Of a stretch of DNA of 64,000 bases, positions 1 to 64,000 are shown piece after piece; within the stretch, counting starts at the first letter, position 1, and every line of letters starts with the position of its first letter. The notes beneath the pieces are model-generated. The model made no database searches. It saw only the letters and a list, made by a program, of their open reading frames with translations, and was not told where the DNA came from. This DNA comes from Cyanophora paradoxa CCMP329. Its lineage: Eukaryota > Plantae > Glaucophyta. The stretch covers positions 62,001-126,000 of the forward strand of contig QPMI01000136.1 in NCBI GenBank assembly GCA_004431415.1, written 5' to 3'. Both the position numbers and the translations under genes were made by a program.

Positions 1-29
1 GGATTTATAAAATTCCTGATAAGTAAAAG

Positions 30-1586
30 ATGCCTCAGAAAATCGTTTTAAGTCTTTCTGGCGGGGGTGCAAGGGGCATTATCATAACCAGGCTGCTAAA
101 AGAAATCGAAAATCGAACTGGCAGGAGAATAATCGATCTTGTGGATCTTGTGAGTGGAACTTCCACTGGTGGGATCATTGCAATAGGTTTGAATATAAGG
201 CATCCTGATAAACCAGGTGAACCTAAACTGACAGCAAACGATTTACACAATATTTACCTAACTCAACTGCCCTTGATTTTCGCAAATCCTCGAAATATAA
301 TCGAAAATGCCCTTTTTAATACAAAGTATGATGTGGGACCCTTGGAGACTGCAATCAATTCAGTTACTGGTGAATCACTAATACAGGATTCCCTAAAGGA
401 CATTGTGATCACATCCTTTGATACTCAGAATATGAAACCAATATTTATCACAAATGACAACAATTACAACTTTATGCCTTGTAAGATTGCTGCTAGGGCT
501 ACTTCTGCTGCTCCTACATATTTCTCTCCTGTAAGCATTGTTGATTTCAATCGGGGAGTATATGTCTGTCTAATTGATGGTGCCATTTCGGGAAACAATA
601 ATCCCAGTGTGTGTGGTTACAGCCATGCAAAGAAAATTTACAGTGATGATGATGATATTATAGTAATAAGTATATCTTGTGGAGAGGTGGACCCACATTT
701 AGAGTCTGATTATGTGGGTTATGCTTATGAGACTGTCAACAGCTGGGGCATTCTCTCATGGATTGCCTCAACAGATGGAAGCCCATTGATTAACATGCTC
801 ATGGCTGCAAGTGAGCTTTCTGCCCTTGATAAGATGGAGGAGTTGTTACCCTACAACTATGATCAGGATTATGGGAGATACTATAGGCTATCAGTCCCAC
901 TTCCAAATCATATAGTAAGCTCCCTGGATGACACTTCTAAAATCCCAGACATGCTTGCATTCACTGAAACATACATTGCAGCAAACAATGATATGATTAA
1001 TAAGCTTTGCAGCATTCTAGTAGCAAACTATGAATTAAAGAACCCTTCAAAGGCTTACATATCATCCACTCTCACTACATCACCTCCTTTGGATGCAAAT
1101 TGGTATCAGCTTGCAGATGATGCCTTCACTGCCTCATCCTCTGTGACAGGTAAAGAGCCTTTCATGGCTAGACCTTCAGCATTTGGCTGGGAAGCTGGAG
1201 CCTATGCTCCTGAGCAGATATGGGAAACCCCCACTGAATACCTTCAAGTTGCTTTCCCATATACTTTCGAACTCTCCTCTGTTATTGCCTATGGTTCAGG
1301 GGACACCAATGCTTTTATTAAGACTTTCAATGTGGCAACATCCACTGATGGGATCAACTGGTCTTTTATTCGATCAGATGGGCAGAACAAAATATATGTA
1401 TGTGAGAACATTAACAATGCTCACAACTCAGGTGATGTTGCTTTATTGAGTGGATTTCCTCTCAGCATCAAGGATGCTTTTTACATAGGTTTTTCTCTCA
1501 GAATCAAGTATATTCGCATTTATCCCCTTGTGTATGTGAATGCTCCCACAATGAGAGTGGACTTTACAGGTGCCTTTATTCGATAA
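30..1586 (+). CDS. Patatin-like phospholipase fused to a C-terminal discoidin (F5/8 type C)-like domain
   Basis: GGGARG oxyanion motif, GTSTG nucleophile, SAAPTYF, DGA catalytic Asp; C-terminus has EYLQVAF, STDGINW and KYIRIYP...MRVDF, typical of discoidin domains. Confidence 0.88.
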   Translation: MPQKIVLSLSGGGARGIIITRLLKEIENRTGRRIIDLVDLVSGTSTGGIIAIGLNIRHPDKPGEPKLTANDLHNIYLTQLPLIFANPRNIIENALFNTKYDVGPLETAINSVTGESLIQDSLKDIVITSFDTQNMKPIFITNDNNYNFMPCKIAARATSAAPTYFSPVSIVDFNRGVYVCLIDGAISGNNNPSVCGYSHAKKIYSDDDDIIVISISCGEVDPHLESDYVGYAYETVNSWGILSWIASTDGSPLINMLMAASELSALDKMEELLPYNYDQDYGRYYRLSVPLPNHIVSSLDDTSKIPDMLAFTETYIAANNDMINKLCSILVANYELKNPSKAYISSTLTTSPPLDANWYQLADDAFTASSSVTGKEPFMARPSAFGWEAGAYAPEQIWETPTEYLQVAFPYTFELSSVIAYGSGDTNAFIKTFNVATSTDGINWSFIRSDGQNKIYVCENINNAHNSGDVALLSGFPLSIKDAFYIGFSLRIKYIRIYPLVYVNAPTMRVDFTGAFIR

Positions 1587-2506
1587 ACTCCAACTGAAAA
1601 GAATTGTCGATTCCATTCATATCAATCAGTTCACCAAAGTAATCTTTAAACTCCACAGTGAGTTCCCTTATCACCAGGTTTCTGTCATTTATCTGAATGA
1701 ATTCGGCATGCTCACCACTATGGTAAACATAGCCGCCTATATCTTTACTCAATTGCAGTCTAAGGATTGCCCCCTGGTTATGTGGTTGCGATTTCGGGAT
1801 TATATTGTGTCTGCTGGCAAAGGGGACAGCTCTTTAATATGCATGTACAGATACTGCTCAGCATTCATATCAGACATCTTCCTGCTGTCAAAATAATATT
1901 GCAAGGGCTTAGATGAGAGTCTGGGTCCCGAAAAGGTGGTTCCCCATGCTGGGTGATCAGGTGTAATAGGTTTGCCATCATACTTTAACAGGTTCTCAGG
2001 TCGATAGGGTGATCCACCAACAGGAGGAGTGCTATAATACCCATTGGTGTATTCAGTAGAACTCACACCCAAAAGCTTCCCTATTCTCTGGTTGCTTGCA
2101 ATAAAACGAAACTCATGGTTACTGTAAAACTCCACTTTATAGGTAGTTGGGTTATAGAATATCTTGAACTCAAAAGCTACTGTTTTGCCTGCAATGGTTT
2201 GGAAGCTTGAATAGTTCAGCCCATAATTATAGGGATGTGTGACCCAAAATGACCCTGGTTAATGTAGCCACTGGGAAGGGGATACACTTTCTGTGTGATG
2301 ATTTCATTGTATGAACCATCTTGGTAGTTAAACTGAACTGTTAAATGATCAGTCCCCACACTGTTATAGATACTGTTTGGAATCTCTGCATATAGAACCC
2401 TGCATTCTCTTGGTCTCTCTACTGGAGTTGTGAGAGTGACCCTGTAAGAGTTTTCATTTTGTCCTTGGCTTCTATCCCTGCTATCAATATTAACAAGTCG
2501 ATTCAT
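1576..2506 (-). pseudogene. Minor capsid (penton-like) protein 1, two frameshifts (~2220 and ~1800)
   Basis: N-terminus VNIDSRDR...VLYAEIPNSIYN; manual translation of the 3' part gives LTVEFKDYFGELIDMNGIDNSFQLEFIE*, the usual termini of PLV/virophage penton-like proteins. Confidence 0.72.
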
Positions 2507-2535
2507 TTTAATATATAAATATAGATAAAAGAAGA

Positions 2536-3544
2536 ATGCCTGTGGATTACATCGAGGTTAGCTCATTTAATACAATCTCTGGTGATGGTCCCACATCAAG
2601 CTTTGTGGCTAGACTCCCAAGTTCTTATGAGAATGTGAGGGCTGTGAGACTGGTATCAGCCGAATTTTATAACAGCATCCCTATGGTGAGTGGTGAAACC
2701 AAAGTTGGAGATGTGACAGTTGACAATGCATTTAGCATTTATTATTCTGAACAAACTCCTGGAGCTGGAAGCTCAGGAATTCCAACAGTTCGCCCAGCTG
2801 CTGACTATGAACAATGGAAACAATTCATTATAAGTCGAAACACCCCATCCAAAGCCACCAACAACTGGTGAATGTAATTAACTCTAAATTCGAAGGCAGA
2901 AATCCCAACCATCCATTCGCTGCAAATGGGATGAATCACTGAAACGAATTATATTCCACTCAGCAGTACCATTTTACTTGGCTTTCTCAGTAGCTGTGAA
3001 CCCAAGCCAACAAACAATCCAAAAGCTATTGAGTTCAGCTAGACTGCTTGGTCTTGATCCTGGAAGATATGGCAATTCCTCAATCCAATCACAAGTTTAT
3101 GATGCTCTCACTGATGGAATCTTTACTGGTGGTCGAGTGAATGGCATTATATCTTCTTTTGAGCCTGAGAAGACCAGGGACAGTGTTTTGTTTGTGAGAG
3201 TAAAGGAGCTGGGTGATCTGGTGCAATGTGGGGATGGTCTTCTGACTGGTTACTTTCACAAAATAGTGGTCCCTGACAAAGATTATGGTGAGCATGTTGT
3301 TTACAATTCAACAGAGGCTCACCCACTTTACAAATACTATAATAAAAAGGTTGGATTATCCACTTTCTCGGTTGATATTGTTAATGCTGTAAATGAACCA
3401 ATTGATTTTGAGGGTCAACCTGTTCATCTGACCTTTGAAATTCGCTATGGTGATGAGCCAGCAGGAGACCCAGTTTATGAATACTTTAAGATGCGAATGT
3501 CACAGCTTCACCCTTCCTATCCAGTTATTACAAACTTCGCATAA
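2536..3544 (+). pseudogene. Minor capsid (penton-like) protein 2, frameshifted at ~2850-2970
   Basis: ORFs 2536-2871 (YENVRAVRLVSAEFYNS) and 2978-3544 (FSVDIVNAVNEPIDFEGQPVHLTFEI) show the same N- and C-terminal motifs as protein 1. Confidence 0.7.
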
Positions 3545-3597
3545 ATTAAGGATCATTGGTAGATTTTTTATGTTGCAGTATAATAAAAGAGAATATA

Positions 3598-4963
3598 ATG
3601 GATATCACTTCCACTCTTCAAAGACTTTCGCTGAAAGAAGCCCTAACAACCCCAGAAGAGGCGAAAGCCTTTTTCCTGGATAACTCCCTTATGCTTGGTC
3701 TCGAATCCAAGTCTAAGCCAGTTCTAGTTGTTGTGAATCCCAGCAATACTTTTGAGAATAATGTTGGAAATCGCATTTCCTTCAAGCTACCTCGCTACAA
3801 TTTCTGTGGAAAACTCGAACTTGCTTTCGACCTACCAGAAATCACTTTTGCTGGTGAAGATCTAGTTCGCAATGGATACACTCGCCCAGTTGGTGCTTTA
3901 GTTCAGCGACTTGAAATTACCTATGGATCTTACACCTACCACATTCCTTCTGATTTCCTTGCTCATTTCCCCTGGTCTATTATTCGGAGGATCAACTAGC
4001 TAAAAAGAAACGCTCAATGGCATGGTTCATGGAATCCCTGCTCATGGAACCAACCGACTTGGTGGCTCATTTTTCGTTGAAATCCCAGTGCCTTGGCTAA
4101 ATCACTACCTTCCCCTTGGTGCTTTATCTGGTGAAATGGTTGTTACTGTTTGGTTTAAGGATGCTGGAAAGGGTTATGTTGAAACTTCCTATGGTGGTCG
4201 CTCTCTCCCTGTTGTTGGTGGGACAGCTGCTGATAAGACAGAAGATGATGGTCTTGGTGATACTGCTAATGCTACACTTGCCCATGTTGGTCAAAACATC
4301 ACCACTTTCAGTCTTGGTGCAACAACCCCTGCTATTTCAATTACTTCTCCTCGCCTTTACATGCATGCTATTAATGTTTCTGATGAGCTTTTCGCTACTG
4401 TAATTGAAAAAGTAAAGACTACTGGCATGGCTATTCCCTCCCTTGATATTGGATTTGTAGATGCCATTGCTTTCCCTGCCAAGGGCAATGCCCAGCCCAA
4501 TCGAATTAACCTCTCTCAAATCTCAGGTCTTGTCTATGCTCTGCTTGTTTCAGTTCGTGATTATGAGACTGTTGACAAATCCAATGGCTCCCACAGTGTT
4601 CTTAAGACCTATGCCAACTCCAAAGAGATAACATTCACTGTGGAAATAAATGGTCAGCGACTTTTTGCCACTGAGCCAATTTCCCTACTCAAAGGTGCTG
4701 AGCTAATTGCTGATGCATTCAAATGCTCTAACATGGATAAGGTTGCTGATCGCTATGTCCTTTCGGGTATGAGTTTCTGCCTTAATGGAGAAAATGCGAT
4801 TCGAAATATCGCTCAAAGTGGCTTTGTCGACCTGACAAATTCCTCATCTTCATTCCTCACACTCTACATGCCCACAGATAAGACAATCAATGTTCAAGTT
4901 CGCGCTTTAATGCATAGTTTCCTCATTATAGACGGTTCAGGTGTTCGTAGAATCAATTTATAG
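3598..4963 (+). pseudogene. Double-jelly-roll major capsid protein, frameshift at ~3975
   Basis: Joined ORFs give ~455 aa of beta-rich protein (ISFKLPR...LVQRLEITYG; FFVEIPVPW...LPLGAL; GLVYALLVSVR); lies between the penton-like genes and the packaging ATPase. Confidence 0.72.
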
Positions 4964-5022
4964 ACCATATTCAGTCTCCCTGCATTATTTTTATCTGTCT
5001 TTATTTAGGAAGATCTACAACA

Positions 5023-5754
5023 ATGCAAGATTTAGAAGAGTTTAATGTTTCTGAAATGATTAAAGGTGTTTTCAGAGCCATTTTTATAGGCAAAAGTTGT
5101 ACGGGAAAAAGCGAATGTGTAAAGTATTGGTTAAAGCAATTACATGATGCCAAAGTTATTGATGTTGTCCTAGTTGTGAGTGGGACCAGCTTTAATCATT
5201 TCTGGAGAGAGGTTGCAACAGTAGAACTTGGTAAATGGGATGCTGGTTACATTTCAAAGCTTTTGGATGAAAGGCAGGAGAAAATCGAAAAAGGTGAACC
5301 TGTGAACCACATGTGTGTTGTTTTAGATGATTTAATTGATAATGAGATAATTGATTTAACAAGAGACAAGGTGGTGTCATCTCTGTACAGTAGGGGCAGA
5401 CATTCGAAAATATCCATTATCTGCATTACACAGAAACTCAGAAAAGTCTCTTCCACTATTCGAGTTAATTCTGATTATGCTGTTTTCCTGAGTGCTGCTA
5501 ATCGCAAAGAACTTGAAGCCATAGAGGAAGAATACAATATAATGCGAAACAAGGAGGACTTTTACAAAATGTTTGAAGAATATGTCCACTCCTATCAGTA
5601 TATCGTTTGGTCCTCTGCTGGCTACTCAGTTAAATACTTTGTAGATAAAGCTGAGCTTGTCAAAGACTTCCCATTTCCTCGCTTCCACAGAAAGCCAAAA
5701 AAGAAAGAAGATGAACTGAAACCACCAGAGAAAGAGGAAGCCCCAAAGAAGTGA
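5023..5754 (+). CDS. A32/FtsK-like DNA packaging ATPase
   Basis: Walker A GKSCTGKS, Walker B VVLDD, SRGRH..IS...ITQ motif. Confidence 0.92.
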   Translation: MQDLEEFNVSEMIKGVFRAIFIGKSCTGKSECVKYWLKQLHDAKVIDVVLVVSGTSFNHFWREVATVELGKWDAGYISKLLDERQEKIEKGEPVNHMCVVLDDLIDNEIIDLTRDKVVSSLYSRGRHSKISIICITQKLRKVSSTIRVNSDYAVFLSAANRKELEAIEEEYNIMRNKEDFYKMFEEYVHSYQYIVWSSAGYSVKYFVDKAELVKDFPFPRFHRKPKKKEDELKPPEKEEAPKK

Positions 5755-5832
5755 AAAGCCAAGTCCATAGCAATAAATTGATGCGATATAAACGCGGTTT
5801 ATAAAATTATCTCTCATTCTAATAAAGATACA

Positions 5833-6066
5833 ATGCCTCCCAAACGAAAAATAGGGATCCCAGCTGGGGCTGTTGGCTATTCAGGTGGTGGAAACAATGG
5901 ATCTATTAACACTGAACCAATGCAATTCAATGGTATGAACGAAATCAAACCCTCACAACCCCAAGAAGACCCCCTAAATGCTGCCTATGAGGAATCAGTC
6001 GATGACAAAGCCCCACAAAGTTCAACTGCTGACCAACTGAACATTTCCCTGAGACAGCAAAGATGA
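5833..6066 (+). CDS. Hypothetical protein (may be the frameshifted N-terminus of 6063-6566)
   Basis: ATG after an AT-rich spacer; ATGA overlap with the next ORF. Confidence 0.45.
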   Translation: MPPKRKIGIPAGAVGYSGGGNNGSINTEPMQFNGMNEIKPSQPQEDPLNAAYEESVDDKAPQSSTADQLNISLRQQR

Positions 6067-6566
6067 AGTCTGTTGCTGAGGGTGCCAGGCGAATTATTGG
6101 GGCTGCTGATGACAAAGGTTTAGGCTTGCAAGATCTTTCACTGGCTCGCAAAGGTGAGGGTCTTAGTAAGGAATCAGACAAGGTAATTCAGTCTATGGCT
6201 GGTGAAGTCACATACAAGACTGCTCCCACTCAAAATATTCATCGAATTCCCAAGGCTCAATGGGATGAGATGACTGCTAAACTCAAAGATCTGGAAGTCA
6301 AATCAAGTGCCTTGGAGCAGTATGTTACTGAGAAGAAAGAGAGAGCCAAGCTAAAGGAGATGCTTCGAAAGGAAGTTTATAAAATGGGAATCACTGGTGT
6401 CCCAGATAAACAGTTTATTGCTAAGAAAGAGAACCAAATCGATGAGCAGGCAGTAGATGAAATGAAAACAAAAACCCAAAAGGGAACCATTGAACCTGGT
6501 GCCACCAAAGCTGAAGTAGAAAAGGGAGTTGCCCCAACAGTATATAAAAGACGAGTTTGGCTTTAA
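6063..6566 (+). CDS. Hypothetical Lys/Glu-rich coiled-coil protein (possible virion core protein)
   Basis: 167-aa ORF in the structural gene cluster. Confidence 0.55.
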   Translation: MKSVAEGARRIIGAADDKGLGLQDLSLARKGEGLSKESDKVIQSMAGEVTYKTAPTQNIHRIPKAQWDEMTAKLKDLEVKSSALEQYVTEKKERAKLKEMLRKEVYKMGITGVPDKQFIAKKENQIDEQAVDEMKTKTQKGTIEPGATKAEVEKGVAPTVYKRRVWL

Positions 6567-6588
6567 TTATCTCTGTTTTATTAGAGAT

Positions 6589-6861
6589 ATGGACATAATA
6601 CGAAAGTTCTTCGAGATGTTCAGTCTGCATGTGGTGAGCAATTGCCACAGTGGATGTTGTGAGACAACAGTGGAGTTTGAGATGTCAGATAATGAGGATA
6701 ATGCCTCAGAAGCAAGAGAGAGAAGGAGATCAACAGTTTCTGTGGAGTCAATGCCAGCAGACCCCACAGAGTATACATATGAGCAACAGGAGTATCCAAG
6801 GAGAAGTTCTTTGCCAGGCGAAAACGTTTTCTCAGCAAATATTAATGGAGGATACAATTAG
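6589..6861 (+). CDS. Small hypothetical protein with SNCHSGCC motif
   Basis: ATG at 6589 in frame with ORF 6529-6861; Cys cluster followed by an acidic tail. Confidence 0.5.
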   Translation: MDIIRKFFEMFSLHVVSNCHSGCCETTVEFEMSDNEDNASEARERRRSTVSVESMPADPTEYTYEQQEYPRRSSLPGENVFSANINGGYN

Positions 6862-7090
6862 TTTGATCGAGTTTACCAGTGATGAGCCTTTAACTGAGGG
6901 TGCTATTAGACACATTCTAGCAAAGCAGAAACGATATAGAGAGGACCCAGAATATAGAGAGTATAAAAAGCAGCAAGCCCTGGCATCCTATTATCGCAGA
7001 AAAGCCCAAAAAGAGGAGCAGAGACCCAGAGGAAGACCGATTAAATATTATTTGCCAACTGATAGTAGCAATGGAACCCCAGGTCTATAA
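6845..7090 (+). CDS. Small basic putative DNA-binding protein with AT-hook (PRGRP)
   Basis: ATG 6845; KRYREDPEYRE...ALASYY...RPRGRPIKY; paralog of 7856. Confidence 0.6.
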   Translation: MEDTISLIEFTSDEPLTEGAIRHILAKQKRYREDPEYREYKKQQALASYYRRKAQKEEQRPRGRPIKYYLPTDSSNGTPGL

Positions 7091-7167
7091 GATAATTGAG
7101 AAAAAGCGGTCTCAGTATGCCACTGAGGCAGCTATAAAAATATATACAAAGGAATTGGCTTTATACT

Positions 7168-7467
7168 TTAAGAGGAAGTAGAACGACTCATTAATTTGTT
7201 ATAGAGTCGTTTTCTTGTGGCAGTGTTTGAATGAGTTTTTTTGTTAATTGTGGAGAGGTAGTTTGGGTCAATTATCATGCCCAATACATCTCTCTCTACT
7301 TTCTGTCGAAATTCCTTGTTTCGCTTATTATCAGCCTGACCAATGTTTATTCCTGTCGAGTGGAGACCACTCTCTACAATAGCATCAACTAATCCTTTAT
7401 GATCTTTCCAGAGGGTATCTTTTTCAATCTTTTCGGCTAGAATTCCTTTGGCAATTTGAGCAGCCAT
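7168..7467 (-). CDS. Hypothetical protein
   Basis: 99-aa ATG ORF with upstream CAAAAAATGA and GACTTAAAG motifs on the minus strand. Confidence 0.55.
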   Translation of the reverse strand: MAAQIAKGILAEKIEKDTLWKDHKGLVDAIVESGLHSTGINIGQADNKRNKEFRQKVERDVLGMIIDPNYLSTINKKTHSNTATRKRLYNKLMSRSTSS

Positions 7468-7540
7468 TGTTGTTCTCTTATTAATATATCTGATAAATCT
7501 TTAAGTCAGTTTATACAATCATTTTTTGTTGATGAAAGGT

Positions 7541-7745
7541 TGTCAGGCAGAAAAACGTTTGTCAGGCAGAAAACACATCGAGTTTCACAAACGTTTCAAA
7601 ATTCTCAATGTCATTGCTTGGATCAACAATGAAATTTGTATTATAGAAAAGTTTTCTAAAAAGGTGCCTGACAATGCCTGACATACTATATTAGTGCCTG
7701 ACAACTATTTTAAAGTGCCTGACAAACCATTTATGGTAACAGTAT
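7541..7745. repeat. Iteron-like module 1 (2x TGTCAGGCA plus 4x inverted TGCCTGACA); inverted copy of 16085-16285
   Basis: Motifs at 7541 and 7560, inverted at 7665, 7675, 7695, 7716; reverse complement aligns with 16085-16220. Confidence 0.9.
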
Positions 7746-7855
7746 AGGAATTATCTCTGTTACCAAAAAATGACAACGCATAAACTACTTAAGGAAATCA
7801 AGCATATTGAAATCTGACAAAACATTTTTCTCGGTTATAGTTAAGAGATACCCAA

Positions 7856-8087
7856 ATGGATACTGATCAAACTGTAACTGAGAGCAAAAGTTTTGAAAAG
7901 ATCTCTTCTGCAATGAAGAAAAAGATCTCAAACCAAATTTATTATAATAAAAGATATGAAGAGGATGAGGAATATCGTGAAATTCGCCGCAAAAGGGCAT
8001 TGGCCTATTACTACTATAAAAAGCAACTCACATTTGACCCAAATTTCCAGAAGGTCGACCTGTAGGTCGTCCTCGGAAATACTGAAA
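7856..8087 (+). CDS. Small basic putative DNA-binding protein, paralog of 6845-7090; AT-hook tail (VGRPRKY*) lies out of frame
   Basis: KRYEEDEEYRE...ALAYYYY; the ORF stops at 8065 but another frame reads RPVGRPRKY* to 8087. Confidence 0.55.
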
Positions 8088-8177
8088 TGCCGGTTCATTA
8101 TTTTTGTGTGGGGAATTCATAAAAAAACTGATACACTACTACCAATTATCGATATAACTGGAAGCCAACCCAAAAGG

Positions 8178-8234
8178 ACTTAAAGGTTTGGCAACAAAAA
8201 ATGACAAGGATTTTCAGATAAAATATTTTATCTG
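8178..8234 (+). promoter_or_regulatory. Putative viral promoter: GACTTAAAG, CAAAAAATGA and perfect 20-bp palindrome CAGATAAAATATTTTATCTG (8215-8234)
   Basis: Directly upstream of ATG 8260; related motifs precede 7467(-), 7856 and 46931. Confidence 0.5.
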
Positions 8235-8259
8235 CTTAATATAGAAACGTTCAAGAAAG

Positions 8260-10653
8260 ATGTTTAGCTCAAAGAAACCCAACAATCTCGATATCACTCT
8301 TGTTGAAAAAGTATCTCGCCCTACTCTTAAGTATTTAATCGATAATTTCGAGGGTTTGAGTTATAGACCTGATGTGGATTCTACTGCTACTTTGACTCTC
8401 CTGAAGAAATACATGAAAAACTTGCATTCAAATGGAACCATTCAAGTTAAATACTATCAATGCAAACACCATACTGGGAGATATTTCACTACTCTCTCAC
8501 ACATCAAAAACAAAAAAGCAAGCATGCAGAGTATGCCTCGGGAATTTAGACACACCTTAGCAAGGGATTTGTATTATGATATTGATATGAAAAATGCTCA
8601 TCCATCGATACTCGTCCAGTATTGCCAAAAAAATGACATAAACTGTGATTTCCTTGCTGAGTTTGTTGCCAATCGAGATAAAATCGTTAGTGATTTAAGC
8701 AAAAAGTGTGATCTTACTCGTGAAGAAATTAAGTGCGCCTTCTTATCTGTGATTAACGGAGGAGGAGGCATTGAGTGTCCCGATTTACACAAAGAAATGG
8801 CTTTTAAAAAGGTTAAACAAGAAATTGGTGGTATTCATGCTTCTATTGCTGAATTAAAAGAAAATACCAACTTCCTTGCTATTTGCAAGCGAAAGAAGGG
8901 CTACAATGTGTTAGGTTCCACTGTTAACATGGTTCTTTGTCAGATCGAGAATATTGCTCTTATGGCTTTGTGTGAGTATTTAACCTCCATCAAACTCACT
9001 GTTGGTGTTCTTGTATTTGATGGCTGCATGATTGAAAAGTCACCTAATCTATCACTGGAAAAACTTACTGATATTCTCAAAGATGCAGAGAACTATATCC
9101 AGCAGTCCACAGGATACAAATTAGGCTTAGTTGTTAAGCCTATGGATCAGGGTTTCGAGCTTCCAGATGAAGCTTCTCTGAAAGCAAACGATTTTCGAAT
9201 TTGCTCTACAGACTATGAGGCTGCTACTCTGTTTGCTGAAGATATCAAAAATGATGTCAAGCAATCCAATGGTCGTATATTTGTCAAAACAGATGAGAAT
9301 CTTTGGACTGAGGAAACCAATCAAGTGGAAAATATGCTTTTAAAGAAGTGCCTTCAAGCAAAGATCTATCATGAGGGTCTGACAGGTCTAACAGAGTATA
9401 CCGCAAATATAACAGGCGCTCAAAAAGTAATCAAAGCTACAAAAGCTCTTCTGCCAAATGATAGTGAGTTTGTGAATAATGTCCTTTGGTCTTCATCTCT
9501 TGGAAAATTGTGTTATAAAAATGGTGTGTATGATTTCGAAACCAAAAAGCTTACTCCTTGGGCAGAGTGTCAAAACGTCTATTCCACTACTAGAATTGAA
9601 AGAGATTTACTTGTAGATGATCGAGGATATGTAGTCAAGCCGTCAGAAGAGCATATAAAAATCCTCTACGAAAACATACTTGAACCTGTGTTTGGAGCAG
9701 ATGCAATTAATACTGCTCTCGAATTTACAGCAAGAGCAATGGCAGGCAAAGTAGAGGATAAACAATGGGGACTATCATCAGGTGAGCGCAATTGTGGAAA
9801 AGGAGTTTATGTCAATCTTAATGAGAACACTTGGGGGAGTGGTTATGTAAACACTATTGGAGGAGAATCTTTCCTGATGGACAAACATTCAGATTCTGAT
9901 GAGGCTAAAAAGCTAAAATGGATGAAACCATGTGAATTTCGCCGTTTAACATTTACCCAAGAAATGAAGTTTGATGTATCAAATCCAAGTATCAAGATAA
10001 ATGGAAATATGATAAAAAAGAAAGAATCTGGTGGTGATATTCAATGCATTCGAATTCTCTATGGAAATGAGCAAAATATAAGACTCCAAAGTAGGCTCTG
10101 GATGATCATGAATGATATGCCCCCTGTTTCTCCATCTGATACACTTGAGACTCTTGTTTTCTTTCAGCATCCCCACAAGTTTGTGGATCAGAAAACAATG
10201 GATGAAATGAAACTCCCATGTTACAGATTGGCTTCTGAAGATATTAAAAGTGATCTGCTTAAACGCCCTGAAATCATTCATGCTTTCCAATGGTCAGTAT
10301 TCCAAGCATACAAATCCCACAAAGTCCAGATATGTGGCAAGGTGGCAAATGATACTGCTGCTTTCAGAGAGGATGCAGGTGATGAAATTCAAATACTAAA
10401 AAGCAGATTTGAATTTACAGGAAATCCTTCTGATTCTCTGTCAAGCAAAACTGTAGATGAGGAGTTAAAAGCTTTGAAACTCAATATGTCTGCAAGCAGG
10501 GTTAAGAGAGTAATGGAGATGTTGGGAGCCAAATATGACAAATATGCAGTGAGAAAGGCAACTTCAAAAGTATATGATAGAGGTTACAAGTGTGTAAAAC
10601 TGATTTCGGAAAATACAACAGAGTTTATTGATGAGGATGATGATGATTGTTAA
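8260..10653 (+). CDS. TVpol (family A-like primase-polymerase) fused to a D5-like SF3 helicase
   Basis: PolA-like motifs YYDIDMKNAHP, K..FLSVINGG and VLVFDG; D5_N-like LCYKNGVYDF; Walker A GERNCGKG; SF3 motif C MIMND. Confidence 0.85.
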   Translation: MFSSKKPNNLDITLVEKVSRPTLKYLIDNFEGLSYRPDVDSTATLTLLKKYMKNLHSNGTIQVKYYQCKHHTGRYFTTLSHIKNKKASMQSMPREFRHTLARDLYYDIDMKNAHPSILVQYCQKNDINCDFLAEFVANRDKIVSDLSKKCDLTREEIKCAFLSVINGGGGIECPDLHKEMAFKKVKQEIGGIHASIAELKENTNFLAICKRKKGYNVLGSTVNMVLCQIENIALMALCEYLTSIKLTVGVLVFDGCMIEKSPNLSLEKLTDILKDAENYIQQSTGYKLGLVVKPMDQGFELPDEASLKANDFRICSTDYEAATLFAEDIKNDVKQSNGRIFVKTDENLWTEETNQVENMLLKKCLQAKIYHEGLTGLTEYTANITGAQKVIKATKALLPNDSEFVNNVLWSSSLGKLCYKNGVYDFETKKLTPWAECQNVYSTTRIERDLLVDDRGYVVKPSEEHIKILYENILEPVFGADAINTALEFTARAMAGKVEDKQWGLSSGERNCGKGVYVNLNENTWGSGYVNTIGGESFLMDKHSDSDEAKKLKWMKPCEFRRLTFTQEMKFDVSNPSIKINGNMIKKKESGGDIQCIRILYGNEQNIRLQSRLWMIMNDMPPVSPSDTLETLVFFQHPHKFVDQKTMDEMKLPCYRLASEDIKSDLLKRPEIIHAFQWSVFQAYKSHKVQICGKVANDTAAFREDAGDEIQILKSRFEFTGNPSDSLSSKTVDEELKALKLNMSASRVKRVMEMLGAKYDKYAVRKATSKVYDRGYKCVKLISENTTEFIDEDDDDC

Positions 10654-10658
10654 AAAGC

Positions 10659-10820
10659 TGTCAGGCACTGTCAGGCACTGTCAGGCACTGTCAGGCACCT
10701 TTCTATTTAACTTTTATAAGTTCATGGTTTCATTGTTTTTGCGAACACTGACTTGCAAAAAGTGACAGAGTTTCTTAATGTTAGCTGAATCAGCTGCCTG
10801 ACAATCGAATTCTGCCTGAG
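10659..10820. repeat. Iteron-like module 2: 4 perfect tandem TGTCAGGCAC, AT-rich spacer, 2 inverted copies
   Basis: 10-mers at 10659, 10669, 10679, 10689; TGCCTGA at 10796 and 10813. Confidence 0.9.
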
Positions 10821-10862
10821 GATTTAAAACAAATACATTCTTATAATAGTAAACAGTACAAA

Positions 10863-11180
10863 ATGGCAAGCTGGACTACCAGAATGAGTTCAATGATTGA
10901 GAACAAACATTTCGATAAAGATGATTTGAAGGATATACCAGCTCTTATAGACAAAATCATCAAATGCCAAAGCAAATGTGATGGGTATCAAATGTCACAG
11001 CTTTCCTCCAAAGATATTGATTGTTTGCGATTACAAACAGAGAAAAACTTAATTAACGCCCTTAAACAGTATCACAAAAACCCAAATGTATGGACAAAAA
11101 ATGGATCACATAATCCAATGCATTACAAAGCCAAATTGCGAAAGAAACTAGAAAATCGCGTTCAGAACATCTCAGAATAA
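10863..11180 (+). CDS. Hypothetical protein upstream of pPolB; positional counterpart of 43069-43365
   Basis: ATG ORF; C-terminus KLRKKLENRVQN versus RLQQKLANRAEN. Confidence 0.6.
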   Translation: MASWTTRMSSMIENKHFDKDDLKDIPALIDKIIKCQSKCDGYQMSQLSSKDIDCLRLQTEKNLINALKQYHKNPNVWTKNGSHNPMHYKAKLRKKLENRVQNISE

Positions 11181-11214
11181 AATATTTATTGAGAGTAGGA
11201 ACAAGTTAGGAACT

Positions 11215-14200
11215 ATGCCCCGAATTAGCAACAGACTCATTAGAGAGAAGAAATGGGAACTTATGGGATTACTGGGAACACTGTATGCAGCCCATGAAAT
11301 CACAGAGGCTGAATATGACCGGGAAATCGGATTTATTTCAAGGGGCAGACCCACTTTAGCAAAATTAACCAGAAAAGCCAATAACCTCTATGATAAAGTT
11401 GAAACTCTTGATGAACTCGATCGCCTGAGGCAAATAGAACCAGAGGCAGAAGATGGAACAGCCATGAATGAATTATATCGCTGGCTCACATACAGAGCCA
11501 GAAGGGAAGTTGTGGTAGATGTGATTGAATATTTAGATAGAATTGCAACCTCTCTACCAAAACGTTTAAGAGATAGTCTGGATCAATTCAGGGCAATCAA
11601 AGTTCGCTTGTCGTTTATCTGCAAGTTCGTAAAAGTCAGCAATCCACAGGTTTGGATATCGAAATACATTTACAGCGATTATTTTGTATTAACCAAATCG
11701 AGAAATATTCGAACTGAGCTGAATAAAGCAGCCCAAATGTGTCAGGAACAGATGAATGTTGTTGATAGCTATCGATTGGAGAGAATCGAAATGCTAAGAG
11801 TTGCTATTATGAGTTATGCCCCAACTGGTGGCTGCTATGTTAAAACACCAGAATCAATTGCAGCCAAGAGAGCCACAGTGAATATTCGAAATATTGATGA
11901 TTCTTGCTTTGAAAATGCCATTTTGGCATGGATCCATAGGAAAGATGTAAATTCCCACAAGAGAAGTGAGCTTACACAATATCGCAAATGGAAATACTCA
12001 CCAACCACATACAATCCTTTGGCTCTCAATTTCGACAATATCCCATTCCCTGTTCCTTGTGATGCTGAAATCATTGATAAATTCGAATCTCAAAATGCAG
12101 GCATCAGCATAAACATATTTGGAATGGATGGAGATGTTATATATCCCCTACATCAATCCAGCAACCCAGGCAGAAAGCAAAAGATTAATCTAATGCTCAT
12201 TCATGATGATGAAGGGAATGGTCACTATATTACTATCATGTCCCTTTCAAGACTTCTCAGAGTTGCCCTTGATAAAACCAAGGATCAAAAGTTACACTAC
12301 TGTGATACATGCTTATCTCGATTCAGGTCTGAGGCTAAACTCACTGCTCATGTGGACTCAAACAGATGCATTGATTGGAGACTCTCAAAGGGAATCACCC
12401 CTAAGCCTGACACCACAATAGAGTTTGGACTGAAAAACCTCAGGAAAACTGTCTGGCTTCCTGTTGTGGTTTACTGCAAGATTGAACATAGAAGCATCCC
12501 CATTGATGCATCGAAATCCAAGAGGGAAGTCTCAGCAGTCAACATTAGAATAGTCACTGGGGCAGATGTTCAGGAGTTTCGATTTGAGGGTCAGGATCCA
12601 ATGGGAGGTCTGTTTGAATGCTTGGAGTCCAAAGCAAGAGAGCTAATCGATTTCCTGTTCACCAATATTCCCATGAATGAACTCACAGATGAGCAAAAGG
12701 CTGTTTACAGGGCTACTAAACACTGTTACCTTTGCAGTGAGAGGTTCACCAAAGAGAACTTCAAATGCAGGGATCATGATCACCACACAGGTCATTATAT
12801 TGCTCCTGCATGCAGAAACTGCAATCTCCATAGGAGAATCTCAAAGCAAACCAAAGTTGCAGTTGTTGTTGACCAAATGGATGACTGTGGGACATTCATT
12901 TTCAGAAAAATAGCAGGCATGGGTGATAAAAAGCGAATCGAAATCCTTTCGAAAAACTTTGATCAATACCTTTCATTGCAATGGGGTCTTTACAAGTTCA
13001 TTGATGCAAGTAATTTTATGGACTTTGGGGCTGCTGATGTAGATGAGTTAATGAGCAAATTCCAGGCTTTTAGAAGGCTTTCACACTCAGTATATGGACT
13101 TGACCCAGTTCATTATGTATCTGCACCTGGATTATCTTGGGATGCTATGCTTAGGACCACCAAGGCAAAAATAGAGCTTATAAGTGATGTAGAGCAATAC
13201 GAATTTGTTGAGAGGGGAATCAGGGGTGGCTTTGCAACAATGCCTTGTAGGTATGCTGAGGCTGATGGTGAGAACTCCCATATAATGCTGTTTGATGCTA
13301 ACAACTTGTATGGCTACTGTTTGAGTCAGCCAATCCCAGTTGGTGATTTTAGATGGGAGACCGAATTCAACCCACAAGATAACAGATCCAGTTTCCTGGA
13401 AGTTGATCTGGATTACCCAATTAGGCTGTTTCTAGATCACAGTGATTTCCCCCTAATCATTAACAAGAAAATAATAGATTATGCCGAATTATCACAATAT
13501 CAAAAGAGCCTTTTAGATCTCTCAGGAGAAGAGCTTGATAAGACCCCTAAGCTAACTGCAACCTTTGGTTCTGTGACCAACTATGTGATTTCTGAGCCTC
13601 TTCTGCAATATCTGTTGGACAAAGGGGTGAAATTAAAGAAAGTTCACAGGGTCCTATCATTTACTGTGGCTCCTGTAATGAAACCCTATATTGAGCTGAA
13701 TACTGACATGAGAAGGAAAGCAGTGAATAAATTCGAGGCTGATTTCTATAAACTCATGAATAACTCAATCTATGGGAAATGCATTGAATCTTGCAGAGGT
13801 AGATCTGTGGTTAAGATTGCAAACAGTGAGAAACTGTTTATGAAATATGCAGCCTCCCCATTGGTGAAATCAACAAGTCCCATAAACGAAAAAGCAGTTG
13901 CCTTTGAGTTTTACACAAAGCATGTGAAGCTAGATAAACCTGTTGCTATTGGGGCTTATGTTCTGGATGCAGCCAAACTGCATAACTACAAGTTCTTCTA
14001 TGATACTGTAAGGTCCCAATGGACAAAAGCAAAGTTACTATTCCATGATACTGACTCCTTTTGTCTATATATCGAATCTAAGACCCTACAAAAAGATATA
14101 GAGAATATATCCTATGCATTAGACCTTGGAGGTGATTCCAGAATGACCCCAGGTAAATACAAAAATGAAATGCCTGGCTCTGCTATATTGGAGTATGTGG

Positions 14201-14460
14201 GTCTGAGAGCAAAAGTTTACAGTTTCAGAACTGCTGAGATTGAGAGGAGTAAGCTCTCTGGGACTTCAACTGAGGAACTCCAATTTAATGATTTTAAGCA
14301 GTGTTTATTTGCAGGTATCAGCAAGACTGTGACTGCAAAGCAGAAAAGAAGGGCAGATCACACAATAATAGACACTGTGAGTAGAAGGGTTGCCCTAAAC
14401 TGCTTTGATGCAAAGAGATACATCTTACCAGATGGTATTAATTCTGTTCCTTTTAATTAA
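11215..14460 (+). CDS. polB: Protein-primed family B DNA polymerase (Polinton type) with vOTU-like N-terminal region and endonuclease VII-like Zn insertion
   Basis: Motifs LFDANNLYG, KLMNNSIYGK, HDTDS, GKYKNE, LRAKVYS; CYLC...RDHDHHTG...CRNCN; DDSCF / GHY. Confidence 0.95.
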   Translation: MPRISNRLIREKKWELMGLLGTLYAAHEITEAEYDREIGFISRGRPTLAKLTRKANNLYDKVETLDELDRLRQIEPEAEDGTAMNELYRWLTYRARREVVVDVIEYLDRIATSLPKRLRDSLDQFRAIKVRLSFICKFVKVSNPQVWISKYIYSDYFVLTKSRNIRTELNKAAQMCQEQMNVVDSYRLERIEMLRVAIMSYAPTGGCYVKTPESIAAKRATVNIRNIDDSCFENAILAWIHRKDVNSHKRSELTQYRKWKYSPTTYNPLALNFDNIPFPVPCDAEIIDKFESQNAGISINIFGMDGDVIYPLHQSSNPGRKQKINLMLIHDDEGNGHYITIMSLSRLLRVALDKTKDQKLHYCDTCLSRFRSEAKLTAHVDSNRCIDWRLSKGITPKPDTTIEFGLKNLRKTVWLPVVVYCKIEHRSIPIDASKSKREVSAVNIRIVTGADVQEFRFEGQDPMGGLFECLESKARELIDFLFTNIPMNELTDEQKAVYRATKHCYLCSERFTKENFKCRDHDHHTGHYIAPACRNCNLHRRISKQTKVAVVVDQMDDCGTFIFRKIAGMGDKKRIEILSKNFDQYLSLQWGLYKFIDASNFMDFGAADVDELMSKFQAFRRLSHSVYGLDPVHYVSAPGLSWDAMLRTTKAKIELISDVEQYEFVERGIRGGFATMPCRYAEADGENSHIMLFDANNLYGYCLSQPIPVGDFRWETEFNPQDNRSSFLEVDLDYPIRLFLDHSDFPLIINKKIIDYAELSQYQKSLLDLSGEELDKTPKLTATFGSVTNYVISEPLLQYLLDKGVKLKKVHRVLSFTVAPVMKPYIELNTDMRRKAVNKFEADFYKLMNNSIYGKCIESCRGRSVVKIANSEKLFMKYAASPLVKSTSPINEKAVAFEFYTKHVKLDKPVAIGAYVLDAAKLHNYKFFYDTVRSQWTKAKLLFHDTDSFCLYIESKTLQKDIENISYALDLGGDSRMTPGKYKNEMPGSAILEYVGLRAKVYSFRTAEIERSKLSGTSTEELQFNDFKQCLFAGISKTVTAKQKRRADHTIIDTVSRRVALNCFDAKRYILPDGINSVPFN

Positions 14461-14463
14461 GAG

Positions 14464-15849
14464 ATGCCAGCAACTGGAAGAATAGTTAGGAGAACCACTG
14501 AGCAACTACAAGGTAACCTACTGCCTATCACAGTTCCCAAGGAGGAAAAGGGAGAATCTCGAATTGTAAAAAAGTCAGAGATGAAAGAGCTTGTCCCAGT
14601 AGAGATTCCAGTTGCTATTGCAGTGAAAGAAACCAGCAAGATTGCCAAGAGATTCTATGATGTGAGAACTGGTTACAAAGGGCTTCAAGCTATGAGGGCT
14701 GAGTTACCAGATGAATCCTATAAGCAGTTGCAAGAGTTCTATAAAAAACAAGAGGTAGTTCAGATCAATGCACCTGCTATATCTAGGAAGAGAGATCCCA
14801 TGGTTCCAATAAGGCAACCCCTTGATACCTATGTGATTGATTTGCTCTTTTTCCCAGCTTATAAGAAACAAAACAATGGCTATGATACCTTTATGACTGC
14901 TATGGAATCAACACTGAGAACTGGATATATCATACCTATAAGAGATAAATCAGCTCTCACTACATTAGCTGCATTTAAACAGCTTGAGATGAGAGTGGCA
15001 AGACCCATAGTAAAGGTTCAATCAGATGCTGGGAGTGAATTCCAAAATCGAATATTCCAGGAGTATCTATCTAGTAAATACATAGAACACCAAGTGAGTG
15101 GAACTGCTGACCACAGAAGCCAAGGTCGAATTGAAGCCTTTAACAAGCAGATTAAGAGACTGATCACAAACTACTGCATAGCCAATAACACAGCTAGATT
15201 CTTTGATGTGTTAGGTGACATTGAGTATAATTACAATAATACAGTCCACTCAGCTACTAAGATGAAGCCAGGCGAAACTACAGAGGAGCATTATAGGTAT
15301 ATAGTGGGATTAGAAGATGAAAGATTCAAGAAATCAATAGCTTATCTTGATACCATGCAGCCTGGCATGTTTGTTAGAGTGAAAGTTGAGAAGAACCCCT
15401 TTGCTAAACAGGGTAACAATTGGTCTAGGATGGTTTACACTGTTGATAGTAGGGAAGGCTTTAAGTTTAAGCTAAGGAGTCCCACTGGTGAGATCATAGA
15501 AAACAGGTTTGCTTTCCATGAGCTGTTGCCTGTGAATGCAGTTGAATATCTAGAAACCCCTACAGTGGATGCCTTGGAGCAAGCTAAAGAGGAAGCCAGG
15601 GCTGATGCTGCTATAAGGAGAGAAGGCATAGAAGCTGCTAATGAAGTCCCAGATAAGCCTTTGATAGAGGCTAGAAAGGAGAAGGCTGGGAAAGTTAACA
15701 GGGAACTCAAAAAGCTCACTATAGCAGGGACACAGAAACTTTCTGAGGTTAATAGCCAGAGATGGTATAATGACTTTCAGACTACTAAGGAGTCATATAC
15801 AGCCCCTAAACCTCAGAGAACACTAAGAGAAAGGACCAAAACTAGCTAA
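14464..15849 (+). CDS. RVE (retroviral-like DDE) integrase, Polinton type
   Basis: YVIDLL (D), VQSDAGSEF (D), GRIEAFNKQIK (E), YNNTVHSATKMKP. Confidence 0.92.
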   Translation: MPATGRIVRRTTEQLQGNLLPITVPKEEKGESRIVKKSEMKELVPVEIPVAIAVKETSKIAKRFYDVRTGYKGLQAMRAELPDESYKQLQEFYKKQEVVQINAPAISRKRDPMVPIRQPLDTYVIDLLFFPAYKKQNNGYDTFMTAMESTLRTGYIIPIRDKSALTTLAAFKQLEMRVARPIVKVQSDAGSEFQNRIFQEYLSSKYIEHQVSGTADHRSQGRIEAFNKQIKRLITNYCIANNTARFFDVLGDIEYNYNNTVHSATKMKPGETTEEHYRYIVGLEDERFKKSIAYLDTMQPGMFVRVKVEKNPFAKQGNNWSRMVYTVDSREGFKFKLRSPTGEIIENRFAFHELLPVNAVEYLETPTVDALEQAKEEARADAAIRREGIEAANEVPDKPLIEARKEKAGKVNRELKKLTIAGTQKLSEVNSQRWYNDFQTTKESYTAPKPQRTLRERTKTS

Positions 15850-15898
15850 TTAATAGCATCTAATAAGCATCTCCCCAAGATTCCCCCTATTATTAAAG

Positions 15899-16449
15899 TG
15901 GACTCAAGGTTGACTCATATTAATCGATAGTATATGGATTTTGTTACGAATTCAATGCAAGGGTTGACTAAGTGGGTTGAGTTGACTCAAATTTCACAGG
16001 AAATAACAATGAATCAGAGTATAAAATGCATTATTTGAATCAACTACACCAACTAACACTGAGAAAGTAGGTTATAACATATAGTATTACCATATATGGT
16101 TTGTCAGGCACTATAATATAGTTGTCAGGCACTAATATAGTATGTCAGGCATTGTCAGGCACCTTTTTAGAAAACTTTTATAAAATTGAAATTTCATTGT
16201 TAATCCAAACAATGACTTAGCCAAAATAAAATACTTTATGAAAATCGATAGATTTAATGCCTGACAAATAAATGCTGCCTGAAAGATTTAACACCAACTA
16301 ACACTGAGATTTTCACAATATATGAGGTCCTTACTGAATATGGTTTGTGTCACAGGTGTCACAGGTCTATCCCGTGGATTTTAAAAATCAATTTCTCACT
16401 AGGACTTTCCTTGGGATTGACCTGTGACACCTGTGACACCTGTGACACC
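15899..16449. repeat. Subterminal repeat region with TTGACTCA, TGTCAGGCA (module 3) and GTGTCACAG iteron-like modules
   Basis: TGTCAGGCA at 16102, 16123, 16143, 16153, inverted at 16258 and 16276; GTGTCACAG x2 at 16347, inverted x3 at 16421-16449; 19-bp direct repeat at 16046 and 16291. Confidence 0.85.
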
Positions 16450-16691
16450 CAAATTCCTAAGGGTCCCCCCTTAGACTCAACAAAACAATGATAAAATCAT
16501 ATAAGTTTCATGTATAATTACGATTGAATTCAATAAGAGATCGATTTGTTAATATAAACAAATGAATCATTTATGGATCTTAATCGAGTTTAGCGATATA
16601 TTTCCGATTAAATGAATTAAATTTAATTAAATTTAATCGAGAAAGTACATGAATATAATATCGATTAAATCAATTAACTTTTAGACCAATC

Positions 16692-16974
16692 ACACATAGT
16701 AAAATGCGGAGTTTTAACCAGAGGCAAGATCTAATTGAGATTCAGTTATATTATTCGGAAATATATACAGATTATCGATAGACTCAGTAAGACTAATCGG
16801 AAAATAAGAGAAATTTACGATAAAATATCGAAAAGAATACAAAATAATCGAAATAAATGAATATTCGATAAGATATACACAGATTATCGATTGATTGAAA
16901 TAGAATATACGAGATATATCAACAAAATCAATTAAGATAAGCCGAGGGTTAAAACTCCGCATTTTACTATGTGT
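16692..16974. repeat. Perfect 28-bp inverted repeat forming the right end of element A
   Basis: ACACATAGTAAAATGCGGAGTTTTAACC (16692-16719) and its reverse complement (16947-16974); the GC shift starts right after. Confidence 0.92.
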
Positions 16975-19900
16975 CGCGGGACGGCGAGCTCTGCCCCCAC
17001 GGCCGGGACCACGATCGCGTGGAGACGAGCATGTGGGTGGCGGAGAGCGGCATCCCCGGCGTCCTCGCCGCGACGGCGCACTGCTACTCGCTCCGCTGCG
17101 CCGGCGAGCCGCTCCTGGGCGCCCTCGCGTGGAGCGACCCGGACGCGCTCGGCGACGCGGCGTGCCGCGCCCTGGCCGACGAGGCGCTCCTGCGGCTCCA
17201 CGGGACCGTCGCCGGCATCGCCGACCGCGCCCTGGGGAGCGCGGCGATACGGCGCCAGCAGCGGGCCGATCGGGAGGCCGCGGCCGCCGAGGGGGCCGAT
17301 CCGGACCAGGCCCCTCGGCCCCCGCCCCGCCCGCCCCGCCGACGCTGCCGTCGCGCCCCGACGGGCGGCTCCCGCCCGTGCGCGTCTCCGCGCACGTCGA
17401 GGGCCGCACCTACTGCGTCTGAACCCCCTGCTGGAGCTGCGGGCACCGCAAGGGGCGGGTCTTCATCGACGAGACGTGCGCGGGCGGGACGGGCCGCTGC
17501 AACCGGCGCGGCAGCGTCCGAGTCCGCGCGTGCGCCGCGGCGGCCTGCCAGGGCCGCTGGGCGCACGCGCCCGCGGACCTCGGCGAGGACGACGCGACGG
17601 AGCTGCGGCGCGCCGAGGACGAGGTGGAGATGTTCTCCTCGGGATCTTCCCCGAGCAGAGCGGGACGATGGCGGCCGGCACGTTTGGGGCGACGGAGCGC
17701 AACCCGCACTGGTCGCTCCTCTCGGGGGCCTCGGTCGGCTACCTCGACGCGCTCGGCGCCTGGCTGCGCACCCTCGGCACCGGCGAGGCGCTCCCGGACG
17801 ACGGGGCCCGAGCGGCGCGCCCGCCCCGCGGGGGCCGGGCTCCCGGCTCCCACTTTCTCGAGGACGGCGCCGTCGGCGGGCCGGCGGCCCGCATGCGCGG
17901 CCTGCTGCCGGACCTCGAGACGTGGCGCGGCGCCCTGCGCCTCCCGGACCTCGCGCGGCCGCTGGCGATCCCGCCGGACTTTGATCCCGTCGCCCAACGC
18001 TGGATCGACATCGACGAGCCGGCGGGGGCGGGGGCCCGGCGCTTCTGCAGCCCGGCCCCCATCCTCGCGCGCCTGGACGGCGGGAGGAAGACGATCTTTG
18101 TGCGGGCAGAGACCGGGTGCGGCAAGACGGAGACGTGCGTGGGGAGCCGCGAGGGCTCGGCGGGGGCGGGGCCCCGGGGGATCCTGCAGGCGGTGCTGGA
18201 CGACCCGGCGCTCATGGGGCTCCCCAGCGTCCCCGGCGCGCCGCCCCGCGTCCTCTACGTGACGGTGGGGCGCGTCCAGCCCGACATCCTCGTCAAGGAC
18301 CCCCGCTTCGCGGCCCTCACCTACCCCTCGGCGTCGGGCGAGCGCGTGCCGGTCGCCTGGACCGTCTACAAGGAGGCCCGCTCCGAGGAGCTCGCCGAGG
18401 CGGCGTTTGTCATGTGCACCGTGCAGAGCGGCCGCCGGCTCGAGGGCGACTTTGACGTCGTCATCGTCGACGAGGGGGCGCGGGCCCTCACGACCCTCAC
18501 GACGGGCGGGCCGTTCAAGGGGCCCGAGCACCACGCGCAGACGGTCGCCTGGTTCGACAGGGCGCTGGAGGCGCTGGCGCTCGTGATCGTTGCCGACGCC
18601 GACCTGCTGGACGAGGACGCCGCCCTCTACGCCGCGCGCCGCCCGGGGACGGACGTCGTCTCGTACCTCAAGCGCGGCAGCAACGACGCGCGCCTGCGCT
18701 GGACGGCCATCGACATCCGCTACGCCGCCGCCGTGATCGCCGCCAAGCTCCTCGACGGCGAGGTCGGCTACATCGCCGCCTCGACGCGACGGGCGCACTG
18801 GGAGCTCAAGTCCAACGTCAACCGGCACCTCCGGCTCCGCGGGCAGCGCTGCGAGTTTGTCTACGCCGACGCCGACAAGCGGGCGCGGGACACAATGACG
18901 GACCCGGACTACGTCTCCTCCACCCTCTGCTACGCCGTCAACTACGCGATGCCGCAGGGGAGCGACTTTTCCAGGGGGCGGCCGGCGACGTTTGTCGCCT
19001 ACATCGAAGAGGGGCGCACCGCCGACATCAACGCCGGCTTCCAGCTCGTCCGCCGCCGCCGGCACGTCGTCGGGCCGGACGCCCTGTACTTTTGCCACTT
19101 TCCCAAGTCGGCCCCCCTCCTGGACCGGGTGGGGAGGCCCCTGCACGCTCCCGTCGACTGGCAGGCGATCCACCGCGACCTGACGGACTCGCTCCGCGCC
19201 TGGAACGAGCGGCTCCCCGAGGAGAAGCGCGTGGCGCTCAAGGACCACTACCTGCGCGTGCGGGCGATCCGGACGGCGATCCGAAACGCCACGCACGCGT
19301 GCCCCATGCTGGCGTTTCACCTCAAGCTCCAGTCGCTCGGGAACGAGGGCCTCTACATTCTCCCCCTCCCGCAGCCCCCCGAGGGGTCCAAGAAGGGCTC
19401 GGCCCGCGGCCGCAACCGGCGCGCCCCGGCCGCCCAGGCGCAGGCCCCGGCCCCCGCCGCGCCGTCCGGGGCGCCGTCCGCCGGCGGCCTGCCCTGGATG
19501 CCAGAGGCGTACTCCAAGGAGGCGGGGGTCCTGGCGGCCGAGGTCGAGGCGCGCGAGCGGCTCCTCCCCATCGTCGCCGCCCCGCGCCTCTCCGACTATG
19601 CGTGCGCCAAGGCGATCTGCTCGAGCATGGAGCACGGTACCTCCAAGCTGGAGCTCTCCGACGCCGCCCGGCGCGCCTGGAAGCGCGCGAGGGCCGCCGC
19701 GCGCTTCGGGCTCCACCCCGAGCACGTGGGGCACGCCGAGGTCCGCCTCTCGGAGCAGAGCCCGCCGGTGGAGATCTTCCGCCTCTCCAAGCGGTTCGCC
19801 CTCGACACCCTCGAGTACCTCGCGACCGGCGCGGGGCCCGAGGAGGAGCCGGCGACCCTCCTCCCCGACCACAGCGAGCGCCGGCGTCCCTTTGAGAGCG

Positions 19901-21394
19901 CCCTGCGGCTCTTTGAGCTGCTCGGCGTGCGGATCCCGCCCGGCGGCGTCGGCGGCGGCGGCGCGGCGCTGGCGGCGGGCCTGCGGTACCTCCTCTGGAC
20001 GACGTGGGAGGGGCCCGAGGCGTGGGGGGCGGCGCGCCTGCGCGGACTCGCCGAGGGGCTGGAGAACGGGGGCGCCTTCACGGAGGGGGCCCTCGGGCGC
20101 CTCTTTGCGGACGTCTGCCGCACGGCGTGGGACCGGTTCGCGGCGCCGCTCTCGGAGGAGGTCGCGGGGCGCGAGACGGACCTCCGCTGGGCGTGCGCCG
20201 AGCGCTGGCGGCTCCCGTGCCTCCGGCCGGAGCGGCGCGCCAAGGGGAGCGCCCGCCCGCCCTCGAGGACTGCGCGCGGCGCCTCCTGCATGACCTCGTC
20301 GTCCACGCGGCGGCGCAGCTGGGCCTCGGCGTCCTCATCGCGGCGACCGAGGCGCGGCGGGTGGTGCGGGGCGGACAGCGCACCACCGTCAAGCGCACGC
20401 GCTACTGTTTCGATCCGGAGACGGTCCTCCTGGGCCTGCGCCTCTACGGGCGCGACCGGGACGGGCGGGCCGGCATGCCGCCCAACGCCGCCCTCGCGGC
20501 GCTCCTCGCGGCGGCCGTGCGCTCCCACCAGATCCTGCTCGCGCGGGACCCGGCGTCCAAGCTCGTGACCTCGAGCGAGTGCGGCGGCGGTGGCGGCGGC
20601 GCGCGCAGCGGCCCCGGCGCGGCGCCGGCGGAGGAGGAGGAGGCCTCCCCGCGCCCCGGGGCGGGGGCGTGGCGCGTCGGCAGGCACCTGCGCGCCGGCG
20701 TGCACTCGGAGGTCTTCTTCTCGGAGGCGGCGCGGGCGGTCTTTGGCGCCGACGCCGCCCGCTGCTGGAGGGAGCCCGAGGAGGAGGACCAGGTCGGGTC
20801 GCCCTACGCGGAGCTGCTGGCGCGGGCCGCCGCCAGCGAGGCGACCGAGGCGCTCGTCCCGATCGCGCCGCCCTCGCCGGCGGCGGCGCGGACCCGACGG
20901 CCGCCGCGGTCTGCGCGCGGGACCTGGCGCGCGCCGCGCTGGAGATGCGGGCGGACGAGGCCAAGGGGAGCCTCGGATTCCCCCCCGCCGAGGAGCTGCC
21001 GGCCCTCCCGATCGAGGACGTGACCTGGACGCTCGGTCGCCTCGCCTCGGCCGCCGGCCCGCCCGGCGAGCGCGCCGTTGCGCTGTGCCCCATCGTCGAG
21101 GGCCGCGGGGGCCCGGACCCGTGCATCGGCTTTGCGTACACGGCGATTTTCGCGCAGAAGGAGCTCCTCCCGTCGTCCCGAATCGACCTGGTGCGCTCCG
21201 GGACCGGCGGCTCGGGCGTCTCCCTCTTTGTCGAGGACGCCGCTCGGCGCCTCCCCGCGGAGCTCGCCCGCCCGCGGCTCGAGCGGGCGTCTCGCTCTGC
21301 GGGGCGGAAGATGCTCCTCTTCGTACCCACCTCGACCTTTGCGTTTTTTGGCGTCCCCCTGCCCGGCCTTCCCCCCCCGGCCCCCCTCGCGTGA
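16975..21394 (+). pseudogene. 5'-truncated primase Zn-finger plus UL9-like SF2 origin-binding helicase, several frameshifts
   Basis: CPHGRDH...AHCYSLRC resembles the PrimPol/UL52 Zn finger; FVRAETGCGKT (Walker A), VMCTVQS, DVVIVDEG (Walker B), IVADADL, GSDF, FQLVRRRR; coding continues through the frames of ORFs 20004 and 20579. Confidence 0.75.
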
Positions 21395-21748
21395 CTGAAG
21401 GAGCAGCAATTGCGATTGAGAGGCTTGCATGCGCGTGCTTTTTTTGCGGGGCAACTCGGCATCGCCGTCGCGCCTTGCAATTGCTCCTGCACCGCCCTCT
21501 GCCCCTCTGCGCCCCCCGCGTTTCGAATTTTTTCGCGCAGATCCGGACCCGTCCCCGGCACGTGTACCCCCGTCCCACCTTGGCCTCGCTGCAACCGGAC
21601 CCGGTGCGTGTACCGTTTCCGTACTGCGTGAATGCGGCATTCCCAAATTTGGATTTTTTTTCCCAGCGGACCGATTCACCTGAAAGGGGATCGGGGGGCA
21701 CAAAAAGCGGCCCGCCGCCGCCGGCGCGCCTCAGTCTGCGCCCTCGAA

Positions 21749-23696
21749 ATGGATCCCAACTCGGCCGCCTCCGCCGCCGGCGGCGCGACCGCGGCGGCCC
21801 CTGCCGCTGCAGCAGCAGCCGCCGCCGACGACGCGACCGCGACCGCCGCCGCGGCGGCCAGCGGTCTCGGTCGCGCGCTCCGCTTCGGCCCGAGGACCTT
21901 TGAGAATCCGGCAAAGATCGTACCGTCCATCGAGAAGACGAGCAGGGGCAGGGCGATCGGGATCAACTCGGTGCGCAGGGCCCTCGGCAGGGTCGCACGC
22001 CTCCCGTCCGGCCTCCCCGAGATCATCTTCGCCCACCTGCCGCGAGCGAGGCGCCTCGCCATGCTGCGCACCTGCCAGCAGACGCGCACCTTTGCGCTCG
22101 GCGCGTCCTCGCGCGGCTGGTTTGACGCCCTCTTCGTCGACGACCCGATCGCCCTCATCTCGGGCCCGGCGCGGCCGGCGGCGCCCCGCGCGGCTCCTCG
22201 CCGGGCGCGGCGCGGGCGCAGAGGTGCCCCTCCCCGCAGACTGCGGTCCAAACTGCCTGGACTTTGTACCGGCGTTTTCGCACGGCGACGGCGAGGGCCG
22301 CTGGATGGGCCTGCTCTACCCGCGTGGATGGTTGGGACCCCGCACGCCCACGGTCCTGCGCTACGGGCCCGGCGGGCGCGCCGGCGCCCTGGCAATCCCC
22401 CCGCAAATGGACTTTGCGTTCACCAGCTGCGGGCGCGATTCCTTTGCCATCGGCCGCGACGGCGCCGCCGTGCTCGGCGGCGCGCGCAGCTGGCTGGTCT
22501 GGTCTCCCGACGGCCGCGCGGAGATCGTGGACGTGGGGGCGGTCGTGGGGGGCGTGGTGGCGTGCCGCCCCTCCCCCGACGCCTCTCGCGTCGCCGTCTG
22601 CAGCATCGTCGATCGCCGCATCCTCGTCCGCTTCGTCCGCGTGGGCGACTCTGCCGAGGCGGCCGCCGCGGCGCGCCCCATCGACGTGGGGCCCCTGGAC
22701 TCGGACGCGGCGCGCGGGCGCCTCTCGGAGGATCTCACCTTTCTCGACGGGAGCCACGTCGACGGCGGCGGCCTCCACGCCGGCGCCAACTACCCTTGGG
22801 AGGCCGTGGACGCGGCGCACGCCGATGTCGGCGTGACGTGGAACGCGCCCTGCACCGCGGTCCTGGTCCGCGCCAAGGCATCGACCTGCGCCGTCGACGT
22901 CGAGGGGGACGAAGACGAGTACGCGTTCGAGGCCCACCTGGTGCGGCTCGCGTCGGTGACCCTGGAGGGCCGCTCGCGCGCGTGCTGGTGGTGCACGATT
23001 GGCCAGGCTCCCGTGGACGCCTTTGCCGTCGGCCTCGGGGAGAACTGGCTCCTCCACACCACCCGGCCCGTCGAGGACATCGGCGCGGCGTCCATGTACG
23101 TCTTCTACCTCGACCCTCCCACCGTACGCCGCGGCGACGTCGACATACGGTGCACCATGATCGAGCTGCGGATGCCCTGCCAGGGGTGGTTCTGGGATTC
23201 CATCGTGCCCCTCGGCAACTGGTGCTTCATCTACCAGGCCTGGGGCCAGTTTATGCAGGGCACCGACGGGCACCGCCGCGGGATCAGCCGCCCGTTTCTC
23301 GTCACCATCGAGCGCCGCTCGTCGCACGTCGACTATTTCGAGCTGCGCGGGGCCGCTGGACTGGATCGCGAGCCCAGCGACGACGAGATCGCGGGCCGCC
23401 TGCGGCCCCTGGGCGCCGTGGGGCTCCACGGACTCGCGGTGCTGGGGAGGGGCCAGGGCGGCTGCGCGGTGCACGACGTCGACGTCGTGCGCTACGTGCC
23501 GTGGCCGGGGACGGGCGACCTCGTCCGCCTGGGCGGGAGCGAGACCTCTACGCAGTTTCTGCCCAAGGGGCTGGTGCAGCTGCGGTTCGACACCGCGCCG
23601 TCGACGAGCGACTGGATCGAGGCGCGCTACTCGGGCCCCCACGGCATCGAGCACGGCTGCACGCTCACCTTTGACCCCGAGGTCGACGCGGCGTAG
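21749..23696 (+). CDS. F-box-like protein with beta-rich C-terminus; putative GC-AG intron 22164-22239
   Basis: ARLPSGLPEIIFAHLPRARRLAMLRTCQ F-box-like motif; removing the intron joins ORF 21632 to ORF 21900 in frame. Confidence 0.55.
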
Positions 23697-24039
23697 AGCG
23701 TACACGCCGACGCGCGCCCCGCGCGATCGGAGGGCGGCTCGGCGCGCGCCCCCTTTTCCCCCGCCGCAAAATTAAATGCCCCAATTAGCCGCCGGCCCCG
23801 CGATCGGCCGCTAGCCAAGTACCGTGTCGGTACGCCTATGTGTGCACGCTTCCGATCGTGTGATTACGGGTGCTGCGCGTGCGTACGCGTGCGCGTGGGG
23901 CGCGCCCCAAGCGCGCCGTCGCCTCGCCGAGGGCGTGCGGGACTGCGGGATTCCTCCCCCTGCACGAGAATCTCTCGATTGCTCGGTAGCCCGCGGGGGA
24001 GGGGAGGCGGGAGGGGGGTAGGGGGTGGGGTAGGATGGG

Positions 24040-24780
24040 GGTAGAGGGTTGCTGGAAACGAGAAGGGGTCGGCGGGGCGGGATGGGGGTAGCAAAATGTA
24101 CGCTCCGGCACCTCGCCTGCGCAACGGCCGCAATCTGGTCGCGGGGGGGGAGGGGGTAAGATAGGGGTACAGGGTTGCTGGAACGAGAAGGGGTCGAGGG
24201 GAATAGGAGGACACACGGTTCGGCTCCCGGCAACGTATATTCGATGCGGCCGAGGGCCTGCGGACTCGTTTTCGGTGTGCCGACGGCGCGGCGGGCGGCG
24301 AAAGCGGGCCGTACCCCTGCCGTACTCTCTCCCCCTCCTCCCCCTCCGCCCGTAGATCGTGGAGCGGCTGCATTCTGGTCGGTGTAAGGGAGGGGGAGGT
24401 GCAGCGCCTCCAGGGCAGGGAAGGAAAAAAAGCAGGGCACCGGTTCGACTCTCGATGGGGAAGGGTAGCTCACTCCCGACCAGAATGCGGCCGATCCCGG
24501 TATTAAGGTGGCGGGTCGGGCGTGCGGAGCGGTACCCCCGAGCCTCCCCCTCCCCCCACCCGCCCTCCGCTCGCACCCCCTCCCCACCCTTTGCCGCCTG
24601 TAGATCGTGCAGCGGCCGCATCCCGGCCGCGGCGAGTCGGGTGGGGCGAATGGGGGTACGGGCCGCAGAGTAGGGGCACCGGCTCGACTCTCGGCAGAGC
24701 CCTTCCCGACCCGAATGCGGCCGGCTCCGCCTCCAAGGGCGCCGGGGCAGGCGGGGCGGACGGCGCGTACCCCTGCCCTC
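24040..24780. repeat. Degenerate duplications in a G-run-rich intergenic region
   Basis: GGGTTGCTGGAA(A)CGAGAAGGGGTCG at ~24046 and ~24172; GTAGATCGTG, GGGCACCGGYTCGACTCTCG and GAATGCGGCCG recur about 240 bp apart. Confidence 0.6.
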
Positions 24781-25010
24781 CTGCGCGGCCACGGCGCGGT
24801 CAGAGGGGGCGAGGGGCGCCGGCAGGGGGGTACCGCAGGCCGGGAGAGCGCGCGCACCGAGCCGGCTCGCCGCCCGCCGCCTAGCCTGCTCGGAGCCGCC
24901 CCCGAGCCGTACCCCTGCGCGCGGGACCGAGTCGCACGAAACCGTGCCCGGCAAACGTATAAGAGACGGCGCCGCCGCCGCCGGGGGCCACTTGCGAACC
25001 TGCGAAAAGA

Positions 25011-25702
25011 ATGTGCCGAGACGGGCGCCTGGTCGCAACGCGCGACGGGGACATGGTGTGCGATGCCTGCGGCGAGGCCGAGGCGGCCGCCGCGTCGCTG
25101 GGGCCGCGCGGGACGCCGAAGAGGCCCCGCAGGCCGGCGAGGCCGCGCCGGCGTCGCCCCGGGGCGGCCCGCGGCCCACGCATATGGCGCGCGTGGAGAG
25201 GCTGCTGGAGAGCGCGGCGCTGGAGCTGGGCCTCGCCGACGCGGCGGTCGACGAGGCGCGACGGCTGCTCGCGGACCGCACGCTCCGAGTCGGGCGGAAG
25301 AACGAGATCTCCGTCACCGGGGCCCTCTACTGGGCGGCCGCCGCCGCCGGCGCCCCGCGCACCGTCGAAGAGGCGCTCGGCTGGCACCCCGCCCTGCGCA
25401 CGCGCCGCGCGGCGCTCGTCAGGATGGTCCGCGCGATCCACCGCCGCCGCGGCGTGGGGCGCGTACCCCGCGCGCCCGACTATGTCGACACGCTCGCCCA
25501 TCGCGTGGGGCTGGGCGGGGCCGGCGCGCGGGCGGCGCGCGAGTACGCCGAGCGGCACCGGGACTCGGGGCGGAGCCCGATCGTCATCGCCGCGGCTGCG
25601 CTGGTGGTCGAGGGCGGCGCGTCGGTGCTGGACGCCGCGCGGGCCGCCGGCATCACGGCCGCCGGCGTCAAGCAGTGCATCAAGGCGCTCGCCGCCTCCT
25701 AG
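25011..25702 (+). CDS. TFIIB: Minimal TFIIB-like transcription factor, frameshift at ~25110-25150
   Basis: Zn ribbon DGDMVCDACG (ORF 25011); cyclin repeats with GRK...GALYWA...PRT, DYVDTLAHRVGL and SGRSPIVIAAAAL (ORF 24944). Confidence 0.8.
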
Positions 25703-26510
25703 GAGGATAGAGAGAGAGATAGGTTGAGCGTTGTGTTGCAACTGAGAGCCTGCGGCGGCGCGCGGCGTGTCATTCGTGCATGCGGGAATGAAAGCCTGGC
25801 GCCGGCGGGTCGCACCGGGCACGGCAAGGCAGAGGAATCGTCCAGCCGCACCGCGCGCGCTCGGCTGGAGCGGCCCGGGCGTGCCGCGCGGCGCGATCCG
25901 ACCGCGGCCGCGCCGAGCCCTCGCCTCTGGGACGCGCCCCGGGGGCTTTGGGTGCATCAAACGTAGTTTGAGACGCTCTCCGGTCGATCGGGCCCGAGGG
26001 GCGGCCGGCCGGGTCGCGCGGGGCCCCGCACGGCGGTCGAGGACTCGTTGAGAACTTGACGAGTCCTGGGGAGCAAGCGTGGGCGGGGTACGGGGCGCTT
26101 TCGTTCTCACCCGCCCCTCGGTAAGAGACGAGCCGGACTTGGCAAAATCCTCGGCGGGGCGAGTTCCCCGAGTCGCCCGAGCGGCGGCGCGCGGCGGCGG
26201 GCTCAAGCTTGCCTAGACGCTCGATTTGCATTGCAGCATCCGAAAGGCTACGTGCTATGCGCGTGGGGGGCGAACAGAGAGCGGACCGGCCGCCGGCCGG
26301 GGCCTGCAATCGGCACCCGGGTTCTGCTTGCGGGTCCCAGATCGGCTTGGTTCGCCTCTGATGGCGTCTTCCAACGTTTTCTGATTCCATGACGCGCAGG
26401 CTAGAGCACCCGCGGCCCGCCAGCCGAGGAGTTGACCGCGGCTGCGGCGGGCGCGTGCAGCGCCGTTTCCTTCCTTCTTCGTTGCGCTTCCGCTTGCTCG
26501 GGTGCAGCTC

Positions 26511-27134
26511 CTACGACCCGTCCGAGACCGGGCTCTCGCCTCCCGCGTCGGCGCCCTCGGGGTTGACGTGGACGACGATCTGGGTGCCGCCGCCGGCGCT
26601 CCACTCGGCGGCGAGCTTCTTCATGGCTTCGACGCGCTTCGATGCGGACCCGGTGCGCCCCTTGAGCGCCTGCTCGTAACCCTGGGCCAGGCTGCGGTTC
26701 GGAAACGGCGTGGCGACGGCGACGAGCCGCCAGGGTCCGCGGCTCTTGGTGAACGAGCCGCGGATGGTGCCGCGCGAGTGCTCCTTGTACCTCCGCGCGA
26801 GGCTCGCCGTCTCGCCGCAGTAGAACATCTGCCCGTTGTGCAAGAGGTACACGACGTGCTGCTTCTCAAACTGGTGGTGGAACGCGCGGGCCTTGCCGCC
26901 GCCGCCGCCGCCGCCGCCGCCCGGCGATGCCTTTGCTGCCGCGGCGTCGGCGCCGGCCCCAGGACCGGCGCTCCCGCGCTCCCCGTCGACGCTGCCCTTG
27001 TCCGCATCCGAGTCCTCGTGCGCCCCGTCGCCTTCGCTCCCTCGAGGCTGCTGCCGCGGCTCGCCTTCTTTGACCGCATCCGCAGGAGGCGCGCCCTGCA
27101 TCTCTGCGTCGGCCTCCATGCTGCCAACCCCCAT
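26511..27134 (-). CDS. GIY-YIG endonuclease (Slx1/UPF0213-like)
   Basis: VVYLL...FYCGET..LARRYKEH...FTKSRGPWRLV...AQGYEQALK. Confidence 0.88.
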   Translation of the reverse strand: MGVGSMEADAEMQGAPPADAVKEGEPRQQPRGSEGDGAHEDSDADKGSVDGERGSAGPGAGADAAAAKASPGGGGGGGGGKARAFHHQFEKQHVVYLLHNGQMFYCGETASLARRYKEHSRGTIRGSFTKSRGPWRLVAVATPFPNRSLAQGYEQALKGRTGSASKRVEAMKKLAAEWSAGGGTQIVVHVNPEGADAGGESPVSDGS

Positions 27135-27219
27135 CCGCCGCGCGGCCCCGGCGCGAGGACGGGAGAGCGTCTGGTGCGACCGTCCCCCGTGGCGGCGCGC
27201 GGCAGGCTCGCTTTATGCG

Positions 27220-30200
27220 TTACGCAGATCTCGGCGCGGGCACAAAGGCGTGGTGGGACGGCGGCGGCGGCTGCGGATGCGGCGTGGTGCTGAGCCTGGC
27301 GCGCTTCGGCGGGGCCCCGCCGGGAGACTCGACGCGCGCGAGGGGCGGAGGGCGCCGGCCGGAGGGCACGCGGCGAGAGGCGGCAGCGCGGGGGCGGCGG
27401 GGGCGCGGCGTGTCCGGCCGCCCGGGTCCGTCCATTCCCTCGCGGGGCCCGCCGTCGCCGCCCGCGCTTCCTTTTGCGGGTTCGCCGGCCGGCCTCCGAG
27501 GCGAGGCTGCGGGTCGCTTCGCCTCCCCGCGCCCCGTCAGCCGGACGGCGGCCGCGCCTTGGGCGGCCTCCCGCGCCGCCTCACGGGCGGGCGCCCCGCC
27601 CGCCCCGCCGCGCGACGACGAGGAGGAAGAGGCCGGCGGCGGCGAGGACGCCGGCCGCGCAAAGCCCAGGAGCTCCAGCACCCGCTCGGCGCCGGTTCGG
27701 ATCTCGACGGTGCCGTTGCGGCCCTCGTACTCGACGGGGAAGAGGGCGCTCACGCCCGTCCACTCGCGAGGTCCGCCCTCCTGGCTCGCCGTCCACGCCC
27801 CGCCGAACCGCTTCAGCAGGACGAAGCGGGACTCGAACTCGCCGCTCGGCAGGTCGATCGTCTGGACGAGGCGCGCGTACACCACGTTGGGCAGCGGGCT
27901 CGCCGCGTGCGTCGCCAGCGCCGCCACCACCTGCCCCGCCGCGTACGGCGAGGCCGACCGCCAGCGCAGGTGGTAGAGGGCGGCGGCGGCCCCGCCGCGG
28001 GCACGGCGACGGGGCGGGAACGGCGCCGCCGCGGCCCGGCCCGAGGCCCCGCCGGCGGCTGAGGCCCCGCCGGCGGCCGCCGCGGATGAGCCCCGGGAGC
28101 AGTAGCTCGCGTGGTGCTTCGCCCCGGCCGCGTTGTTGAACGCCTCGCGGTGCGTCGGGGCGGTAAAGGCGGGAGGCGCGGGGCGCGGGGCGGGCGCGGT
28201 CTCACCCGGTCGCAGGGCTCGCAGTAGCGCTGCTCGGCGATCGCCAGCGCCCGCTCGACGGCATAGTCGGCGTCCCAGGGCCGCTGAGGCCCCCCCGCGC
28301 TGCCGGTCCGGCGCCGCTTGGCCTCGAGCCGCCCCCGTCCCCCTCGTCCCCTTCTTCCTCCTCCTCCTCCTCTTCCTCTTCCTCCTCTTCCTCTTCCTCG
28401 TCACTCAAGTCGAACGAGCTGGAGCTCCCGCCCTTGCGCGCCGGCTCGGGGCTCGTCGACGGCGTCGGCGCCTGCGTCGACGGCGTCGGCGCCTGCGTCG
28501 CCGGCACCGCCTCGCCCTCGTCTCCGGCCTCTCTCTCTTTCTTTTTCTTTTCCTCCTTCTCCCCCTGGTGTTCCTCGTCGCCGTCCTCCCTCGCCGCCTT
28601 GCCGCCGCGGCTCCCGCCGCCCGCCGCCCGCCCCTTGCTCCGGCCGGCCCCTCGGCGCGCAGCGCGGGGCGCCGCCGGACGGGGCGCGGGGTCGGCCGCC
28701 GGCCCCTCCAGGAGCGGCGGCTCGGGCCCGTCGGGGCTCTCCCGCGCGCGGCGCCTCTCCTCCACGTGCTTCAGCGCCAGCTGCTCGAGGTACGCCACCG
28801 CCGAGGCCGCCGCGCGCGCGCGGGCCGAGTAGTCGTAATTCTGCGTCGCAGTGACGACGCTGTGCCCCAGCAGCTTGGCTGCGCGGGGGCGCGGTGACGG
28901 CGGGCGCGGCGGCGGGCGCGGCGGCGGGCGCGGAGGCGGGCGCGGGAGCGGGGTGCGGCGCACCCGTCCCCTCGACGACGGCGGCGGCGGTGTCGCCGGA
29001 GATGCGGTTCGCGGCGGCCTCGTCCCGCACGTGCGTCGTGATGATGGCGCGGATGGCCTGCGCCGTCACCGGCACGCCCGTGTACTTTTCCGTCACCTGC
29101 GGTGCGTGAGCCTCTCCCCCCTCAGCCCGCCCGCCCCCCCGCGCGCCTTTTTCACAAAGTTGCTCCAGCCGGCGTCGGAGAGGAGCGTTCCCGTCGGGCC
29201 GGTGAAGAGCCAGCCCTCGTCGGCGGCGCCCGTCGTCGGCGGGAAGAGGAGGCGGCGGTAGCGCTCGACGTACAAGGTGAGCGGCTCCTGGACAAACCCG
29301 GGGATCGGAAAGGTCATCGCGCCGGCAGTCTTGGCCGTCTTGGACGAGAGGACCGGCTCGGCGCCCCCGACGTCGATTCTCATCTTTGTGAGCGCGATCG
29401 CCCACGCGCCCTGGTCCCTTCGGAGCGTGTGACCGATCCTGCGCAGGGCGCGCGGTGGCCATGGGGGCGGGGCGGGAGGGGCGGCGGAGGGGGGGTACAG
29501 CACCTGAGGCGGCGGACGATGCCGACGCGCGAGGGCGTCGAGACGAGGAGGGAGAGGAGGAGCCCCTCGCGGAGGGCGAGGGCCTTGTCGTACTCGAGCG
29601 GCGCCCGCTCCGCCGCCTCCAGCGCGTCCAGCCGCGCCGAGAGGAGCGTCTCAAAGGGCACCCAGTTCGGTCCGCGCTCGCGCCACTTGACCCCCTCCCG
29701 CTTCTCCTTTCTCAGCTGGGCGAGCAGGTTGCGGAGGCCGCGGGCGTGGGGCCCCTCGGAGCCCGCCGCCGCGCCCGACGTGCGCGCGTGGACAAAGGCG
29801 TGGGCCTGGAGCGCCGCCTGCGTGTACCCCGCCAAGGTGGCCGCCTGCACCTTGCGCTCCCCGCGGAGAAACGTGAGGAACCGCATCCACAGGTCGATGA
29901 AATCGACGCGGGCGCCGGAGAAGAGCTCGAGCGTCGGGGCGCCGTCGATCTTCTCGCGGAGGGCGCAGTACCCCAGGAAGCGCAGCAGCGTCGTCCGCTC
30001 GTTGGCCAGCGTCGAGGAGCGCTCGACGGCGGCGCCGGGGCGGTCGGGGTTGAGGGCGCGGGTACGCCACTCTTCGTACGCGGCGAGCTGCGCCTTGAGC
30101 TCCCGCGACTGATCCTCCTCGCGCAGGCCGTACGGGGCGGCGCGCTCGGCCGACGGCTCCTCGGGGGCCTCGGCGTCGGAGCCCGCGTCGCCCGGCGCCG

Positions 30201-32090
30201 GCAGCGGCGGCGGCCGCGGCGAGCTCGAGGGGGAGGACGAGGGGTCGGCGCCGGGATCGCTCCCCTCGCTGCCGGAGCTTGTCGAGCTCTCCCCGAGGTC
30301 GACGGCTCGAATCCCCACGGCGGCGCCCGGCGGAGCCTGGCGGGACGCTGCGGCGGCGGCGGCGGCGGCAGCGGCGGCAGCGGCGGCGCGGGGCCGCTCC
30401 TCGGCGGGGAGGACCACGCGCTCGGGGTCCGGCAGGGCGTCGGCGTCAAAGAGCGTGATCGACGGGTCGAGGATCATGCTCTCCAGCATCGACCGGTACG
30501 CCTGGCGCTTCTCCACGATAAACTTGGCGTTGTCCTTGGCGACGGCGTCTGACATGGGGCCCCCCGGGCGGTAGAACATCAGCTCGCCGTGTGCCAGCTC
30601 GTCCGACCACGAGAAGCCCGTCGCCGCCTCCAGCGTCGCGCCCTCGGCGAACCAGAGGATCCCTGCCGGGGGCCCGTCAAGGGGGCGCTGCGGGAATGGG
30701 CGCCGAGGGAGAGGCGCGCACACGGCCCGCACTGGTACCCGTCCACCTGGAGCCGCCCGCCGCTCGTCTCGTCCACGAACTGGTGCGCGGGAAACGCCGC
30801 CTTGGCCGCGTAGACGAGCGACGGGTCGCAGGGGTCGCCGAGCGAGTCCCAGTACCGAGTCTTCGCCCCGCCGAGCACGACGAGGGTCCAGTGGCCGCCG
30901 CTCGCCGAGCGCTTCTCGGCCCCGCGGCGCACGAGGCTCGTCGAGACGGGGCAGATGACGGTGCCGCCCCTCGCCACGAGCGACAGCGCGCGCCGCTTAC
31001 GGCGCTCCTCGCTCGCAGCCGCGTACCGGCGGAGGACCGAGGCGAGGATGTCGACGCTCATCGGGTAGAGGGCCCGCACGCGGCCGTTGTTGGCCTTGCG
31101 CAGGATGAGGGTGAGCACGTTGGCGATGTGCGTGTCCGTGAGCCACTCGCGCGCACCAAAGATCGGGACGCGGCGCGCAGGCGGGACGGGCGCGGGAACG
31201 GCGGCGGCGGCGGCGACGGGGTCGGCGCCCTCGAGGACGAGCCGCTGGCGCTTGAAGTCGGCGAGGAGGCTCGCGTCGCGCCCCGGTAGGTCCTTTAGGA
31301 ACATCTCCACGCCGAGCGCGCTGATGAAGCCCCAGGTGCGGGCAAAGCCGCGCGAGGCCTCGCCCTCGACCTCGGAGCCCAGGCCGGCGTACCGCGTCAG
31401 CGTCTGCGTGACGAGGCCGAAGCGCTCGCGGCCGATGCTCAGCGTCGTCACGTTCCAGCGGTGCGGCCCGTCCCGCGCGAGGTCCGGGAGGCGCCTCTCG
31501 ATCTCGCGCCGCACGCAGTTTGTGTCGCGGGAGGAGCCGTAGAGGGCGTCGGCGAGCGAGGCCATCGGCACCCAGAGCTGCAGGTCCGGCACCTCGATCC
31601 GCTTGGCGCGCAGCGCGTACATCCGCTTGCCGCCGACGCGTACGACGTGCAGGTCGAGGCGCGCGAGGGTGCGGGGCCGGCGGCGCTCGTTGGCGGCGTA
31701 GAACGAGGCGGCGGCGGCGCGCTTCCGCGGCTCGTCCGTCCCCTCCCACGCCTCGGCGATCACCTCCAGCACGTAGCGCATCGCCACCATCCGCGGCGGC
31801 GACTCGGGCGTGCACTCGCGCCGGCGGACGGCGCCCAGCGCCTCGAGCAGCAGGATGGCGTTCTCGTCGGGCAGCGGCCGCGTCGGGACGCCGTAGCGGA
31901 CGGTGAGGAGGTCCTCGGCCTCGGCCTCGGGCCCGTCGGCGTCGGGGCGCGGCTCGCCGAGGAGGCGCGCCAGCTGGGCCGAGCACGCGGCGGGGCCCGC
32001 CGTCGTCGGGAGGACGACGAGGCGCTCCGGCCCCCAGGGCCCGGCATACTCGACGAGCTCGTAGGCGTCGTGTACCGTCGGGAAGGACAT
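27220..32090 (-). CDS. Spliced fusion: Ulp1/C48 cysteine protease - tyrosine recombinase - acidic tract - C2HC Zn finger
   Basis: Protease WLTD, GHWTL, YWDSL, QVDGYQCG; YR PSR, SKT, QAIR, LLGHS, QNY. Introns 30663-30721, 29439-29503, 29097-29146 (GC) and 28879-28963 each restore the frame. The 3' end needs one frameshift (~28290) and an intron (~28145-28205). Confidence 0.8.
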
Positions 32091-33934
32091 CACGGCACGT
32101 CTGCGGTTCCGAGTTGCGGCCGGCCTCGAGCCTGAGGTGCACACCCCTTCCCTTCCCCCCTGGCGCGGGGCAGGGAGGGGGCCTGCGGGCCCGGAGTGAG
32201 ACGTGGGTGTGCAGGTGAGTACGGCAGGAGGCTCGGGAGGAGGGGCGGGACGACGGATGCCCCAGCATTGAGGCGGGTGGATGCATTTATGCGTGTTCCA
32301 TTCTGATGTGGCGCGCGCTCGCCCGCGCGCGCTCGCCCCACCTTTTGTACAGGCTGAGCCGACGTAGAGTGGGGGAGTGGGGGGCATGGGGGTACGGGTC
32401 CGATGTCGAGCCCTAGGCCTCAGTCCTCCTGATCCACGTAGGCTTTCTAATGGGCCGCATTCTGACCAGCGTGCAACTAAACGCCGCTATACCGTTGTGA
32501 AAATCAGAGTTCAACTTTGTCCTCTCCGAAAACCGCGTGTCCGGGCCTATAGCTAACCATAATGTACATGTGGCTTCTTCGAATTCGGCCGCGGGGCCGG
32601 GGCTACGCCGTGTGACGGGTTGATGGGGGTTCGCGGGCCGGCGCCGCGGCCCGGCGGTATACGTAGCCGGAAGAGCGACGAGCTTAAGGAGCCGCTGAGC
32701 ACGGCGCGTGGGAATCGGATTTTAAGATTGCAAAGTTCGGAGCCGCGGCGCGGCCCCGGGCGCCGGCCGGCACCATGCAAGACAAGGCATAGGGGTATAC
32801 GCACAACGGATCAACGCATACGCTAGTACTAGTATAGTACGTATACTCAGCTGCAGTATATCGTATACGTAGTACGTAAACTTGCGCCTTCGAAGTCAAG
32901 TGCAAGCCTTGAAGGCGCCGCCAGGTCGCACGGCAGGCCGGCACTGCGGCATCTAGCCTAGGCCTCCGCTAGCCTAGTAGTGTTACTGCATTAGGCGCGC
33001 GCCGCTCACTCGAGCTCGACGTTCAACGGTTGTTCGACAAGTTCTAGTAACGAATCGTCACACACACGGCGTCGGCCGCGCGGCGTCTACGGCCAAGCTC
33101 AAGGTGCGGTCAATTGCAAGATGCCAATGCTAGCTATAGGAGGCATCTGTACATGTAGCTATAACCTCGCGCGTATGGTTAGCAGCACGAGCTAGAGCTT
33201 CCAGCGAGTCCATGGCCAGCCCGCGGCCGCGGCCGCGTGCCGGCGCGGCATCCGCAAGTTCCATCATGATCAGTCGCCCACCGGGCATGGCCAATTGCAC
33301 CGCAACAACGCTATAGCTATGAAGAGGGCCCAACTTGGCAATACTATGATATATGAGCATCCGCGTGTACGGCAGCCGCAGACGGATTGCCCTTGGGCAT
33401 GGCCATGTTAACGTTATGCGCATGCATGCATATGTGCCGACGTCGATGCCGACGTCGCCGGCGCGGGCCAGCTGCAGCCCGGCGGGTCAGCGCTAGCATG
33501 CGTATGCATATGTCTGACCCATAAGCGGCACGCCTGCGCAGCTTCCGGCGGGCGTGGTGTTTGAACGCGCACGTGCACGTGCAAGCAATATTCATGGATG
33601 ACGACGCAGGTGCATCTCGCCTGGCCCGGTGCCACTGGGCCAGCAGCCGCAGCTGCTTCGAACTCGCAGCGCCCGGATGTGTCGATGTCGCCGGCGCCGT
33701 GCACGCCGTGTGTGTGACATGGCCCTGTGCGCAGACCGGGAGGCGCCGGCGCCGGCGCCGGCGCACGCGCGATCAACACGAGCTGCAGGCTCGAGCTCGC
33801 CGGCTCCGGGGCCGCACGTACACGCAGCAGAGGCCGAGGCCGCAGCCGCAGGAGGATCGCAAGATGCAGTCGCCGTGCGCACGCGATCGCGAGCGCCCCC
33901 ACGCGAGCTCCCGTCCCAGCCCCGCACTCACCGG

Positions 33935-34968
33935 ATGCATCTGCAGACCCGAATTCCCAGAAGCGTCCTTATCGAGTGGCGACCGCAGCGCGAGCATTTC
34001 CCCGCGGATGCGTTCTCCGGTGCGGAAGATTTCGGGCGCGCTCTGGCCTGGCTCGAGGACCGCAAGACCCAGGATTGCTATCCAATCTTCAGCGCGCTCG
34101 AGTACCAACGTTCCGGTTTCGGGGCTATCAACAAACGGTCTCGTGCTGCAGCGTCGATAGGGCGACTGCATCCCGACAAGTGGCCCAACAAAACCCAAGA
34201 GGGGATCAAGTACATCACGCAAGTGATCCAGCAGCTCCTCGACGAGCTGGAAGCTCTGCGCACGTTTTCCACCGATGCGGCGGAAGACGAGCGCGATGCG
34301 GCGGCGGCCGAAACCTTTCTGAGCAACAGAGTCCCCTTTCAGTGCGAAGATCAGAGTGCCGAGGAGAGCGAAGCCGAGGACCCTCGTGAACACGAACGTG
34401 TGGAGGAGATCGTTCAGCTCGTCCTCGACAACCTGTGGAAGACAAAACGGTCGTGGAGGGAGCACTACCAGAGGCATTCGTTGTGGAAACAGTTCATCCG
34501 AGAACTGGTCGAGTCGGGGAGGATCGTTCGTTCGGGTGCGCAAGGCGCTCGCATGCGTCGACTCGGCCGCAAACTCGAGCTCTGTGCATCTGGCCAGGTC
34601 GAGCAAAAACTCGACCGCAAACTCGAGCTCTCGAGCTCAGTCGCTGTCCAATCTGCCCCACACCGGCTTCAGCTCCCAATCGCCAGAGCTCGCTCCCTGG
34701 AGGCAGTTCTTCAGCCAGGCGACTCGATGCTGGCGTCTCGGTCGACGTCTTGCTGGCGTTTGACACGAAGGGTGCGGAGCTGGCAGCCCGGGTCTACCCG
34801 GAAGATAGCCGGCGTGATCTAGACGCTTTGTTTCGTTTGATCAACAAGGCCTCGATCGAACGAAAGCTCAAAAAGAACGACAGGGCGAAAGAGAACGCCG
34901 AGAATGAACGCAGGTTCGAATTCTCTTACCTTTTCGCTCAAAGAGAAAAGAGCTCGCATTGCATATAA
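33935..34968 (+). CDS. Divergent J-domain (HPD) protein, exon structure uncertain; may continue into 35290-37565
   Basis: YPIFSALEY...AINKRSR...RLHPDK followed by a helix. Confidence 0.5.
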
Positions 34969-35289
34969 TTCCAAAATGCCTTTTGACCGGCCGCCTTTTT
35001 TTCTGCGGCCGCAGGCTTGAAAAGCAACGCAGGTTCTCTGGCTACTTTCTTTTTCAAAAGCATAAGGCTCACATTACATTCAACGTTCCCTTCAAATTTT
35101 GACCGGCTGCAATTTTTTCTGCGATCGCAGGGAGCTTTCGGAGCTTCAGAATTCGAACGGCTCCCAATCTGAGAGCCCGCAGAATCCACCCCCGGCCGAT
35201 CGCGAGCGCGACGATGCAAGGTTTTTATATTCTCTTGCATTACGATTGCATATATGCGCGCCGGATTATTGATGTAATCTGCAGAGGGG

Positions 35290-37565
35290 CCGGTTCCGAC
35301 GCGGAAAGTGAGTTCAAGCCTGACGACGACGAGGGACCCTCTAAATCTGAAGACGAGGCCCTTGCGGACCTCGAGAAGGAGAATGGTGACGGCTCCACGG
35401 GGGCGCACGTCCAGAACGAGGAGGAGGAGGACGATGGTACCGGCGACGAGGGTGCACGTGCAGCGGGGGCAGGCCGCGGCCGGACCGGTGCGGGCAAACA
35501 AGGCAGGTCGTCTTCGGGACCGAGCGCAGGCGTTGAGCGGGACGACAAGCCCGCGTGGGACAAGCAGCCCGAGAGCATTCACAACGCAGAAAGGACGGCT
35601 CTGATACTGTGCAAGTGGACGCGAACTCGGGTCGAATCCTCTCCTCAGGATCAATTGTTTCCGTCAGCTGCAGCTGCACCCGATGCGCCCCCGGACGCTG
35701 ACGCCGACCTGTTGATGAAAGATGCCTCTGCCTCGAATGTTCTTGATCTTTTCGTCCTTGAAGAGGAGGAGTTCAAGGAGACAACGCAGAAGAGCATCGT
35801 GAAAGCAATGGCTGTGACGCATTGCGAACAGAACGTCAAGGCAGCAGCAATCCTCTCGGGGAGCTCCCTCTTGTACAAACTCGACTGCGACGAGAATGAC
35901 GAGAGTGGCTGGGCGCGGCCCTTTTTGTTGCAGGTCACGAATGAAAAGACATTGGATTCGCTGGCGGAACGCAAGTGCGGCCTCAGCCACAAGGAGCTTC
36001 TGGCGATCTTGTCCGAGCACCGTGAAGAGAGAGTCGCTCGTCTCATAGAAAGGATGCAAGACAAGCAGAGACAGGTTCACCCGGTTTTGCATCGCATATG
36101 TCCCTGTATGGAATCTTGTGTTTCTTATGATCGTGATCAGGTGGAAAAGGAGAAGGCCGAGATTGCAAAGGAGTTTCCAGATAAATCGCCGGCGGAGCTT
36201 GCAAAATTGGTATCTGGGTACCACAACAAAGTGAACAACCAGCTCCCGTCAAAGTGGGTCCGGGAAGTGGAGAACATCGGAAAGGTTCGCGTTTGTTTTT
36301 CGAGCTTGCCACGGACCGTCGGACTCGCACACGATTTTCAGCAAAATACAAAATAAGCTATAGGCTTGCACGTTTCCCCCTTTCCTAGATCATTTTTTCG
36401 GATTAATCCCCCGTATTTTTCTGCGTTGAATGGCTCCAATATAATTCGCTACTTCACTGCTTCATCGAATTTTTACGCTCCGGGGTACGGGCAGGTGTGC
36501 GAGGCATTCGAGACGCTCGCCCAGATGCCGCCACCGCAAGAGGTCGTGGTGGCTGACCTCAAACACCTCGGGACCTATCTCGCGCCACGCATTCGGGACA
36601 AGCACGGGGGAGGCAACGAGTACCATTCGAACTTGATCTCTCTCATCGAAGCTCAGCTGATCGAACGCTTTGCGCGCGCACTTCCGGAGGGGCCCGTGCG
36701 GCGCGCCGGCGATCTGCAGGCGGCGCTCAGCTTGGCTTTGGCCCGAAAGGCCGTCGCGAGCCGGTGGCTACGGAGAGTCCAGAACAAAACGACTTCAAGG
36801 CCGAGAAAAGCGAGTGCCGAGGATAAAGGAGCTGATTCCAAGAAGACGGCCGAGGAAATCCTGGAGTCGTATCTGGAAAGCGAGTACGGACTGGAAACCC
36901 GTATCGCGCAGGCGGAGGAGGAGTTAAAGCTTGCAAAGGAGGCCCTGGACGAAGCTGCAGCGTCCATGCTCAAAGAGCTTGTCACCAACCCGGCACGCTC
37001 GGAGGCAGAGCGTATCCTCCACAAGCGTCAAGGCATCGAAATCGATGAAGCACAATACAAATCGAAGTCGAAGAATTCGAAGCGAAAGGTGGGTGGGGCG
37101 GCAGCATCTCCAGCAGCGAAGAAGCAGAAGAAACAGCGGTCGCCATCTGGCTTGCCCTCGTCCCATCCTGCTCCCTCGGCGTCGACGGCGGCCGTTGTTG
37201 CAGAGCATGTTCCACCGCTCCCGGCTCCGGCTCCCGAGCCCGCATCTCTTGATGGCATCGTCGGCGACGGGGGCATCCCAGCTGCAGCCCCGCGCACTTC
37301 TCGTCAATCAGCAGCCTCGGGCTCGGCAACCCAACCACTGCCGGTCCCCAAGCCTCGCGCTCCCCCTCGAGCTCCATCATCCGAGCCCAGGCCTGCGACG
37401 GCAGCGCCCGGCGGGAGGGTGGAGGTGTCGACTCCGGCTGCAGCTCCGCCCGACCAGCACCCAGCTGCTGCCGGAACTCCGGCGGCACCAGCTCCGACCT
37501 TGGCATCTGTGCCCACCCCGGCTGCAGCGTCGAGCTCGGGCGCGGAGGAGGCTCGCGGTTCTTGA
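35290..37565 (+). CDS. Hypothetical multi-exon protein (intron ~36284-36494), acidic N-terminus and Pro/Ala-rich tail
   Basis: ORFs 35214-36356 and 36366-37565 with AAG|GTTCGC donor and GGGCAG| acceptor. Confidence 0.5.
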
Positions 37566-38125
37566 TATCGATGCGGTCCTAACATGATCACTAGGTGCGT
37601 TTTCCATATCAACGTGCAACACCGCGCGCGAAATCTGCCGCATGCGGCCTCGGTGTCCACTTTTTAAAAATGATATATCCCGTCGCAGTATGTACCCTCT
37701 TACGGCGAGAGGCTGGTCGACCGCGCGTTTTTGGACGGGCTGGCGTCGGGATTCGAGCTCGGAACACTCTCAAGCTATCGCAGGCTAGGGCAGCAACGTA
37801 AAAAACCAGGTCGACATCCTGGATTGTTGCGCGCCTTTTTCTCTCTCTTTTTTGGCCGGACGACGCTGCATCTACCGCGTAATTACAATCAAAATTGCAT
37901 CCTTTGTTTTATTCTCGCCGATTCGCCTGCTCTTTAACCGAATTATTAAATTTAAAGGCCGGGTATTGATGTGGGAATGGATCCGGAAGATCTAGAGATG
38001 GGGTGGGTCACCGAGAAGAGGGTTTGCCGAGGTGACGAGGCTGAGGCATGGCTGCACATGTACACGTGGACATGTAATTTGCAAGGGTCAAGTATTTATG
38101 TGGGTGTCGGGGCGCCCTGCGGCGG

Positions 38126-39000
38126 GGGGTACGGCACGCACGTGCACGGTCCTTGGTGGGGAGATCGGCCTCTTTGCGGCCAGTCCCCATGTACCCCTCC
38201 GGAAGAGCCGGCGGCGCAGTGCTGACCGGCATGCCGCCTCGTACGGGACCAAGGGTGTCTGCAGAGGGGGGTACCGTACGGCACGCGCGTGCACGGTCCT
38301 TGGTGGGGAGATCGGCCTCTTCGCGGTCAGTCCCCATGTACCCCTAGGCCTCTGGAACTCGGAAGGGCCGGCGGCACGGCCTGACCAGCATGCCGCCTCG
38401 TACGGGACCAAGGACGCCCTGCGGAGGGGGTACGGCACGCGCCTGCACGGTCCTTGGTGGGGAGATCGGCCTCTTCGCGGCCAGCCCCCATGTACCCCCC
38501 TCCGGAAGGGCCGGCGGCACGGCCTGACCAGCATGCCGCCTCGTACGGGACCAAGGACGCCCTGCGGAGGGGGTACGGCGCGCGCCTGCACGGTCCTTGG
38601 TGGGGAGATCGGCCTCTTCGCGGCCAGCCCCCATGTACCCCCCTCCGGAAGGGCCGGCGGCACGGCCTGACCGGCATGCCGCCTCGTACGGGACCAAGGA
38701 CGCCCTGCGGAGGGGGTACGGCACGCGCCTGCACGGTCCTTGGTGGGGAGATCGGCCTCTTCGCGGTCAGTCCCCATGTACCCCTCTGGAACTCGGAAGG
38801 GCCGGCGGCACGGCCTGACCAGCATGCCGCCTCGTACGGGACCAAGGACGCCCCGCAGAAGGGGTACGGCACGCGCGTGTACGGTCCTTGGTGGGGGGAT
38901 CGGCCTCTTCGCGGCCAGCCCCCATGTACCCCCCTCCGGAAGGGCCGGCGGCACCGTGCTGACCGGCATGCCGCCTCGTACGGGACCAAAGGCACCGGCG
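38126..39000. repeat. Tandem array of about six 143-150 bp units
   Basis: CACGGTCCTTGGTGGGGAGATCGGCCTCTT...GCATGCCGCCTCGTACGGGACCAA recurs; period 143 (38454, 38597, 38740). Confidence 0.95.
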
Positions 39001-39818
39001 CCCTGCAGAGGGGTACGTACACGTCGCGCACGTGCAAGGCCCTCGAGCTTGATGCATATGGGGGGATCGGCCTGATCGTGGACGGTCCCCCTTCTACCCC
39101 CCCTAAGCTCGCCGAGTCATGCCCTCCTCCAGATCTGGATCTAGCTATAGCTACCCTCCTCGAGCTCGGCGCTCGCTGATCAGCATGCATATGCATATGC
39201 GGCCAATCATTGAATTAAGAAACCAAGGCCTAGGGGATCCGGAGGCCTAGCTATACTATGATAGGGCGCGGCTTTACTACGTACGATGTTTATAAACTAA
39301 TCATAAGTAATATAACAACAACGTACTACGGTACCTGTATATGACTCAAGGTGGTCAACATGCGGCCGCTTACGTATACGATACCATGTATATACGTACA
39401 AGACCATTCCCGCATGCAAGAATGACATTCCGCCGGGGTACACGCATCCAGTCCTCCCAAATCCCTCCCCCTACCTCCGGCGCCGGCCCCATGCATATGG
39501 CCAGGTGCACATGCCCCAGTGGGTCGGAGGCCCGCATACATATACATGATCATGATCATGAGCACTCAGCGACTATATAGCTAGGCCTCCGAGGCTCGCA
39601 AGCCAGTTTCCAAGTTTCGACTGCTCAAGTCTCTGGTATCGATCGTGATCGGAAATGAAGAAATGCAAGCCAATGCACGAGTCGCCGACTCACCGACTCA
39701 CCGGGCCGCGGGGCGCGGGGGGAGAACTTCGAAAAATTCGAGGCGGCGCCCAAGCTCTAGATCTACTAGTACTTGCAATTAAGATTGAATCTATCGAGAT
39801 CTCGATCTGCAGTAGAAG

Positions 39819-40298
39819 ATGCGCCTCCTCTGCTCAGACGGGGCGATCATCGAATGCCCCGGGGCCCTCGCTGCGGATAGCGAGCTCCTCGTCGACGTCT
39901 CCGAGTGCTCCGACGCTCAGACAGCCGCCGTCCCCGTGCCCCTCTCCTCCCCCGTGCTCATCGCGGCGGGGATCGCCCTGAGAGATCCGTCGGCCCCTCG
40001 CGATCGGCCCTTTTCCTCCCTTGAGATCCCTCGCAACGCCCCGCGCCCGCAGGCGGCCGCCGCCCTTTCCCTCGTCATCCGGCTCGCCTGCGCTGCAGAG
40101 TTTCTTCGCGCCCCGAAGCTCGCCCGCGCGTGTGCCGAGCTCGCCGAAGGCGCTGTCGCGCACGAGGAGGTTCTCGCTCATTTCTGGAACGATCCTCGCC
40201 AAACGACGGACGCCGGTGCAGCTGCAGCCGGGGCTGCCGCCGAGCTCGGGGCAACGCAAACACGGCGCGCGCCGAAGCGCAAGTTGATCTGCAGCTAG
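39819..40298 (+). CDS. SKP1: Divergent Skp1-like (POZ) protein
   Basis: MRLLCSDG...SELL...VPVPLSSPVL and LACAAEFLRAPKLARAC parallel Skp1 KLxSSDG, PVPLP and LILAANYL..L. Confidence 0.65.
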   Translation: MRLLCSDGAIIECPGALAADSELLVDVSECSDAQTAAVPVPLSSPVLIAAGIALRDPSAPRDRPFSSLEIPRNAPRPQAAAALSLVIRLACAAEFLRAPKLARACAELAEGAVAHEEVLAHFWNDPRQTTDAGAAAAGAAAELGATQTRRAPKRKLICS

Positions 40299-41319
40299 AT
40301 GTAGAGGGGAGATCGGACGCATCGTGGTCACCCCCACCAGTACTAGTAGTACTAGTACTCGTGTTGTACTCGCCCCCTTCCCTAGCCTTGCGCCGGCGCC
40401 GGCGGCGTGACTAGTACTTTCCGACAATATAAATTCTATATATATATAATGATCATGACCACGCCGTGACGTGCACCGTACGGGTGCATGCGCACGTGTC
40501 GGTGTCGCATTGCAATTGGCCCCTCTAGATCAGCCCCGGGAGGCTAGGGGGCCGCCGGGCCGGCCCCTGCGGCCGGGGCCGCGCGCGGGGATCGGGTCGC
40601 CGTGCGTGATCATGACGCCTCGCCACGGCCGGCGCCGCGCGCGCGGTCCTTAACCTTAACGGGGCGATCGGCCTCATCACGGTCATCCCCTTTGTCCCCC
40701 GCATGCGCACATGCACTCTAGTTGACGTTGTGCATACATGCGCACGCGCATGACACGGCGACGCCGACTCTAGATCTCAGCGACCAGCATGCAGCCGCGT
40801 ACGGAACAAAAGGGTTCAACGCGTACGGTTAATGTTCCCGCAACCGAGCTCGAGATCTATAGCTGTATAGCTAGACGCACGGCGCGCATGTGCACGTGCA
40901 CGCGCGCATGCATGCGCGGTCCTTGCAAGCTTAAGCTGATATCAATGGGGACATCGGCCTCATCGCGGTCACCCCTGCTCTAGATCTAATTGCACAGCGC
41001 GCGGCGGTACCGACCAGCATGCGGCCACGTAGTACGGTACGAGTTTAGGGCGCCCTACAATACTGCAGGGTTCGCATTCGCGGCGCAGTAGCGGCAGTAC
41101 CAGAAAACTGCACTTACATTGGGCTCCATGGGGGTACTGAAGTTTTAAAACTGCGTTCGCCGGCATGGCGCCAGCTACAGCCGCAGGCCTGCCAGACCGA
41201 TTGCAAGTGCCGGTGCGCGACGCGTTGGCGCCAGCTGCAGCAGCAGGCCTGCCCGACCAAATAGCGGTGCGCACGGTGTGCTTGCGACAGCTGCAGGTCG
41301 CCCGCCCACTTACGCCCTT

Positions 41320-42539
41320 CTGCAGACAGTCCCTGCAACTCCAATCCTCCTTTGGGCCCCCAAACAGGGCGAGCGAGGCCCAGGAGACATTGCCTATCCG
41401 ATCTTCGACGTGCAAGCGTACGACGACGGCGGCATCAATGTCATTAACCAGCGATGGCGGCAGTTCTGCTTGTTTTTCCACCCCGACAGAGTCGCCGCGC
41501 GTTACGAGCTGGCGCAGCAGTCCCAGGGCAGCATCCCTGGCTCCAGAGCTAGGCTGAGCAGCGGTCAGCTCCAGCATGCTACGAGCCAGTTCGCAACAGC
41601 CATCAACGAAATGAAGGAAGTGAGGGAGCTTGCGGCCAGTGGCAACAGCGGCGAAGAGATTCGTGCGGCCCTGCACGGCCTCTCCGAGGTCGAGGATCGC
41701 GTGGAGCAGGCTCGGCAAACCGCGCTAGCCAGCGGCGGCAAATACGATCCATCCTGGGCCGTACCGCCGTCGGGGCGTTCGGACGAGGCCGCCGTTCGGG
41801 AGTTCGTGCGCCGCCTGATGGAAGAGCCCCTCTTCGAACAGATCCATCGCCGGAGCTCTTCTCACGAGCCTTTCTACCGCTTCATCTGCGCCCGGCTAGA
41901 TCAGCATCCGGACCCGGTTGGAGCTTACTGGACATCCGGCACGTTCATGCGCGCGCGCCCTCACCCCTTCGCTCGATGCGTGCCTGCTCTGACCTTGAGA
42001 ATCTTCGGGCAGAACGAGCCTGGATCCCGCTCCAGTTCACGATGTGGCACTCGGAGGCGCTCGCCGAGCTGAGGGTTCGTGACTTTCCGTGGAACGAGGA
42101 GGTCAACAAGGGCTGCTGCCCCGGTTGTGAGAAGCCTCTCTACACCGCCTTTCGACTGGGCGGCGGGACGTGTGGCCGGGGGCACAGCGTCTGCATCGAC
42201 TGCATGTCGTTCCAGCCGATGTTCCGCCGGCGCTTCTGCTGCGTTTGCGAGCCCGACCGCGCCGGCCTCGACGAGTCGGGCATGCTCTGTGCAGGTGTCC
42301 CCTACGCGTGGGATCAGCTCAGCGTGAATTTGGCATCGGCTTCTTCGCCGGCAGCAAGCGAGGAGTGCGCGCGGCGGTTCGAGGAGCTGCTCGGTTTCAT
42401 CCGCGACGGAATGGTGGACAAGGCCCTCGGGGAAGAACGAAGAAAGAGGCCCCGGGCCCGGCGCAGCGAAGGTTCGCGTGAAATCGGATCCCCTGATTCT
42501 TTTGGAAAACGCCAACTCTGTAGCAGACGACGAAGATGA
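41320..42539 (+). CDS. J-domain (HPD) protein with C-terminal RING-like Cys cluster; putative intron ~41951-42012; start uncertain
   Basis: YPIFDVQAY...INQRWRQFCLFFHPDR; CPGC...CGRGHSVCIDC...CCVC. Confidence 0.55.
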
Positions 42540-42928
42540 GCCACTGTCGTCCGGAGGGGCAGTTCCTGCACTGCAAGGGGGCGGGGACCGGGAGGGGGCC
42601 CCCTAGGGTTATTTTTAGAAACGGTCTGGGATCCGCACCGAAAATGTTTTTGATCTCTTTTAACACCCCCAAGTCCTTGCGATGCGCTGGTGCGGGGCCT
42701 GGATTTTTTCTTTGCGGTTTTTTGGTGGGGTCGGGATCTGTATTGGATTTAAAGTAGTTTTTATATATTATAAAGTAGTTTATTATTTATCTTATTGTTA
42801 TCAGTCTGAGACTCTATGAAAATCGATTGACCTTAGTGTGAAACAGTGCGCCCCGCCCACTATGCAAGATACATGCCTTTCTTATGCATGATCTATGAAA
42901 AATAACAATACGATCTGCAAAAGGGCTC

Positions 42929-43020
42929 TTAGATGTTTGAGCTCCCCATCAATGAAGCTACTTGGGCTTTCAGAGTTTGCATCTCTTGTGTGAGTTCTTG
43001 AATTGCTTTGGTATACGCCT
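42929..43020 (-). pseudogene. C-terminal remnant resembling a tail-fibre intramolecular chaperone (peptidase S74) coiled coil
   Basis: TKAIQELTQEMQTLKAQV*-type ending. Confidence 0.4.
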
Positions 43021-43068
43021 CCGAAATTATTTTCAGACACAGAACCACACTAATACACACTAAGAAAC

Positions 43069-43365
43069 ATGGCGACCTATCCGGAGGCGTATACCAAAGC
43101 CTGTCCCGACGTCTTTCTGGACATCGAAACCGTAACGACCAATGTAACAAAGGCTGGGTGTTCTATGAATAGCATGAATGAAAATCAGCTAAATCAGTCC
43201 AATTTCTCAAAGAGACGCTTTCAGAAACGAGTAGATAAGTATGTAAACGCTGCCTCATGTGATTTCAATCACCTCATACACTGTGCTAAGAAGCATCATT
43301 TGCGAGGAGTTGTTAGGCTTAGACTCCAACAGAAACTCGCGAATCGCGCCGAAAATGAGAAATAA
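43069..43365 (+). CDS. Hypothetical protein upstream of pPolB
   Basis: ATG ORF, syntenic with 10863-11180. Confidence 0.55.
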   Translation: MATYPEAYTKACPDVFLDIETVTTNVTKAGCSMNSMNENQLNQSNFSKRRFQKRVDKYVNAASCDFNHLIHCAKKHHLRGVVRLRLQQKLANRAENEK

Positions 43366-43387
43366 AAATGTTCCCTTAGAGTAAAAG

Positions 43388-46300
43388 ATGCCCCGCCAAA
43401 CTAATCGCCTTATAAAAGAGAAAAAGGACGAAATATTAGGCTTGTTAGGTAGTCTTTTAGTCACTGGCGAGATCAACGAAGCCGAATACGATCGGAGGGC
43501 GGCGATCTTAGATCGAAAACCCCGCTTAGCTAACCTTGCAAATATTGCCGACGAGCTCTATGATCGCCTGGAAAATGTGGAGCGCTTCTATACCGAAGGG
43601 CGGCGCTTAGCCGTCATAGAACCCGATGAGGACGACGGTTTCGCAATGAATAAAGCATACGCCTGGTATAGCTATAAGGCGGATGAACAGATAATCTTAG
43701 ATCCGGTGGAATTTCTCACTACCATTGCTGCAAATCTGCCTGGGCGGCTGAAAGAGAGGCTGGACGAGCTGAAAGCTATTAAGGTGCGCCTTACATTCAT
43801 CTGCCGATACGTAAAAGTGAGTGATCCTAACGTTTTTATCACCAAACACATTTACAGCGATTATTTCGTAATCACAAGGTCGCGCAATATTCTCACTGAG
43901 TTAGTGGGTGTAGCTCAGCAAATGAATGAACAGATGATACAGGTCGACAGCTACCGGCTCAGTAAATTAGATAAGCTACATGTCGCCGTTTTGTCATATG
44001 CGCCGGTGGGCGGGTGCTACATTGAGACCCCCGAATGGATTGGATTAAAGCGAGCCACAGTAAATATTAAGAATATCGATGGTCACGACTGTTTTAATTA
44101 CGCTATCCTCGCATGGCTGCACAGAAACGACATAAACAGACACAAACGTAATGATCCGTTCCAATATAGGCGGTGGATGACTGAACTCGACTTTTCAGGC
44201 ATTAATTTCCCGGTGGCTTGCGATGCTGCATTAATAGATCGGTTCGAGGACAATAATCCCGAGCTGTCAATTAATATATATGGCGCCGACAATGCGACCC
44301 AAACCTTTTACCCACTGCACATGTCAAGTAATCCGCGTCGTAAATCAAAGGTAAACCTGCTGCTGATCGAGGACGCAAACGGACAGGGTCACTATATTAC
44401 GATTATGTCACTGAGCCGCCTCTTAAAGACCACCTTTGATAAAGCAAACGACGGGCGCATTTTCTACTGCGAAACCTGTTTGTCCCGGTTTAGATCACAG
44501 GAGAAACTCGATAGCCACACCGACTCTAATCGCTGTATCGATTGGAGAATGAGTAAAGGTAAATGCCCGGAACCCGGAAGCTTTATTACTTTCGGACTGC
44601 AACACCTAAGGAAAATGGTGTGGCTGCCCACTGTCTGTTACTGCAAGGTAGAGATGGAGTCGGTGCCGGTTCCTGATGAGCCAAATCGAACCAAGCGAGA
44701 GGTAAAGTCAGTGGCACTTAATGTAGTTATGGGCTCGCATGTTGAAAATCACGAATTCGAGGGCGTGGATCCACTGGGACAGATGTTTACCACGTTAGGG
44801 GAACTGTGCCGCGAGATGCTTAATACCCTATTTACTAATACACCTATGATTCCGCTCACAGAGGCGCAAAAGCAAGCCTATAAAATCACCAAACACTGCT
44901 ATATATGCAATCAGCGGTTTACCCACGAAAACTTCCCTGTGCGCGATCACTGTCACCAAAGCGGCGATTATATAGGGAAAGCTTGCCGAAAGTGCAATTT
45001 ACATAGGAGGATCTCAAAGCAAACGAAAGTAGCTGTGGTAATTGATCGGATGGACGAGTGCGGGCATGCTATATTCAGGAAAATCGCACAGCAAGACGAT
45101 AAGCTGCGGGTCGAGATCCTAAGTAAGAATTTCGACGAGTATCTCTCTTTACAGTGGGGACTTTACAAGTTTATAGACGCCTCGAATTTCATGGATTTTC
45201 AGGCGTCCGATGTTAATGATCTCATGGTAAAATTCGGTAAATTCAGTATGCTCGCCCATGAGCAATACGGACTGGATCCCACTCATTATGTGAGCGCACC
45301 GGGACTATCGTGGGACGCGATGTTAAAGCATACGAGGGTCGCGATTGAACAGATCAGCGATGCGGATCAATACGAATTTATTGAGCGGGCAATTAGGGGC
45401 GGCTTTGCGACCATGCCCACACGATATGCCGAGGCTAATAGCGAGAATAAACATATAGTGCTATTGGATGCGAATAATCTATATGGCTATGCGCTCAGTC
45501 AGCCTTTACCGGTCGGGGACTATCGCTGGGACGACACAAGCACAGCGTTTACCGAGGTTGTAGGGCGGAGTGCATTTATAGAGGTCGACCTTGCCTATCC
45601 GGACTATTTAAAGGCTGACCATCGCGATTTCCCGCTGATCGTGAGTAAAGAGGTAATTACTGCGGACATGCTCGGCAAATATCAGCGTGGGCTTTTGGAG
45701 ATTAGCGGCGAGAAGCTAAGTAAAGATCCGAAGCTGATCGCCTCGTTTACTCCGAAATATAATTACGTGGTCTCTCAGCCGATGCTGCTCTATATGGTAA
45801 AAAAGGGGATCGTAGTTACTAAGATTCACCGCGTGCTCTCGTTTGCAACCGCTGCATTTATGAAGCCCTATATAGATCTAAACACGAAACTGCGCAAGGA
45901 AGCCCGGAATAAATTCGAGAGCGACTTCTTTAAATTGATGAATAATGCTATTTACGGTAAATGTCTGGAATCGTGTCGCGGGCGCTCCGTGGTAAAGATC
46001 GCGAATAGCACGAAGCTGTTTAAGAAATATGCGGCGAGCCCACTGGTAAAAGCGACGAATGTATTAAACGAGACCGCGGTCGCCTTTGAAATGTATAGTA
46101 AACACGTAAAACTCGATAAACCGGTTGCGATTGGCGCTTATGTGCTGGATGCCGCGAAGCTGCATAATTATAGCTTCTTTTACGACGTGATCCGACCGAC
46201 TTTCTCGCAAGCTCAGCTGCTGTTCCACGATACCGACTCGTTCTGTCTGTATATAGAGACCGCGGATCTGGAAGCGGGCATGCGAGCGATCAGCCCTCAT

Positions 46301-46651
46301 TTAGACTGCCCTTATAGTCCCGAGAACCGGATGGTTCCCGGTAAATATAAAAATGAGATGCCCGACGTCAAGATAGTGGAGTATGTGGGGCTGCGACCGA
46401 AGCTATATGCTTTCCGCACCGAGAGCTACGACAGGGTAAAAATGAGCGGGACAGCCTCGAAAGAGGTGCATTTCGACGACTTTAAGCGCTGCCTATTTGA
46501 CGGGATCACAAAAACAGTAACAGTAGTAAACAAGCAATGGCGATGCCACCACTTATATGATTTGGAGAGCAAGCGGATAGCGCTGACCCAATTCGATGGC
46601 AAGCGCTGCATATCAGGCGACGGCATACATAGCCTTCCATTCGGCTGTTAG
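43388..46651 (+). CDS. polB: Protein-primed family B DNA polymerase, paralog of 11215-14460
   Basis: LLDANNLYG, KLMNNAIYGK, HDTDS; long identical blocks with PolB-A such as CNLHRRISKQTKVAVV and KHVKLDKPVAIGAYVLDAAKLHNY. Confidence 0.95.
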   Translation: MPRQTNRLIKEKKDEILGLLGSLLVTGEINEAEYDRRAAILDRKPRLANLANIADELYDRLENVERFYTEGRRLAVIEPDEDDGFAMNKAYAWYSYKADEQIILDPVEFLTTIAANLPGRLKERLDELKAIKVRLTFICRYVKVSDPNVFITKHIYSDYFVITRSRNILTELVGVAQQMNEQMIQVDSYRLSKLDKLHVAVLSYAPVGGCYIETPEWIGLKRATVNIKNIDGHDCFNYAILAWLHRNDINRHKRNDPFQYRRWMTELDFSGINFPVACDAALIDRFEDNNPELSINIYGADNATQTFYPLHMSSNPRRKSKVNLLLIEDANGQGHYITIMSLSRLLKTTFDKANDGRIFYCETCLSRFRSQEKLDSHTDSNRCIDWRMSKGKCPEPGSFITFGLQHLRKMVWLPTVCYCKVEMESVPVPDEPNRTKREVKSVALNVVMGSHVENHEFEGVDPLGQMFTTLGELCREMLNTLFTNTPMIPLTEAQKQAYKITKHCYICNQRFTHENFPVRDHCHQSGDYIGKACRKCNLHRRISKQTKVAVVIDRMDECGHAIFRKIAQQDDKLRVEILSKNFDEYLSLQWGLYKFIDASNFMDFQASDVNDLMVKFGKFSMLAHEQYGLDPTHYVSAPGLSWDAMLKHTRVAIEQISDADQYEFIERAIRGGFATMPTRYAEANSENKHIVLLDANNLYGYALSQPLPVGDYRWDDTSTAFTEVVGRSAFIEVDLAYPDYLKADHRDFPLIVSKEVITADMLGKYQRGLLEISGEKLSKDPKLIASFTPKYNYVVSQPMLLYMVKKGIVVTKIHRVLSFATAAFMKPYIDLNTKLRKEARNKFESDFFKLMNNAIYGKCLESCRGRSVVKIANSTKLFKKYAASPLVKATNVLNETAVAFEMYSKHVKLDKPVAIGAYVLDAAKLHNYSFFYDVIRPTFSQAQLLFHDTDSFCLYIETADLEAGMRAISPHLDCPYSPENRMVPGKYKNEMPDVKIVEYVGLRPKLYAFRTESYDRVKMSGTASKEVHFDDFKRCLFDGITKTVTVVNKQWRCHHLYDLESKRIALTQFDGKRCISGDGIHSLPFGC

Positions 46652-46930
46652 TCGTCTATCTTATCGTGCGTTCTTTTTCTTGGTTTGCGCTCTAATTGAA
46701 GGAGCTGTCGCCTTAGGATATGGAGAAGCCATATGCACTTTAATCTGGGGTCGTCGGGTTCGATTAGGAAGTAATTAGGGATCGGGTGCGCGTCCCATAC
46801 CGGGGCGTCCATTTATCTGTAATCGCGGTAAAAATTGAAAGCCCCGTGGGCAACGCAAAATGATTTAAGGAGAACGCGCTACATTTAGGCAACAGGAAAA
46901 TATTTTCTCAGCTTAAAGTAAAAGGCGACA

Positions 46931-47542
46931 ATGGCGTATCTGTTCAATGGCGAGCCCATCTTTTCGGTTCCTATTTCCGAGCTTCCATTCAGCATCGGTG
47001 AAATGATCGAGGTCATCAGTGGTGTGGACAGATTTGGTAGGATTTTAAATAGCAACTCGTATGTGAATTTGTCGCAAATGCGGGCTGTTGGATATTTTCA
47101 TAACAGACCCCATCAAGTCGTCATTAGACATGTTGATGATAGGTTCTTTGTAGCGAGACCTATCGAGCCTGTGGGAAACACCAAGTTTGCTGCGAGAAAA
47201 CTTAGAGATGAAGAGACCGAAGATGGCTTTACGACTGTGATTGATTTCTGGCGGCATATTAGATGCACTCCGTATATTCAAGCCCATGTTATGGATGTGA
47301 TTACGCGCGAGTATGCGGAGCAAGTCCCTCGGCGTTTTTACTTCCCTGTGATTAGAGACCTCTCCGTTTATCATCGCAAGTTCGAAGGGCACAATTTAAA
47401 TATTACTACGCGGGCTACTTTGCGCAAATTCTTAAAACAGAACGGTGCTCAATGGAGTCGTGGGCATTGCATGTGGTATATCGAGGAAAAGGACAGAGCC
47501 GGCATCGTCGGCGATATATTCTGCTCGCATCTTCGTGGCTAG
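46931..47542 (+). CDS. Hypothetical viral protein with C-terminal DUF5710-like motif; 3' end may be replaced by inserted GC-rich DNA
   Basis: LKQNGAQWSRGHCMWYI; upstream AAAATTGA and AAAATATTTTCT. Confidence 0.55.
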   Translation: MAYLFNGEPIFSVPISELPFSIGEMIEVISGVDRFGRILNSNSYVNLSQMRAVGYFHNRPHQVVIRHVDDRFFVARPIEPVGNTKFAARKLRDEETEDGFTTVIDFWRHIRCTPYIQAHVMDVITREYAEQVPRRFYFPVIRDLSVYHRKFEGHNLNITTRATLRKFLKQNGAQWSRGHCMWYIEEKDRAGIVGDIFCSHLRG

Positions 47543-49285
47543 CCGGGTGGGGCGCAGCCTCGGAGCGCGGCGGCCTGGCGGCATGGCTTGGTGGACCGTC
47601 GGACGGCCCGGCGGGGCAGGCGCTGTGGCTCGCCGCGTGGGACGCAGCCTCCAAGCGCGACGGGCTGGCAACGTGGTTTGGTGGACTGACCGGAGGCGCC
47701 ACGGGCCGCCGGACGGCGGTGCGGCTCGCCGGGTGGGGCAGAGGCATGCAGGCCGGAGCATAATCCTTCATCAGAAAAACAAGTCTGCCACGACAGTCGC
47801 ATGGCCTGGCGTCAGGAAATCCAGTCGAGCACCTGGAGGCCGAGGCGGCGTCCGGCGGCTCCTACGTGGCCGACGCCCCAGCGTACGCCTGGACGGACGG
47901 GAGCCTGAAAGAGGGCCAGACGGTTAACGCTCGCGCGGGCTACTTTGACGTTAACGCTTTCGTCTGGTCAAGAGGGCCAAAGAGGGCCAGAGAGGGCGAC
48001 GCCCGCAACCCCCACAACGACGTTGCCGACGCCGGAGCGAACGTGGCGGCCGACCTGGAGCTAGCGGACGAAAACCGGCATGAACCTCTCTTTCTGCCGC
48101 CGGCCTTCAGCATGCCTGTGGTGCTCACCATCAGCGACCCCGACGGGCGCACACGACGGGTGGAAGGGGACCCCAAGGCACACATGGACGCACTTCACGA
48201 GCACCAGAAGCACTTTGCCTGGACCCAACAACCGCTGGCTGGCGCGCTCCTGCGCCGAGGCGCCGACGGCGCAGACATAGCAGGGCTCTATGCGGAAACG
48301 ACCGTAGGCTCCCGATTCCAAGGCGCAAATGGTGCCCGCAACGCGCTATTCAAGTTTCGGACGGAGCTGCTCTGTAGCTCGCTACCAGCGAACGAAGTCC
48401 GGGTACGTGACCAGAAGGAACTCTACGCCGCCTGCAACCCTGAGGGACGCTGTGCGGGCTGCGCCACCAGAACGCCGCTCCCTCGTGCAGAGACTAGCGG
48501 CCCGACAGCCTCACAGAACAACCAGACTGCACCAACAGCCTCGCATCCAACCAGCAGCGGGCCCCAGCCGCCCGAACCGGGCACCGACGGCTCTTACCGC
48601 AGGCCTGACTAAAACCTTCCCGCACGTCTTCCTGTGCCCGGGTCCGCATGCGGTCGCGCACCGCGCGGAGACTGCTCGTGAACTGAACCGACTTCTCCTC
48701 TGCGCATACAGAGAGGCCCACGGCCTCACAGCGCCGCCGGCAGGAGCCCTCCTTGCCCCCGACCTGGTCCCAATCTTCCTCCGCGTCGCGGACGACGACG
48801 CCGAAGCGCGCAGCTACGATGGTAGGCCGTACGCGTATCCGCGCCTCTGGGTGCTCCAGGGCCTCGCCCCGCAGAGTCTAGAAAGCGCCCTCGCACGCTG
48901 CCTGAACCTCGCACCCCGATACGCGGCACGCGCAGCTAAACGCGTTCGGCAGACGCTTCTGGAGCGGGCCCGACGCCTCTGGTCACGCCGCTGCGACATC
49001 AACGCGGAGTGGGAACGCAACTGCCGCATCTCCCAGGCCTCAAAGAAGCGACCGCGCCCGCCCCGCACGGGCGCCCGCGCCCGAGAGCGGGCCCGCGGCC
49101 CCCGGACCTGTAAGGAAGTCTGCGCCGCCTGCGACGGGCCGATTCGCCTTCACAATCTACTCAACGCCGCGCGGAACGCAGACTGCCCACCGGAGTACGC
49201 GGGCTGGAAGGCGGCGCTCCGCGCCCAAGAGCTCTACGATTGCGTCAAGGTACGCCCTTGGGAGTCACATCCTAGCCCGCTCTAA
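47540..49285 (+). mobile_element. Degenerate retrotransposon 3' fragment (RNase H-like plus Cys/His finger), probably non-LTR
   Basis: AWTDGS and NPHNDVADAGA (RNase H ends, middle missing); CAGC...TFPHVFLC; LW.RRC; followed by G19 at 49309-49327. Confidence 0.6.
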
Positions 49286-50391
49286 ACGGTACCCCGAGCC
49301 GCGCGAAAGGGGGGGGGGGGGGGGGGGCTACGTCGGGAGGAGACTCTCGACTCTCGACACCACCTACCTACTACTTCACCATACCTAGTCCTCGAAAAAC
49401 TTCCCTGATCTACTCTTAGCCTCGCACACACTAGTTATAGCCGCCCCGACCGACTCGCTGGGCCCCCCCGCCCAAGCGAGTGCCTGCCTTGCCTCCCTCT
49501 CCCGCTCTGCTCTCCCGCTCGCTCTCTTGGCCCTGCCTCCCACTCACGACCTCGCCCACGCTCCTCGCGCCTCGACAGGGAGGGAACGATGGACCGGAAG
49601 GCCTAGGCTTGGCGGAAGGCTTCGGCTGGTCGTTGCACCCACCAGATACCCCGGCCATCGCGCCAGGACCGTGGGTTGATGGACCGCCGCGGAGGGGGGC
49701 TCGCAATTGCCCGCGGCGGGGGTGCGGCGGCTGGTTCGAGGCTGGAAGCCCTGCTGACCGAGACTTCTGACCCTCCCCCTCCCCGCCACGGCCGGCGCCG
49801 ACCTTCTCCGTCCCGCCCCACTTCTTCCCCGCAACGTCCCCCCTCGCCTCATTCCCCTCGGCCCCTCTATGCCGACGTGCTTCCACCCGCGCTTCGGGCG
49901 AGCGGCCCCCTCGACGCGGAGCCCGCCGCGCTAGCTGTAGTCGCGGCCGCGTCGAGAGTAGGCAGATTAGACCGCGGGTCCGTCCTGGCTTTCCTACCGT
50001 ACAGTAGAACAGCCCGCGAGCTCCGAACGTCCCGACGGTCCCTAGGCAGGCATCACTAGCAGTAGTAGTGTTTTGATTTACCTCCCTCTCGTAGACCCCT
50101 GGGTAGTCCTCTCTGTAGCCTAGTCCTAAGCTAGGCTAGATGTATAGGTAGTAGCTCTATGCTCTGGGTTAGCTTTGCTTTAGTTTACGTCTCCTTGGCT
50201 AGCTCCACCCTGTCCGATGGCTGATAGGTTCCCTACGTATACCCGGCGCAACCAGTAGGCTCATCTTTCGACTTGACACATTACGGACACCTCAGTTCTA
50301 TTCCTAGCCGTATTGTCTCGGTGTGTGCGAATTCATTGATCCCGATACTGATATCAGTGTACCGTATAACAGAATATTAGTGCGCACATAT

Positions 50392-50459
50392 TATTAATGC
50401 GCCCCCAAATTAATGCGTTTTCCGCTGGCAAAACGCATTAATTTGGGGGCGCATTAATA
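50392..50459. repeat. Perfect 30-bp-arm hairpin, 8-nt loop
   Basis: TATTAATGCGCCCCCAAATTAATGCGTTTT and its reverse complement. Confidence 0.92.
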
Positions 50460-50545
50460 TAGAAGCGCTAAGAAACTGCGGTGTGTACCCCCTACAGCAC
50501 TGCGGCAGCGAAAAGGCTTCAAAACGCATTAATTTGGTGCCGCAA

Positions 50546-53500
50546 TTTTTTTTTTGGTGAATTACCGGCCACAGTCTCTAGACACCAGCACTGCGGGGGC
50601 TGCCCAGGGGGCATATAGACAAAAGACTCGAAGCAAAGTAACTAAGACAATATGACGAAGAAAGACAAGACAAAGAGCCAAAATCGACAATAAAAAAGGA
50701 AAGACGCAGATCTAGAGACAATGAAATGCGCGGATCGAGAAGACACAGTAAGCGAACCAGACGGAGCAGATCTAGAAGTAGATTTAAAGGACGACAGACA
50801 AGAAGGAGAGCTAGAGCTAGAAATACCATCAACAGCGAAGTGATCCACATCACTAACAAGCGGAAGACAGAATTGAGAAAGATAAATCACAGGAAGCAGA
50901 CAGGTAAGCGGAACAACAAGACGATGTGGAGGCTGAGGCAAAGCAGGACGATGCGAAAGGGCAGAGCTACGGCATGAGGAGGATACAGAAGACGGATTAG
51001 GCGGATCAAAAACAGGCAGAAGGACAGTCAAAGGAATCACTAAAGTCGGCTGGGGCCGAGGCGGGCAATCGAACTGCAAACGACGGCGAACGACAGGTCG
51101 AGTAAAAGGACTAGCACGGAGAGTAATTCGAGCATCTACACTACGATCGGAATCCGAATCAGACCGAACTAAACTAGTCGGAGAACGCCGGCGTCGGCGG
51201 GATACGACCAGCAAAGCAGAAGACGAATTCGAAGCCAGATCTAGAGGCGGCGGCTCGGCGCCAAGGACAAGGACCGGAGGGCCGGGCCCGGCAACCCGCC
51301 GGAGAGAACCAGAAGAAGACGCAGGCTCGGCAAGCCGGCGACGGGTGCGACCATGAGTCCGGGAAGAGAGCGGGGAAGCCGGTCCCGGAGCTGAGGGCCC
51401 GGGAGCAGGGCCGGGAGAAGGGAAGCCCGGCGAGAAATCTGACCCGGAGCCGGAACCCAGCGAACGACGACGACGAAGAGGCCCCCGAGGAGCCAAGACG
51501 GGGGGGTTATCGAGAAAAGCACTGACTGCCGGCGCTGAGCACGGCGGCGGAGGAACCCCGCAGACAGCGGAAGGCGGAGAGTCGAGGGTCGATCTAGAGA
51601 TCCGACGACGGGAACACGGCGGAGGTCTACGAGGCGGAAGAGGCAAGGAGGGAGCCAAGGAGGGGTCGGAGGCAGGGGAAGGGTCACGAGCAGGTGACGA
51701 GGATCGCTGCCGGCGCCGAAGAGAGGGCAGCGAAACAGAAGGAAGGTCGGGTGGCGCCGGATCAGACGACACGGGGGCCATGGGCGGCGCAGAGAGAGAC
51801 GGGCTCGAGGGCGCAAGGGCCCGACGAGGGCGCCGGCGGCGAATCTCACGAGCGCCAGGAAGTGGGACAGGACCTGCAGAAGGGACCCGAGGCGCTGAAG
51901 GGGGAGCAGGGAGTCGGAATGACGGGGAGACCGAAAAGAGGACAGTCTCGCCGACACTCGGAAGCGGGGCAGATGCCGAGGAGCTCGAGGGGGGAAGGGA
52001 GGGTGCACGTGGAGGAGGAGATATCGTGTGGCTGGTCGAAGGGTATGGAGAATCAAGAGCAGAGGCGAGGGAGGCCGGAGTGATGGCGAGCTCTGGAGGC
52101 GAGGAGGCGTGCACTCGGATCCGGGAAAGTGGATGCAGACGTAAAGAGACCGGGGACGTAGCAGCGGGAGGGGCATTCAAAAAGATAGTGCCGCTCGGCG
52201 TCACAGTTGCAGAAGCAGGGGCAAGAAGGATGGGCTGAAGAGGGGGCTGAACCAGGAGTACGTCAGAAAGAGGGCCGCGCGGGGGCGGGAGTGGAGGAGC
52301 AAGGGGAAGAGGCCAGAAGGGGTACGGCGCTGCAAGATGACCAGGGACTTGCCGGGGAACTGGCAAGTGAAGAGGCCCCGTGACAGCAAGCTGTATGGAG
52401 GGAGGAGGTAGAGGCGGGGCCAGCGGTCCAAGGAGCACAGGAATCGGGACCGCAGGGAATGGGGGGAAAGGAGCGTCGAGAGGGGCAGCTAGAGCTGGAA
52501 TGGGGACGGGCCCGAGGGTCACTATAGGGGCCAGGACAGGAGGGGAGGGCGCAGGAGGCGGGCGACCACCAGGGATCCCCAACGGGACATCCCCACGAAC
52601 GGCGAACTCCGCTGGATTCCGGAGGACAGAATTAATGTCACGCGAAGAGACGAGGTCGTCGTCAGCGCCGCCCAAAGAAGGAGCGCCGGACGAGTCAGAA
52701 TCAGAGCTTGAATTAGAACGATGAGAACCGGCACTAGACTCTGAATTATGTTCGTCATCATCCGTGGCAACCTGATCATCAGCATCAGCAGCAGCCAAAC
52801 GAGCGCGCCGCTCTTCCAACAAGGCCGAGGCCTGTGGAAGGGTGAACTCTAGGGATGACATATTTCTGTCCCAGGCGGCAACAAGCGCGGCACGGTTGTA
52901 AGACGGTGCATCAATATCAGCCTCCTCTAGATCGCACCGAGCGCGAGCAACCTGCTGTATGGAAAATACGCCAGCGAGGACTGCTCCAAGTGATCGAAGG
53001 CAGAAGGTGGGGTTAACTGTACTGCGTAAAATGGGTCCAGAAAAATCTGGGACCGAGAGGATGTGGAGGAGAGAGAGGTCAGGCACCGCGACCTCCTCAC
53101 GCTCATCAGGCGGAAGAGCAGACGCCCACAACTGCAGGCGTTCTCGAATGAAATCCCAGAACGAACGAGAAAGGGGGCACTCAGAAAAAACGTGCGCGTG
53201 AGAGCGAGCAGAACCGTCATTACAAACACGGCAGAAACGACGGCGGGGCGAGTGTTCGCCCAAACGATACAATTTGAAATGTAGACGGTAAACAGCATCG
53301 ATCCAAAGCATCGGGAAGCACTGAAGGACGACAAGATTAGGAAGACGGGACGGAGACAAGGCGCCGGGGAACCCCCACTTAGCATCGGGCATCTGAGCGT
53401 GGCTAGATACATCGCGACGCCGCTGGACCTCGAGGCAGTAGAAGCGACGAACAGATGAGAGGCGGAGAGGAAGCATACGAGCAAACGTGAATGCAAGATT

Positions 53501-56100
53501 ATCAAAAGAAAGGAAGGCAGAAGGGCCTGCACCAAGAATGAAGAGACCGGGCAGGGTTCCGCGGCGCAGAGAGAGAAAGACAGCGCTAAAGCAAACGTGC
53601 AGCGGGAGCAAGCGAGACAAAATTGAATTGGAGGATGGGCCCACAGGGTGGGAAGCCGCAGGGCGGCGAGGAACACGCGGCACGTAATCCAGCACCCGCG
53701 GAATTATCTGGTTATCGCGAACGGGGAAGGCAACAAAAGTACCGCTCGGGCCCCGGAGAAGAGCAACCGAGGTGTCCGGTCCAGACCACCAGAGATGTTG
53801 AGTTGGCGGGGCGAGGGCCTCAAGGACCTGTCGCCATGCTGCTGGGATCGCGGAGCACAGACGAGGAAAAAATGAATGGAGGGCGGAGGAGGCAGCTGGT
53901 GGAGTCCGGAATCGCCGGGTGGTACAATCCCAGATATCGCAGACCCGCAGCAAGCCAGACCGTGCACAGCGACTCCAGTCAACCTCGGCACCCGGAGCAT
54001 CGAACAAGGGATTAAAGAAAAGAGGTTGGGATAAAACTTCGAGTGAAGTACGAGGTTGACACACGCCCTGGCGCTGAGCCCACTCCGAGAAAGCCTGCTT
54101 CCAAATAGGAGGCAAGTCAAGACCGCCAAGTGGGAGACGAAGCGAGATAAAGGCGGGGCCGTAGGAAAAGGGCGCCAGCTGAACGTCCAGTTTGCTCAAG
54201 AGGTACTCCTTCCAAGGAGCCGAACAGGACGGGTCAGCCAACAAGGCCACCCACTTCATTTTCAGTGATAAAGAAAAGACACGAATATCAGGGCAATTGA
54301 GACCACCTTGATGCCACGGCAGAGGAGAAATATACTTCGAAAGTTGCCCACTCACGCCGGCAAAAGAGCGAAGCTTCTCTTGCCATGTAGAATACTGGGC
54401 ATCGGGGGGGTCAAGCAAATACAGAGCATAATGCAGGGATCCAATAAAGACCGCCCAGGCAAGGAGAACGCCGGAGCGCATCGGCATGCGATAGGTTTTC
54501 GCTTGCTGCACACGAATATCAAGAGCAGCATTTTTCTTACGCCAGAATCGAGACAGATTGGGCTCAAGCGGAAAGCCCAAGTACTTGCGAATTTTCTCAG
54601 CGGGAGGGAGATCCGTCACCTGGAGACGCCGCCAGGGACAGTCCTCGACGCTAGGCCACACGTCCGCAGGAATATCGCGGAGCGGAAGAAGGTTAGACTT
54701 CTCGAGATTAATTAGGGCACCAGACAGCCGGCAATATTTATCAAAGCACTCTTTCCAGAAGGGCAGTTCGGCAAAAGAAGAAATTAAAGGAACAGTATCG
54801 TCCGCGAACTGGAGTACCTTACAGAGAGAGCTAGAAGAAAGGCGGACGCCTCGTATACGCACGTCAGCATTGATCAAAAGGGCTAACAGGTGCGTGCACA
54901 GATTATATAAATAGGGCGATAGGGGGCCACCCTGACGCACTCCGCATCGAATGGGGAAAGGGGCCGATCTCCAGCCGTTAATGTGAACAGAGCCCTGTAG
55001 ATCGGAGTAGAGCAAGCGAACCCACTTAATAAACTGAGAGCCGAAGCCGAACTGTTCAAGCGACCAAAAAAGGAAGCTCCAGTTAACGCGGTCATAAGCT
55101 TTTGAAAAATCGAGAAATCCGAAGCACAGCTGTTCAAGCTCAGGATTACCGCCCTCGTAATGCATTAAAAGATAGACGAGCATAACCTGGTGCACTGCGG
55201 AGCGACGATGAATAAAGCCAGACTGAAAGCGGGATACAAGGCAGGCATGAGTGGCGTTAAACGATTGGAAAGGGCGCGTTCGATTGCACGCTCCTCAACA
55301 TTAGAGAGGGAAATTGGGCGGCGATTTGCGATCAAAGTAGGGTCCGTAGCCGGCTTAGTTATAGGAGTAATAAGGACGTGCCGCAAAGACTCGGAAGCTT
55401 GTCCGGACTCGTACATAGCAGAGATATAAGCACAGAAGTCGGGGCCAATCTCATCAAAAAAGCGAACGTAAAACTCAGCAGGGAGGCCATCAATGCCAGG
55501 GGACTTGGCGCCGCCAGACATCTCCTTAAAAGCGCGAAGCAGCTCTCCAGGCGATAGGTCAGAGTCAAGATCAGCAGACTCAGTAGGGAGCAGGCGGTGA
55601 GGGGAATAGAGAGAGGCAACGCCAGACCGCTCAGCTAACGACTGATCAACCGCGGCCTGAGCTGCAGCACCGTCATATAGATGAGCGTAATAGGCGGAAG
55701 AAAGCTCAAGCAAAGTACGGGGGTCGTCTGACGCGGCCTCCGGGCCTTCGGTGTCCGGGGCCCGAAGCCCCTCGGTGAACTGAGCATGAGAATCCGGTAA
55801 ATAATGTTCGAAAAAGGCTTTACTGGACCGACCATCTTGCGCAGCGGCGAAACGAATCTCGTTGCGCGAATGCTGTCTGGCATATTCAGACACGAGAGAA
55901 TTTAAGGTGCGCATCATAGAAGTGCGCAATGAACGGAAAGCGATATCGTCAATAGAACCGGTGGCGTGGCGACGGATGAGAGCTTCGAGGGCTTGGACAG
56001 AAGAGATATAGGCGTCCTTCTGCCTGCGCTTCTCACCAAGCTCCCAGGCCCGTACGCGACGCTGGAGCTCCGATTTGAGGTGCCGCAAGGCTTCCGGGTC
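50546..56100 (-). mobile_element. 5'-truncated L1/Tx1-like LINE ORF2 (RT, zf-RVT), frameshift ~55190
   Basis: KSPGIDG, RRPISLSN, LDFSKAYDRV, GVRQGGPLSP, QFADD, KYLG, CRVC...HVFSEC; endonuclease absent; T10 at 50546-50555 is a possible poly(A) tail. Confidence 0.92.
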
Positions 56101-56181
56101 CAAAAACGCATTAATATTGAGCGCATTAATATTGTGTTATACGGTAGCTGCGATCGCGTATCAGCCTTTTTTTTGGGAAGT

Positions 56182-56262
56182 GGTAATTGCAATGGGGGGT
56201 ACCCCCTCCCTTGCTCCCCTGGTGATTGCAAGGGGGGGTACCCCCTCCCTTGCTCCCCTGGT
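56182..56262. repeat. 39-bp tandem duplication containing GGGGGTACCCCC palindrome
   Basis: GGT(A/G)ATTGCAA..GGGGGTACCCCCTCCCTTGCTCCCCT twice. Confidence 0.8.
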
Positions 56263-57989
56263 GAATTGGTGCGGCGTACTTTCTGTGTTAGCAATTTTTG
56301 TAAGATAAGATTCTTTGCATGCGCTCTCGTATAGGTGTGATCGCATCGTAGCCGCTGCGAGCGGCGAAAAAAATGCAAGTGCGGGGCTGCGCAAACATGT
56401 CGAAGCCGCTCCTCACCTGCTATTGCTATATGCGCCGGACCACGTGCTCCTGAATGCTACCAATGCGCTCTACAAACTCAGTCATACATGCCTGGGCTCG
56501 AGAAGCGGCGCGTGGCGCGCTAGGTTGCCTCAAGTACCTGTTGTACCGGGCGCCGGAAAAAAGTGCTCCTGAGAGTTTCAGTTTTTGCTGGGTACACATG
56601 TACATGCCAGAGGTCGAGGTCACGGGCCGGGGCCGAGCATCCGATGATCCGCATGCGGAGCACGCGCCGGAGCGGCGCGCCCGCAACGTCGCGTTCCGGT
56701 GCGCTTCCGGCTGCGGCCTCGGCGGCGACACCTGCACCGTGCGGGAACAGCCGCGGATGCGCTCCTGGTGGCGGAGAGCGCCGCGAGAGTGCAGGAAGAA
56801 GGCGCCCGAGACGCCGCGACGCCGGCTGTGTGCGCTCCCGCGGCCGCGGCGTTTTGCCAACGCTAGCGCTCTCGGTTTCTGACGGACTCCGATTCATGAT
56901 CAAGCAGACTCCGGATCCAGCTCGATGTTGTCAAGCTCTTCAAGCGCAGTTCAAGCACGGGGCGGGTCGCCACTTGCACGCCTCGGCCCCACGTATGCGT
57001 GGCCTGAACCGCGGCCGGCGTTCCGTAGCAGAGTGTGGCGGCCGCGGTGTCGCAGCATTCGCAGCTGCTCCTAGTACGTCGCGCCGGGCTAGGCCCCGCC
57101 CCTGCGCCGCGGCTGTCCGATCCGGGGCGAGCTGACGCCTCGGCCCTGCGCGCGCAGGCTATGCGCAGGGCCCGGCGCCACCTGCCCCTCCGCCCGCTTC
57201 CTCGCCCGCCGCCTCGCCGGCTGCGCATGCTTCAGCGTCATCGACTCCAGGTTCGCTCCGCCGCTGCTGCCGCGCACCTGGCCCGGCCGCCCCGCTGGGC
57301 CCCGCCCCCGCACGGCCGCTGTCCGGGGCGAGCTGACGCCTCAGTCTTGTCGGCGTCCGCTTCCGCCTTTCAGCGCGGCGCCGGCGCTTTACAGCGTTTG
57401 AGCTAGGGACGGGGCTTGGTACCCCCCTCACCTTTAGCAGCAGTTTAGCTTGGGCGAGCGCAACGCAGAGGCATCCCGCGCGGAGCCGGGATGGCGCGGC
57501 GGCTCCCGAGGCTCTCCCGGCGCAGCGCTGGGCCCTGCGCTTCCTCGCGGCGTTCGTGGCAGCGCAGCTCGGCTTCTGGGCCCTCGCGCGCCGTAGCGGC
57601 GAGACGCACGCCTCCAGTGCCGGCGCCGACGCGGCGGGAGAGGTCGCGGGCGCGGCCGCGGGCGACATCGAGCCGCTGCGGTGGCGCTCGGCGCGGTGCC
57701 CGGCGGCCCCCGAGGCGCACGTCTTCCTCGGCGGGCGCCTCGCCAAGCGCGCGGCGTGCGCCCTCCCGTTCCATCCGCTCGCCCTCGCCTCACCGAAGCG
57801 CGCATGCAGGGACGGCCTCCCGCCCTGCGCGGCGGACGAGGCGGTCTCCTTGGTCCTCCCGATGGCCTTCAAGGACGCCGCGCGCTTCGCCATCCTCGAC
57901 AAGAGCCTCAAAAAGTTCTTCGACATGGCGGGTCCGCCGGCACGATCCGAGAATTCGAATGACGCCCAGATCTAGAGCGAGAAGGGCTA

Positions 57990-60001
57990 CAGTGGCGCAT
58001 GATCTAGCCGAAGCCGGCATCGGGCGCGGCTCCTGAAGCCCCCCGCCGGGCGCAGGCGTGTGCGAGGCGCTGGTCGTCGCGGTGGACGGGGAGGCCGACG
58101 AGGTCGCACGCGCCGTGCGCGCCCCCGCCCCTACTCGGGCCCTCGGGCTATGGCGCCAGCGCTCCCCCGACCTCCTGGCGCAGGTCGCCGGCTCGTGGCT
58201 CGCGCCGCACGCGCGGGTCGTCCGCGAGAACGTGCTCGTCCCCGAGCTCGCGCAGTGCGCCGCCCCGCCCCGGCCCTCTGTTAGGACGACCGAGGGGACC
58301 GAATGAGGCGATTGCGGGGCCGGGCGCAGGTGGGAGGTCCCGAACTGGATCCGCCAGCAGATCATCAAGGCGCGTGTCGTACCCCTCCATTCCTCCCCCC
58401 CTTGCACGGTTCCCGTCAGAAAGCCGATTTCGAACCCACCCGTGCGCAGCTCTCGATGGCCGCCCACGTTCGAACGAAGTTTTACGTGGCCCTGGACGCG
58501 GTACCCCCCCCCCGCCCGATCCTGTACCCTCCTCCCCGTCCACCCTCCTCCCAGGACGTTATCGCGGTCAAGAGGTGCGGCCTTGCGGAGCTCTTCGTGG
58601 ACGGGAAGGCGCGCGTACCCCCCTCCCCCCGACAATCTGCGTACCCCGCCCGGGGACCTCCGAACGGCCTGTACCCCCCCGGCAGGCGAAGACGAACATG
58701 TTCCCGAAGGAGGCGCTGAGCGAGACGGTGCACGCCTGGTACAACGGCTCGGGCAAGGTGCTCTGGGCGGGGGCGGGGGCGGGGCCTAGGGGCGAGAGGC
58801 CCGCGGGCACTGTCCGACCGGAGCGGTAGCTCGAGCGCAAGCGGGGGCTGAGGGGCGGGGCGGCGGGGGCAGGTGCTGGGCATGGAGGTCCCCCCGAGCC
58901 AGGCGCTGCGCTTCGGGGTCACACCCGCCGTCCTCAGCACCAGCGTGCGCGAACTCCCCTACCCCCCCTTCGCGCCCCCCAAAGCCCGGCCTGTCCTAGG
59001 CCGCCGGGCCCCCGCCCCCGCCCCCGCCCTGGCCCGGGCCTGGGCTCGACCTCCCCGGGCAGGTGGCGCGGGGCGTGGGGCGCCACATCGAGGAGCGCTT
59101 CGGCCTCTGCTGGCGCCAGCACCTCGTCGACCGCGTGTGCGTTCGCCCGCGCCCCTCCCCTGCCGCCTCAGATCTGATCCGATCGCCAGGTGGGACTCGT
59201 TCACGGAGTACGGCGTCTACTTCACGTACGCCGCCGCCACGGGCCTCTTCCACAAGTACCACGGTTCCACCCCGCCCGGGCCCTTCTTCTTCGCGCTTCC
59301 GGGTACTCTCTGAGATCCCCGCTGCAGTTGAAACGCAGCACGGGGTGTACAAAGAGTGCGCTGCCCGCGGCGTGGCGGTGGTCGACGTCGGGGGCCTTCG
59401 TACCCCCTAACCGCTCCCCGTGTCCCCTGTTCTTGCCCAGGTTCGCTCTCGGCGTCTGGTGGCCGAGCATGATCGACACGTGGGACATGAAGCGGGTACC
59501 CCCGAGTTCTAGGCCCCCTCGGATCGCTCTACCACCCTCGCCCCCCTTACACGGTACTCCCAGGTGTTCGACCCGAAGGAGCCCGGCTGCTTCACGGTGG
59601 CCCAGTCGAACACCAAGATCCCCCCGGAGCGCTTCTGGGAGAAGGCGCGCGTGCCCCCGCTCCCGCCCGGCGGCGTACCCCCCTTGACGCTTCCTGCCCC
59701 GCGCCCCGCGCCCCGCGCTCAGGTCGGCCCCTACATCGAGAGCCCTCCGATCCGAGGCGCCGCAGGCGTCGAAGCAAGCAAGCTGCGAACTCGCAATTGC
59801 GCAATTGCAAGCTGCGAACTCGCGAGGTCTAGAGCCCGGATCCGAATCCTCAATGTGATTCCCCATGGCCACCCATCATGGCATCGCGCTCCCGCGAAAC
59901 GCAGAGAAACAGACAGCGAACTTTTAAAATTCCGCTTGAAATTTCTATGTACAGCCGCTGAGCCTCGGAGCAGCTTCGTATATGGGGCAAGCTGCGATTG
60001 A
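57990..60001 (+). CDS. Host multi-intron gene, DUF6492-like putative glycosyltransferase; ends uncertain
   Basis: Spliced reading NWIRQQIIK|LSMAAHVRTKFYVALDA|DVIAVKR...|GVTPAVLS|...FTEYGVYF|...FTVAQSNT; about 10 short introns. Confidence 0.65.
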
Positions 60002-61179
60002 TAATTATAACCTCGTACGTAGTAGTAAGACGAGCAATTGCAATCCATGCATGTCGATCTACGTTCTAAATCAATTAATCGATATCTCGACAATCTGAAT
60101 TCGAATTCGAAGCTGACCATGACAACTTTTTGGCATGCATATGGCTGTATGCAGGCACCTTATGCATTTCGAATAAAGTGGAACAGTATTAATTCCGGAA
60201 AGTACTGAAGTGCACGTGGCAAAGCCTTGAAGACACTAAAGTTGTCAGCAAATAGCGCACTACGTATACTATGATATATACCTTTTTTTTTCACAAAGCC
60301 CATATCAAGGGCCAGGACGAGTGTATTTGTTCAGTAACATCATCGTACGCACTACCGGTTCGGAATAGGCCGAACTCTGGGTCAGAGCATAACCTGAGGC
60401 CGGAACACAGGGATAGGCGCCTCGACGCTACAGCTGAGCGTTTCTCTTGTGGGGGGAGGCGTGGGAGGGGGTCGTAGGTGTGAGTGTAGACGTACATTTG
60501 GGAGTCGTGGTGCCGTGGGGGCCAAGCTTATCAGTCAGGGGAGAGCGGGGCGGGGAGGGAGGGGGGGAGGGGGGCGGCGCGGGCTAGGGTAGCGGGCGCG
60601 CCCCCGATTTTTATTGCGTGTGGGGCGCGGGGTGAGTGTGGGCCGGGTAGGGGCTGGATCGGGTATGCCGCGGGGACGGGCGGTGGCGGGCGGGGTGGGC
60701 ACCCTAGGGGGGACAGGGGACAGAGGGGCGTGGCGAAGGCGCAGGCCGTGGAGCTAGTCTGTCGCAAGCGTCCGGGCCGGAGAGATGCTTAGGGAGGTGG
60801 GGCGGATCGGTAGGCGGGCAAGGCTTAATGCGAGGGCGGGTAGGGGGGTGTCATTGCTTCATGGAGCGATCTAACTCAGAGAGGAGGGCGGCGGGCTTGT
60901 CACAAGGCCCCTTTCTTCGGCAGTCATGCTACCGCAAATTGTAGAGAGAGGAAAGAGAAAGAGATCGGGGGCCGAAAGGGTAAAAGTGCCGAGAGAGGAA
61001 ATTTCTACGCTGCCGCGTTGTCGGCGGCGGCCGCCCGGCGGCCGGCCAGGAGGGCCTCGATGGCGGCGGGGCCCCCGAGGGCCGAGGTGAGCTCGGCGAG
61101 CACGCGCTGGGCCGCCTGGTAGTTGGTAAGCGAGATGGTGGCCAGCCCAGGGCCGGGGGCGGGGGCCGGGCCCGGGGAT

Positions 61180-61206
61180 CTATATATATATATATATATA
61201 TATATA
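61180..61206. repeat. (TA)n microsatellite
   Basis: Direct reading. Confidence 0.95.
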
Positions 61207-62800
61207 GCTCAGCGGCTAGATCTTTGCGGCCTCCTCGGTGGTCTTGCGCGCGCATGCCATGTCCAGGCCTAGCCTAGTAGGCCGGGCTGGATGCGCTTGC
61301 TGTGTGTGTGCATATATGTATATGGACCCTGTGCACGTGCGGCTTCTTCGTGCCTGTGCACTGCATCTGGTGCCGCTGCGTGCGAGTTCGAGGAGCCTCG
61401 GAGGGTGCCTAGCTCCCTCGTGCATTTTAGCTATAGAGCCCTCCGCTTCTAGGGGGGCCAAGGATGTCCCGAGCGCTAAGGAAAGTTCGACTGTGGCGCC
61501 GACCTCCCTTGAGCTCGGCGCAGTCAACCTATTTAGGTATATATCGCAGGTGCCCCTCAGGCTCGCCGACCGTATAGGAGGCTTGCAGCGGGGGTGGGGG
61601 CGGGGGGCCGGTCGCCTCGGGAGAGGGGCCAGCGTGCACGAGGGGCGGGCGGCGCGGGGCCTGGTGATCGGGACGACCGCCAGGGGTGTGCTGTCCACCT
61701 CCGAGGATGCATCAGGGGAGCCCGGGGTTGCCGGGTCCGACAGCGGGCGAGCTCCTTTAGGCTCTGACCCCGCGGGGGCGGGTCCCGGCGAGGCCGGGCC
61801 CTGGAGCGGGCGAGCGCCGTCTGGCTCAGACCCCGCGGTGGTAGCTGGGCGAGCGTTTGAGTGCTCGTGCGCCCGGGTAGTGGTCTTCGGTGCGCATGCC
61901 AGCGCCGGCGGCGCCAGCAGAGGCGGCATCGCAGGGGGGGCAGAGGGCTCTGTCTGCCGCCGTGTCTTGGGGCGCTTGCACCGCGTCCCACCAGAGGCCT
62001 GCGGGCGTCGCGCGCGCGTCACGGAGAGCCAAGTGAGCGTGGGGATGCGGCCCCGTGGTCCTGTGACGTCGTGCTGGCGCGGGCGGCTCCGCGCACGCGT
62101 CGCCGGCGCCGGCGTGCTCTGTGGCGGTGCGCGGCAGGCGTCAAAGTTCATATTGAAAAGGCGTGAGCGAAGGGCGTAGATGACGGGCGCGGGGAGGGTT
62201 CGCAGGATCCCCCGTGGGGCTTGGATGTCGTGCTGGTGCGGGCGGCCCCGCGCACGCGTCGCCGGCGCCGGCGTTCCAGGTGCGTTGGCGGAGCCGCGGG
62301 TCCGATTGCACGGAGTCGAGTCGTTCGTCGTGCGCTGTGGGCATGAGCTCAGGCGAGCCGTGCATGCGCGGGTGGTAGTCGACGAATTTAATTATTTTGC
62401 AAGCTCAGCGGCCAGTCGACGAAACAGGTACCGGTTAGATCCGTCAGCCTGCAGGCTCAGAAGTTTCTGCCTCTGGAGATGTGTGATGACTTTACCTTTT
62501 CTGTTGTTTTAATTGTTTTAATTGTTTCAATTCGGAGGGTCAAGTTCACGAGAAAACTTTGCGGACGCCGTGACGTCGACGTGACGCTGTGACGTGGCGA
62601 GAAAACGGCGAGATACGTGACACACAAAAGATTGGCGCTGATAGAGCGCTGATGGCTAGTTCGAGACCGAGCCGGAGACAAGTCTTGCAGTTAGTTGCAT
62701 GGCTTAAAGGTTTCTCGCACTCATACTAGCAATCAGAGATTGTGCGCGATTAAATCGCAAAAAGTTTTCGGTCAGCCAATATTGTAGAGACCTATTCATA

Positions 62801-64000
62801 ATGGACAGGAACAATCTGAGAGCGGAAATTCGGAGCCTTGCGCAGGAGCTACACACTCTTAGGTACATTAACGGAACATATTTGAACACACTGTTGCGGC
62901 TAGCAGACCCACAGAGGGGAACCCACACACAAAATCTTCGAGCAAATCTAGCGACATTGCTCAGACTTAGGCAGACGAACCGGCCGCAGCGCCCTTTGTA
63001 CGAGGCATGGATAACAAGACATTTTGATAGCGAACGCAATGCTCGAATTGCAACCACGCGAGAGTTTGATGATATTGTTGAGTATGGGATCTCGAATTTG
63101 TTTCGCGAGAGTGGTCGAGGCGATACCGTGTTAAATTATGCCCACTATGCATATCCGGGGTTGTTATTTACCAAGGATGTTTTGGATATTGAACCGACTC
63201 CAATGCCTGAGCGAGTGAAAGAGATCACGATCGTGTTTCTGAGAGAGCTGCGAGTGCCAGCGAGGATTGGATCAAGCGTCCTAATTCGCTTTCATTTCGA
63301 TAACTTTCGCATATATCGCACTCAACTTGCAACAATCGAAGAGGGCACAATGCACTCGCTGTTGTCAAACTTGGCTGAAAAGATGGAACAATGGATGCTA
63401 GCGCAACAGCCATACGAAGACAATGACCTCTGGCCAGTAGTGAAAATAGAGGTGCTAATTGCAGAGAACGCTGCAGGTGCACTGGGAAACGTTCCAAAGC
63501 TCCCATTCAACGGCAAAGCCCTGACCATGAATAAGATCTACTGTCCGATTTCACCAGAGGACAATTGCGTGTTAGAGTGCTTTGAATATGTAAAGCTGAA
63601 TCCTGGAAGAATAAGCCTAGATCGAATTTACAAGCAGCTTCAGAGATTGGACTATGGAGGGATTAGAACACAGCTAGGACTACGGCGAGGATTGATATCA
63701 GTTGATGTGCCGACAATTAATAAGCTGAGCGGTTTTTACAGAATAGACACGAGTGTTTTTGAGTTTTCGCAAGGAAAATTTAAGCCGCTTTTTGCAACCG
63801 ATCTAGGATTTGAAAAGCGTGCTCACCTTTGTATTGTCGAGGCGCACTGCTACCTGATTAAGGATAAAAGAACAACTGAAATGGAGAAGTGCAGTGCCTG
63901 CGGGAAAATGCAGTTGGAACTGGAAAGGCACAAGGTAACTTGTCAGTTTTGTACTAGATGCCGTTGCGCCTACAATCCAATTGAAGATCACACAAACAAA
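62801..64000 (+). CDS. N-terminal 400 aa of a third Polinton-type pPolB, open to the window end
   Basis: Manual translation has no stop from ATG 62801; EDNCVLECF...EAHCYLI...KCSACG matches the order of DDSCFENAI...GHYITI...YCDTC in PolB-A; AT-rich. Confidence 0.65.
   Translation, partial: MDRNNLRAEIRSLAQELHTLRYINGTYLNTLLRLADPQRGTHTQNLRANLATLLRLRQTNRPQRPLYEAWITRHFDSERNARIATTREFDDIVEYGISNLFRESGRGDTVLNYAHYAYPGLLFTKDVLDIEPTPMPERVKEITIVFLRELRVPARIGSSVLIRFHFDNFRIYRTQLATIEEGTMHSLLSNLAEKMEQWMLAQQPYEDNDLWPVVKIEVLIAENAAGALGNVPKLPFNGKALTMNKIYCPISPEDNCVLECFEYVKLNPGRISLDRIYKQLQRLDYGGIRTQLGLRRGLISVDVPTINKLSGFYRIDTSVFEFSQGKFKPLFATDLGFEKRAHLCIVEAHCYLIKDKRTTEMEKCSACGKMQLELERHKVTCQFCTRCRCAYNPIEDHTNK

Follow-up and report, generated by a model that had tools for sequence, protein, structure and literature searches.

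Gene content and borders of the block

The window, by which we mean the entire 64,000-nt stretch of Cyanophora paradoxa DNA analysed here, contains a block of five genes directly adjoining an AT-rich polinton-like element, referred to below as element A. The features of the block and its borders, in window coordinates, are as follows.

16692..16974, no strand: right terminus of element A (AT-rich, polinton-like), carrying an inverted repeat of 47 nt (16692-16738 / 16928-16974)
16968..21394, + strand: 5'-truncated replicase gene with two zinc-finger-like motifs, a UL9-like SF2 helicase and a long C-terminal region (paralogue alignment and profile)
21749..23696, + strand: protein of about 650 aa, family not recognised (GC3 0.92)
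23700..25010, no strand: 1.3-kb non-coding stretch containing short, imperfect repeats in direct and inverted orientation (repeat comparison)
25011..25702, + strand: minimal TFIIB of about 225 aa, with a short N-terminal Cys motif and two cyclin repeats (PF00382, E 2.6e-6)
26511..27119, - strand: GIY-YIG endonuclease (PF01541, E 4.6e-8)
27537..32090, - strand: Ulp1-like protease, tyrosine recombinase (YR), C2H2-like finger and C-terminal domain in one gene (3' end approximate)
32091..32750, no strand: sequence upstream of the YR gene; the block's right edge lies approximately here (composition change)

Between 17.0 and 32.0 kb, GC is 0.70-0.80 and sharply bounded, with 0.31-0.43 on the left side and 0.55-0.64 from 32 to 38 kb; composition is uniform throughout the block, with no internal step. 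GC3 is 0.89-0.97 in all five block genes, 0.32-0.38 in element A and 0.55-0.70 in the ORFs of the right flank. An intron-rich gene at about 57-60 kb, probably of the host, has a GC content similar to that of the block (0.67-0.74), and the compact, host-like block described by the first-pass annotation is real; the C. paradoxa genome mean of 67.6% lies below the block's value (available part of PMC6704402). The same annotation called the element giant, which goes beyond the 15.5 kb that is visible.

On the left, element A ends at 16974, directly before the zinc finger, where GC steps from 0.33 to 0.79, and it interrupts the replicase gene of the block. Two RNA-labelled contigs end at 16974 and one 1500-nt contig runs on into unlike sequence, the RNA label of the four read runs being a guess. 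On the right, GC per 200 nt drops from 0.81 to 0.55-0.68, and a single-copy contig of 6158 nt begins at 32013. Repeat comparison identified no terminal repeat at this right edge, the left end of the block lying outside the window, and no target site, empty site or circle junction came to light. Searches of 16975-32500, the visible part of the block, with Pfam, PHROG and NCBIfam recognised no MCP, minor capsid protein, penton or A32 ATPase and no VLTF2/3, PCNA, polB or HUH endonuclease, and Pfam gave no reverse transcriptase in the block. Elsewhere the window holds a polinton-like virus, two further probable pPolB genes (one a fragment) and one LINE; exact look-up of the flanking ORFs matched one of ten, a singleton.

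Short-read contigs are longer than the assembly by 8 bases over 17103-18068 and by 5 bases over 19898-25432, and frame arithmetic demands 2 mod 3 in the first interval and 1+1+2+1 = 5 in the second. Because the short-read contigs supply exactly the missing bases, the frameshifts look like assembly errors, and a pseudogene reading of them was rejected on base counts, an in-frame TGA at 17420 in the replicase gene aside. Among substitutions in the tested reading frames, drawn from 40 listed of 384 differences, 15 of 29 were synonymous against 26% expected (P 0.003) and none was nonsense. Judged from sequence, the block genes look intact, with a sign of purifying selection.

A replicase gene cut by element A

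Residues 476-525 of the paralogue P0009 align from 16968 onward (54%), and the paralogues have AEP motifs at the place where element A cuts this copy. The PrimPol (AEP) domain that had been proposed for this gene is absent from the window, the helicase being preceded only by two zinc-finger-like motifs. Its description as UL9-like was upheld: for a profile of six paralogues, the herpesvirus origin-binding protein UL9 was the sole significant PDB family (E 6.5e-8 to 3.5e-7), accounting for four of the six sequences among the matches listed. We also looked for kinship with element A's own helicase and found none.

P0009 and P0010 contain DxD, SGxKGxH and a third Asp motif of the AEP type, and the corresponding region matched Pfam LigD_Prim-Pol (E 0.01) and Atlas rows at 0.92-0.93. 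An AEP profile had no match among PDB sequences, and an AlphaFold model built from three sequences (mean pLDDT 42) found no match in a fold search. The motifs, the Pfam match and the Atlas rows suggest that the paralogues' N-terminal domain is an AEP.

Transcription factor, nuclease and a protein of no recognised family

The minimal TFIIB of the first-pass annotation is well founded, as its profile also matches TFB/TFIIB structures (E 5e-5 to 7e-4) and the sibling P0015 matches NCBIfam TFIIB (E 1.4e-11). The GIY-YIG call likewise holds on its Pfam score, and the divergent model P0006 has a GIY-YIG homologue after the YR, in the same orientation. The gene at 21749 had been called an F-box protein and part of a 'ubiquitin hijack'. 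This lacks support: the F-box is a by-eye motif near 21990-22100, and the protein had no Pfam, PHROG or PDB match (Pfam and PDB at E up to 10), its only NCBIfam row being 29 residues of an unrelated family (E 0.044).

The adjoining stretch at 23700..25010 is a candidate promoter or origin region. The motif GAATGCGGC occurs twice within it and in one copy each ahead of the 21749 gene and the YR gene, giving 4 matches against 1.08 expected for a motif picked post hoc.

The Ulp1-YR gene

The YR gene lies at the right end of the block and points inward, as first described. Its predicted introns are 30721-30663, 29503-29439, about 29146-29097 and 28963-28879, probably with another from 28205; alignments with P0006 (50-60% identical) break at or beside the first four. 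The spliced frame runs for 1144 aa to 28400 without a stop and includes the YR motifs R, K, x-x-x-R, H and Y. Of the Crypton set R-(K)-H-x-x-R-H-Y, R, K, R, H and Y are present and the His of H-x-x-R is replaced.

The proposed fusion of Ulp1-like protease and YR is backed by weak but concordant scores. The YR sibling P0003 matched Pfam Phage_integrase (E 0.02), PHROG integrase (E 3.7e-4) and XerC (E 3e-3), and its Atlas features placed it at 0.96 to a cluster with 15% PF00589. The Ulp1-like domain matched Pfam C48 on P0006 (E 0.005), a profile search gave a deubiquitinase (E 0.006), and the residues H, D, Q and C are present. Among PDB sequences, no recombinase was matched by the YR profile; an AlphaFold model from six sequences (mean pLDDT 42) had no fold match, and fold does not separate integrase from telomere resolvase here.

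The annotated host-style introns are present in this gene, whereas the other four genes are intronless once the missing bases are counted. C. paradoxa genes have on average 9.2 introns each (available part of PMC6704402).

Relation to known systems

The comparisons in this section draw on the available portions of the cited papers. The block resembles polinton-like viruses (Polisuviricotina; Barth et al., bioRxiv 10.64898/2026.10.13.758929; PMC12220804) in its presumed primase-SF2 helicase fusion, YR and GIY-YIG, in size range and in integration in protist genomes. The combination of replicase and integrase that characterizes them is found here as a UL9-like helicase, AEP-type motifs in paralogues and a YR; in these viruses YRs accompany AEP replicases, of which a minority form fusions with SF2 helicases (Barth, bioRxiv 10.64898/2026.10.13.758929). 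Independent movement has been proposed for their replication modules (Barth et al.; PMC12220804). Unlike them, the block has a TFIIB, shows no capsid, penton or A32 ATPase in its visible part, and carries a YR that is fused to an Ulp1-like protease and has spliceosomal introns; its GC is 75%, compared with about 40% in the neighbouring polinton-like virus.

TFIIB together with an AEP-UL9-like primase-helicase, and no DNA or RNA polymerase, a set that the block probably shares, is the equipment of SmDNAV/'Ariadnavirales' (bioRxiv 10.64898/2026.08.29.747986), whose replication depends on the nucleus, a dependence proposed for the block as well. Their genomes, however, exceed 200 kb and encode MCP, ATPase, VLTF2/3 and PCNA, the available text mentions no YR, and we found no sequence match of the block to them. 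Mriyaviricetes SF2_hel (bioRxiv 10.1101/2024.02.29.582850) likewise combine AEP with a UL9-like SF2 helicase in small polymerase-less genomes, but all are described as encoding an HUH endonuclease, plus MCP and VLTF2/3, none of which is seen in the visible block. More generally, the SF2 helicase resembles those of the AEP-UL9-like primase-helicases (R8, pF1055L, SF2_hel) in being closest to herpes UL9 (E 6.5e-8).

Among YR elements, Cryptons with a C48 peptidase (CryptonF-2_PS, CryptonS; PMC3212892) share the YR, the Ulp1-family protease and the lack of long terminal repeats, and the block agrees with Cryptons in having a catalytic YR without reverse transcriptase, the replaced His excepted. 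A replicase and TFIIB are not mentioned for these Cryptons in the available text of PMC3212892, and Pfam gave no match to the subgroup domains GCR1_C (CryptonF) or DUF3504 (CryptonA). The arrangement of an inward-pointing YR gene at one end with genes downstream recalls Starships (PMC11162782), and the first-pass annotation had likened the YR to a Starship captain. The likeness does not extend to the defining DUF3435 domain, which was unmatched in P0002, P0003 and P0006 (E up to 5) and in the exons of this copy (E up to 1); moreover, the host is not a fungus and the neighbours are replication and transcription genes. Endogenous phaeovirus elements (PMC13236599) also are integrated viral elements of an alga with a YR near one end, but they represent whole giant viruses whose CC junctions are defined, whereas the block is known from 15.5 kb of genes.

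One element or several

All relatives found at the sequence level are other Cyanophora gene models. IMG/VR queries (YR, helicase, and YR, AEP and TFIIB alignments) located no relative, one query counting one relative with no locus; metagenomes searched with two YR patterns gave none outside the species, and phage records queried with P0009 and P0003 gave none. The element family, as far as these sequences tell, is likely one so far seen in C. paradoxa only. The mobile or viral origin first proposed gains support from this restriction of the paralogues to one genome, from the AEP-UL9-like paralogues, from the catalytic motifs and from gene linkage on contig tig00020509.

On that contig, an AEP-helicase model (g9756, 34% identical) and a YR/GIY-YIG model (g9764, with about 60% identity over the YR core) are within 8 gene numbers of each other, synteny being judged by gene-model numbers. 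Chance co-occurrence of helicase and YR there is about 0.02 under uniform placement, and higher if viral genes cluster. Because helicase, YR and GIY-YIG stand together in a divergent copy, this supports one unit. Less favourable to all five genes moving as one unit is that the closer paralogues are on separate contigs (YR on 269 twice, 411 and 658; TFIIB on 21045 twice, 21583, 21046 and 760; helicase on 849). A YR match was found on one of five other helicase contigs, a helicase match on one of five other YR contigs, and a YR or helicase match on none of four other TFIIB contigs, in length-limited searches that even the window's own YR model escaped.

It is quite possible, if less than probable, that the block is a patchwork, in which a Crypton-like Ulp1-YR transposon that has introns and carries GIY-YIG as a passenger lies beside an unrelated, intronless viral fragment comprising the replicase, the 650-aa gene and TFIIB, in a region that gathers mobile DNA. 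Such neighbours would be easily acquired, given the polinton-like virus, the probable pPolB genes and the LINE in the window. The separate contigs of the close paralogues fit this reading, as do the oomycete Cryptons that encode a C48 peptidase besides the YR (available part of PMC3212892), and the confinement of introns to the YR gene suggests a separate history for that gene. Copy number points the same way. Extra copies of the YR 5' exon are 98% identical, yet 19898-26613 is covered by unbroken single-copy contigs; close YR copies therefore exist without a close copy of the TFIIB segment. Against a patchwork stand the recurrence of helicase with YR/GIY-YIG on tig00020509 at such divergence, the uniform composition of the block, and the post hoc motif, which precedes three genes lying to either side of the presumed join.

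We consider it improbable that the block is a small piece of a large endogenous nucleocytovirus of hundreds of kilobases, phaeovirus- or ariadnavirus-like, whose remaining genes are elsewhere or lost. Giant endogenous viral elements are reported from C. paradoxa (available part of PMC12344493), phaeovirus insertions have a YR near one end (PMC13236599), and mimiviruses, ASFV, mriyaviruses and SmDNAV have AEP-UL9 proteins (bioRxiv 10.1101/2024.02.29.582850; 10.64898/2026.08.29.747986). However, the block has no recognised MCP, A32 ATPase, VLTF2/3, PCNA or polB, five IMG/VR queries located no relative, all 366 of 366 Cyanophora capsid hits fall in two polinton-like groups (Bellas 2023), GC3 is close to its maximum, and spliceosomal introns are present in the YR. 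Chance clusters of domesticated or ordinary host genes, to which host-like GC, the YR introns, the sign of purifying selection and low-depth RNA-labelled contigs (the label a guess) identical to the TFIIB of this copy would point, are highly improbable, as the 225-aa TFIIB is without most of the N-terminal region of the matched 316-aa cellular chain and has five other gene models on four contigs with no close relative outside this genome, the helicase has 6 matches among 1.84 billion representatives, all from C. paradoxa, and interruption of the replicase gene by a virus is tolerated.

Proposed life cycle and significance

Our preferred reading, held with about even confidence, is that the block is the right-hand part of a virus-derived, nucleus-replicating, YR-integrating element, interrupted here by a polinton-like virus. 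Such a viral-type unit is favoured by the absence of introns from four of the five genes, in an intron-rich genome, and by contigs with about 2-4x single-copy depth and 2-5% other letters over the helicase and GIY-YIG cores and the Ulp1 exon. As has been proposed for Cryptons and phaeoviruses, excision as a circle and re-integration through a few bases of homology would be the work of the YR. In the nucleus, the AEP-Zn-UL9 protein would open an origin and prime synthesis, and elongation would fall to host polymerases because the block lacks a processive polymerase. Through the minimal TFIIB, host TBP and RNA polymerase II would be directed to the element's promoters. The Ulp1-like domain would strip SUMO or ubiquitin-like marks and so oppose silencing, and GIY-YIG would serve as a nuclease in homing or recombination. 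The members of the family look like mosaics that exchange gene segments.

A capsid module may lie beyond element A, making this an endogenous virus, which taken singly is rather unlikely. We are just as tentative about a capsid-less replicon with no such module, that is, a self-replicating YR transposon with its own origin-opening primase-helicase and TFIIB that cycles between chromosome and circle, and that would perhaps have resided in the glaucophyte nucleus long enough for intron gain and for lineages 30-60% identical to arise. If true, the latter would be a eukaryotic counterpart of bacterial replicating integrative elements and would link Cryptons with nucleus-replicating DNA viruses. 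The choice lies between a capsid-less replicon, a patchwork formed by chance and an endogenous virus belonging to a new lineage, and the question is directly testable because the genes are apparently intact, several lineages occur in one cultured alga, the assembly is public and methylation data are published.

Each gene pairing is already known. Small eukaryotic DNA viruses combine AEP replicases with YRs, and capsid-free movement has been proposed for modules of this kind (Barth et al., available part); in the text of the literature searched, we found neither the full combination nor a clear example of a free-standing AEP-YR module with its own transcription factor. Cyanophora also has GC-rich virus-type genes that capsid-based surveys would overlook. 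Figure 6E of the Barth preprint, in its available part, includes a Cyanophora-prefixed entry, EVE_QPMI01_83, that combines two transpoviron-like units with an AEP gene standing alone, and that may be this locus or a relative of it.

A GC-rich block of virus-type genes

From 16,975 to ~32,100 the GC content is 0.70–0.80, and GC3 is 0.89–0.97 in all five genes of this block, which lie in the following order:

Zn-finger/SF2 helicase, forward strand
650-aa unknown gene, forward strand
TFIIB, forward strand
GIY-YIG, reverse strand
Ulp1-tyrosine recombinase (YR), reverse strand

TFIIB and GIY-YIG passed the Pfam cut-offs; the F-box that the first-pass annotation had assigned to the 650-aa gene found no support in searches of Pfam and other libraries. 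The helicase had no Pfam match, and a profile of six paralogues matched the herpesvirus origin-binding protein (E 6.5e-8) with no other match below E 0.2, which bears out the annotated UL9-like helicase. The YR received weak support from several libraries, and its catalytic R, K, R, H and Y motifs are present in the stop-free spliced frame of the block copy, whose protease domain retains H, D, Q and C; both halves of the Ulp1-YR call thus stand. The block is real, a lineage-specific set of virus-type genes that is apparently intact.

The assembly carries frameshifts in the helicase, the 650-aa gene and TFIIB. Over 17,103–18,068 the short-read contigs of two DNA runs have 8 extra bases, and over 19,898–25,432 they have 5; the frames require 2 mod 3 bases and 1+1+2+1 = 5 bases. 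Because the extra bases match these needs, the frameshifts are very likely assembly errors. Among the 40 of 384 differences between sibling contigs that were listed, 29 fell in tested frames and 15 of the 29 were synonymous, against 26% expected (P 0.003), an excess that suggests purifying selection between copies.

Four introns of 50–85 nt were located in the YR gene, which probably has a fifth; alignment to a paralogue (50–60% identical) breaks at or beside the first four. Contigs of two sequencing runs labelled as RNA cover 32213–32505 and 32213–32598, and their first 122 letters map elsewhere. A GT-AG intron at 32137–32214 (forward strand) would fit such contigs over 32013–32598, implying a candidate spliced transcript that runs antisense across the beginning of the YR gene.

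Probable interruption of the replicase gene

The gene model Cyanophora paradoxa tig00000540 g1925 is 100% identical to the block helicase. In two paralogous replicase models, P0009 and P0010, the Zn fingers are preceded by a domain that carries DxD, SGxKGxH and a third Asp motif and that Pfam and Atlas link weakly to prim-pol families; a third model, P0008, retains the central motif. In the window, similarity to P0009 starts at base 16,968, which corresponds to residue 476 of that paralogue and lies at the end of element A, the AT-rich polinton-like virus to the left. Of the annotated PrimPol-Zn/UL9 protein the window has the Zn-finger and helicase parts, the putative primase domain occurring in the paralogues. 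One contig from an RNA-labelled run aligns to element A up to 16,974 and then runs into unlike sequence, a pattern that the terminus of an element present in many copies should give. We infer that the replicase gene was the insertion site of element A and that the remainder of the block lies beyond the left edge of the window.

Paralogues, linkage and the nature of the block

All sequence-level relatives found are C. paradoxa gene models. Four YR models are ~90% identical in the core and two are at 60%; in a search of 1.84 billion representatives at E up to 0.001, the helicase matched only five other models (26–78% identical); and TFIIB has five further models on four contigs. On tig00020509 a divergent AEP-helicase, g9756 (AEP, primase domain), and a divergent YR, g9764, lie 8 gene numbers apart, a proximity with a chance of ~0.02 under uniform placement and more if such genes cluster. 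The g9764 model continues into a same-strand GIY-YIG, as the genes are arranged in the block. The proposed linkage thus holds there for helicase, YR and GIY-YIG, whereas the closer paralogues share no contig. A YR match was found on one of the five other helicase contigs, and neither a helicase nor a YR match on the four other TFIIB contigs, in length-limited searches that missed the block's own YR model and are incomplete.

The helicase core, the GIY-YIG core and the Ulp1 exon have contigs at 2–4 times single-copy depth and 95–98% identity. By contrast, 19,898–26,613 and the sequence from 32,013 rightward assemble as single-copy contigs without a break; the copies are therefore mosaic. Identity to the close YR copies ends at 32,042, within coding sequence. 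The read contigs give no sign that the block as a whole multiplied recently, and no terminal repeat stands out at its right edge.

We put at about one in two the chance that the block genes form a unit, shared about equally by a capsid-less element and an endogenous virus with its capsid genes out of view. Each gene pairing has precedent. According to Barth et al. (bioRxiv 10.64898/2026.10.13.758929), AEP replicases associate with YRs, a minority of them carry a fused SF2 helicase, and replication modules may be mobile by themselves; a primase-SF2 fusion is described in cryptophyte polinton-like viruses (PMC12220804), and SmDNAV is described as having TFIIB plus an AEP-UL9 protein without polymerases (Ariadnavirales preprint, bioRxiv 10.64898/2026.08.29.747986). 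We found no published account of the whole set, a result on which figures and preprint supplements may bear.

A Crypton-like transposon beside viral debris comes second, at roughly one chance in three: oomycete Cryptons are reported to have a C48 peptidase in addition to the YR (PMC3212892), and the linkage on tig00020509 speaks for a unit. The defining domain of Starship captains is DUF3435 (PMC11162782), which was unmatched in the block, and the suggested captain comparison fails on that domain. That the block is a piece of a giant endogenous virus is unlikely. Such elements are reported in C. paradoxa (PMC12344493); six C. paradoxa contig names are absent from that paper's supplement text. 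The 366 capsid matches reported for the genome all belong to two polinton-like groups (Bellas 2023). Host genes are very improbable. The helicase, the 650-aa gene and TFIIB are intronless, whereas C. paradoxa genes are reported to average 9.2 introns (PMC6704402), and the annotated host-style introns hold for the YR gene.

Gene content, motifs, paralogues and the interruption are shown. Functionally the block resembles the module for replication and integration of a small DNA virus that replicates in the nucleus, with membership of no named family established. The mechanism is drawn by analogy. The short TFIIB may recruit host RNA polymerase II, and the protease may take off SUMO or ubiquitin-like marks, a known role of its family. 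The YR would excise and integrate via a circle, the route proposed for Cryptons (PMC3212892) and phaeoviruses (PMC13236599). The AEP-Zn-UL9 protein would open the origin and prime, leaving elongation to the host, as argued for polymerase-less mriyaviruses (bioRxiv 10.1101/2024.02.29.582850).

Other mobile DNA in the window

The window is crowded with mobile DNA:

1–16974, element A, with patatin(-discoidin fusion), A32 ATPase, pPolB (DNA polymerase) and rve integrase genes
43385–46648 (43.4–46.6 kb), second pPolB, GC 0.47, related to that of element A
50.6–56.1 kb, LINE reverse transcriptase
near 57–60 kb, intron-rich, probably host gene, recognised by eye
62708–64000, probable third pPolB fragment, recognised by eye, without a Pfam match

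Element A (bases 1–16,974; GC 0.31–0.43) is a polinton-like virus of a kind already known. Its probable capsid ORF (3550–4960) is split by a stop and by eye looks very similar to a Cyanophora capsid protein in the Bellas 2023 supplement. Read depth is in the thousands, against ~110 for single-copy DNA, so it is present in many copies. A 189-nt inverted repeat (85%; 7558–7746 and 16080–16268), with a third, partial copy at 10679–10778, encloses its probable helicase, pPolB and rve and leaves the capsid module outside; the bracketed set resembles the transpoviron-like modules of Barth et al. The second pPolB, near which no capsid gene was recognised, and the probable third fragment are candidate transpoviron-like elements.

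Just past the 3' terminus of the LINE frame, at 50392–50459, two 30-nt arms form an inverted repeat without mismatch around an 8-nt spacer; related words are found again near 50520 and 56105. To the right of the block, intronless ORFs of intermediate GC without a family match lie at 33602–37562 and 41149–42536; two have an HPD motif, which we take to be J-domain-like, and one a Cys-rich finger. As far as 35,000 the reads show them as single-copy, on a contig extending to ~38.2 kb. A tandem array at 38125–39100 has 6–7 copies of a ~143–148-nt unit, with degenerate copies at 40628–40990, and a 29-nt inverted repeat (90%) pairs 25762–25790, downstream of TFIIB, with 39405–39433 in the right flank, 13.6 kb apart.

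Follow-up and report, generated by a model that had tools for sequence, protein, structure and literature searches.

What kind of gene lies on the minus strand between positions 32090 and 27220 of this window (the whole 64-kb stretch of Cyanophora paradoxa DNA analysed here), and does it serve the cell or a mobile element? The sequence-only reading had joined separate open reading frames across short introns into a fusion of an Ulp1-type protease, a tyrosine recombinase and a zinc finger. The answer depends on whether these pieces form one gene, on what its domains are, and on where its relatives and neighbors place it.

Exons, introns and the 3' third

The gene starts at the ATG at 32090, a start backed by the N-termini of paralogues (MFSVVKDAYE.., MYFQTVHDAYE..), and consists of six or seven coding pieces with five short introns, for a predicted protein of about 1,300-1,400 aa. 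The introns were located by direct reading of the minus strand and a script check; up to the fifth exon the layout is:

Exon 1, 30722..32090, minus strand: ATG, N-terminal domain, most of the C48-like protease domain
Intron 1, 30721..30663, minus strand: 59 nt, GT-AG (GTGCGC..GGCAG), C-rich
Exon 2, 29504..30662, minus strand: protease end (WILWFAEG..), disordered Ala/Ser/Pro low-complexity linker, N-terminal helical (core-binding) domain of the putative recombinase
Intron 2, 29503..29439, minus strand: 65 nt, GT-AG (GTGCTG..CGCAG)
Exon 3, 29147..29438, minus strand: putative recombinase catalytic domain, beta-hairpin region
Intron 3, 29146..29097, minus strand: 50 nt, GC-AG (GCGCGC..CGCAG), G-rich
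Exon 4, 28964..29096, minus strand: second predicted catalytic Arg, in QAIR
Intron 4, 28963..28879, minus strand: 85 nt, GT-AG (GTGCGC..CGCAG), 92% GC
Exon 5, 28329..28878, minus strand: LLGHS His, predicted catalytic Tyr, then a low-complexity linker turning from basic to acidic (poly-Glu)

Three independent tests (codon GC, profile tiling and paralogue mapping) place this structure far beyond chance. In the frame first proposed, every exon has a GC3 of 0.90-0.98 and a GC2 of 0.54-0.67 (GC3 0.97 and GC2 0.54 in exon 1; GC3 0.95 in exon 2, a single open frame, and 0.90 in exons 3 and 5); the frame shifts at each intron, and periodicity is absent within the introns. Exons 2 to 5 tile a profile of the recombinase family without gap or overlap (positions 3-216, 218-299, 301-338 and 338-393, exon 2 scoring 158-206 bits), even with the profile limited to 59 unspliced metagenome relatives from outside Cyanophora; no other six-frame ORF of the 64-kb window matches it. 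In tblastn, the alignments of Cyanophora paralogue proteins break at the same exon borders: they stop at 30723/30726, and cover 29440..29147 at exon 3; the paralogue N-termini align from the ATG. By minus-strand reading, script, codon GC and tiling, the introns of 59, 65, 50 and 85 nt are where the sequence-only reading had put them, as is a fifth of 62 nt; its account needs amending at intron 3, which is GC-AG, not GT-AG.

The junction peptides, too, are as claimed: GYQCGP/W/ILW, RRL(R)/IGH, FVKK/VTEK, EGT(A)/KLLGHS and YCEPCDR/AFNN. Exons 1 and 2 share a split Trp codon (t/gg), whose first base closes exon 1, and removal of intron 1 restores CGPW(I/V)LW, a motif that SnCE1, paralogue models and unspliced metagenome ORFs all have contiguous; the junction RRLR/IGHTLRRD of intron 2 agrees with the paralogues P0004, P0005 and P0006, and V(E/D)GTAKLLGHS at intron 4 is uninterrupted in P0003. 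For intron 3, another possible donor, a GT 9 nt upstream whose use would remove VKK, is rejected because the paralogues are ungapped there (FVK(K/R)VTEK, FVRRVMLK, FAKQAMSR).

That this is a spliced gene therefore stands; its proposed extent to 27220 does not, as the 3' third has two frame changes and its stop is probably at 27537:

Frame change 1, 28329..28351, minus strand: one base apparently missing, in G runs
Zinc finger, first-half stretch, 28206..28328, minus strand: NLS-like basic EAKRRRTG
Zinc finger, first Cys pair, 28223-28221 and 28214-28212, minus strand
Intron 5, 28205..28144, minus strand: 62 nt, GT-AG (GTGAGA..GCGAG), splitting the zinc finger
Last exon, 27537..28143, minus strand: second half of the finger, small C-terminal domain, AT-hook-like tail, stop
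Zinc finger, second half, His 28116-28111 and Cys 28101-28099, minus strand
Frame change 2, near 27582, minus strand: one apparent extra base

At the first frame change, seen in a three-frame comparison with P0003, the YCEPCDR half-exon (coding from about 28328) is out of frame with the AKLLGHS exon; the flanks read ..EEGDEGDGGG in the frame of exon 5 and LEAKRRRTG..WDADY..RYCEPCDR in the next, and P0003 reads ..SEDDGEDGSGASDGSEEAKRRRTGADRPRAWDADY.. Enumeration of all GT/GC-AG candidates for an intron at this point gave none that was convincing; a 62-nt option (28404..28343) would delete the acidic tract. The first-half stretch of the finger has a GC3 of 0.95 and is conserved in P0003 and P0006, and removal of intron 5 yields C-x2-C-x3-F-x8-H-x3-C, spaced like a classical finger but ending in Cys (C2HC); this finger is uninterrupted in P0006 (RWCPECRRIFGTPRGISRHRC). 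The last exon (GC3 0.95 over 28143-27601, aligned with P0003 and P0006) encodes a small conserved C-terminal domain (LYHLRWRS..VEYEGRNGTVEIRTG..LELLG); past the second frame change, a paralogue-like, AT-hook-like tail (RRRGRPPK) is found in the other frame, ending with a TGA at 27539-27537. Downstream of this probable stop, 27220..27536 has no codon periodicity (GC1/2/3 = 0.84/0.79/0.85) and no counterpart in the paralogues, and is probably 3' untranslated rather than coding. Protease and recombinase are intact, and the single-base changes of the 3' third would be either recent damage to this copy or homopolymer assembly errors.

Protease and recombinase in one reading frame

Exon 1 opens with a conserved domain of about 290 aa (32090-31221) of unassigned fold, followed by the protease region. 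A Pfam search of the exons recognizes neither protease nor recombinase domain; profile matches to both, named beforehand as a test, are found with family profiles against the PDB. The residues of the two predicted active sites are:

Protease His, codon 30893-30891, minus strand: GGHW
Protease Asp, codon 30848-30846, minus strand: YWDSLG
Protease oxyanion Gln, codon 30749-30747, minus strand: RLQVDG
Protease catalytic Cys, codon 30731-30729, minus strand: GYQCGP
Recombinase first catalytic Arg, codon 29529-29527, minus strand: TPSRVG, exon 2
Recombinase catalytic Lys, codon 29341-29339, minus strand: SSKTAK, exon 3
Gln replacing the HxxR His, 29060-29058, minus strand: QAIR, exon 4
Recombinase second catalytic Arg, codon 29051-29049, minus strand: QAIR, exon 4
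Recombinase His, codon 28864-28862, minus strand: LLGHS, exon 5
Recombinase catalytic Tyr, codon 28837-28835, minus strand: TQNYDY, exon 5

The protease profile matches solved CE-clan proteases, best SnCE1/ChlaDub2 (9qte, E=1.7e-7), then an ULP domain (7fiu, 1e-3), XopD (7e-3), SENP1 (0.16) and Ulp1 (1.5). In the alignment with 9qte (GGHW..YxDS..LQxDGYQCGPW) the His, Asp, Gln and Cys all coincide, the catalytic Cys being marked by the C-to-A mutant entry 9qtf; a weak structure model of exon 1 likewise has CE-clan proteases as its best structural matches. The proposed C48/Ulp1 assignment is thus borne out at the level of sequence, as a predicted cysteine protease of the CE clan (C48, Ulp1/ChlaDUB type) whose H-D-Q-C site is intact. 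With SnCE1 and ChlaDUB1-2 (9qte, 6oam, 6gzu) it shares this residue set and the motif chain GxHW..YYDS..LQxDGYQCGPWxLxF, at about 25-30% identity over about 75 residues, a kinship at clan level; unlike the Cyanophora protein, these are secreted bacterial proteases without a recombinase. The closest solved structures being bacterial deubiquitinase/deneddylase/SUMO proteases, substrate specificity is therefore not readable from sequence.

Downstream of the protease, the recombinase-family profile matches XerA (4a8e, E=2.3e-4), and the xxxR and H..Y motifs coincide in the alignment: the counterpart of exon 4 is lpPkllRasF in the family and PHQLRHSF in XerA, that of the His/Tyr region of exon 5 is LGHSNLSTTQIY in XerA, and exon 2 gives a weak hint of the XerC N-terminus. 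The AlphaFold model of the paralogue P0006 (pLDDT 81) matches Cre over 350 columns and both domains (E=1.2e-5), and also XerA, XerH, lambda Int and Tn1549 Int; Pfam Phage_integrase is recognized in only one of 71 relatives. The region is accordingly predicted to be a tyrosine recombinase of two domains whose active site comprises R, K, (Q)xxR, H and Y, as had been proposed. It resembles Cre and XerA (3crx, 5hxy, 4a8e) in its helical core-binding and catalytic domains and in its Arg I, Lys, Arg II, His and Tyr, conserved in identical order; it differs in its low identity (11-15%), a length greater by about 100 residues with a bigger helical N-terminal domain, and its place in a 1,300-aa multidomain eukaryotic protein. 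The reported QAIR in place of HxxR is present, so that Gln takes the place of the tetrad (R-H-R-Y) His in this copy, unlike in Cre and XerA; this His is not conserved across the family.

Protease and recombinase are fused in one reading frame. The fusion is supported because intron 1 interrupts the protease domain and exon 2 spans the protease end and the recombinase N-terminal domain: its codon periodicity is unbroken from the helix that follows the catalytic Cys as far as the first catalytic Arg.

Relatives and known counterparts

Relatives form 158 representative clusters. Cyanophora paradoxa has at least ten diverged members on different contigs, all predicted gene models (eight confirmed as EukProt EP00741, the other two being P0010 and P0011), which are 26-91% identical; the window holds a single copy of the gene. 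P0003 and P0006 share the order protease, recombinase, finger and C-terminal domain, so that other copies of the proposed architecture do exist. P0002 and P0004 have identical N-termini on two contigs, and truncated models occur too, as do models merged with host genes of the WD40 or EF-hand type.

The pairing of Ulp1 and tyrosine recombinase had been thought unfamiliar; in fact, C48 peptidases were described in 2011 in Cryptons of oomycetes (Kojima & Jurka, PMC3212892), namely in CryptonF-2_PS of Phytophthora sojae and in some CryptonS of oomycetes and a diatom. As in these, the tyrosine recombinase is the only recombinase of a eukaryotic element without reverse transcriptase (RT), the same element supplies an Ulp1-related C48 peptidase, a further C-terminal region is conserved, genes may have introns, and long terminal repeats are absent. 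The differences are a glaucophyte host rather than a stramenopile, fungus or animal; protease and recombinase in one reading frame, where CryptonS has a separate peptidase; a C2HC finger and AT-hook-like tail instead of GCR1_C; and the replaced R-H-R-Y His, Crypton recombinases being compared here by description. Ginger1 and Mutator-like elements (KI-MULE) also have a transposition enzyme fused to, or beside, an Ulp1/C48 domain, sometimes with a chromatin-reading or zinc-finger module and few introns, GC-AG among them (PMC2836005); however, their enzyme is a DDE integrase or transposase, and their Ulp1 domain is recognized by Pfam PF02902, unlike that of Cyanophora.

Nature and possible workings of the element

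The region is probably the sole large gene of a Crypton-like mobile element copy, moved by a tyrosine recombinase through DNA, with Cryptons again taken from their description; its exon structure, both domain identities, single reading frame and diverged multi-copy family are obtained directly. Other mobile and viral elements crowd around the copy: the window contains two polinton/virophage-like elements and one retroelement. This setting argues against an immobile gene of the host, a former recombinase-protease now serving the cell, for instance in chromatin or DNA repair; so do the frame changes and the ten or more diverged copies on separate contigs, among which are pairs that hardly differ and models that are truncated or chimeric. 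In codon usage, GC content and the shortness of its introns the gene is host-like and resembles its neighbors, TFIIB-like and GIY-YIG genes are close by, and the HxxR His is lost family-wide, as in domesticated Crypton derivatives (DUF3504; PMC3212892), but in contrast to DUF3504 the gene retains all of R, K, R, H and Y, and we consider host ownership unlikely.

The GIY-YIG nuclease gene (26511-27134, same strand) adjoins directly downstream, about 400 nt past the likely stop, and the element may therefore exceed one gene. It could in principle extend to a larger composite or to the whole 15-kb GC-rich island (16975-32400), whose composition changes sharply at 16974/16975 and near 32400 and which includes a large plus-strand gene (16975-23725) with a weak SF1-helicase hint. 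Yet the left border is merely the end of a virus-like element of 40% GC with its own terminal inverted repeat, the TFIIB-like gene between the helicase-like and recombinase genes looks like an ordinary host gene, and tblastn reveals no similarity between any paralogue gene model and the remainder of the island; we regard this extension as quite improbable. Least probable is a tyrosine-recombinase retrotransposon of the DIRS, Ngaro or PAT type that has lost its RT and persists as a remnant. Such retroelements are common in protists, in Cafeteria with insertions near endogenous virophages (PMC8547959), and the window has an RT ORF on the same strand (50645-55195); but this nearest one is 18 kb away, beyond another virus-like element, with no RT or RNase H closer to the gene, and RT, RNase H and methyltransferase are absent from all Cyanophora family models tested. 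Moreover, a search around the gene revealed no long terminal, split direct or inverted terminal repeats, and the gene has spliceosomal introns, normally missing from retro-copied elements.

With a C48 protease and tyrosine recombinase already paired in the oomycete Cryptons, the novelty of the Crypton-like gene is moderate. Its recombinase would excise and insert the element by site-specific strand exchange via a 3'-phosphotyrosine intermediate, as proposed for Cryptons, while DNA or chromatin would be bound by the finger and the AT-hook, and perhaps also by the N-terminal domain. The protease would act on a ubiquitin-like modifier, namely SUMO, ubiquitin or NEDD8, and strip it either from the recombinase or, at the site of transposition, from chromatin or repair proteins of the host; purely by inference, the protease may be a deSUMOylase directed against SUMO-dependent silencing, or a self-processing protease.

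Exon structure and reading frames

The gene is read on the minus strand and is broken by five introns, each located by reading that strand and confirmed by a scripted check of its borders; all five junctions proposed in the sequence-only reading are thus borne out.

Introns of the gene
30721..30663, minus strand: intron 1, 59 nt, GT-AG
29503..29439, minus strand: intron 2, 65 nt, GT-AG
29146..29097, minus strand: intron 3, 50 nt, GC-AG
28963..28879, minus strand: intron 4, 85 nt, GT-AG
28205..28144, minus strand: intron 5, 62 nt, GT-AG

The four GT-AG introns have near-identical ends, starting with GTGCGC, GTGCTG or GTGAGA and finishing with GCAG or GCGAG. As DNA of 75% GC gives long chance frames in all six frames, open frames alone are no proof of a gene; the model is supported by three tests that are independent of them, namely codon-position composition, homologous proteins, and the mapping of paralogues. 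In each proposed exon, GC3 is 0.90-0.98 and GC2 is 0.54-0.67, exactly in the proposed frame; the phase of the codon signal jumps at every proposed intron, and the introns themselves are without periodicity and mostly C-rich. A recombinase-region profile built from 63 relatives is tiled consecutively by the exons (exon 2 covers positions 3-216, exon 3 218-299, exon 4 301-338, and exon 5 338-393), and the tiling holds when the profile is limited to the 59 metagenome proteins from outside Cyanophora, all called as unspliced ORFs. Among 1811 six-frame ORFs from the window and 20 fetched loci, the window exon ORFs are the sole matches; the E-values of these searches refer to tiny databases, and the argument is carried by the bit scores and the tiling.

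When paralogue proteins from Cyanophora are aligned to the window with tblastn, the alignments break and shift frame at the same exon borders. In return, the junction peptides are contiguous in the spliced paralogue models (QCG(P/I)W(I/V)LW, RRL(R/Q)(I/V)G..LRRD, FVK(K/R)VTEK, and V(E/D)GTAKLLGHS), which supports the GC-AG borders of intron 3, and the entire zinc finger is contiguous in paralogue P0006. For intron 3, an alternative GT donor 9 nt upstream was rejected, as it would remove three residues present in every paralogue. The paralogues are predicted gene models, and the searches were made with single exons or natural paralogue proteins, on which the conclusions about the whole protein rest.

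The 3' third departs from the single spliced frame first proposed: its junctions stand, and the exon holding half of the finger (..WDADYAVERALAIAEQRYCEPCDR) and the AKLLGHS exon are in different frames. In paralogue P0003, the acidic tract, in the frame of exon 5, and the following EAKRRRTG..WDADY, in the next frame, are both coding; this copy therefore needs a one-base correction in the G runs at 28351-28329. A 62-nt intron at 28404..28343 would also change the frame, and is judged less likely than a one-base indel, as P0003 retains the acidic tract. Further on, the open frame that had taken the gene to a 3' end at 27220 has no codon periodicity between about 27600 and 27220 by codon-position composition, and a tail like that of the paralogues, RRRGRPPK, is reached in a different frame, by way of an extra base near 27582, and stops at 27539-27537. 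The most probable coding region is therefore 32090 to 27537; its 3' third contains two single-base frame changes, either mutations or homopolymer errors of the assembly. With intron 5 removed, the finger reads C-x2-C-x3-F-x8-H-x3-C, which is the spacing of a classical finger with a terminal Cys. Among paralogues, conservation extends to the N-terminal 290 residues and to a small C-terminal domain; no match was found for either, and the search of an N-terminal domain profile against the PDB came back empty.

A protease and a tyrosine recombinase in one gene

The gene joins a CE-clan protease to a tyrosine recombinase (YR), both with intact catalytic residues. For the protease, which had been called C48/Ulp1 from its motifs, a profile of the family (A3, made from the window part of exon 1 and seven Cyanophora paralogues) matches solved CE-clan/C48 proteases among the PDB sequences: SnCE1/ChlaDub2 (9qte, E=1.7e-7), a ULP domain (7fiu, 1.1e-3), XopD (7e-3), SENP1 (0.16), and Ulp1 (1.5). 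The aligned motif chain GGHW..Y(W/Y)DS..LQ(V/P)DGYQCGPW(I/A)L(W/Y)F covers the His, the Asp, the oxyanion Gln, and the catalytic Cys; GGHW (H), YWDSLG (D), RLQVDG (Q), and YQCGP (C) fall on the same residues in SnCE1/ChlaDub2, where the catalytic Cys is marked by the Cys-to-Ala entry 9qtf. The order is that of C48 and clan CE, with His and Asp followed by Cys and the oxyanion-hole Gln shortly ahead of the latter. Pfam PF02902 matches neither the exon nor the paralogues, so that the family lies outside Pfam's model. AlphaFold gives a poor model for exon 1 alone (mean pLDDT 48; 57-87 in the protease part), for which the top Foldseek matches are nearly all CE-clan proteases (NopD at 4.6e-4, OtDUB, Den1, SENP1, SnCE1, and Ulp1); these modelled similarities serve only as support.

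The chain HW..YYDS..LQxDGYQCGPW has its nearest counterparts in chlamydial CE-clan effector proteases (cf. Simkania SnCE1/ChlaDub2, PDB 9qte), as seen in two loci from Parachlamydiaceae and Chlamydiia MAGs, which were picked by the same motif.

L005:2617-3621: chlamydial-type protease
L008:218-1522: chlamydial-type protease

Chlamydial genes have been reported in Archaeplastida, and against this background the closeness of the protease motif may be read as suggestive, although not as evidence of transfer, given that the loci were chosen by the motif. DGYQCGPW-type proteases in metagenomes and chlamydial MAGs never have a recombinase of this family adjacent to them, and pattern scans with the protease motif over bacterial and archaeal genomes and metagenomes returned CE-clan proteases, including those of two chlamydial MAGs, none of them beside a recombinase.

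The call of a tyrosine recombinase is confirmed in the same way. The recombinase profile matches XerA-type structures in the PDB (4a8e, E=2.3e-4; 5hxy, 0.016) and XerH (0.096), with the XerA segments PHQLRHSF and LGHSNLSTTQIY aligned to the Arg II box and the His..Tyr box. The catalytic set in the window consists of the R in TPSRVG, the K in SSKTAK, the R in QAIRAI, the H in LLGHS, and the Y in TQNYDY, of which R and K are nearly invariant across the 63 relatives. The His of the HxxR box is absent, as the sequence-only reading had observed, and is not conserved in the family: the window has Gln at this position (QAIR), paralogues P0005 and P0006 have Lys or Arg (KTMR, RTMR), and the family consensus is P..LR. 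A confident AlphaFold model (pLDDT 81, pTM 0.68), made from part of a natural paralogue, P0006:340-775, and not from the window protein, matches Cre (3crx_A) over both domains (E=1.2e-5, TM 0.47/0.60, 350 columns), with further structural matches to XerA, XerH, lambda Int, and Tn1549 Int. The two-domain fold of tyrosine recombinases, a helical core-binding and a catalytic domain, is thus seen on P0006, and the window exons tile the same family profile.

The recombinase family as a whole is nearly invisible to Pfam, which is new: Phage_integrase (PF00589) matches no window exon, and only 1 of 71 relatives, at 2.3e-5. Single exons gave no C48 or integrase match in Pfam and NCBIfam, with only a faint XerC N-terminal hint (E=0.07); the paralogues gave nothing useful there, nor did phmmer searches of exons 1 and 2 against the PDB give anything.

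As far as DNA can show, protease and recombinase are one gene. Intron 1 lies within the protease domain, two residues past the catalytic Cys. Exon 2 stays in a single frame, its codon periodicity uninterrupted, and takes in the helix that follows this Cys, a low-complexity linker, and the recombinase as far as the first catalytic Arg. Two gene models of paralogues, P0003 (1301 aa) and P0006 (975 aa), have their parts arranged in this order as well.

Family members and surroundings

A profile search of 1.84 billion representative proteins, with the N-terminal part of the recombinase (exon 2) as query, yields 158 clusters at 50% identity. Closest to the window gene are gene models of Cyanophora paradoxa (EukProt EP00741) on different contigs, which places the window in Cyanophora or a near relative and overturned an initial suspicion, raised by the combination of a GC-rich host with AT-rich virophages, that the host was Cafeteria burkhardae; at least ten models are of Cyanophora type, again on different contigs and 26-91% identical, and eight of them (excluding P0010 and P0011) are confirmed as Cyanophora paradoxa by look-up, which establishes multi-copy dispersal at the protein level. 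Two Cyanophora models on different contigs have an identical N-terminus, and truncations, frame shifts, or mergers with WD40 or EF-hand host genes are seen in several. Dispersal, decay, and multiple lineages in one family give the picture expected of a DNA transposon. The annotated proteins P0007 (confirmed Cyanophora) and P0011 (Cyanophora-type) are family fragments chimeric with WD40 or EF-hand genes, which suggests that the family has escaped masking and is mis-annotated in the published proteome.

Remote recombinase relatives occur on eukaryote-like metagenome contigs with ERCC4, BET, chromo, PHD, and DNA-methylase genes adjacent (L001, 8.5 kb; L002, 20 kb). One relative of 966 aa (the cluster of P0053) turns up repeatedly: many contigs of 8.4-9.2 kb, drawn from different samples, carry it. 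Collections of viral contigs held no relatives, and word-index protein searches returned one paralogue each, low-complexity words having probably swamped the candidates.

The window is a mosaic in composition, as follows.

Features around the gene
1-16974: polinton/virophage-like element, 40% GC
30-1586: patatin-like and F5/8-type-C ORF, in this element
5023-5754: packaging-ATPase-like ORF, in this element
8260-10653: primase-helicase-like ORF, in this element
11215-14460: protein-primed polymerase-like ORF, in this element
14464-15849: integrase-like ORF, in this element
16975 to about 32400: GC-rich block, 75% GC, with the gene at its right end (minus strand)
16975-23725, plus strand: large multi-exon gene with codon periodicity; weak SF1-helicase (AAA_11) hint only
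24944-25699, plus strand: TFIIB-repeat gene with codon periodicity
26511-27134, minus strand: GIY-YIG nuclease-domain ORF (Pfam 4.8e-8), clear codon periodicity
43388-46648, plus strand: family-B DNA polymerase, the second protein-primed one (DNA_pol_B_2, 6e-12), with an insert resembling Endonuclease VII; local GC 47-52%
50645-55195, minus strand: retroelement, 1517-aa ORF with an RT domain (RVT_1, 7e-19)

The polinton/virophage-like element carries a pair of 47-nt inverted repeats (16692-16738 and 16928-16974) and ends at a razor-sharp jump from 40% to 75% GC at 16974/16975; the polymerase at 43388-46648 is probably another integrated polinton-like virus. The GIY-YIG ORF lies on the same strand as the recombinase gene, about 400 nt past its likely stop. 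Neither the gene with the helicase hint nor the TFIIB-repeat gene is common to the paralogue loci, and the window contains no tRNA and no Rfam family.

Class of element and proposed role of the protease

The recombinase is the only transposition enzyme found, and it belongs to a dispersed multi-copy family (ten gene models, at the protein level), both as expected of a Crypton. RT, RNase H, and methyltransferase are absent from the gene, from the 10 kb downstream, from the tested ORFs of the 9 kb upstream, and from the Cyanophora paralogue models; the nearest RT, in the ORF at 50645-55195, is 18 kb away and unlinked to the gene. The RT and RNase H upstream of the recombinase and the split direct or inverted terminal repeats of DIRS, Ngaro, and PAT elements are both lacking here, and the gene has five spliceosomal introns. 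Long terminal repeats appear to be absent too, the flanking repeat pairs in the one copy that could be read being low-complexity GC tracts only. The gene is best described as Crypton-like, with putative membership in Crypton proper.

The sequence-only reading knew of no Ulp1 domain fused to a YR, a view that fails in the light of two precedents: oomycete Cryptons encode a C48 (Ulp1) peptidase besides the recombinase, in CryptonS as a separate protein (Kojima and Jurka, 2011; PMC3212892), and Bao et al. (2010; PMC2836005) list Ginger1 integrases with a fused Ulp1 domain as well as Mutator elements that encode one. What is new is the glaucophyte host and a demonstrable single-chain fusion of protease and recombinase; in addition, a finger and an AT-hook tail stand where Cryptons have GCR1_C, and the QxxR box is non-canonical among tyrosine recombinases. 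Alternatively, and less probably, the large group of protist recombinases that Pfam barely detects could form a superfamily of their own and not a branch of the Cryptons; its Cyanophora lineage would then have captured a CE-clan protease, with chlamydial effectors as its closest solved relatives, and fused it to the recombinase, the removal of a ubiquitin-like modifier being needed for transposition or for escape from host silencing. Almost all of the 158 clusters come from metagenome contigs with eukaryote-like neighbours, the remote relatives are without the protease motif, and the fusion is confined to Cyanophora in the data searched.

By analogy with the families concerned, the recombinase would achieve excision and insertion of the element by cutting and rejoining DNA via a phosphotyrosine link; targeting to DNA or chromatin would fall to the finger, the AT-hook, and perhaps the N-terminal domain; and the protease would free the recombinase or host factors of SUMO, ubiquitin, or NEDD8. 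Ubiquitin-like pathways have been proposed to act in transposition (Bao et al., 2010; PMC2836005). Self-processing, as in viral CE-clan proteases, is possible; the linker shows no conserved Gly-Gly site. On the anti-silencing role suggested earlier for the putative protease activity, the data speak neither for nor against.

Since neither domain is picked up by standard profiles, annotations of protist genomes probably miss or mislabel elements of this family, and exon-by-exon profile tiling offers a practical way to recognise them. After the DDE enzymes of Ginger and Mutator and the YR of oomycete Cryptons, the glaucophyte gene is the third independent case of a transposition enzyme travelling with an Ulp1-type protease, which strengthens the idea that DNA transposition recurrently requires the removal of ubiquitin-like modifiers; as a natural single-chain protease-recombinase, it could be expressed for a direct test of this idea.
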